NCBI GenBank assembly: GCA_964016885.1 | Contig: OZ024740.1 | Coordinates: 150,536,001 to 150,600,000, forward strand | Origin: Eledone cirrhosa | Lineage: Eukaryota | Reading direction: 5' to 3' | DNA: 64,000 nucleotides | Shown here: positions 1 through 64,000 of the stretch, in pieces | Numbering within the stretch: the first letter of the stretch is position 1 | How the letters are laid out: the number at the start of each line of letters is the position of its first letter | The notes under the pieces: generated by a model | The model's input: the letters and a program-made list of their open reading frames with translations, nothing else | Told to the model about the DNA's origin: nothing | The model's database searches: none | Program-made: the position numbers and the translations under genes

Positions 1-759
1 AGACACTCAACCAACAACAACAGAAAAAACAGAGACAACACCCCTGAAGAACACAACCCCACTCCATCCCACTCCATCAAACACTACCACAAACACACAT
101 ACCGAAACACCACCACCACCACACAACATACCCTTACCCCACACACCTGACGATGATTATTCATCGACGGATGAAGCTGCTTCTCCTTCTTTAAGTGAAG
201 AAGAGGGAGAGCCGCGTAAATCTAAAAAACAAAAAAAGAGACACCACAAAACCCCCAAAACTCCAATCACCAACACCAACACACAACCACAGACACAAAC
301 AACAACACAAACAACACCACAGTCAAACATGTCCCTATCAGCAAATCCAGCACCAACACCACCCCAAACACAAGCACCCACCATAAAAAGAAAACTCCCG
401 GACGAACAACAAACTAAACAACACAACAAAAACACAAACAACAATATGCATACATCAACACAAACAACAAGAGTTTGATGGAGGTCATCTCCCAAAACCC
501 CAAGGTGGAGAGGGAGGGCAAAACTTTCGTCAAGGCAGAATCGTCTCCACACCTTAAACTTATAAGGGTTTCTATGGAAACCTATAAAGACCTAAAAATT
601 AAATTTTCACAGGACGTGGGCAACCCCTGCCACAAACCCATCAACCGCGTCCTGTTGAAAGGTTTCCCCACCCCACCCAACACCCCTTCCAGCACCCAAC
701 ACCCCATCCAGCACCCAAATGAGATTGAACAACCCGATCTCCAGGAAACGAAAAGGTAA
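1..759 (+). pseudogene. C-terminal part of Tx1-like ORF1 (Thr/Pro-rich linker, acidic+basic patch, conserved C-terminal domain), frameshifted
   Basis: SEEEGEPRKSKKQKKR patch and ...HLKLIRVSMETYKDLKIKFSQDVGNPCHKPINRVLLKGF align to the end of copy B ORF1; the two parts lie in different frames. Confidence 0.8.
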
Positions 760-800
760 GTGCACCTTTCGTCCTTTTTCTCCAACTTTTCTTCACCAAC

Positions 801-3800
801 ATGGCTGGTTTACGAGTTGGAACCGTGAATGTGCGTGGCCTAGGGATGCCCTGGAAACAGGGCCAACTTTTAAACGACCTTAGGTCACACAGTATGGATG
901 TGATAGCCATCACCGAGTCCAGGATCCACAACAGGCAGCAACTAACCCCCATCTTCGACGACCTTGAGATCTACACATCTCTCTGTCAGCCAGGAGGTGG
1001 AGGTGGAGTGGCTGTTATGTTTCGGAAGAACCTGGACGTCGGAGTACAGCAAGTACACTTGGACCCGGAGGGTAGACTGGTAGTCCTAGACGCGAACAGT
1101 ATCGGAGGTGGCGCCTTCAGACTGGTGGCCGTTTATGCCCCGACCGGGCAATCGCAATCACGGCCAGACTTCTTTAAGCGTCTAGAGCCTTTTCTGGGAA
1201 CGTCTCGCTCCTTACTTTTAGTGGGGGACTGGAATGGTATCCTAGATCCACGATGGGACTATGTGGGAGCATGTCCCAGTAGAGCGGGGTGCAACAGCCT
1301 CAAAACTTTAATCGGCCAATTCCAACTGGAATCGTAAACCGCAGTGCGACATCTAGATCATATTTAGATAGGTTCTTCATTAGAGAAAGGGACAAGGAGA
1401 TGTTAAGCTGTCCACGAATGCACATGGTTGCCTATTCAGATCACAAGTTAGTCGTCTGCTTAGTCAACCGTGATAGAATACATAGACAGGGTCCCGGATA
1501 CTGGAAGCTGAACGTGTCGTTGCCGGCACGTAAAGCTTACAGTGAACGGATAAGTAGACTAGTCAAGCAACAGTTAACGGGAGCCATCGTCAACAATAGA
1601 TGGTGGTACTCTCTCAAGAAAGCAATTAGAATAGAATCGATAGGGTATAGCAGAGAGTTAGCCTTAGAGAAAAACAGAATAGAAAGAGAACTAGTAGCCA
1701 AGGTAGAGGAGGCACTTAGAAGTGGCAACGCGGCTAGAGTGTTAGCGTCGAGAACGGCACTGGACCAGTTCTTCGATGCGAAACACGAAGGCTGCGTGGT
1801 CAGAAGCAAAACACGTGCTCTAGGAAACGAAGGAGCGAAAGCTGTCAGCTGGGCCCGAGTGGCGGAGGCAAAAAGTAGCAACAAGTCCACGATTCGGTCT
1901 TTGAAAGACCAAAACGGAAGCGTGCTACTTGACCCCAAGCAAATGTGCGCGGCCTTTCAGCGGCACTTTGCGCGACTGTTTGAGCAGAATGACGGTGAGC
2001 CGAACGGGGCAATGGACTTTAGTTCATACCTCGACGGCCTGCCGCGTCTCTCGAACACGGACGCCGAGTTCTGCGAAAGACCGATCACGGACACTGAGAT
2101 ACGGGACGCTCTGGGCCGCTGCGGGAAACGCAAGTCACCCGGTCTAGATGGTCTACCCTACGAATTTTACATAGGCGTGCCGGACTTGTTCTCTGGCGTC
2201 CTCGAAGCCGTCTACTGCAATTGGCAGGAGAACGGGAGAATTCCCAGTTCTGCAGGCAAGGGCGTAGTAACGCTGATCAGGAAAGAGGAGAACAAGGGGG
2301 ACGAAATTAACAACTTCAGGCCCATAACTCTGCTCAACACAGAGTTAAAGATTTTGGCCAAGGTGCTAGCGACGAGGTTGGCGCTTGTCGTCGAGAACCT
2401 GGTAGGGAAAGCGCAAACGTGTGCAATCCCGACCAGGTCCATACACGACAACCTCCACCTCATGCGATACATCATAGAGAGGGTAGGTAGTAAACCCGGC
2501 TTCGGTAGGGCTCTGATCAACTTGGATCAGTCTAAGGCATTTGATAGGGTCGACCATCGATACTTGGAAGCGGTTCTCAAGGCAGCCGGTTTCGGTCCCG
2601 TGTTCAGAGGATGGATCGAGGCGATGCACACCAGCATCTGCTCGAGGGTCAAGTAGAACGGCTACCTATCGGAGCCGTTCGCAATCACGCGTTCCATTCG
2701 ACAGGGATGCCCTCTCTCCTTCATTCTGTATGTATTGACTCTAGAGCCACTAATGCGGAAGCTGGATCGAACTAGGACTACGGAAAGAAGCGTCGGCCTA
2801 GGCAAAGCCATGCCTTCCGACAGTGTCGTTGGACGTTGGACGGAATGACCAGTGAAATTGCTCGGGGTCTGGTTTGGTCCAGACCTCCAGGTGGACAAGA
2901 ACTGGAACGAGGTCACGGCGAAGGTATTTGCACACACTCAGAAGTGGGCTGAGAGCAAACTCTCCTTGAAAGGTCGAGCGGAGGAGGCGAACATAGTGTC
3001 CGTCATCTACTACCGCTTGGCGGTCGTGCCATATCCCGCGAATACCTCACCAAAATGAAACGCCTACTCTTCAAGTTCCTCTGGAAGAAACAGGCTCCAT
3101 TGGTGAGGAGATACATCTGCTGTCAACACCCTCTTAACGGAGGGCTAGGCATGCCGTGGCTGATGATGCGCAAACACGCACTGAGGCTACGCCATCTCCA
3201 GGTATTCCTGACCAGTAAATCGGTGTGGTTGTCGTTTGTGAGACAAGCTCTTCCACAACTCGTCTCGCTAACAGAGCTGCAGTCCCGGGTCAAGCGAAGA
3301 CCAAAAATGGGTGCCTGGTACCTCGAGTGCCTTTAGGCGCTCACAGCCCTCTACGAAGCGGAAACGGTAATCAGCGGAGACTCCACTTCGACATTCTATA
3401 GGGGATCAGTGGAAGATAAGTGCGACGACGTTCTCGGGGAAACTCTAGGCATCGAGGAAGACGAACTGACCAGACTGTTCGGGAGGACTTTCCGTCCAGG
3501 GCCTATGGATAACTTCCAGAGGTCTCTGGCCTGGCAGTGCTACCGAGGAGTTCTACCAGTTCGCGACAAAATCTACAGGCACGGACGCCCTGGCAGAGAT
3601 CCTGCCAAACGGACCTGTCCAAGATGCGAGCAGGACATCGAAACCGTTCTGCACGCAATTGTTCAGTGCACAGGGGTGACCGACCTATGGAATTATGTCG
3701 AACAGCTACTGTCACGTGTGGGACGCATCCAGTTGTCAGCCGAGTTCATTGTGAGGATCACCCCGCCGCCTTCATTTAAGAATTAAGGAGAGGCGGTCTT

Positions 3801-4033
3801 CCTCTGTCAAGGTGGCTATGGCGGAAGAGGTAATATGGTGGACGAGGTTAAAAGGACTGAGGGCAAGAAACTTTCTCTCCGGACAACAACTTATCCCCTT
3901 CTTTAAGTACCACTTCAGAAGGAAGGTGAGAGTGGAGAGAGAGGTGCTACACCCCAGTAAATTCACTGAAAGGTGGGTGAATGTGGCGAAAATGGCCCGG
4001 GTGAATGGGCGTTCGCTGTATATAAACCTGTAG
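801..4033 (+). pseudogene. Disrupted ORF2 (APE endonuclease-RT-CCHC) of copy A
   Basis: APE motifs (NVRGL, ITE, GDWN, YLDR, SDH) and RT motifs (FRPITLLN, LDQSKAFDRVDH). Frameshifting deletion near 1330, stop at 2654-2656, deletion near 2770-2800 that removes YADD, and further stops. Confidence 0.93.
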
Positions 4034-4285
4034 GTTGAGGAAGATAAACAGAGGGAAAACGGGAACACCTACAAAACGTGTTCCTGGTGTTGAGGGTTGT
4101 TCTATCCACGGGGTGTAAAACAACCCTGCAGTAGCGTTACCCCCCCCCCCTAATGGGGATTTCAATTGTTTTATTTTTATATAGTTTATTGTTATTTATC
4201 ATTGGTAAAGATGATATGTAAAACCCCCGCCGTCACGTCTTGTAATGTCCCATTTTTGTACGCCCCTGTGACAAATAAAGTAAGA

Positions 4286-4329
<44 letters not shown>

Positions 4330-4331
4330 AT

Positions 4332-4380
<49 letters not shown>

Positions 4381-4415
4381 ATATCTGTCTGTCTGTCTAT
4401 CTATCTATCTATTTA

Positions 4416-4476
<61 letters not shown>

Positions 4477-4479
4477 ATA

Positions 4480-4525
<46 letters not shown>
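4286..4525. repeat. (TATC)n / (TGTC)n microsatellite between Tx1 copies A and B
   Basis: Direct reading. Confidence 0.98.
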
Positions 4526-4527
<2 letters not shown>

Positions 4528-4728
4528 GATAGAGTAAGACACGCTTCGCATCGGCTCCGCTATTCCATCGGGATTTACCCTTACTATTGTAAGTACCGGA
4601 TAAATTTTTTAGTGCAACACATTTGGAACACTAACCCCTGTTATTTAGGGAAACATTTTTGCATTTACCCCCTTTTTAGGGGGTAAAATAAATATCTATT
4701 TTTGCCGAAAAATTTCTTTCTTGGCAGC

Positions 4729-6564
4729 ATGGCGGAAAAGATGGCAGACATGTCTGCCATTAGCTCTGCCACGCCCCCCAAGTCTGAAGAACAAAAAATA
4801 ATTACAACAAAATTAGACATTGAAACAAACAAACAAAATGAAAAAACAAATGTTAAGGAAAATGAGCAAACAGAAAACAAACAAACAGAAAATAATACAA
4901 ATAACGACAGGGCAACTTTCGCCCAGAAAACAAAGCAATCCATTACATACACACCAATTGACCTAACTGCCGCCAGAGAAAAACTGGCCGAAGCAAAGAA
5001 ACATATTGTTTTGGGGGAGAACGGAATGTTTTCCATTAACTCCCCCCCAGAATTCAAGAAAGCCAGAGCAGAAAACACAGTTATATACAGAACTATACTA
5101 AACCAGTCAAGAAAGCCAGCACAGCCCAGCCAAATGGAAATAGAGTTAGTCCTAAAAGACTATATGAAGAATATTCTCTTCATACGAAAGGACCGACTCT
5201 ATGGCAGCATTTCGGTCCTAACAAGAGACAAAGAAACGGCGGTTCAGCTTTCCCTAAGCCCACTCTCGTCGACAACATATAGCTTCTATCCCTCCTACAT
5301 GGGTAGAAGAACACAGAGAATAAAAGTAAAAACAATGCTGCCCACAATGGACTTCTGGTGGGCTATTGCTGGCTTCATTGATATGGGCGAAGACACTATG
5401 CTGTCAATGGGGAAGGCAACTGGAGATGCGTTCCTGGGAATGGGCCTCGACATACTAGTCCAAATGAGGCCCGAAAGAATAGCACAAATCCCGGATCGCA
5501 TCTGGCTGGATGACCTTACCCCAATAGACATAATTGTAGAGGGGAGAAGACCAGCATGCTATTTATGCATGGAAAGGGGACACGTTAAGGCTAACTGCCC
5601 GAAACGTATCCCCCAAAAAGGACTATTGCCCACACCCACCACAAACAGTACACCAGCACCACCCACCTCCAAAAATACACTAATACCACACACAGCAAAC
5701 AAAATACAGACACCACCAACCACAAACACAACACAAACATCACCACCACCAGCACCAAACACAAGCACGACACAAAAATCACCACCACCAACCACAACAC
5801 AAACATCACCACCACCATTACCAACCACAAGCACGACACAAACATTACCACCACCACCACCACAAAACCCATTCCAAACAAATAATAAAAAAAACAGTAA
5901 CAAATCTACCCCTCCCGCAAAAAAAAACAACCACACAACACGTCCCTCCCACCTAGCGCTGAAGAGTTTCCCCCAACTTCTGAAGAAGAAGGAGGAGAAG
6001 CCTTCAGACAAGTTAAAAGAAAAAAAAGAAAACACACACCCAGCACACCACAAATAACCCACACACAAACACCAACTCCAATCAAAAACACCCCACCCTC
6101 AACAAACAAAAATAAATCTGCGCCTCCCCTCTCCGAAACATTGACAGCATCACAAAAAAAAGACGTTGCAATACACATATATAAATAAAGAAAACAAAAA
6201 ACTGGTTAAATTAATAAACAATAACCCTATGGTGCAGACCGAAGGGCCAAACTTTATCTCAACAGAGAACTTCACCCATTTAAAAATGATAAAGGTCCCT
6301 CTGGACCTTTATCGTTCCTTAAAAGAACAATTTAGACGGGACGTGAGCCCCCCCTGTTTAAAACCGTTGAATCGCGTCCTCTTGAAAGATTTCCCCATAA
6401 CCGCCCCTCTCCCTGACACAACTCCAAATACCCCAACCCCACCACACACGTGTACCCCCACACCACCACAAAACATCCCTCCACCCAACACACCTGATGC
6501 CATGGAAATTACGCAACCCGGAGAGGTAAGTGCTTTTCTTTCTTCACTTTCAACACCAAAATAG
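4729..6564 (+). CDS. ORF1 (gag-like nucleic-acid-binding protein) of copy B, interrupted by two compensating frameshifts at A-runs
   Basis: ATG at 4729; CYLCMERGHVKANC zinc knuckle; Pro/Thr-rich linker. The SEEEGGEAFRQVKRKKRK patch lies in a different frame between A-runs at about 5919-5927 and 6155-6162; the conserved C-terminal domain is back in the original frame. Confidence 0.82.
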
Positions 6565-9500
6565 ATCAATTGAGAGTTGGCTGTTTGAACGCGCGTGGCC
6601 TGAGCTCAGCTTGGAAGCAAGCAAAGCTTCTAAGTGACCTCAGGTCACAAAGTATAGATGTGATGGTTGTTTGCGAGAGTCGGATCAGCAGCGTGAGACA
6701 GCTGGCGCCCGCCTTCGATGACTTTGAGATGCACGCATCTCTCTGTCAACCCGGAGGCGGGGGGGGGGGGGGAGTTGCCGTACTGCTGGATAAACGTCTG
6801 ACTCTCGACGTACAGATTGTTCACTCGGACCCGGGGGGTCGATTACTGGTGCTGGACGTCGGAGGTGGTGAAGGCGGGGCTTTCAGACTGGTCGGTCTTT
6901 ATGCTCCCTTCGGGGCGGAGAGAGCCGACTTCTTCCAACGTCTGGAGACTTTTCTAGGAACGTCGCGTTCCCTGCTTTTAGTGGGGGACTGGAATGGAAT
7001 CCTAGATGCGCGTTGGGACTATGCAGGGGCATGTCCCGATAGAGGGGGGTGTAGCAGCCTCAAGGGGTTACTCGATCGATTCGACCTGGTCGATAGATTT
7101 CGACTAGATTGTCCAACTGCGCCAACCTGGACCTGGGCAAACCGCAGTGGACAATCTAGATCGTACCTAGATAGGTTTTTGGTTAGGAGTAAGGATAGGG
7201 ACGTATTTAGTTGTCCAGAACTGATCATGGTTGGCTATTCAGATCACAAATTAGTGACCTGCGTGGTCAACCTTGATAGAACGCATAGACAGGGTCCCGG
7301 TTACTGGAAGATGAACTTGTCCTTACCGACAAAGAAAGATTACAGAAACCGGATTAGTAGCTTAGTTAAGATGCGGTTGACGGGAGCGATCGTCAACAGT
7401 AGGTGGTGGATATCTCTAAAGAGAGAGATTAGAGTAAGTTCGATAGGTTACAGTAAGGAACTAGCGGCGAATAGAAATAGGAGGGAAAGGGAGTTAACAG
7501 ATAAACTAGAAGAGGCGATTAGGAGCGGAGACGTAGCCAGAGTGTTAGCGACGAGAACGGCATTGAGCCAGTTCTTTGACGCGAAGCACGAAGGCTGCGT
7601 TGTCCGAAGTAAAATACGTGCTTTAGGAAACGAGGGGACCAAAGCTGTTAGCTGGGCCCGCGTGACAGAAGCCAAGAGTGGGATTAAATCCACCATTCGG
7701 TCTTTGCGAGACCAGGATGGACGGGTGATCCTTGAACCTGAGCGAATGTGCGAGACCTTTCAAAGGCACTTTGCTCGACTGTTCGGAGGTGGCGGGGGGC
7801 CGGACGGGGATGTGGACTTCGGTCCATACCTCGACGGTCTACCGCGTCTTTCGAGCGGCGAAGCGGAGTGCTGCGAAGGGCCAATCACAGCCACTGAAAT
7901 CGGGGAAGCGCTCAGCCAATGCAGCAGACGCAAATCCCCGGGTCTCGATGGTCTACCATACGAACTTTATTTAGCTATGCCGGTCTTGTTCTCCGAACTC
8001 CTCGAGGCTGTCTATTGCAACTGGCAACAGAACGGGAGAATTCCCTGTTCTGTGACCAAGGGCGTGGTCACGCTAGTGAGGAAGGACGAGAGCAAGGGGG
8101 ACGACTTAAGTAACTTTAGGCCCATAACTCTGCTGAATGCAGAGTTACAGATTTTGGCCAAGGTGTTGGCGAAGAGGTTGGCGCTTGTGGTGGGTGGTTT
8201 GGTGGGAGACGCGCAGACATGCGCTATCCCGTCCAGGTCCATTCACGACAACCTCCACCTCATGCGATACATCATAGAGAGGGTTGGCTACGAACCCGGC
8301 TTTGGTGGGGCCCTGATCAACTTGGATCAATCTAAGGCGTTCGATAGGGTCGACCATGGTTACCTGGATGCGGTGCTAGCGGCGGCGGGCTTCGGACCCG
8401 TTTTCAGGGGCTGGATTTCTGCCATGCACAGTGGCAACATCTACTCTAGGATTAAAGTAAACGGCTACCTCTCAGAGCCGTTTCAAATCACCCGATCCAT
8501 CAGACAGGGGTGCCCCCTCTCCTCCCTTCTGTACGTATTGACTCTCGAGCCACTGCTGCGGAAGTTGGAGTTGCTGCGGGGCATACCCCTGGAACCGGGA
8601 TTGCACAAAGCGGTCTCGGCCTATGCCGACGACGTAACAGTAATGGTGGCGGACGCCTCGGAAATCGGGGCGATCGCCACCCTACTGGAGGAATACGAAA
8701 GGCTGACGGGGGCTAAGCTGAACCAGGACAAGTCAGTCGGTTTGCAACTCGGAACGTGGAGGGGCAAACCGATGCCGTTAGACGGTGTCGTCGGGCGGTG
8801 GACGGAGGGCCCGGTGAAGCTGCTCGGGGTCTGGTTCGGACCGGACCTCCAGGTGGAGAAGAATTGGGGCGAGGTGACGAGCAGGGTGTTTGCGCTGACC
8901 CAGAAGTGGGCCAAGTGCAAACTATCACTGAAAGGTCGGGCGGAGGTGACGAACGCTTACATAGCGTCCGTCATCTACTACCGCCTGACCGTCGTGCCTT
9001 GCCCCAAGGAAAAGCTCACCATCATGGAACGCATGCTCTTCCAGTTCCTCTGGAAGAAGCGGCCTCCCATGGTGAGGAGATCCATCTGCTGCCAGCACCC
9101 TTCGAAAGGAGGGCTGGGTATGCCGTGGCTGTTGATGCGTAGGCACGCATTGAGGCTACGGCATCTACAGGTATTCCTCAACGGTCAGCCGGTGTGGGCC
9201 CCGTTTGTGAGGCGAGCCTTCCCACAGCTCGTCTCGCTCACCGAACTGCAATCCTGGGTGAAGCAAAGACCGAGAAAACTGGGCAACTGGCACACTGAGT
9301 GTGCCCAGGCGCTCACGGCTATCTGGCAAGCGGACCCGACTGTCAGTGGAGAATCCACCTCGACATTCTATAGAGGGTTGGTGGCTAGCAGGGGCGACGA
9401 CACCCTTGGAGAGTCGCTAGGCATGGAGGAGGACGAACTGGCCAGCCTGTTCGGTAGAACTTTCGGCCCGGGACCCATGGACAACTTCCAGAGGTCCCTA

Positions 9501-10004
9501 GCCTGGCAGTGTTACCGGGGGGCTCTGCCCGTTCGAGAAAAGCTCTACAGACACGGGCGCCCGGGCAGGGATCCCGCGAAAAAGATCTGTCCCAGATGCG
9601 TGCGCGACGAGGAAACCGTTGCGCATGCACTGGTACACTGCCCGGGCGTTGCCGATCTGTGGGGCTACGTCGAACGACTGCTGTCGCGTGTGGCGCCGAT
9701 TCGATTAACCGCCGAGTCTGTGGTGAACATCAAGCCGCCTCCTCCCTTCAGAAATGAAGCAGAGGCGGTCTTTCTGTGCGTAATAGCCATGATGAAAGAG
9801 GTTGTGTGGTGGACGCGCCTGAAAGGTCTGAGGTCGGGTGACTTTCTCTCCGGCCATCACCTGGTTTACTTCTTCCGATACCACTTCGGAAGAAGAATCA
9901 GGATGGAGAGAGAAGTGCTTGGTCCCAGACAGTTTTATGAAAGGTGGGTGAAAGAAGCGAGAATGGCCCGTGTAAATGGGCCTTCTCTCTACATTGTTCT
10001 GTAG
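6561..10004 (+). CDS. ORF2 of copy B: APE endonuclease + reverse transcriptase + C-terminal CCHC finger; no internal stops
   Basis: NARGL, GDWN, YLDR, SDH; PGLDG, FRPITLLN, KAFDRVDH, RQGCPLS, YADD; CPRC..ETVAHALVHC. Alignment to copies A and C puts the start at 6561 (ATA); the ORF track start is TTG 6570. Confidence 0.95.
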   Translation: MDQLRVGCLNARGLSSAWKQAKLLSDLRSQSIDVMVVCESRISSVRQLAPAFDDFEMHASLCQPGGGGGGGVAVLLDKRLTLDVQIVHSDPGGRLLVLDVGGGEGGAFRLVGLYAPFGAERADFFQRLETFLGTSRSLLLVGDWNGILDARWDYAGACPDRGGCSSLKGLLDRFDLVDRFRLDCPTAPTWTWANRSGQSRSYLDRFLVRSKDRDVFSCPELIMVGYSDHKLVTCVVNLDRTHRQGPGYWKMNLSLPTKKDYRNRISSLVKMRLTGAIVNSRWWISLKREIRVSSIGYSKELAANRNRRERELTDKLEEAIRSGDVARVLATRTALSQFFDAKHEGCVVRSKIRALGNEGTKAVSWARVTEAKSGIKSTIRSLRDQDGRVILEPERMCETFQRHFARLFGGGGGPDGDVDFGPYLDGLPRLSSGEAECCEGPITATEIGEALSQCSRRKSPGLDGLPYELYLAMPVLFSELLEAVYCNWQQNGRIPCSVTKGVVTLVRKDESKGDDLSNFRPITLLNAELQILAKVLAKRLALVVGGLVGDAQTCAIPSRSIHDNLHLMRYIIERVGYEPGFGGALINLDQSKAFDRVDHGYLDAVLAAAGFGPVFRGWISAMHSGNIYSRIKVNGYLSEPFQITRSIRQGCPLSSLLYVLTLEPLLRKLELLRGIPLEPGLHKAVSAYADDVTVMVADASEIGAIATLLEEYERLTGAKLNQDKSVGLQLGTWRGKPMPLDGVVGRWTEGPVKLLGVWFGPDLQVEKNWGEVTSRVFALTQKWAKCKLSLKGRAEVTNAYIASVIYYRLTVVPCPKEKLTIMERMLFQFLWKKRPPMVRRSICCQHPSKGGLGMPWLLMRRHALRLRHLQVFLNGQPVWAPFVRRAFPQLVSLTELQSWVKQRPRKLGNWHTECAQALTAIWQADPTVSGESTSTFYRGLVASRGDDTLGESLGMEEDELASLFGRTFGPGPMDNFQRSLAWQCYRGALPVREKLYRHGRPGRDPAKKICPRCVRDEETVAHALVHCPGVADLWGYVERLLSRVAPIRLTAESVVNIKPPPPFRNEAEAVFLCVIAMMKEVVWWTRLKGLRSGDFLSGHHLVYFFRYHFGRRIRMEREVLGPRQFYERWVKEARMARVNGPSLYIVL

Positions 10005-10236
10005 GTGAAGAAGTGAAGAGGAAAGGGGGAGCGCCTCCTCTCTGGGCTTCCCCCGCGAAAAGAGTTGCACACTTTTCGGGGGTATGTGCAATCCCCAACA
10101 CGCCCCCTCCCTTTTGAGGACTTTTTATTGTTATATTATTATTGTTATTCCTTTTTTCTTTACTCGATTTATGTAAACTCCCCCACTGTGTAAATGTCCC
10201 CTTCTTTTGTGCCCTCGTGGCAAATAAATAGAAATT

Positions 10237-10390
10237 TATCTATCTATCTATCTATCTATCTATCTGTCTGTCTGCTGTCTTTCTGTTTTTCTGTCTCTCT
10301 CTCTCTATATATCCATCTATCTATCTGTGTCTGTCTGTCTGTTTTTCTGTCTGTCTGTCTCTATATATATCCATCTATCTGTCTGTCTGA
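10237..10390. repeat. (TATC)n grading into (TGTC)n/(TC)n
   Basis: Direct reading; begins immediately at the 3' end of copy B. Confidence 0.95.
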
Positions 10391-11480
10391 TCGTCTGTAG
10401 TCTTTCAGTCCGCATGACAATGCGCCACATTAAATATTCAATACATTGACACCACAATGTCGTGTGTCAGGTAAATAATAGCAAACTGGGTGGAATTAGA
10501 TCAAAGGAACGGTAGCATCTGTGTTGCCATCAATTGTGAGGTGGAGACAGCTTAATGATGACAGAAACTACAAATTCATATATGTATATACACTTATACA
10601 CGCTTACGTATAAACACACGTTTATCCACAAACACACACACGTGTGTGTGTGTGTGTGTTTGTGTGCGCGTTCGTTTATACATGACTCAATGTAAAGTTG
10701 ATTAATGAACATTTTAATATATGTCTGTGAGTGTGTAAGTTTATATAAGCATACACACGCACATACACAAATATATATATATATAATAAGGAGTTGACGG
10801 ACCCAGCATATTTATCAATGCCACGACCGGTTGTATCTCAGCGTACTCCATGGGCAATGTAGGATACATTCCCACATAGTTATTCGCTTCAATACAACAC
10901 ACGTAAAACGGGTGCCTATAATAGTTCCCGGACTCGAGTTTCGGCCGCACACTGCACCACCCGTCTGCATAAATTATGCAACAATGCACAATCGGCTTAT
11001 GCGGCTTCATCAGCGGGTATCGCCTAATCAATAACCAATCGATCGACATATATATATATATACAGTATATATATGCGTGTGTGTGTATGCAATTGGGCTA
11101 CATGCCTCTCTCGTCACCGACACAGTAGTTTCCTGTCAGGTCGTACCATTGTGGGGTGTGCTAATAGGTTTCAGTCCTCCTCTCCATTCCATTGATTCTG
11201 GTAGGCCTGAAGATTTTGTTTTGTCCCCTATACTCTTAGTCCTCTATAACAATTCCAATTCCTAAGCAAATATGCTACCTAGTTACCTCATGCCATATCT
11301 GCATTAATTCTAAGAAAGAATACCTCGAAAATCACCTTCACAGTGGTGGAGTATGTGATGCCAATCTTATCTCCTTCAATAACACAAAAACACAATTAAA
11401 CAAGAAAAAATGTATTTATTACAGGCATAACCTGTAATAAATACATAGAAAAAGATATTAATCCCTGTTATCTGTTGGAA

Positions 11481-11720
11481 ACGCAGCATGGCCGAATGGT
11501 TAAGAGGTTTACTTCACAATCATTAAGTCTTGTGTTCAATTCCAGTACGTAGCCCCTTGGACAAAGTGTCATTTAACAGAGCCTTGTGCCGACCTATGAC
11601 TTGTGAGCAAAATTAAGTTGACGGAAGCCCGTTAGATGGAGTGTATCTGCGATTCAAAGGACTATCCTTGTCACAATTTGTGTTACATTTAGTATATCCA
11701 TGACAACTTCACTAAGGGAA
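11481..11720 (+). mobile_element. Degenerate tRNA-derived SINE (second family)
   Basis: A-box TGGCCGAATGG, B-box-like TGTTCAATTCC, followed by CCTTGGACAAAGTGTC (CORE-like). Related minus-strand heads at about 11800-11865, 31640-31720 and 60580-60640. Confidence 0.55.
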
Positions 11721-12892
11721 CACGTCTATGAGGAATGTTCAGCGATTTACACGTTACTTTCATGAGTAGGCTGTCCCGTTTATAGAAGAACTGGAACATT
11801 AACGGTCGAACCCAGGACCTAATGATTCCAAGCGAATATCTTAACCGTTGAACCATACCGCACCCAGTAAAGCACAAACACAGACTCATATTATAATACA
11901 TACATATCTCGCTTCATAAGACATCACAAGTTATATTTTTGGGCAATATTTTGATGATTTATAACCACATTAACGAAAATTTATTTTGTAAGAGATACCT
12001 ATTTTAGAACAAAACATTCAAAATGCTGCCATCAGACATAGCAACGGAGCCTGAGATACACGGAGTTCGTTTTACCTGTACTTACGTGTACCCGATTTTC
12101 TAGCGCTATTATCTGTTAGACACGCAGTGACTAACAACAGAATGTTTTAAGTCTGCGTGTTCTGACATATATGCGTAGTTTGTGAATAAAACATTCAAGG
12201 GGTTTCATTGGCCGTGGTGATCCCTGCCAAACATCTTTGTAATGTATCGTCTTATAGGCTAATTTCATCGTCTCATTGGCCAATCAACCAATGAGAGTAA
12301 TTGTTGCTCAAAAGCATCCACCACTTTGTTTGCACGTTTATTTATCGTTTCGCTTTCGAATATTCCTCCTGTATTTCGTCGTTTATCATCAAAATATTTT
12401 TCTCGTTTTGGTAAGTTTTATTGTTAATTTATATATGATTTTAAAAATTTATATTTACTATTTTTTTCAGTTCGTTATAATATGCTTATAATATGCCTTC
12501 TTTCGTTATAATATTGGTTGTATCATATTTACTTGTATATTTGTCCATATTATTGTTCGTTTTATGTTAGATTGTTTTTATTATTATTATGTTAGATTAT
12601 TTTTTTTTATTATTATGTTAGACTATTTGTATGTAATATTTAATTTTTATTAATTCAACTATAACAATTATTATGTAAAATATATTTATTTAATATTGAT
12701 TGTCTTTTTGTAGTTGTTTATATTAAAAGTCTGAAAATATTTTTATACATCTTACAATAATATTTATAAGATCATTTATAAAATAACAATTATATAATCT
12801 ACTTACATTACAACGATAATTTATTATTAATATATATCATGTTTAACTAGAGTTATTACAAGCGTTGCCTTAAAAAAATATTAAACTAGACA

Positions 12893-13203
12893 TGAAAAAT
12901 GCATAAGCTCAAAAGAGCCACACAATGTTATAATAAACCTTCAAAAGTGAATTTATAATATAGAATTCGGTTTAAGTGCATTTCGTATTAATCATTACTA
13001 AACATCTAATATGAGATATTGAACATTAGCTTAAATAATTATCGTGTCGTCTTGAGTTCGTTATGAGTCTCTTTTTTATAAAAGGATGCCACAGAATGTA
13101 CCATAGATAATGATTACAATATTTTTGAGCAACATCTCTAGTCCCACACTTTTGAAGGTTTATTATAACATTCTGTGGCTCTTTTGAGCTTGCGCATTTT
13201 TCA
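12893..13203. repeat. Foldback/MITE-like element with about 57-bp inverted repeats
   Basis: 12893-12949 (TGAAAAATGCATAAGCTCAAAAGAGCCACACAATGTTATAATAAACCTTCAAAAGTG) is the near-exact reverse complement of about 13147-13203. Confidence 0.75.
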
Positions 13204-13463
13204 GCGATTTATGTGATTGGATCCAGCATTTCAACTTTCAAAATATTCAAGCACCTCGATGAACATAGCTCATAATTTGAACAGATGTTGCCATTTGGCG
13301 TAAGGGTAGCATACTCGGCCAGAACTTGAAAGATATGAAGTTCTATTCTTCGTATTTGCTCATGGTCACTTAATTTTTCTATCCCTATTGGTATTTTACC
13401 CGATTTTCTAAAGCTGTATTTATAGCGATTTCTGCGTTTATATGCCATTATTTAGATGCCATA

Positions 13464-13656
13464 GGGCGGTGGATTGGCAGTATCGGTAGAGGGTCGGACG
13501 CCATGCTTTGCAGCAAAGAGTTACGGCCCTTTAGGGTTTGAGTTCAAATCCCACCGAGGTTAACTTTGCCTTTCATCCTTACGGGGTCGTTAAAAAAAAG
13601 TACCAGTAATACACAGGCATAATTGCTGGCCTTGTGACAAAAGTAGAAACAATTAT
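13464..13656 (+). mobile_element. tRNA-derived SINE, dominant family (OK/MetaSINE-like), short form
   Basis: A-box TGGCAGTATCGG, B-box GAGTTCAAATCC, central GCCTTTCATCCTTACGGGGTCG..AAGTACCAG, 3' end GGCCTTGTG..AAAAGTAGAAACAATTAT; about 20 copies in the window. Confidence 0.88.
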
Positions 13657-14468
13657 AAAAAAAAAAATTATATATATATTAAAAGTTTGAATAGATGCCA
13701 AAACTAGATAAACAACATCCTTTTATCTTTTGAAACACGAAACTGATAATGGTTAGTCTATATTTTGCCACCAATCAATTTTCATTAAATTCATTTTTTT
13801 AATGAATAATATAGTTGATGAATAATTAAATGGAGCATTCAGCAATGTTTACAGACTTTGAAATGATGTAGTTACAATTATTTCTTCTTTTTGCGCCAAA
13901 ATGGTTAAACATTTTACTTATATTATGAGACTGGAAAGAAAACTTTCTTTAGGCTACTTCAGTGGCCTGAGTGTTAAAAGCTTCAACAAATTCTAAGTTA
14001 TAAGCTGATCTTTTGAAAATCCTGGCAACGACGTGCAAAAGAGAGGAATCGATACGAGTATAAACAAACGTCCCTTAATCGTTTAGCAACATAATCGATT
14101 AAGAAGAAAATTAAAGTGAAGAAGAAAGGTGGCACCATGTCCAAGAAGCCAGGACTAGAAGTTAAAGAGTAAGAAAGGAAAAGTAGCAAGTTAAAGCATG
14201 CCAGCATTTCGGTTTGTAGGAAAATAATAATCACTGGAATAAACAGTAGAAGATGCCAGTACTTACTAATTCCTATAAAAACCTCTTCATTTGTTCACCA
14301 TTCTCATCTCTGTATACAACGTACCAAATCTAGTACATATGTAGGAAACCTGCAAAGAGTCATGCCAGGATACATCTTACATCCAAATTCTGCCTATGGT
14401 TCACAAGGGTTTACCAGCAGATCAAATTAATGACTGAAAATCTTATCTCTCTGGAGTCATGTCAAGTA

Positions 14469-15143
14469 CAGGGCAGGATTTAGACCTTGGGATCCCGGGA
14501 AACTAGGTTTTTTGGGTGGTGGTGAGGTGGGGGGACTTATATACAAACAACTAAAATACTCAGAAAAACCCCAATTTTAGTCAACCTGGCGCAATTAATT
14601 AAAATTGAAACACAGGTATTAAATTTAAAAAATCTAACAATTATCCTCATTGTAAGTCCACTTTCCACACTGGCATGTGTTGGCCGGGTTGTCACATAAA
14701 TCTAACTCGGAAGTATACGTAATTGCAAAAATAGAGGCGTATATAGGCGTACATTATATTTATGTATAACACACATACATACATCTCACTTTGACCATGT
14801 CAAATCGACCTCAGTAACTGTGTGAGAACGCCAAATATTACAGGCATGCTCAGCTTTTTGAGGGCATCTTTTAATAGCTCTAAGCAACATCAAATACATT
14901 TTATTAGAATATTATTTTGATAACAATTTGATGTCACTAAAGTTGAGAAAATTTGATGAATTTTAGAACAGTAAGGGCATTAAATACTTTTTGTTAAAAA
15001 TATAGCACCCGTTGTCAAATGTTTAACACTAAAAAGCCCAGTAGAGGGCACAAGTAAATTGCTACGGCCGTCTCTGGTGGGGCCTTCCCGCTGCGGGGGA
15101 CCCGGGGCAATTTCCCCTTTTGCCCCCATTAAATCTAACTCTG
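14469..15143. mobile_element. Probable hAT-type MITE
   Basis: Ends CAGGGCAGGATTTA / TAAATCTAACTCTG are imperfect inverted repeats with GC-rich subterminal blocks; no clear TSD. Confidence 0.5.
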
Positions 15144-15870
15144 TGTATGTTGCTCTTAAAAAAATTGAAGCAGCTGGTGAATATGCCTGTATATTGCTTC
15201 AAATTGTAATGGCACGCGACTAATTTGTCTCATGATTGCATGGTTATGGGCTCGATCCTTATATTTGTAGGCACCCTGTGTCCTTGAGTAAAGCTCTCCA
15301 TCGTTTAGTGCACCAGTCTACTCAGCTGAAAAGGAGTATCAACAACAGCTGAGGCTAACTGTACATTGGACTAGTGCCCTATTTAAGGTGAAGTCTAGTT
15401 CATTCAGTCACTAACTCCTCATGAAACTAAGATGAGCTTCAGCTTTTATACAACCCATGCCGTTATGGAAAAGTGGATGTGGAGCCAATGGTGATGATGA
15501 TTGATCTAAATGAGCAATGTCAAATCACACTTAACAACAACGGAATAACACAAATACTACATAGTGCAGAAATCAAATTCGAGATACAAATATGCTGGTG
15601 GCAAAAGTATACCTAATATCTACATCTAGTTCAATGATTATGAATGGATTCTGAAAAGTATCAGCCCACATAGTTGACATGGTAAATGAAAAGAATTTTA
15701 ACTGTCTGGATCGTCAAGGAGAATGAGCGACACAAAACGTTTTGGAATTTGATGAAAATACTTCTGAATTCATGAAGTTTTTGAATACTTTGAATAATTT
15801 TGAAATCACACTATATCATGTAATCTTGTAAAAGAACAAAACAAAACAAAAACATTATTAGAAAGCAACA

Positions 15871-16054
15871 GGTGGTGGGTTGGCAGTATCGGTAGAGGGT
15901 CGGACGCCATGCTTTCCAGCATAGTTACGTCCCTTTATGATCTGAGTTCAAATCCCGCCGAGGTTGACTTTGCCTTTCATCCTTACGGGGTCGATAAAAT
16001 AAAGTACCAGTAATGCACTGGGTAATTGCTGGCCATGTGCCTAAAGTAGAAACA
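15871..16054 (+). mobile_element. Dominant SINE copy with 17-bp TSD
   Basis: ATTATTAGAAAGCAACA at 15854-15870 and 16055-16071. Confidence 0.92.
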
Positions 16055-17390
16055 ATTATTAGAAAGCAACACACTCTTGGACCTTGCAATGATATTCGCT
16101 TGTTAGTGAATAAAAGGATTCCACGAGTCACAGAGGCAAAAATTCCGACAGATTATGCAATGTTTTCATTCTGAACAATGATCCAAAATAGATGTGCCCT
16201 TTGAATTTAAACAACTTAAGTTTTCAGTAGGGCTTTCGTTTGCAATGAACCTCACCATGGTACAATGAGAACATTTCAAGAGTTCTCGGAATCAATTTAA
16301 ATTCACATTATTTTTCTTATGGTGAATGTATGTTGCGTTTTCGAGAGTTGGAAACAGCAGAAATGTATTCTTTTTAAGCTCCCGGCAGAAAACAAAAAAA
16401 AAAACAAAAACAAAAAAAAAACAAAACAACTAAGGCTACTCTCAAGCACCGCAATAGGCATTGGAAAAAGTTATTGATTAGAAAAATAATTCATTTAGAA
16501 TAATTATGAAAATCAGTAGAGTATTTTTCGAAAAAGAAAACGTTTTACCGGAAAACACTGCTTTTACATATTTTTTTTATTTCTTTCGTATTTTTATAAA
16601 ACTCAACTTGACTCGTCTTCTAAATTGCTTGGATGTAACAATTCTGAGCGAATCAACATCCCCGGAGCAAATGATGATTGTCAGCATCGTGTTAAAGCAA
16701 TTTATCCAAAATATAGTGAATTAATGTGGATGCATTTATTTTTGATATTAATAAACCCGGGCAAGGCCGTGTATCACAGCCAGAAAATACATGACTCACA
16801 CACACCCTAACATATTCACATTCACATATATGTATATGCCTGTGCGTGTATACATATATAAAGAAACATACCACATATGTACATAAAAACATACAAACTA
16901 ATGCGCACAAATACACACACACACAAAGTCAGTTTATGTGCTTTAAGGAGAATTACGTAATAAGACCTATTTAAATATTCATAATAAAGTAATGGCTGTT
17001 GTTAGTAAATACGATGGCGGCCATTTTGATATGGACTACTTATTTCTCGCCACGTCATAAATGCTTATTCACTAAGCTTAAATATTGTCCACTTCAGTAA
17101 GATCACGTTCATCTATCTCAAATGGAATTTGGTCACATCAACCATTATAGCTAACAGACTTCACATATGCTAACATAGCGGTTTGGTGTTGGTGAGGGGC
17201 ACCAGTTCACTCGAATGAATAGAAATGATAAGAATTATATTTTTATAATGCCACTGTAATCTTCGTTTTTAGGTTTGTTCTGATGCAATCCGCCTTTAAG
17301 GATTAATGGTCAGAACTGGATTTTTCCCGGAAGTATCATCATATGTTATTTTGTTTTATTCGTCAAACTATTTTTCTATCTGCAGTTCTC

Positions 17391-17443
<53 letters not shown>

Positions 17444-17865
17444 ATATGCACACACAAAAAGACACACATAAACACACGTACATACACACACATGCATATT
17501 TTATGGGTTTGTGTAATACGTACTCTAAACATATATTGAATAAAATAATTACATACACTTTATAGACTCAAAATAATATTTATTATTAATAGTGAATGTA
17601 AACTTGGAAAATTTTCCGAAACCACCGGCTTCTCAAAACGCCTAACTCAGCAGCATTACTCGGGTGTAACACAATGTCTTTTTCAAAATCTCGTAAACGT
17701 AAAATCCAGAGTTTTACATTCAGTCTAAATGCAATCTAATCTAATAACAATTCTCGGAGTGGGCACGACGTCGACAAACGGCTATAGTACAAAGGCTATG
17801 GGTTATTTCCTTTTATCAGTAGAAGTATATTAAAATATAGCGGCTTTCTCTGTACTTGTTATAAT

Positions 17866-18075
17866 TACATGAGCAAAACACTTCATTTCATGTTGCTCCA
17901 GTATACTCAACTGAAAATGAGTACCAACAGTAGCAGGGAGTTTAACCCTGCGATGGACTGGCGTCCTGTCCATGGGGGAGTATTGTACTCTCAGTCGCTT
18001 AACGCCATGGAAACCGGGATAAGCAGCGGCCTGATGAGCCTCCGGGCTTGAGACAGACTTTAGACTTTAGACTAA
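17866..18075 (+). mobile_element. 5'-truncated Deu/Nin-domain-like SINE
   Basis: CTCAACTGAAAATGAGTACC...CCTGCGATGGACTGGCGTCCTGTCC...GGAAACCGGGATAAGC, with short AGACTT tandem tail. An older relative lies at about 15210-15440. Confidence 0.6.
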
Positions 18076-18831
18076 ACTTTGTACTTGAGGAATTGGCAAC
18101 CCATTCGATCAATCTATTTCTTAAACCTACTGACTAACATTTACCTGAAATAGACAACCATTCTTGCAAATGATTGTCAACGGTTGATTTATATATTTTG
18201 AATATGATGATAATCGTGCATTACAATTAAGGCATAATTAAAGAGAAACAATGCCATTTCAACAACCCGGAACTGCGCTAAACAATTTATCTCAACTGCA
18301 TGATCATATCCTACACATTCGAAAAGGTATCTTTGAAAAATTTCAGTAAAATCATGCATTATTTAGAAAGTCCCGAGGACACTAAAATAGAGTTATGTAA
18401 CTTATAGATTATTTACATTTTGTGAACTGCAGCAATAGTTATATGGTGTGAATGGGATTAACAGAGAAGACAAGATTTTTATAGCAAAATCATTTGAAAG
18501 GCTTTCCTATACTAAAACCAGCAAAGCATTTATTTATATAGAATATAGTCAATAATACATTAAAAGATAAAAATGCATAACGTTTTATAAGAAATTAATA
18601 TTTGGTTCATTTAAACATAATTTCCAAGGACTTTGATTTTATCTAGAATTCGTCCATATTGTCATATAATTGTTTTGTCGTCCCAACAAATTTACGACCA
18701 CTCCTGAAGACATCAAGTAATACAAAATATAAAAATGGCTCAACGTGAAATAAATTATCTTACCCAAGGACAGAGTGAACTTATGACTTTACCCTCGCTA
18801 GACGAACACCGTAACAATTAAGCCATGTGTC

Positions 18832-18889
<58 letters not shown>

Positions 18890-18979
18890 CATGCATACAA
18901 ACCATACATACATACATATACGTATGTATATATATACAGTATATACCTACATGTATTTAGATATATACAAACATATAAT

Positions 18980-20080
18980 CAAGGTCTGTCCTAAAAGTAA
19001 GGGTTCTGATATTCCTATGTAAGACATGGTAAGATAGCACCTCTTTGATGTATATACGGGTGTTGATTATGACCTTGGCTGCATATACATACTTCTTTTA
19101 ACATGATTGATTGTGTCTGTCGTGAGTTATTGCTGTTATGTACAGACATGTTTATAACCTCTGTTACGTTTGCCATACAGGAAAATATAGAATAACGGCT
19201 AGCGTTTACATTTTGTGTTACACTCAACAAATCTGTCACCGAAACATTTAATTCTTTAACAAAAGCGTATGGAGATACCATTCTATCGAGAAGTAAGGTT
19301 TTTAAGTGGCACAATGTTTTCAAAATGGGCAGAAAAATTGTTGAAGATGGACCTCGTTCAGGAAGGCCAATTCTCTTTAATAAATGAACAAAATGTGGAA
19401 GTGGTGCGAGCGGTGATGGCGAAAGATCACCGATTAAGATGATTCCAGTTCACAGAATTTTAACAGGCCATTTGAACATGCGAGAAATCTGTGCAAAACT
19501 AATGCTCCGAAAGCGAACCGGTTAGAAATTTGTCACGAGTTGCTAGAATGACTCGAAATTGAGCCAAATTTCTTGGATAAAGTAATAACAGGAGATGAAT
19601 CATGGGTGCTCGAGTATGTTCCAGAGACAAACTGGAAAAATGAGGAGTAGCACACGAAAAATTCTCCTCGTCCGAATAAAGCACGCATGAGCGGATCCTG
19701 GATAAAAACGATGATTATCATTTTTTCGATAGCCGTGGTATTGTTCACAAAGTATTTTTACATCCAGGACAGACAATTAATCACAGTTTCTACAAAGATG
19801 TCTTTGAACGACTTAGAAAGTGAGTCCAGCGAGTCCGAAAGGACAATGTAGGAGATTGGGTATTGCACCACGATAACATGCCTGCCCGCACAGAACTTTC
19901 AATAAGAGAATTTCTGGTGAAGTCAAACATTTCAACTCTTCCACACCCTCATTACAGTCCAGATCTAGTTCCGTGTGGTGTCTATCTCTTCCCAAATTTG
20001 AAATCGAAGTTGAAGGGTCACCATTTTGGGACTATGGAAAATATTCAAAATTGTAACCAATGAGCTAAGGACGCTCACAG
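18980..20080 (+). pseudogene. Decayed mariner transposon/transposase
   Basis: AYGDTILSRSKVFKWH (HTH), PRSGRP, ITGDESWV, LHHDNMPA, HPHYSPDLVP; multiple stops and frameshifts; 3' end cut by a MITE. Confidence 0.9.
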
Positions 20081-20091
20081 AAAAAAAATAT

Positions 20092-20382
20092 ATATACATG
20101 AATGTATGTATAGTATATTTGGCAATATACCATATGTTTAATTTAAAACGTTTAGAAGACCATACGCTATCGGTTTTAAAGTAGTGACTATATCACTTAC
20201 TTCTTTTCGGCGAAAGAAGGGAGAGAAGCTAACAGTCTGTTTCACGCTGTTGGCGATCATTACAGCCACGCAACCCCTGCTTCCACCGAAAATTATAGGA
20301 GCTAGATTCTTATAGTATATTGCAAAATATACTATACATACATTCATGTATACATCGCTATTTCAGTGCACCAATCCTAATA
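20092..20382. mobile_element. Mariner-type MITE (second copy at about 45114-45360)
   Basis: TATACATGAATGTATGTATAGTATATT..GCAATATAC is inverted at both ends; the outer end read on minus is TATTAGGATTGGTGCA, like mariner TIRs; interior matches 45141-45360. Confidence 0.75.
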
Positions 20383-20392
20383 CACACTCTCT

Positions 20393-20489
<97 letters not shown>

Positions 20490-20628
20490 CGAAGGAAGTG
20501 TGGTAAGGAACCAGATGGACCAGAACGCACCAGAGTATTCAATACTTAGGGTAGCAGAGTGGGTAATAGGAAAATGTTTGACCCTGACGGCAGAGCTGTT
20601 GAGCTCTGCTGTCGGTGTCAAACATTTT

Positions 20629-20707
<79 letters not shown>

Positions 20708-20847
20708 ATGTATATATTTATAAATGTCTTGTAACTGGTGTGGCCGCGCCAGCTTCTTCTTTATCGTCTATGTCAGCCATTAGTAAATCCTATAATAGAT
20801 GCATACAGTTCTTTTCTTGTATCTTTGTTCATGAGGTCTATCTAACC

Positions 20848-20913
<66 letters not shown>

Positions 20914-23900
20914 GCTAGTTTGGGTGTAGGGTAATGTCGATTCAATTGACCCAGTACTTAACTGGTATTTTATTTGATCGATCCGAGATTGATGAACGGC
21001 AAAATTAACTTCAATCGGATTTGGTTATGCATATGTTAGGCATTAACAAACTGAGTATGGTCGAGTACGGCTGATAATATGCTGGTATTCAATATAATAA
21101 AGTCCAGGAGCGAATCACACTCAGCAATATTATAAAATGTCACATAGGAGAACGTAGTTCCAGATTTTCTAAAGATATGGGATGGTCGGGGATAGAATAT
21201 TTTTGATCATACGTCTATTCGATCAGCGCTGTCCACTTTGTGTCCAATGATATGTAGTCGACATCAAACCTTCTGTAATTTCTTCATATCAATTCTGTAT
21301 CCAGAATCAGAGAAAATATCTCACACTACAAAAGTATTCGAAATATATAATACAATGATGGATTTATTTATTGGGGGTTTCAAGCGATTACTAATATTTT
21401 AATGAAACATTCAAACGCTATATATCTCAGCATTGCTAAGGGGCATTTCATGATGAAACAAGCTTTAGCGACAATTCAACATTCCTACTTTAAATAATCG
21501 ATAATGCATTGAACCATTGCTTAATCGTTTTTGACCCTAATGCCGCTACAGTTTACACAAATACAATTCAAGGGTTAATTACGAATCTAAATTCAGATCT
21601 ATTCATTTAAAAGTGACAAAACACTCTGTTTTCTTTTCTTTATGAAAGAGTATCCATCCAATGAGTTTAATATGCTCAAATAGTAACTACAAAAATATAT
21701 TTATAATAGAAATAATAAAACCTAATTCTTTACAAGTATTATTCGTTGGATTTTCGCGCATGTTTTACATATGGTTTATCTAATTTAAAATACCAAATGT
21801 AATCAATATTGTTCTTCCGGTCTTGGATTCTGTTTCCCATTTACATAATGATAACGTATTGGCGAAGGCGTTTACCTTGACATTCACTACAATTTCCACA
21901 GCATTCTGGAAAACAGTGGAAATAAGAATATAGAAAATGGCATTTTCCTATTCACCCTGCATGGACGTTAATGTAAGTTATCAATCACGTTTATGATTAT
22001 CTGTTATATTTCCAACAAATCCTCGAGCAATATATTGACATATTTGCTAGAATTTTAAGTAAAATCTCAAAATATTGCCTTTAAAATTGTAATCTTTCAT
22101 CAGTCGTCATATTTTCGATGTGAAATATTATGTGAAACATATGTAATTGTTCATTCTTCTTTACTAAGAACTTTTGATTATATTCTTATTCGTGCTAAAT
22201 GCATGTGCAGTGGTAGTTTCTTTGATCTGTCTGCATGAGGAACGGTCAGAGCAGTTAAATTAGACAAAGACCCACATAAATGTGATTAAAATTTTGTATA
22301 AAATTAAAGGAATCAGCAGTGCTATTCAACAGACTCAATGTGGTTGACATAGGCCTTGAAGTCAAACTATGAGTTGTATTAATTTTAAATCAATTCAAAC
22401 TGAAGGAAACTTCGCCGTTTATCCTTTTGGGCTAGATCAAATGAAATACCAGCTCACAGCCCAGAGAGCGTTGAACGGGATGCCAAACGATCTCTCATCG
22501 AGTTTTTGATTTGGTTTCCAGCGCCTGGTCTTTTGTGTACCTTCGTCAAAGTTCATTTTGTTGCACGTATTGAGGCCTGATTTCCAAATTGCTGATAACC
22601 ACTTTACTCCTCACCGGTTTAGAATACTTTGGTTAATCAGCGAAATATTGTGAAGCGAACCTCTTAGCTATTCTGTCATGCTGATTCCACTATCACTACA
22701 CCAACGTTATTTCTTTTGCAAGCAGATTTCCTTTTTTTTTTCATCTTGATCCTAATTACATATGTTAGTAGCAGGAACGGGCTTTGCACAGATTTATTAA
22801 TACCGAAAATAAATAAAATCACATGAATTTGCTATATTTTTGATAAATTACTTAAAAAAAATATTGTCAATCTTCAGTCTGTTGGTCTGACGATGTTGAT
22901 TCAGTTAGAATTGTTGCATCCAAAATCCTTCCTTTTTTTCTTAGAAAATCCCCCCCCCCCCAAGAAAACGAAACGTAGTCTATGTTCTTCTTCTTCAAAG
23001 GATGTGGTCCTGTACAAACTTTCAATTGCTTAGATGCAACTTAGAACAAACATACATTCACTTAATACAATATTATCTACATACCTAAATGTATTTTATA
23101 TAAATACGTAGCGCATTCTAAATGATATATATATAATTAAAAAAAATTCCATGAATATTTTATTTTCCGAAGTTCACTGTTGTATAAATAGCATTACAAA
23201 TTGTTTATAGTTCTTACAGAATGGAAATATAAACATATATATAAACAAATATAATAAATACAATTAATCATTACTAGGAACCTAACGAATGTAATACAGA
23301 CTACTATGTGGTTAAAGCGAGAAAAAAATAAAAGGAAAGAAGAAAAAAACAAACAAACAAACAAAACGCCCATCAATTCACAACCAAGTGCGACAATCGG
23401 CTGCATACCACAGAGATCAAGGGAAAATGTTGAGGCAAACCTACACGCTCGGAGCATTACCGCGGATGATGGTGAGGCTAAGTCGCTGAAACAGCCAGGC
23501 ACTCTAAAGGGCATCACCTGACACCTCGGTAAAGTGAGCCGTCAACGATGACAAGAACTTCACTGTCAGTGGCTCAGCTCCACCAAAAGTGTCGAACGCC
23601 TCAGGCTGGAAAATATAGTTATTTGATAGTTCCCGGTATTTTAGGATTTTATTCCGTATACCAAATAGAATGCTTTAAAATATTCGTACCGGCTCTCTGC
23701 TCCCTGAGTTCAAATCCCGCCGAAGTCAACTTTGCCTTTCACTCTTTCGAGATTGAAAAAAAAAGTACCAGTCTAGAACTGGGGTCGATTCTTCCTCTAT
23801 ATCTCTTTCTCATTTCACTTACTTTGTATCTTTCTCTGGAAGAAATCTGCTGTATTCAGGCCTGGAGAGGGATGGTCTCCGCCAGGCATTAAATGCCCAA

Positions 23901-37780: not shown

Positions 37781-37876
37781 ATGTAGTGAGCTATTAGTAA
37801 TACAACTGTTATCAATTATTTAGCTGTTGCTAAATAAATCAATCTTTAACATTATCCTTATTCTGCTAAGTTTAAT

Positions 37877-38850
37877 GTTACCTTTCATCCTAACGGGGTC
37901 GATAAAATAAAGTACCAGTAATGTACTGGTGACGATTTAATCGACTTTCTGCCCTGCTAAAATTGTTGGTTTTGTGCCTAAATAAGAAAGCACTTTGCCT
38001 TTCATCCTTACGGGGTCGATAAAATAAAGTACCAGTAATACACTGGATGATTGCTGGCCTTGTGCCTAACGTAGAAACAATTATTATTAGCAGTATCGGT
38101 AGAGCATCGGTGGATTGGCAGTGTAGTGACACACACAGTGTAGTGACACAGCAGTATCAGTAGGGCATCAGACAACATTCTTCGTGGCATAGAGTTGTGG
38201 CCCTTTACATTCTGAGTTCAAATCCCGATGAGGTTCATTTTGCTTTTCATCCTAACGGAGTCGATAAAATAATGCACTAGTAATACACTGGAGTTGATTT
38301 AATCGACTTTCTCCTCCCCTAAGATTGCTGGACTTGTGCGACGGGGTCGATAAAATAAAATACCAGTAATGCACAGGAAATTTCTGGCCTTGTGCCTAAA
38401 GTAGAAAGAATTATTACAATTATTATGGCGGTGGATTGGCAGTATCGGTATAGGGTCGGACGCCATGCTTTCCAGCAAAGAGCTACGGCCCCTTATGGTC
38501 TGAGTTCAAATCCCGCCGAGGTTAACTTTGCCTTTCATCCTTACGGGGTTCGATAAAATAAAGTACCAGTAATGCACTGGGTCGATTTATTCCCCTTAAA
38601 AAATTGCTGGCCTTGTGCCTAAATTAGACACCATTTTTATAATTACTATGGCGGTGGATTGGCAGTATCGGTAGAGAGTCGGACGCCATACTTTCCAGCA
38701 AAGAGTTACGGCCCCTTATGGTCTGAGTTTAAATCCCGCCGAGGTTAACTTTGCCTTTCATCCTTACGGGGGTCGATAAAATAAAGTACCAGTAATGCAC
38801 TGGGACAATTGCTGGCCTTGTGCCAAAAGTAGAAACAATTATTATAATTA
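37877..38850 (+). mobile_element. Head-to-tail cluster of about 6 full or partial dominant SINE copies
   Basis: Full copies at about 38088-38340, 38427-38640 and 38650-38842, partials between them, separated by ATTATT spacers. Confidence 0.9.
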
Positions 38851-38929
38851 TTATGCTGTTACCTCTTTTTTACAAATTATTAAACCACTTTACACGTAAC
38901 TACCACCCACATATATACGAACACTCAAT

Positions 38930-39907
38930 GTTTTGTCCTGTGCTGTAGCAGAAAAGGCAAAAGAAAATGGTCTTCTGTCGAATTGTGTCCCTACCCGCCT
39001 GGCGAACTGCAGTGGTGACATTTACTCAAGTAGGAAAGGTCCCGAAAGAGGTAATAGCCGATGTGACCCTCATTCAAAGAGCAAGACAGTTCACCATCGT
39101 CGAGATCCTTTTTAAAAGTGAAGACCTTGCACGAAAACATTCGGTGATCCTCCATTGGAGTGAGGAGTTTCTACTCTATCCAACCTATATTTCAAGGGGG
39201 AATCCCACGCTGAGAATACCAGGTATTCCGTCAGACATAAACAACTGGGTGATCTTTGGTTGCGTTGTTCTTGAGGATCTGGACACACTCCTCGAAATTA
39301 AACGTAACGAAAGAAAAAAAATTAGTGTCGGGTAAATCTGGTGATTCTGTCTCAGATGAAGCCAGACTAAATAGAAAATATCCTGGATCAAATGGAGCTG
39401 TCCAGCGGAATAGACTTCCGAATAAATATAGAAGGCAAAAAACAAGCGTTCACACCCCTCTGTCAATCGGGCATAGCAATCGGTGTAGACTCCACCTTCA
39501 CATTCCATAGAGGATTAATGGAGGGTAAAAGCGATGACGTTCTTGGGGAGACTCTGGGTGTCGACGATAATCAACGAGCCAATCTTTTCCAGTATTGCTA
39601 GTTCGAGATAAACTTTTTAGGCATGGAAGAGCCGTCGGCCGGGCCTATCCGAGATGCACGTAGGGCGACGCAACCGTCCAACACGCATTCATCGAGTGTC
39701 CGAGCATTGCTGACTTGAGGGTTTCTGTTGAACACATATCACATGTAGGACGGATTCGGATATCAGCTGAGTCCATCGTGCATATTGCCCCACTGATTTC
39801 CTTTTGCCTGGAAGGACAGTCAATTTTTATTTGCTTTGTCCATGGTGAAAGTGGTCGTGTGGTGGACAAGTCTGAAAGGCTTGAAGACAAAGTGAGTTTG
39901 CGTGGCT
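38930..39907 (+). pseudogene. Internally deleted Tx1-like remnant (N-terminal ORF1 fused to C-terminal ORF2)
   Basis: FTIVEILFKSEDLARKHSV..LLYPTY and INIEGK match ORF1 of copy C; from about 39449 the sequence switches to ORF2 C-terminus (FHRGLMEGKSDDVLGETLGVDDNQ, VGRIRISAESIVHIAP). Confidence 0.8.
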
Positions 39908-39939
39908 AATAATTAATTAATAATAATTATTATTAGAAC

Positions 39940-40130
39940 GTCGGGCACTATGCTTTGAGGCATAGAGTTAGAGCCCTTTACGTTCTGTGTTCAAATCCCG
40001 TCGAGGTTAGTTTTGCCTGTCCTCGATAAAATAAAGCACCAGTAATGTACTAGGGAAGATTTAATCGACTTTATCCTTCCCTTCAAATTGGTGGCCTTGT
40101 GCCTAAAGTAGAAACGATCATCATTATTAT
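39940..40130 (+). mobile_element. Dominant SINE copy, long form, degenerate
   Basis: B-box, GATTTAATCGAC hairpin, GGCCTTGTGCCTAAAGTAGAAAC 3' end. Confidence 0.8.
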
Positions 40131-40500
40131 TATTAACCACACAAGTTCACATTAAGAAAATATTAAAGACTGTACAGGACGGTACAGGGTGACACAAGAC
40201 GGTACAGGGTGACACAAGGCGGTACAGTGTGGGTTTTTATGTGTAAAAACGTTTTTGACAAAAACACAGAAAACATGTAAAATTCAAACAAAATAAATTC
40301 TCTATCGGGGGACTTCCGAGAGTTACACATGGCGAAAGCCCACAAACGTCCACGGTTACCCTGAACATTAGGGCAAGTGCCCTTTCCCAGTCGTCCCACT
40401 CCAGGCTTTCAACGAAGACGAACGTGCATGTCTTGAAGTCTTTCAAATGTGTCCCCCATCCGACCTCTTTTGCCATGGACACAAGGCAGATAAAAACTGG
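40131..40500 (-). mobile_element. 3' end of a Tx1-like element related to copy C
   Basis: MAKEVGWGTHLKDFKT, ACTGGGAAAGGGCACTTGCC and terminal CTTGTGTGGTTAATAA match 56160-56650. Confidence 0.8.
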
Positions 40501-40508
40501 CTGCCCAT

Positions 40509-40728
40509 ATGATGATGATGATGTTGATGAAGATGATAATGATGATGGTGATAATGATGATAATGGTGGTGATGGTGATGATGATGATGATGATGATGAA
40601 AATGATGGTGATGGTGATGATGATGATGAAGATGATGAAGATGATGATGATGATGATGATGGTGATGGTGATGATGGTGATGGTGATGATGATGATGGTG
40701 GTGATGGTGATGATGATGATGATGATAG

Positions 40729-40763
<35 letters not shown>
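40509..40763. repeat. (GAT)/(GGT) microsatellite
   Basis: Direct reading. Confidence 0.97.
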
Positions 40764-40765
<2 letters not shown>

Positions 40766-41124
40766 ACCTATCGCTGAAGTGAGATTAGGCGAAAAGTTAA
40801 TCAAGTTATTTGACATCTTTTTAAGCTTCAATTATTGATCCTTCCTTTCGACTGACTACACAACAACAGCACAAACCACAGCAGCATCAACAATAACAAC
40901 AACAGCAACAGTGACATCAAGAACAGCAATAATAATTTAATTATAATGAAATATATAGCGCAGCTATTGTCAATGTTATTGATTAAGTCTAGTAGTTGCA
41001 GTGGCGGTGATAGTATGGGGGAGGGTAGTGGTGGTCGTTGTTGTTATGCTGATGATGATAGAAATAATCGGAATGGTGATGATCGTTGTTGTTTGGTGTA
41101 TTAAAGGTGTTATTATTTGTAGTA

Positions 41125-41845
41125 GGGCGGTGGATTGGCAGTATCGGTAGAGGCTCGGACGCCATGCTTTGACGCATAGAGTTACGGCCCTTGCCATTCT
41201 GAGTTCAAATCCCGCCGAGGTTAACTTTGCCTTTCATCCTTACGGGGTCGATAAAATAAAGTACCAGTAATACACTGGTTAATTGCTGGCCTTGTGCCAA
41301 TAGTAGAAACAATTATTTGTAGTGGGGAAGGCATTGGATTGGCAGTATCAGTAGAGGGTCCGACAAAATACTTTGCGGTATTTAATAGGGGCTCTCTACC
41401 TTCTGAATTCCGCTGAGGTTAGCTTCGCTTTTCATCTTTAGAGAGTCGATAAAATAAAGCACCAGTAACGCAGTAGAGTCGATTTAATCGATTTTCCCCT
41501 CGCCCCAAAATTGTTGGCCTTGTGCCTAAATCAGAAACCATTATTTGTAGTGGTCAGGGCGGTGGATTTGCACTATCGGAAGAGCGTCGGACAAGATTTG
41601 CCGCATATAGTTTCGGCCCTTTACGTTCTGAGCTCAAATCCCGCCGAGGTCAGAGATCAAATTTCGCTGATATCAAGTTTGCATTTCATCCTTCCGTAGT
41701 CAATAAAATAAAATACCATCCAAGTACTGGGATTGATATAATCAACTTTCCCTTTTCATAAATTCCTGAACTTGTGCCTAAATTAGAAATCATTTGCACT
41801 GGGTAATTGCTGGCCTTGTGCCTAAAGTAGAAACAATTATTTGTA
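41125..41845 (+). mobile_element. Head-to-tail array of three dominant SINE copies
   Basis: Copies at about 41125-41318, 41330-41545 and 41557-41840, each bordered by ATTATTTGTAGT. Confidence 0.88.
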
Positions 41846-42796
41846 GTAGTGATAAAGCGGTGGACTAGAGAATCGTCAAAGCATCGGGTTTTCCTAATGC
41901 GCTCAAGAGTCAGGTATTCTAAATGCGCACTCGCATCGGGTCTAGCGTATGCGCACCCGCATCAGATATTAGGTATGTGTACTTGCACCAGATCTTGTGC
42001 ATGTGTACTAGCAATGGAGCTTTATGTCTTTGTTAGAAATCAACTATTCGTTTATGGAAAACTATTGCTGCATCCGTCACTCACAATCCAGTATGACTTG
42101 ATAGTATATATACCACGCTTTCACCAAGGTCACCATGCAATGGCGAGCGGACTGATAACTCTATTGCTCCTCACTCAATTAATCCAGCGGAACGCCATTG
42201 ATGTAATAGCTGGAAGAGGAGCGGGATGCATCAGCACTGGTACGTTCCTTATCGAATCCGAAAGTATGAAAAACACAGTGGAACTCGTATGGATTTGAAT
42301 TCAGAAAACCAATACGAGGAACGCATGTCCAATTTTGCCAAATCAACTGCATTGGCCTCTTTAGGGAGAATAATATAAATAGAATTTGAAGATATACATA
42401 CATACATACTTCCATACTTCCAAACGTTCAGACAAACGAAAATTGGAAACATAAGTTTACCCACGTTAGGAAATTACAAGTACAATCCAGTAATGGAACA
42501 GTAAAAATATGTAAAACATTCTAAAACTTCTGCATCTAATAACTGCATATACACTTGTACAGATACAAAGCATATGCACATGCACACATACAACTCAAAA
42601 TATACACATCCACACATACAATAACATCCATACCTGCACACACATGCATGCAGGCATGCATGCATTTCTAGCTAATTGATGTTGTGTAAATTCCAATGAG
42701 AGAGTCATGTATCTATGCTAGAAACCGACTCTCTCTCTATTGGCAAACATTTGAGAAATTATAAAACCAGAACATACATACATACATAGATACATA

Positions 42797-43692
42797 GCTG
42801 CCAACTCGTTTTCGAGTAAGGCCACTACTTTATATCCACTACTTTATACCCACTACTTTATATCCATGTAGGAGAACCCCTACCGATGCGCTGAACGAGT
42901 GTGGCTTTTTAGTCCAGCCAGCGACTTGAAAACTCTGGTACAAACACTACACTTGTGACAATTATTGACACATAGTGCTGGGCCCATGGTACCATGTGAC
43001 GACAAGTGCAGAGAGATCTCCAGATATTAAGCAATGCCTGTGCTGTGAAGCTTTTATAGTGAGCAAAGACACTGCACAAAGCCAGTCCCACTCTCTTAAC
43101 CAAGATGATATTTACCAAAAAGAAGAACAAGTCAACATCATTGGATACCATCAGGGTTGCAGGTGTTATATCAGAGTTTTCCTTCTCCTAGAATTCTGCC
43201 TTGACATAGATACATACATACATGCATTCATACATACATACATACATGATGGCTGCAACTCGATTTGGAGTAACGCTATCGCGCGATACTTAAGAAGATG
43301 TCAGATATCAAACGATGCCTGGGCTTGAGGCTTTTGTAAGTGAGGAAAGGCTTTGAAAGGAGCCAATCCCACTCTCTGAACAAAGAATGTATTTACCCCA
43401 AACGCAGAACTGGTTTACTTCATTGGATGCAAACGAAGTCACAGGTTCTACATCGGAGTGACCTTCTCCTAGAGCGATGTATTAATGAAGACAAGCCCCC
43501 CCCCCGAAAAAAAATTGTATGGCCGTGGACTTTCCTGAGATTCCCCGCCCTTTGACGTTTTTTTTTTTTTTTTATCACGCAGTGTGTATAAAATCACCCT
43601 CCTCACCAAGCTGATTTAGTTGCCGACGACTCGACCTTGCTCAGATGGTACAGGGTTACATTTTACCAGTAGCGCTGAAGAGCGACCTGACA
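42797..43692 (-). mobile_element. Two tandem (TATG)n-tailed retroposons on the minus strand (42797-43205 and 43247-43692)
   Basis: Reverse complements of the 35593-36633 families, separated and flanked by (CATA)n. Confidence 0.75.
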
Positions 43693-44191
43693 CATACATA
43701 CATAATTACAAATTTCTACATAGATAATTGAATTCACACATACGTACATACATATATATATACATGTGTGCAAATATATATACATACATTAATAAATACA
43801 CCTATACTTAAAAAGATAGGAATTTTAGATTAAAAAAAAGCTGTCTAACCCATACTCTTAAGATTTAATCTATAAATGGAACAGTGAAAATATGCAAGAT
43901 TTTTCTAAATTTTAACGTATAAATCTTCACTTTTATTGTTGCATGAATTTATCTAATATAATTTTGTTTCTTCGTAAAAACAAAAACAAAAGCAAAGTAA
44001 ACACACACCAATATTCATAAGACGATTTCAAAGAAACAAAAATACACACACGCGCGCACATATATATTGATAGATATATATGTGTATATGTATGTGTATA
44101 TGTATATATAATACAATATATACATATACACAATTTTATATAATGAATATATATATATATTCATATACATATACTTATATATATTATATAT

Positions 44192-44257
<66 letters not shown>

Positions 44258-44883
44258 TTATATATATGCATATATATATGCATATATATATATTCTGTGC
44301 CTCTGATTGTACACACAGACACGCAATTCACATGTAGATGTTGTACATGTTTATATGTACGTATATATATTACATTAGTAATATTTTCATATATATTTAA
44401 ATTCATAGATCTGGGGCAGTAAATGCTAAGCATTCACTGTTGTGGTCACAGGCAGGAAGAGATCATATACACGATATCTATGGAGATTTTGAATTCACTT
44501 TCGTACCTATATTTCAAACGTTAGTAAGAGTAGTACTGATATCACCAAGGTCGATATATTTTCAGTGGTGAAGGGGCGCATCCAGTTTGCAGACATAGTT
44601 AGGAATGAGTAGGCAAAGTGTTTCTGTTTTGTAAAACAAATTAATGAGGTAGGAGAAAGCAAGAGAGAGAGAGAGAGAGAGAGAGATGCGTCAGGTATCG
44701 TGACCATGTAGAAACTCTCTTCTTGGCCAATGTCACATGCATATATACATACAGACACTAGTACACAGAGACATAAACAAACACACACACACACACAAAC
44801 GCACACCCCCCATATACATATATAAAATAGAAAACAACAAGGAAGTTTCGTTTACATATAAAATATATTTATTGTGTATCGAC

Positions 44884-44958
44884 CTGTTACGCGCGTTTCG
44901 CAGAGGATTGGCTCACGGAGTTATGGACCCGACTCCACTATCGACCTGCTCTTCATGT
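44884..44958 (-). ncRNA. Degenerate type I hammerhead-ribozyme-like motif (Penelope-like element type)
   Basis: Minus strand reads (A)TGAAGA-GCAG..CTGC-GAAAC-GCGC-GTA: stem II, palindromic stem III and NUH triplet present; first core C is mutated and stem I is unclear. Confidence 0.5.
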
Positions 44959-45068
44959 ATTTTTTTCCTCGTTATTTTCTATTATATACACTCTGCCTGT
45001 GCATAGAGTGTTTGCTTTAGTATCAACACCAGCAATTCACTGAACCATCTACACTATGGTATATGGTA

Positions 45069-45109
<41 letters not shown>

Positions 45110-45113
45110 TAGG

Positions 45114-45360
45114 TATTAATATTGGTGGTCTGAAATAGCGATGTATACATGAATGTATGTAGAGTATATTTAGCAATATACTGTATGTTTAATTAAAAAC
45201 ATTTAGAAGACCATTCGCTATGAGTTTTAAAGTAGTGACTATGTCACTTACTTACTTATTTTCGGCAGAGGCTAACAGCTGTTTCTCGCTGGTTGGCGTT
45301 TATCAAAGCGACTCACTCACCTGCCTTTGCCGAAAATTATAGAAGCTGGATTCTTATAGA
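45114..45360. mobile_element. Partial mariner-type MITE
   Basis: Same family as 20092-20382; left TIR TATTAATATTGGTGGTCTGAAATAGCG. Confidence 0.7.
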
Positions 45361-47067
45361 ATTCCAGTAATAATCAGGAGCTGATTACATTATATATAGG
45401 AAAAGAGTCAGGACCCCGACGGCTGAGCTGCGGCCGTTTCGACAGCTAGATCCGAAATCATATATATATATATATATATATATATACTTGGGTGAAACCT
45501 TCAGGACTTAAAATATATTTCTTTAGAAGTTCCATAAACTCTCTGTAGGATTATAATTACATTAAAATTTCAAGTACCAGTAACAGAAAACAAGGACTAA
45601 ATAGATAATCTCACAGTTAGTGTCTTTTTTACTGTTTTTTCGGTGAAGAGGGAGAGCAGTATCCATGACACTTTTTGGAGACTGGTGGAAGCGAGATCGA
45701 TGGGAATGTATCCTGAAACCAGAGATCTTGTCTGAATGCTGGCCACAGTGAGAATTCCTTTCAAGACACCTAATGGCCAGGTGTTGGTGTTAAGTGGATT
45801 AAGTAGATACTAGTGGGATTTCAATTCAGAACACAAAATGTCGGAACAAGGACTCTACCAATTTCGTCAATCCAACACTCTGGATAAATACTATATTTCA
45901 TTTACTCTGAAAGGATGAAAGGCAAAGTTGACGTCGGTGGGATTTGGACTGAGAGGCAGATCAAATACTGCAAAATGTATTGTCTTACGCTATCACGACT
46001 CTGGCAAGTTTTTGTTCGATCTTACACAGAAAAGACAGGTCTAGTTCAGAGTTGTCATTAAATATACAAAGGCATACTCATATCTCTGACATAATACTTC
46101 TCGGTCTATAGTATCTAATGGGCCATTCACTGTTTTAAGACTGTGATTTGAGGGAGATTTTGTTGTGTGTTGAGGTGTGGTGAGATATTACTAGTTATAT
46201 CGTGAGAACATCCCAAGGTCATTAGATAGACGTAATTAATCACACCTTGAAATGTAAACAATTTAAAATTTAAAACAGTTGCTTAACAAGGGTTCTCTTT
46301 GGAGGAAAGAGCACTAAAAATGGATGCTATTTGTTATTATGCCAGAATAAGCTTCATTACAGATTTCTTTAAAAAGATATGAATTTAATCAGGATTACAT
46401 AACTTTAACTGGTCTATGCGGAATATTTCCTGGATAAGTATAATCGATTTTTTTCTAATAATTTCTCATAGGTTCATTTTTCTTTCATAACAATTTTTTC
46501 TTCTGAAAAAAAGAAGCGCTATGAGCAATTTAATTTGTTCTTATATTTTTGGCAGTCAAGTTTTAATATCATCTGTAAATATACACTGAACAAAATCAAT
46601 TACATTACCTACTCACAGAAAACGCTGACACCAGTTTGGCAATGTTCCAAACCGTTTGTAGTGCCTAACGGAAGGAAGGAAAAAATCAAACATCTCATAT
46701 GAAATATGGTATTCTTTTGTCATAAACAAGCATTCACTTGAAGTGGAGAATATTAGAATCACTGAACTTCATTTCACTTCTACACTTCTCTCCGGTCTAT
46801 CTAATATATTACACATACACACAAACTTATACATCCATACTCTGTTTCTGTCCACCCACTCTCTTTGATCGAACACGGCACTGTAATGCACTAAATTATA
46901 ACTAAAAGGCAGACAAAACGATTATTTCATGTAATATATATCGCTACTCAAGATTCCACAGAAAACCCCGTAATACCCAAATAGATAGATAATATATAAT
47001 ATTATATATGTAATATACTAATCTATTTTAATAGGCACCACCATATATATATTCATATACACACATA

Positions 47068-47122
<55 letters not shown>

Positions 47123-47269
47123 TCTTGGTCATTCTTATTGTAGGAGTAAAGAGAGAAATTAGTAGAAAATACATTTTTTGTTAACGCTGTTTAACCTTTT
47201 CAAAGGGATCCTTGTTTCTCTCTTTACAGCCCTCCCCCTCCACTGTCGTGCTCAATGCAATGTCAAATA

Positions 47270-47990
47270 CATACAACTTCCGTATTTATCATAGGACACT
47301 CGTCGGCCTGTAGACACTCTGACGTTTAATGAACATAATCACCAATTTCCACATGAGCTTATATTGATATAACTAATTAGCTGGTACAGCACAAGATACT
47401 GGTCACGCGTTAGATACATTTAGAATTGTAAACTTCTTCAATGTTACACTTAACCTAGATAATAATACATATAATTTCTAGAATAAATCCAATGGGAAAT
47501 TGCCCCTTTAAACATCTTGCCACCCACTCATACTTTTTAATAATCTAATAAATATAATTAACAGAATATTTTATAATTTTTCTTTTAACAAAAAGATCTT
47601 TCGATAGAGTGGTATGACATTATGACGGTGCTTTAGCAAATAACTGCACCAAAAAGAAACTTACATGTATAGCCCTCTCCCGTCCTATCGAAAAAGATAC
47701 TCCGTAATACCATTTTCTTGAGGCCAGGTAAAATTTAATATATCCAAACTTCATAACACTACTAGATATCAATTTTCTACCCATCACTATTATCGGAAAC
47801 TGTTTAACGGAAACTGTTTAACGGAAACTGTTTAATAGAGGGCTATCTACGAACTCCAAGTATGAAGACCATCATATGACAAAACCCAGTAAAACCTGTA
47901 GAAACAAGATTAACATATAAGGCCAAAGGAACAGATTTTTATTACAGAAATATTCCACCACAATCAATCAAAGCTTCACCAGCATATTTG
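47270..47990 (+). pseudogene. Highly decayed Penelope-like element RT/thumb region
   Basis: IVNFFNVTLNLDNNTY (cf. VNFLDVTLNL), HHYYRKLFN and TPSMKTII resemble PLE RT-linker motifs; many stops. Confidence 0.6.
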
Positions 47991-48115
47991 AACATACGTC
48001 GATCGGCTGAAAAGTTCATAAGCTTATCAAGATACTCTCATGAAATGACCAAATGAGGTTTATTTTTCAACATATTCCTTGGAAAGAAACAATAATAAGA
48101 AGTGTTGAAATTAAT

Positions 48116-48236
48116 TGTTTCTACTTTAGGCACAAGGCCAGCAATTACCCAGTGCATCACTGGTACTTTATTTTTTATCGACCCCGTTAGGATGAAAGGC
48201 AAAGTCAACCTCGGCGTGATTTGAACTCAGATCGTA
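48116..48236 (-). mobile_element. 5'-truncated dominant SINE with 19-bp TSD
   Basis: AAGAAGTGTTGAAATTAAT at 48097-48115 and 48237-48255. Confidence 0.92.
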
Positions 48237-48949
48237 AAGAAGTGTTGAAATTAATGCAAGATATCAAAGCTTTAAATAAATAGTTTTAGCTTTCCATCTA
48301 AAAAAAGAAGATTCTACCGATTATTTTCAGCATTTTAGAGATTTATGAACGATAGCTTATAACTAATCACATCAAACAAAAACTTTTACTCAACTGATAT
48401 AGTCAGTTCAAATTAAATAAGTGTGTGTTCGTTGGCAACGTGTTTAATGTAATTTCATATTATTCAGTATTCATTCTGTAGTACCCAAGTAATTAATTTA
48501 TCACGTTGTCAACGAATACATTTTTACGTAAATTAGACTGGTCACTTCAATCTAGTCGAGTTGTATGTTTAATATAAATATCTATAAGCTATCAATATAT
48601 ATGCGGACAGAAAATGTAGGAATTTGTTATCCGGGCAATCTTCAAAAGAGATAAAGCAATTCAGTAGCATTCCAACATACATTTGCCCATAAAGAGATAT
48701 AAACATTTGTTTACGCTTGTATGTATTTTGCTACCAGTCTAAAAGTGCTGTCCTTCCGAGTACAACAAAACTCAGGTACACCAAGGAGAATGGCACAATT
48801 TTTGTGAGGAGATTCTATTCTTTTCTTTAATTTTTCTCTGAACTAATTTCTTTGGCTCCTTTATATTTTCTCAGTAGTTTTTCACTTTTCTTTAGTCACC
48901 TCTGCAGCGTTCCATTTACACTGGGTTGTTAATGGTTTTTAATTTAAGC

Positions 48950-49290
48950 ACATGACCAGCAATTTTGATAGAATTAATCCCAAGACTTGACTAACATTTT
49001 ATTTTATCGACCAAACAAGGATGAAAGGTAATGTTGACTTCAGCAGGATTTTAACTCAGGACATAAAGACCCGGCACAAATATTGCAAAGCATTCTATCC
49101 GATGCTGTAACGATTCTGCTAATTCACCGCTCTTGTGTTGCTAATAATGGTTTCTGATTTAGGCATACGGCCAATAAGTTTTGGGGAGGGGAAAGTCGAT
49201 TAAATCGACACCAGTGCGTTACTGGTATTTTATTTTATCGACCCCGTAAGGATGAAAGGCAAAGCTAACCATGACGGGATTTTAATTCAT
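48950..49290 (-). mobile_element. Two tandem degenerate dominant-SINE copies
   Basis: Reverse complements of the SINE core at about 48950-49130 and 49146-49290. Confidence 0.75.
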
Positions 49291-49294
49291 ACGA

Positions 49295-50505
49295 ATGCAG
49301 GGAGATTGTCGAATCCAAGCTAGCTGATGAACAGTGCGGCTTTCGCCCCGGACGTAGCACAGCCGAGGAAAAATTTACACTGTAGCAGGTGTTCGAGAAA
49401 TCGTGGGAATATTGCCAGAAGGTATATTCTTGTTTTGTAGTCCTGGAAAAGGCATATGACAGCGTTCCTTGGGATCTGCTGTGGAAGGTTGTGCTAGAGT
49501 ATGGAGTGGATGGATAGAATCTTACTGCTCTGACATTCTACGAATGTCCGAGTATTTGTGGTCGGATAAATGGTGCTAAATCGAAGCCATTCAATATGGG
49601 AGTTGGACTTCGGCAAGCTTGCTTACTGTCACCTCTCCTGTTCATTAGTTTCCATGAGGAGGGTTGACATGCGTAGCCGGGTAGGAAGCGGTATTACGAC
49701 GGGCGGGTGTAAAATCAGTCGACTGGTGTAACTTATCTCAACAGAAGGTGATCCCCAACTTGCACTTGATAGCTTTCATGCCGAGTGCTGCATGGCTGGA
49801 ATGAAAATCAGTGCTGCGAAAACTGAGACACTCGGCTTCTCAAGGAAGCCTGCGCAGTGCACTCTACATGTAAATGGAGTTCTACTGAAATAGGTGGAGA
49901 AGGTCAGGTGTCTCGAGGCCGCGTTTAAGAGCGAAGAAAGGCAGGAGGCTGAATAACGTGCAAGAATTGCAGAAGCTGGTGCAGTAATGCGCTAGCTTCA
50001 GCATTCGGTAATCAGAAGAAGGGAGGTAGGTGTAAAAGTCAAACTTGCTTTCTTCAATTCGGCATTCGCGTCAACCCTTATTTTGGGTAATGACCGAAAG
50101 AATACGATCGCGAATACAAGCACCCGAAATGAGGTTCCTCCGCAGATCTTTGGAGTAACGTTACTCGATAGAGTGTGTAGCTCGGAGATCAGAGAGTCAC
50201 TCCAGGTTAATCCGCTACTTCTCCGAATTGAGAGATCACAGCTCCGATACTATGGGCATGTGGTTAGAATACCTCAAGAAGAATCGCTGGACAGATTTTA
50301 CGGGTAAACCAACCCACAGGAGCCCTAGAGATAGACCACGAGCAAGATAGTTGGATACCATCCAAGAGCCTGTCTGGTCTCGCTTGGAGATCCAGCCGGA
50401 TCAGTTGGGGACGGTTGCTTCTGACAAGACCCAATGGAAGGGGTGTTTGAGGACTCTGCCTCGGCGACCCTCTCAGGAATAAGAGGGCGAAGAAGAGGAA
50501 AAAGA
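49295..50505 (+). pseudogene. 5'-truncated, decayed RTE-clade (Expander/Rex3-like) LINE
   Basis: EQCGFRPGRST, LEKAYDSVP, GVGLRQ..LLSPLLF, GVTLLDRVCSSEIRESLQVNPLLLRIERSQLRYYGHVVRIP; short 3' end GCGACCC..GGAATAAG..(GAA)n. Confidence 0.88.
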
Positions 50506-50815
50506 TTAATTTTAACAACAAATTCAGTAGCAGCAATTGTAGTTTTAGTCATAGTTGTAATTGTCGTCGTCGTAGTATTATTATTATTATTATTATTATT
50601 GAATGCTATGGTTGACGGAGGCTCGGCTCTGTATTGTATTGTAAATTTTGAACGTTATAACAATTGTAAATTGTTTAAAACTTAGACCAACTTGTAGACA
50701 AAAACACCCTCCTCCTCGTGAGAGGGGTCTTTCTGCCCGTTATTTGGCCCTTCGGGGTTAAATAACTGCTTATTGGGGTTTTGTACCCAATATTTATTTT
50801 AAACAAAAAAACAAC

Positions 50816-52942
50816 ATGGCTACGAAAAAGAATTTGCATGGGTCACTCCCACTCATTCCGTCTTCTTCTTCCCCAATCGTCACTACAGCAGAGAGAAGAT
50901 TGTCTCTCTCCATCCCTTCTTTAAATGTGTCTCTCTCCCTCCCTTCTTTAAATGTGTCTCTCTCCCTCCCTTCTATTTCGCAAGCGACGAAAGAAAAGAA
51001 AAGTCTCGTGCAAAGCGTGCAAGGTTTCTCCACGACGACGACGACAACGACGAAACAGGTGTGCGGGAAATACGAAAACCCAGTTCATTCGTCTGACGTC
51101 AGGAATAATAGCAGTAGCAGCCGTAATAACAACAGCAACAGTGACAATGAAAACAACAGTAGCAGCCGCCATAGCATCACCAGCAGCATAAACAACAACA
51201 GCATTATCAGCAGCAACACCAACAACAACCACAGCAACAGCGGCGGAGGCAGTAGTCGTAGTACCTGCAGCAACAACAAAAGTAACAGCAGCTCTGACGA
51301 CAACAACAACAACAGCAGCAAAGAAAAACCAATCTCATTTGCAGGTATTGCGAAACACTTGGAAACAATCCTCATAACAAATGAGGAATTAGAGGAAGCG
51401 AAGAAGATGGTGACAAAGAATGGACACCGAGCAATCTGCAAGGCAGCGGAAAAATTTTTCGAAACCCAACAGCACTGTACGGTCACGTACCGTACAGTAA
51501 GTACAAAATCCCGTAGGGTGGAAAGAGCCACAGAGGCTCAAATACAAAAAGGCTTGGGGTCTGTGTGGCAGCGGAAAACGCACATCACCCGAGGCAAAAA
51601 ATATGCCACCGTAGACGTACTTTTTGCCACACCCCAGGAGGCAAAGGCCCAATCCGTAGTGACCCTAAGGAGCGAGGAAATGGTGTTGGTGCCCTCCTAC
51701 TGCGGGCAAAAAATTGTGAGGGTCAAACTGTTTGACCCTCACAATTTTTGTGCTTCTTGGCTGGCCGCGTCTGTCCTCGTCGGAATCGAGGACAAAACAA
51801 CTGTTCTGCAAGTACAGAAAAAAGTAAGAGAAGATTGGGTCGGCACCTCCATTGAGATGCTAATCCAAACCAACCAGGAGTGCATCGAAGCTATCCCGGA
51901 TGTGATAGACTTCGATAACGGCACTCAACTTCCCATAAGTGTTGAGGGAAAACGCCCGAAATGCTTTCGCTGTGGATCGAAGACTCACCTCAGGGCCTTC
52001 TGCAACGAGAAGACCCTGAGAAAGGAGAAAACCCCCCTCCTCCCGAAACCGGCTCCACGGCTACCAGCAACAGGACAAGCGGCAACCAGGAACGATAGGT
52101 CCGTGGCACCCATACCCACGCCACGGAAATCAAAAACAGCAGCAGCAGTGGAAATATTAACAACAACAACAGCAATACCAAATGCAGCTGCAACAGAGAC
52201 TCCAGTGCAAACATCACCAACAACAACAAGTGAAAGAGTGGAGCTGGTACCCCACCCCGACCTCACAGAATCAGACATGGAGTGTGAGGTGGGAGAGGGA
52301 TGGCAAAAGGTCGTAAGAAGGCACAAACGCAGAAGCAGCGCATCGTCGCCTTTGAAAAGGGAGGAAAGAAATGAGAAAAGGGTAAAGTCTACTGTAAAGA
52401 GACCCACAGCAGCAACACCACCAACACCATCACCACCCACACTAGCACCACCATCACCACCGGCGACAACCCCACCGCCAACAACACCTTCAACACCACC
52501 ACCACAAGCACCAACATCGCAAACGCAACAACAAAACACACACACCCAGCAACAACGACAAGAAAATAGCAGAACCACACCCCACCCCCAGAAAAACAAA
52601 TGCACAGCAATAAATACACACAGCAAGAAACTAATGACTTACATAATTGAACACACAGACATTTCACAACACGACTACATAATACCAGCACCAATCAAAA
52701 CGGCAACTAACATAAGACTGCTAAAAATAGCACAGAAACAATACACAAACATTAAAACGAAATTCCCCAACGCAGTTGGTGATTTCAGGGACCTAGGAGG
52801 AACTATCAATCGAAGAGTATATTCAGACATTCTCATAGAAGAGCCAACGACCAGCCGAAGGGACGATTCAACGGTCCCTTCACCAGACGATCAAGTGAAA
52901 AGGGATGTAAAAACCACCCCTCCTCTACCAAAAGTACGGTAA
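50816..52942 (+). CDS. ORF1 of copy C (708 aa, intact; gag-like CCHC protein)
   Basis: CFRCGSKTHLRAFC knuckle; region before it aligns to copy B ORF1 (VTYRT, PSY.G, ISVEGKRP); Ser/Asn- and Pro/Thr-rich tracts; GWQKVVRRHKRR basic patch. Confidence 0.9.
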   Translation: MATKKNLHGSLPLIPSSSSPIVTTAERRLSLSIPSLNVSLSLPSLNVSLSLPSISQATKEKKSLVQSVQGFSTTTTTTTKQVCGKYENPVHSSDVRNNSSSSRNNNSNSDNENNSSSRHSITSSINNNSIISSNTNNNHSNSGGGSSRSTCSNNKSNSSSDDNNNNSSKEKPISFAGIAKHLETILITNEELEEAKKMVTKNGHRAICKAAEKFFETQQHCTVTYRTVSTKSRRVERATEAQIQKGLGSVWQRKTHITRGKKYATVDVLFATPQEAKAQSVVTLRSEEMVLVPSYCGQKIVRVKLFDPHNFCASWLAASVLVGIEDKTTVLQVQKKVREDWVGTSIEMLIQTNQECIEAIPDVIDFDNGTQLPISVEGKRPKCFRCGSKTHLRAFCNEKTLRKEKTPLLPKPAPRLPATGQAATRNDRSVAPIPTPRKSKTAAAVEILTTTTAIPNAAATETPVQTSPTTTSERVELVPHPDLTESDMECEVGEGWQKVVRRHKRRSSASSPLKREERNEKRVKSTVKRPTAATPPTPSPPTLAPPSPPATTPPPTTPSTPPPQAPTSQTQQQNTHTQQQRQENSRTTPHPQKNKCTAINTHSKKLMTYIIEHTDISQHDYIIPAPIKTATNIRLLKIAQKQYTNIKTKFPNAVGDFRDLGGTINRRVYSDILIEEPTTSRRDDSTVPSPDDQVKRDVKTTPPLPKVR

Positions 52943-52977
52943 GTGGTCTTTCCCATCTTTTCCACTCTTTTTTAAAC

Positions 52978-55900
52978 ATGACCTCACTCAGAATAGGCAG
53001 CATAAATGCGCGTGGCTTGGGGTCGTCATGGAAGCAGGGTCACCTGCTCAACGACCTCAGGTCACTAAACATAGATGTAGTGGCCATCAGCGAGACCAGA
53101 ATCTCCGAAGCACGGGCCTTCGCACCGATCTTCGGCGGTTACGATGTGTACGCATCTCCCAGCCGTCCTGGATCGGGGGGAGGAGTTGCTGTGCTTTTTC
53201 GGAGAGGTTTGGATCTCGCCATACGGGCCATCTTCCTGGACCCAGAGGGTAAGCTGGTGGTGCTGGACGTGACCAGCGGAGACGGGCAAGCTTTCAGGCT
53301 AGTGGCCGTCTATGCCCCGACAGGAGCAGGGCGGCCTGATTTCTTCCGGCGTCTGGTGACCTTTCTTGGAACGTCCCACTCTTTAGTGTTAGTGGGCGAC
53401 TGGAACGGGATCTTAGATGCACGCTGGGACTGCGTGGGATTAGCGGATAGGGGTGGAGGGTGCAATAGCCTCACCAACCTGCTCAGGCGTTTTGAACTGT
53501 CTGACAGGTACCGATTGGATTTCCCGAATGTGCCAATGTGGACTTGGACAAATCGCATAGGGTCATCCAGATCATATCTAGATAGAGTATTTTGTAGGGA
53601 AATAGATAGGTCTAGCATAGGCTGTCCACAATTCAAGATAGTCAGCTACACGGACCACAAATTCGTGATCTGTGTGCTTGACTTAGATAGGCTTCATAGA
53701 CGAGGACCCGGCTACTGGAAGCTAAACGCGTCCTTACCAGCGCGCAAGGCCTACAGAGACCGGATTAGCGAACTAGTTAAGCGGGCGTTGACGGGGGCCA
53801 TCGTCAACAACAAGTGGTGGTTTGCTCTGAAAAGAGCGATTAGAATAGAATCCATTAGGTTTAGTAAGGCTTTAGCAATAGAGAAAAATAGAGCAGAGGG
53901 AGAACTAGTTAGAAAATTAGACGAGGCGCTTAGCAAAGGCATTGCGACCGACGTGCTTGCGGCGAAATTGGCCCTTGACCAATTCTTCAATGCAAAGCAC
54001 GAAGGCTGCGTTGTCAGAGCAAGGGTGCGTGCTCTCAGAAACGAGGGGACGAAAGCCGTTCAATGGGCCCGAGTGGCGGAGGCGCGTCGTGGCAACAAAG
54101 CCACGATCCGGTCTTTGGTGGACCACGACGGGCGCATGCTACTCGATCCCGGGAAAATGTGTGAAGCTTTTCAGCGACACTTCGCTCAGCTGTTCGGGGG
54201 CAGCGGTGGGCCGGGTCGAGGGATGGACTTTAGTGTCTACCTCGACGGACTGCCGCGGCTCTCGGCCACTGAGGCGAAGTGTTGCGAAAAGCCGACAACA
54301 GCCGCTGAAGTAAGGGAGGCAATGACTGGCTGCACAAGGGGTAAATCGCCTGGTTTGGATGGTCTGCCCTATGAACTTTACGTACAGATGCCAGACTTGT
54401 TCGGAGGCCTCTTGGCGGACGTCTATTGCAACTGGCAACAGAAAGGGAGAATTCCCAGTTCTGTGAGCCGAGGAGCGGTGGCACTGTTGAGAAAGGATCC
54501 GAACAAGGGGGATAACATAGATAATTTCCGGCCCATAACTCTGCTAAACACAGAGTTCAAGATTTTGACCAAGGTGCTAGCAAAGAGGTTGGCGCTTGTC
54601 GTTGGTGGTCTGGTGGGAGAGGCGCTGACATGCGCCATTCCCGACAGATCCATCCACGACAACCTCCACCTCATGCGATACATCGTAGAGAGGGTAGCTA
54701 AGGAACCTGGCACGGGTGGGTCCTTGATCAATTTAGATCAGTCGAAAGCTTTCGATAGGGTCGACCATCGTTACCTAGCGGCAGTCCTGAGGGCGGCTGG
54801 CTTTGGGCGCGTCTTCAGAGGCTGGATCGCTGCCATGCACAGCGACATCTGCTCTGTGGTGAGAGTGAACGGTCACCTGTCGGAACCGTTCAACATCATG
54901 CGCTCGGTCCGCCAAGGATGTCCCCTCTCGTCCCTCTTGTACGTATTGACTCTCGAGCCATTACTGCACAAACTGGAGACGTTGAGGGGAGTCCCGCGCG
55001 AACTAGGATGCGGAAGATCCGTGTCAGCATATGCGGACGATGTCACCGTAGTGGTGTCGAACGCCAAACACCTCGAGGCGATCGGCACTACACTAAGAGA
55101 ATATGAAGCGGTGACAGGAGCAATGATCAACCAGGAAAAGTGAGTGGGCCTGCAGCTCGGCACCTGGAGAGGCAGGTCCATGCCGTCCAACAGCGTCGTC
55201 GGACGCTGGACGGACGGACCGGTTAAATTGCTAGGGGTCTGGTTCGGTCCGGACCTCCAGACGGACAAAAATTGGGACGAGGTGACGAGCAGGGTGGCTT
55301 CTCTCACCCAGAAATGGGCCGAGAGGAAGCTATCCCTGAAAGGTCGAGCGGAGGTGGCTAACGCGTACATCGCGTCTGTCATCTGCTACCGCCTGACCGT
55401 CGTACCTTGTCCTAAGCCTCGCCTGACTGCGCTGGAGCGTTTGCTCTTTCGCTTTTTGTGGAAAGGACGCGCTCCGATGGTCAGGCGGTCCATCTGTTGT
55501 CAACACCCGCTACGTGGAGGGCTGGGCATGCCGTGGCTGATGATGCGCAGGCACGCGCTCAGGCTACGACATCTCCACCTCTTCCTCGACGGTGATCAGG
55601 TGTGGTCGCCGTTTACTAGACACGTATTTCCCCAGCTCGTTTCCTTGACGGAGCTGCAGTCCTGGGTCAAGCGAAGACCGAGAGGGAGCGCATGGAGACT
55701 GGAATGTCTTCAGGCGCTCACAGCCATCGACCAATCGGGCAATGTGATCGGTGGAAACTCCACCTCGGCGTTCTATAGAGGATTAGTGGAGTGGAAGAGC
55801 GACGACGTACTTGGGGAAACTCTAGGCGTCGACGAAAATCAACTAGCCAATCTCTTTGGAAGAACTTTCGGGCCAGGGCCTATGGACAACTTCCAGAAAT

Positions 55901-56397
55901 CCCTGGCCTGGTAGTGCTACCGAGGAGCCTTGCCAGTTCGGGATAAACTCTACAGGCATGGAGGTGCCGTCAGCCGGGCATGTCCGAGATGCGCGCAGGG
56001 CGACGAAACCGTCCTGCACGCACTCGTCCAGTGTCCGAAAATTGCTGACTTGTGGGTTTATGTCGAACACCTGCTGTCGCGTGTAGGACGGATCCGGCTA
56101 TCATCTGAGTCCATCGTGAGGATTGCCCCGCCCTCCTCCTTTAGCCGGGAAGGGCAGGCAGTTTTTATCTGTCTGGTGGCCATGGCGAAAGAGATAGTAT
56201 GGTGGACACGTTTGAAAGGGCTGAAGACGAGCACTTACCTCTTCGGTGATGCTCTGATTGACTTTTTCAAATTTCATTTGAAAAAGAAAATCAGAGTAGA
56301 GAGGGAAGTGCTCTCTTCCCAGCATTTTGTTGAAAGATGGGTGAGAGAAGCAAGAATGGCCCGAGTGAATGGGCCTACTCTGAGTATATATCTGTAA
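52978..56397 (+). pseudogene. ORF2 of copy C (APE-RT-CCHC), single frame with two nonsense codons
   Basis: All motifs including YADD present. TGA 55141-55143 (Ser in copy B) and TAG 55912-55914 (Gln in copies A and B); no frameshift. Confidence 0.93.
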
Positions 56398-56678
56398 ATT
56401 AAAGGTGGAAAACTGGGAGAGGGCACTTGCCTTGGTGGTCAGGGTCATTGTGGCTTTTTACTGGGCTTTCTCCACAAATGTCCCTGCGAAGTCTCCCCCC
56501 TATTGGGGAATTTTTCATTGTTATTTTCATTGTTATTTTTGTTACATCCTCTGTTTTTGTTTTTTACACGCAGAAATGCCCATTTGTACCGTCCTGTATT
56601 GTCCTGCACTGTCCTTAATGTCTACTTTATGTAAACCCTTGTGGTTAATAAAGAAATCATTATTATTATTATTATTAT

Positions 56679-56712
<34 letters not shown>

Positions 56713-58287
56713 TTCTAACGTTGGCAACATCTCTTCAAATTCACGTAGAAAGACAAGTCCTAGTCGATGAGTAAATCAAACATTCTGAACAAGAAAGAAT
56801 ATGATATTTCTGGTAAATATGTATTTGTTAATTATTGACGAAACTGCGGATGTAAATAGACATTAATTTACTTGATTACTTCTACGTGCTACCATATCCC
56901 AGCACATTACACATACACTAGACACCATAAACATGATCACCTCTAACCCTACCACCACCATCACCACCACCACGGTAGCTGCCACGGCCACCACTATAAC
57001 AACAACATCCATCATTACCATTACCTTCATCATTATGACTACCTTACAAACGACCAATCCCGCACCCGTTACCATCATTCCCAGTCGACAACATTACTTT
57101 CATGTGAACTTGTGATGCCAAACTGGACATTGGCCAGACTACAAAGAGAACATACATACACATATATACATACGCACACATGCTCACGCACACCTGCACG
57201 TGCACACGCACATACAAATACACTAAATGAACGTGGTGGTTAATATACATTGAGAATACCAACAGAAATAGAATTTTTGTTATTAAGGTGTCGACAGTAT
57301 TCTGCTGTATGAGTGGTCCATACGGCTTATTGTGGGCTAGTGGTGTCGTTGTGGCACGGTCGTGGACATGGCTTGTCTTGGACATTTTAAATCTAACAGA
57401 ACCCATCCCTCCCCAGGTCTGAAAATAGACGAGTCTTTCTAGAAAAAGAGAGCGAAAACGCGAGAAAGAAAGTTTGAAAACAGAAATAGAAGAAGAATGG
57501 CATCTAGTACTGGACAGGTACTTTCTTTTATCGAACTGGAATGGATGAAAGGAAAAGTTGACCTTATCGTGATTTGACCTATGAACATAGATATCCGGAA
57601 CAAATACCACAAAGTTTTCGACTTTCTAATGTTCAATTCGCCACCCTTATTTTAAACATTTTCACACCACCATCTACTTGCTTCTAACAGCCGATAAAAT
57701 ATACTCTACCCATACATCTTAACTATGCATATTGAAATTTGTTCAACTAAACTACTTGATATTTACGTAACATGGCCAACGACACTTCACAATACTAATG
57801 AAAAGATATGGACCAATAACAATTGAGTTCATTTTACCAAATTCTATCGACAAATATTGAAAATTGGCAGAGTTAATAGGGCGTCGGATTAAATATCGTG
57901 CGGTATTTCTTCCTGATATCTGCACTCTAAGTTAAAATCTCGCTGAAATCAATATTGGCTTTCATCCTTTCAGTGTCAGGGGATCCATAGCGGTGAATTC
58001 ATGGAAATGTTAGAGAGAGAGAGAAGGGGAGGGGGGTGAGGGGTTAAGGGTGAGAGACAGGATGCAGAGAGAGATTGGAGGAGGGAGAGAGAGAAGTAAA
58101 GTGCACAAAGTAGTCATTGCTAATGTAGGTTTCAATACACTTGTTCCATAAGCTTTACTGTAGATATTGCATGCAAAATTCGAAGTTACTCAGTGATTCG
58201 CAGTCTACTCCTGAAAATAAGTAGAAACTACGTAATATGACGGCTGCAGCCACCCATCGGAGCCCTGAATCTCTTTATATATAAGAA

Positions 58288-59443
58288 GGTAAGTCCATAG
58301 AATCATTTGATAAAATATATACAGTATTTCTTCTCCCAATCAGCATAATCATCCACATAAAAAATCATTTAAACGAGGCTATAAGTTTAAAATGAACATA
58401 TGAAGAAATAATAGATAAATAAATGATAGCTATTTTATCCGCAATCCACAGCCATAGAAGATTTACCTAGTATTTCTGATAGCCTGTAGAAATTGACTAG
58501 ACATATAGTTAACCATACATAATTAGGTACAAAATCAAAGTTAGAAGAAAAAATGTACATAAACATACCAAAATTATATCTCTACCCCCGGAGTTTCATT
58601 CGCTTTTTGGAAATATCCTATCATGGATAAATCAACGAGTTTCGAAATCATCAGGAGACAAACTCAATTGGACAAAGATTTTTCTTAAATGATCCCCGCC
58701 AGAAACGAATTCAAAATGGCTAAGAACTGTCACATGGCCAGTGGTCAAGTCAGAAAGCTTGTGATTGGTGCCTGAAGCCGAGTAGGCTGGTTGCTAGAAA
58801 GCGCAGCCGAATACTGCATAAAGTTTTACTCAACCTTACGGGAGTATATAAAATATAGAAGTTTACTTACACATAAACTAGACAGAGTCTTAGATATATA
58901 TATATATATGTTTTAGGCAACCATTCACGGTGTGGCTCAATGACGAATTAATTAATTAAATAATCAACAATCAGAGTAATATATAAGAAAGTAAGTCCAT
59001 AGAATCATTTGATATGATTTTGGTATGTTTATGTACATTTTTTCTTCTAACTTTGATTTTGTACCTAATTATGTATGGTTAACTATATGTCTAGTCAATT
59101 TCTACGGGCTATCAGAAATACTAGGTAAATCTTTTGTGGCTGTGAATCACGGATAAAAAGCTATCATTTATTTATCTATTATTTCTTCATAAGTATATTT
59201 TAAACTTATAGCCTCGTTTAAATGAGTTTTTATGTGGTTGATTATGCTGATTGGGAGGAGAAATACTGTATATATTTTATCTAATGATTCTATGGACTTA
59301 CTTTCTTATATATTGCTCTGATTGTTGATTATTTAATTAATTAATTCGTCATTGAGCCACACCGTGAATGGTTGCCTAAAACATATATATATATATATAT
59401 ATATCTAAGGCTCTGTCTAGTTTATGTGTATGTAAACTTCTAT

Positions 59444-59484
<41 letters not shown>

Positions 59485-59545
59485 AGTTTACATACACATA
59501 AACTAGACAGAGCCTTAGATATATATATGTTTTAGGCAACCATTC

Positions 59546-59550
<5 letters not shown>
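58288..59550. repeat. Complex nested inverted repeats embedded in (TA)n; probable Penelope-like terminal sequences
   Basis: About 58290-58580 is inverted at 59011-59301; about 58846-59014 at 59278-59450; 59479-59547 at 59367-59444. Confidence 0.8.
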
Positions 59551-59586
<36 letters not shown>

Positions 59587-59654
59587 TATAAACAAGCAGA
59601 TTATAAATGTAAAATTGTAAGTATGTTTTTGAAACGGTGCGCGAGTTTGAAAAT

Positions 59655-60090
59655 TAGAAATTAGAAATTATAAGCTTTCACCGTATTTTAGACTAAAGAA
59701 ATTTCTAGCCTGATAGTGGGGTTTATAACCCTCGGAGAAATGGAAAAAGATGAGTGTTACCGTACATGGGAGTCAAACCCACATCTTTGGTTATCCAGAC
59801 CAATGTGCTACCATTACACCAATACACACCCCGTCTCCTTCCATTCGAATTAGAAGCTATGAACTTAGCAAGTGAATGATAAACAAGCAGATTATAAATG
59901 TAAACATGTAAGGATGTGTATTGGTGTAATGGTAGCACATTGGTCTGGATAACCAAATATGTGGGTTCGACTCCCATGTACGGCAACACTCATCTTTTTC
60001 CATTTCTCCGAGGGTTATAAACCCCACTATCAGGCTAGAAATTTCTTTAGTCTAAAATACGGTGAAAGCTAATAATTTCTAATTTCTAAA
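59655..60090. repeat. Foldback element with about 175-bp arms, each containing a tRNA-like sequence
   Basis: 59655-59830 is the reverse complement of 59913-60090; flanked by (TA)n. Confidence 0.88.
59915..59985 (+). pseudogene. tRNA-like cloverleaf (GGA at the anticodon position), repeat-borne; mirror copy at 59758-59828 minus
   Basis: D stem GTGT/GCAC, anticodon stem TTGGT/ACCAA with 7-nt loop CTGGATA, T arm GTGGG-TTCGACT-CCCAT; acceptor stem only partly paired. Confidence 0.6.
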
Positions 60091-60959
60091 ATACATATAT
60101 ATATATATATATAGCCAGAAAATAACTGGCCTTGAGACAAAATTAGAAACCGTTTTAAGTGTTTAGGAATACATTAACTGTATACTGCGTCCTTCCATCT
60201 TTTTAAAAGCGTGGAGTATGAATTGAGTGAATTATAGATGCTACTTCCAGCGTGTTAAGCATCCACTTAGACACTTAGACACTGTTATTGCATACGCTCG
60301 TTTTTGCTTTGGAATGAACCTTCGTCGATTTTGAAGATGAGTTTTACCGTTATTTGATCAACGGAACAGCCTAATGTATAACTGAAACTAATGTATAACT
60401 GGCTGAACATTCCACCGACACGTATATTCTCAACGCAATTCCCAGGAGTCCAGCGAGACACAGTGTACCACAAATCTAAATTACCACAGCTACAGACCAT
60501 CTAACGAACTTCTGAACAGTTTCCGTCTAACCAATTTCACTCACAAGGCTTGGGTAGATACGAGGCTTATGTTAAATGACGCATTTGGAACGAACCCGGG
60601 CTCGAATGATTGCGAAACAAACATCTTAACCATTCAGCTTTAATTCTCTATTGAAATGCTGTGTACTTCTGAAAGAAAATAAATGAGAGAGGTGTGGGAC
60701 AAAATACCCGTTTCCAGTGGAATTTTTTTTCATTGTAGAATAAAAACCCTGGTTGACATCTGGTGAACGTTTTAATTAATCTAATTAAATTGTTTCTTTG
60801 TAACATGTTTACTTTTCCCTCCCTCTCTTTTTGTCCCCCTCTCTCATTCTCTCTCTGTTGCTCTTCCTCTCCCGCTCTTTTCTTTTTTTTCGCTCTTTAT
60901 TTAACATATGCGTCTAATGAGGCATACATACAAAAGAAAAAGGGTGCAGTATGCGTGTA

Positions 60960-61307
60960 TTAGCTGTGTATCTGTGTGTGAGTGCGTGTGTATTTTGGTA
61001 TGTTTGGGTGTATGCAAGCTCCAGCGTGTGTATGTATTTGTGTGTGTGTCTGTGTATATATTGTTGCGCGTGTTTGTATATGTTTGCGTATGTTTATATA
61101 TATATGTGAATGTGTCAGTGTGTGTGTATGTGCATTTCTGTCTATATATGAATGCGTAAGTGTTTGTGTCTGTTGTGTGTATATGAGTACATGAGTGTTT
61201 ATGTGTGTTTGTATATGTGAGTACGTGTGTTTTTCTATGTGTCTGTCTGTATGTTGATACGTGTGTGTTTCTGTGTCTTTATATATATATATATAATATA
61301 TTATATA

Positions 61308-61389
<82 letters not shown>

Positions 61390-61810
61390 GAGTGCGTGTG
61401 TATTTGTGTATGTCACTATATATGTGAGTGTGCGTGTGATTATGTGCATCTATGTATATGTGTGCATGTATGTTTGCGTGAATCTGTGCATAGTTTTATG
61501 TGTGTTTGTAAGTGATTGTACGTCTATGTGCTACTGAGTGTGCCTATGTTTGTGTGTGTGTGATAGATTATTTGCCTGTGCGGGTATGTGTGTGCGTTTC
61601 TTTATGCGTGCTTGTGTGTGTAATTGAGTGTGTCTATGTATATGTTTGTGTATGACTGTGTGTGTGTGTGTGTGTGTGTGTATTTATTAGTGCTTCTCTG
61701 TGTGTTTCTGAGTGTGTGTTTTTGTGTGTGGTGGGAGGGGAGAGAATGAGAGAGTATATGCGTATTTGGTTATGTGTATGTGTGTACGTACGTGCGTGTG
61801 AGAGCATGCG
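60960..61810. repeat. Degenerate (TG)n/(TA)n tract
   Basis: Direct reading. Confidence 0.92.
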
Positions 61811-61984
61811 TGCGGGTGTTTGCCTCAGGTGAGACCCGATATACAGTGTCACAGGGTACAATTCTCAAGAGGAATGCCAGGTGGAGTAACGTTGCCTGGT
61901 GCCGTGGGGCTGTGGTTGTGAGGAGGAATTTTAGCTTTGAATATTATTCATCCTCGAAGTTGGCAGAATTTTTCTATGTTCGAT

Positions 61985-62720
61985 CATTATTATTATATCA
62001 ACATCACCATCATCACTATAATATCATCATCAGCTCAATCATCATCATCATCATCATCATCATCACCACCACCACCATCATTATATCATCATCATCGTCA
62101 TCATCATCATTATATAAATATTACTATCACCACATCATTATATCACCATCATCACCATCATCATCACGACCACCATCATTATACCATCATCATCACCACC
62201 ACCATTATATCATCATCATCATCATCACCACCATTATACCATCATTATATCATCATCATCGTCATCATCATCATTATATAAATATTACTATCACCACATC
62301 ATTATATCACCATCATCACCATCATCATCACCACCACCATCATTATATCATCTTCATCACCACCACCACCACCACCACCACCATTATATCATCATCATCA
62401 CCACCACCATTATATCATCATCATCATCACCACCATTATACCATCATTATATCATCATCATCGTCACATCATCATTATATAAATATTACTATCACCACAT
62501 CATCATCATCATCATCATTATATAAATATTACTCACCACATCATCATCATCATCATTATATAAATATTACTATCACCACCGTCATTATATCATCAATATC
62601 GTCCTCCTCATTATTTTATCATCATTATCATCATCATCTTTATATACATGTTATATAAATATTATCATCGTTATCATTTTAACATCAACATCGTCGTCAT
62701 TATTATTATATCATTAATAT
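61985..62720. repeat. (CAT/CAC/TAT) low-complexity tract with a higher-order unit
   Basis: CATTATATAAATATTACT(ATC)ACCAC recurs about 5 times among trinucleotide runs. Confidence 0.9.
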
Positions 62721-62730
62721 AATTGTTTCT

Positions 62731-62902
62731 AATTTAAGCTCAAGGCCAGCAATTACCCAGTACATTACTGGTACTTTATTTTATCGACCCCGTAAGGTTG
62801 AAAGGCAAAGTTAACCTCGGCGGGATTTGAACTCAGATCATAAAGGGACGTAACTATGCTAGAAAGCATGGCGTCTGACCCTCTACTGATACTGCCAATC
62901 CA
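62731..62902 (-). mobile_element. Dominant SINE copy
   Basis: Reverse complement of the family consensus. Confidence 0.9.
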
Positions 62903-63127
62903 CAATAATTATTATCATCATCACTATCGTCCATTTTATACTCCTAGCATCAGTATCATCGGTGGCAACATCAATATTATTTATTAAATATATCTATATC
63001 ATCATTGTCGTCACCACCCCACAACCACTAACATTACCACCAGCACCTACTTCATCACAACCAACCCCCCCTCCTCCTCCTCATCATCATCATTAATGAT
63101 GGTGGTGGTGGTGGCAGTAGTATTAGT

Positions 63128-63785
63128 GGCAGTATGAGTAGAGCGTCGGACACTATGCTTCGTGGCATAGAGTTATGTCCCTTGACGTTCTGAATTCAAA
63201 TCCCGCTGATGTTAGCTTTCCTTTTCATCCTTACGGGGCTGATTGAATAAAGTACCAGTAATGCATTGTGGCGATTTAATTGACTTCCCCGCCCCCCAAA
63301 ATTGCTGGCCTTGTGCCTAAAGTAGAACCAATTATTATTATTATTATTAGTAGTAGTAAAGGGCGGTGGATTGGCAGTTTTGGTAGAGAGTCGGACGCTA
63401 TGCTTTGAAGCACAGAGTTACGTCCCTTTATGATCTGAGTTCAAATCCCGCCGAGGTTAACTTTGCCTTTCATCCTTACGGGGTCGATAAAATAAAGTAC
63501 CAGTAATGTACTGGGATAATTGCTGGCCTTGTGCCAAAAGTAGAAACAATTATTAGTAGTAGTAGGTGGATTGGTAGTATCGGTAGAGAGTCGGACACCA
63601 TGCTTTGAAGCATAGAGTTACGTCCCTTTATGATTTTAGTTCAAATCCCGTCGAGGTTAACTTTACCTTTCATCCTTACGGGGTCGATAAAATAAAGTAC
63701 CAGTCACGCACTGGGGTCGATTTAATCGACTTTCCCCTCCCCCAAAATTGCTAGCCTTGTGCCTATATAAGAAACCATTATTATT
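63128..63785 (+). mobile_element. Head-to-tail array of three dominant SINE copies
   Basis: About 63128-63335 (long), 63361-63553 (short) and 63565-63780 (long), separated by (ATT)n(AGT)n spacers. Confidence 0.9.
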
Positions 63786-64000
63786 AGTAGTAGTATTTGA
63801 TGTTGCGATAAATGAAAATGACGATAATGATGGAGATGATGATGATATTTAAACAGTATTTTAATATCAATGCTATTATCTCAACATGAGTAAACCACCG
63901 AGTTAACTAACTTCATCATCACTACTATCTATTCACCACTACCACCATCATTTCAACTATTACCATCGATAAACCACTATCCGTAACATCATCACCTGTA

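Follow-up and report, generated by a model that had tools for sequence, protein, structure and literature searches.

The question raised by this locus is what a consensus 5' splice donor is doing at the boundary between the two open reading frames of LINE retrotransposons. The window, i.e., the whole stretch of 64,000 nucleotides that was analyzed, contains three such elements, all on the plus strand. Copy A (1..4285) is a 5'-cut, frameshifted two-ORF LINE with APE, RT, and zf-RVT domains that ends in (TATC)n. Copy B (4527..10235) is full-length and lies between (TATC)n tracts, with an open ORF2, and copy C (50601..56657) is full-length between (TAT)n tracts, with an ORF1 frame that is open for 726 codons and an ORF2 with two stops. 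A CCHC knuckle (CX2CX4HX4C) is found in the ORF1 of B and C, interrupted in copy B itself, and the ORF2 domains are PF03372, PF00078, and PF13966, the last of which is below the curated cut-off in B. The simple-repeat flanks of B and C could be explained on the 3' side by the elements' own tails. We take A, B, and C to belong to the Tx1 clade (L1 group) from this anatomy and the repeat flanks, the homologues that were returned bearing no Tx1 names.

The donor motif and its constraint

The motif GGTAAGTG was found at 755-762 in copy A, 6525-6532 in copy B, and 52938-52945 in copy C. The GT positions of the first-pass annotation (756, 6526, and 52939) were confirmed, and they lie 45, 35, and 39 nt upstream of the ORF2 start positions 801, 6561, and 52978. 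Written with a slash at the donor cut, the site reads AAG/GTAAGT in copy A (753..761), GAG/GTAAGT in copy B (6523..6531), and ACG/GTAAGT in copy C (52936..52944). In A and C it stands in phase 2 and its own TAA is the ORF1 stop; in B it stands in phase 0, within the ORF1 codons. The number of such 8-mers in the window was not significant (4 seen vs. 1.69 expected, and at least 4 in 10/100 shuffles), and it is the shared position of the motif, not the raw count, that carries weight. The different codon phase of B is real and a family trait, since the frame stays open for 604 codons, across GAG GTA AGT and up to TAG, in 11 of 29 anchored B copies; this rules out a frameshift artifact as its source. 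The flanking ORF1 tails had been described as not alignable. This does not hold for A and B, whose tails align as protein (KPINRVLLKGFP/KPLNRVLLKDFP and EIEQP/EITQP), and the ORF2 DNA of A, B, and C is 68-74% identical among the three. Therefore, these are related families and not independent origins.

The 8-mer had also been called invariant, which is correct for copies A, B, and C but not across more families, where the core is G/GT..GT and positions +3/+4 and +7 vary. The variants at +3/+4 were GTAAGT, GTGAGT, and GTAGGT, with only A or G at both positions, and G/GTRRGT was kept in all 15 family representatives. These were picked from 40 long loci on the condition that the 5' junction and the 3' end match, and they stand for ~12 independent families (three pairs are ~95% alike; ORF2 is 63-96% identical). 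The rows left out had no 3' end (L133-L136, L143), the 3' end of another family (L132, L140), or a cut junction (L268), or they were redundant or decayed copies. G(-1), G+1, T+2, G+5, and T+6 were invariant in 15/15 representatives, and the flanks from -12 to -2 and from +7 to +16 had no invariant column. Elsewhere, invariant columns made up 2/98 of the aligned upstream region, 1/41 of the spacer, and 30/158 of the ORF2 fourfold sites. The comparison of 5/7 motif columns with 30/158 fourfold sites gave a binomial P of ~0.004, with the sites taken as independent and the tree ignored. A motif-blind sample was drawn with a pattern on the endonuclease N-terminus, which found 2,630 further copies; among the first 30 examined, 25 had G/GTRRGT upstream and the remaining 5 were one base off.

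The phase of the motif differed between families. It was 0 in B, 1 in E, H3, F2, and K (and in H via sister copies), and 2 in A, C, D, G, I, and F, so that the codons at the motif are Val-Ser in phase 0, Gly-Lys or Gly-Glu in phase 1, and Arg-stop in phase 2. As the motif occurs in all three phases, the families have no protein constraint in common. G/GTRRGT was absent at the ORF junctions of 18/18 distant L1-like relatives. These were the loci that reach the ORF2 start among 70 metagenome loci; the nearest sister proteins (34-40% identity) are known as protein only and are not among them. All motif families form one clade (100/99), indicating a single origin. The first-pass annotation proposed an RNA-level signal under selection that is more than a stop codon, and suggested looking for it in other families. 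Its occurrence in phases 0, 1, and 2, in 15/15 representatives and in 25/30 motif-blind loci, with 5/7 columns invariant and the top U1 match in 14/15 elements, agreed with this proposal. Judged by these sequence comparisons, the motif is a real, selected RNA element.

U1 complementarity and the predicted long-range helix

In pairing with the 5' end of the host's own U1, the motif ranked 1st of 274-345 GT sites in 14/15 elements and 2nd in C, with 6-9/11 matches and energies of -10.4 to -13.7 kcal/mol. For the families seen in the window, the ranks were 1/290 (A, family representative), 1/281 (B), and 2/313 (C). It is reported that U1 at the donor suppresses early polyadenylation in EVD, in the part of that work considered here (PMC5580714), and likewise in foamy virus, with RNA structure that keeps U1 off the site according to the sections covered (PMC3694450). 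In human cells, nuclear retention is described as being caused by an intact 5'SS motif, in the portion of the article used (PMC9074902). In our families, A(A/T)TAAA signals were absent from ORF2 in 7/15 and present in 8/15, and the 600 nt before the donor contained one in 11/15 and none in 4/15. Since such signals near the donor are not universal, a need for shielding against early polyadenylation is not evident.

In 15/15 families, the ORF1/ORF2 junction is complementary to the ORF2 stop and the 3'UTR, with a predicted duplex of -62 to -93 kcal/mol. The predicted 5' arm begins 40 nt upstream of the donor and extends across the donor and the pyrimidine spacer into the ORF2 start, and the predicted 3' arm takes in the ORF2 stop together with the initial 85 nt of the 3'UTR. 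The pyrimidine spacer between the donor and ORF2 is thus explained, within this model, as a strand of the predicted helix. The helix had z scores of -4.8 to -10.6, was reached by 0/100 dinucleotide shuffles in each of the 15 families, and outscored every one of the ~220 other segments of its element in 15/15. In copy A, the predicted 5' arm (711..805) holds the ORF1 tail, donor, pyrimidine spacer, and ORF2 ATG at 801, and pairs at -72.6 kcal/mol with 4026..4117, which holds the ORF2 stop and the start of the 3'UTR and is only ~80% identical to family A. In copy B, 6490..6568 would pair at -64.2 kcal/mol with 9994..10089, which carries the CTGTAG/GT stop and a purine-rich 3'UTR. In copy C, 52894..52982 would pair at -69.7 kcal/mol with 56390..56476, where CACTTGCC pairs with the donor. 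A whole-region MFE fold formed the helix in C (37 pairs with the 3' end, 3,961 nt) and not in B.

Two-sided changes were found at 12/47, 7/63, and 6/54 consensus pairs, giving covarying complementarity of the strands, and cognate partners paired more cells than deranged ones (329 vs. a maximum of 322, 171 vs. 165, and 144 vs. 139). These changes and controls support, and do not prove, co-evolution of the arms, as the relatedness of the sequences inflates the counts. The cognate 3'UTR was the best partner in 5/15 rows only, and the others preferred a sister family. At least 5/9 donor bases were paired in 15/15 families; the six intronic bases were fully paired in 6/15, nearly so in 1/15, and partly looped in 8/15. 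With 2-4 donor bases looped in these eight families, the predicted masking of the donor is partial. The helix was not seen in any of the 4 testable distant relatives among the 18 outgroup loci.

The acceptor-like CTGTAG/GT at the ORF2 stop has CCAACATGG as its predicted partner. In D, E, G, and I, the ORF2 stop reads TAG/GTRRG and is itself donor-like, with an overlap of acceptor and donor as in recursive splice sites; this context is not present in C, C2, K, or H. We also observed that at 2766-2800, where ~190 nt are missing, the identity between copy A and family A falls from 96% to 80%. The 3' part of this copy comes from a family outside the sampled loci, yet it pairs with the junction of A (-72.6 kcal/mol).

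Search for traces of splicing in genomic copies

A spliced RNA, once retrotransposed, leaves a copy joined at the donor, so that use of the donor can be looked for in the genome itself. Copies with exact 20-mers at the junction numbered 1,527 in C, 773 in the A group, and 643 in B in the host genome of 3.0 Gb, and the three families are young and abundant. In family C, 0/1,539 copies were spliced at the donor; 1,527 continue with GTA, and the 12 that do not (7+3+2) all have point changes or a short deletion. Family B had no copy with a non-GTA continuation, against ~643 copies, a denominator taken from a different 20-mer. The A group showed 0 canonical joins among 82 variants read of 855 copies, where the variants searched were continuations other than G followed by A, C, or G. 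No canonical join was found in 1 variant of family D or 40 variants read of E/H, which are variant sets without total copy counts. In the A, B, and C test, every GTA continuation was counted as one class, and C has one downstream AG/GTA. A precise GT-AG loss of the SpIRE type was found in 0/1,539 C copies and in none of the B, A-group, D, and E/H variant sets, and no ORF2-less copy joined at the donor was found in C, B, A, D, or E/H when second exons that begin with GT were included in the search. For human L1, 131/6,609 copies (~2%) were spliced according to the portion of the source used here (PMC5860796). Routine use as a real donor, one of the two roles first considered for the motif, was therefore not supported in C, B, the A group, D, and E/H. 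The absence of spliced DNA copies may also be compatible with a spliced RNA that is not retrotransposed.

Several candidate joins were rejected as canonical splicing. The A-family copy L335 (G000:C2:135302702) lacks 129 nt starting at the donor; the loss runs to the base after TTAG and exceeds a GT..AG excision by that one base. The deletion in L414 ends in GA with GTA microhomology; L248, L341, L352, and L369 have short deletions; and in L364, an equivocal case, the donor exon is followed by a simple repeat. Among the joints listed for the contigs X4-X6 against copy C (n=8), which come from runs of unrecorded kind and count neither way, none starts at 52938. The contigs X4 and X5, of the same unrecorded kind, pass unbroken through the copy C donor, which likewise counts neither way.

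A different kind of junction was found in family C (52892..52896, plus strand). At 52895/52896, the ORF1 of another family, X, runs up to the donor cut of X and is followed by a C2-like ORF1 tail that begins just after CAG. A pattern ending at 52895 matched 97 loci; among 20 that were read, 15 belong to family X, in which the donor of X itself follows at that point, and the other 5 are variants of C. In the 300 nt upstream of the join, C and X are 87-91% identical in 11/14 X copies compared, and in ORF2, C shares 95% identity with C2 and 80-85% with X. C2 carries CAG immediately 5' of the joined base, and this acceptor has no pyrimidine tract. The join sits at the outer end of the predicted helix arm of C, so the swap kept the arm that matches the 3'UTR of C. 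This hybrid, joined exactly at the donor of X, suggests that the site can be cut, and splicing of a read-through RNA would be the simplest account of it. A template switch at AG may instead have made the hybrid, but a switch at a 2-nt AG match would land on the donor only ~1 time in 23 (there are 23 AG in the last 300 nt of X). Family C copies (G000 C1 and C2) often lie head to tail with ~6.05-kb spacing, and this arrangement would supply read-through RNAs across neighbors. L132 and L140 combine 5' parts of the E and H types with a K-type 3' end ~3.9 kb downstream, and are nested insertions or further hybrids.

Proposed temporary U1 docking and its alternatives

The reading we favor, with a confidence slightly short of even, is that the motif is a conserved U1-complementary donor within a predicted helix and probably lets U1 dock for a limited time on an RNA that is normally unspliced. 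In what follows, U1 binding, formation of the helix in cells, and every functional step are what we infer. The donor is transcribed ~3.4 kb before its pairing partner, so that U1 snRNP would bind during transcription of ORF2, and bound U1 would favor read-through to the genuine 3' end. Synthesis of the 3'UTR would then allow the helix, which is much stronger, to form over the donor, leading to no splicing and no nuclear retention, and the helix would also close the ORF2 start against the ORF2 stop. Rare escape to splicing in the read-through RNA of adjacent copies would be a likely source of hybrids such as family C. In its full form, this would be a transcription-timed switch, in which the U1 site is accessible only during transcription of ORF2 and is afterwards closed by a helix of 3.4-kb range, so that only 3'-complete RNAs are exported and translated, and in which escape splices neighbors into ORF1-swapped families; we put this forward as a tentative scheme that is possible and would more probably fail than hold.

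The motif could instead be a regulated true donor, from which a fraction of the transcripts is spliced to the AG of the ORF2 stop (CTGTAG/G) or to an acceptor in the 3'UTR, giving an ORF1-only mRNA as in EVD, with the helix setting the fraction. We consider this doubtful, but it is the strongest of the alternatives. The donor is the strongest in the element, the hybrid of family C suggests that it can be cut, Ty1/copia EVD offers a precedent in the part of that work covered (PMC5580714), and 13/15 families end ORF2 in TAG, mostly as CTGTAG/G after a pyrimidine-rich stretch. However, C and C2 end ORF2 in TAA, the conservation of CCTGTAGGT is equally explained by pairing with ACCAACATGGC, and the C-terminus of a spliced ORF1 would not be conserved, since the phase of the donor varies. 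Such an RNA would also retain the 3' tail, and still no ORF2-less copy joined at the donor was found in the searches above. A mini-intron of 34-61 nt that fuses ORF1 to ORF2 in frame is hardly credible. The AG that 13/15 families have in frame within ~60 nt of the donor arises automatically, in phase 1 and phase 2, from the AGA-GT codons of a conserved R-V; in A, an in-frame AG is lacking over 110 nt from the donor, and in B none occurs before +92. Moreover, the fused RNA would be the one that is copied, but the segment is missing in 0/1,539 C copies, and no such join exists in B.

It is unlikely, in our opinion, that the helix alone is the functional unit, with a donor-like motif that is inherited and has no U1 role. 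Here the helix would act in translational coupling or RNP folding, as a ribosome that ends ORF1 opens it and restarts at ORF2. The predicted helix does close at the ORF2 start and stop, the +2 to +4 variants in phase-2 families are exactly TAA, TAG, and TGA, and family B reached 643 copies with an ATA start that overlaps the ORF1 stop, which fits AUG-tolerant reinitiation as the covered part of PMC5972666 describes it. What argues against a helix without U1 is that a helix permits compensatory change, yet the donor strand is fixed at U1-critical positions while its partner varies; in addition, the motif is kept in phases 0 and 1, in which it provides no stop codon, and the central donor bases are unpaired in 8/15 families. 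Finally, the donor might persist mainly by letting the read-through RNAs of neighboring copies swap ORF1 through splicing, so that new families arise. Family C, with more than 1,500 copies, joins the ORF1 of X exactly at its donor to a C2-like tail after CAG. The idea rests on one event with an acceptor that lacks a pyrimidine tract, however, and we regard it as very unlikely, as such rare events can hardly keep five bases invariant in every family.

Structure-gated U1 sites are already known from retroviruses and copia elements, and none was found for a LINE in the open-access literature. The 5' splice site of MLV, for example, is reportedly attenuated by structure that is local and lies in the LTR or leader. 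The major splice donor of foamy virus is similar to our proposed docking site, as the covered text describes an RNA that has to remain full-length and on which U1 access is switched by structure in the RNA (PMC3694450). That structure is a local one within the LTR or leader, whereas here it is predicted only and the predicted partner is 3.4 kb away, and hence the switch would be timed by ORF2 transcription. EVD and plant Ty1/copia elements also have a conserved U1-type donor near the boundary between structural and catalytic coding regions, and in EVD U1 protects the full-length RNA, in the part of the source used (PMC5580714). In contrast to EVD, an LTR element for which a spliced GAG RNA has been demonstrated, our families have no conserved in-frame acceptor, no spliced product was seen among the copies examined, and a predicted long-range helix lies over the donor. 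Human L1 and its SpIREs represent a LINE with functional-looking donors, the use of which is readable from genomic copies; the L1 donors described in the covered sections lie in the 5'UTR, with ~2% spliced copies (PMC5860796), whereas our donor lies at the end of ORF1 and none of the copies examined was spliced, apart from one candidate inter-element hybrid.

The Tx1-clade LINEs that target microsatellites (Kibi, Koshi, and crocodilian Tx1; PMC4494074) and 13 recently active L1-Tx1 families of Octopus vulgaris (PMC13282606) likewise have two ORFs, an APE-RT-zf ORF2, a CCHC ORF1, and simple-repeat flanks in the parts covered. Neither an inter-ORF donor nor an ORF2-spanning helix was found in the covered parts of these two papers, and the main text of PMC13282606 has 0 occurrences of "splice". 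The wider search, which extended to neither Repbase notes nor subscription papers, gave no example of a LINE with such a donor or helix in the open-access literature. Beyond mammalian L1, there is only a partial understanding of how the RNA of a bicistronic LINE escapes splicing, is made to full length, and rations ORF2. A conserved donor under a predicted helix whose ends coincide exactly with the start and the stop of ORF2 is a compact unit that lends itself to mutation, with rescue by compensatory changes in the 3'UTR or in U1 built in, and the hybrid junction offers a concrete route for the replacement of ORF1 between LINE families. If true, the transcription-timed switch would be of a kind that is not described for non-LTR elements.

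The start of ORF2 in family B deserves a separate comment. It is ATA and overlaps the ORF1 stop TAG (6561..6564, plus strand), and the same 20-mer carried ATA in 643 genomic copies and ATG in 0; ATA was also found in 29/29 anchored copies. The first in-frame ATG is codon 35, which falls after the conserved N-terminal endonuclease motif. It suggests non-AUG reinitiation or mobilization in trans. Termination-reinitiation in SART1 and L1 is comparable in its bicistronic RNA, short spacer, structure near the restart, and tolerance of a non-AUG start, and it differs in that the covered part of the source mentions neither a donor motif nor a pairing to the 3'UTR (PMC5972666).

The window contains other repeats besides the three LINEs. 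An unrelated, frameshifted fourth RT element with zf-RVT lies on the minus strand at 32178-35676, with no such junction in the part seen. Its C-terminal region has no Pfam hit and presumably is similar to a restriction-like endonuclease. An abundant SINE-like repeat of ~200 nt is present at 13462-13660 and in many other places, and occurs in decayed tandem form at 37860-38850, 41120-41850, and 62700-63800.
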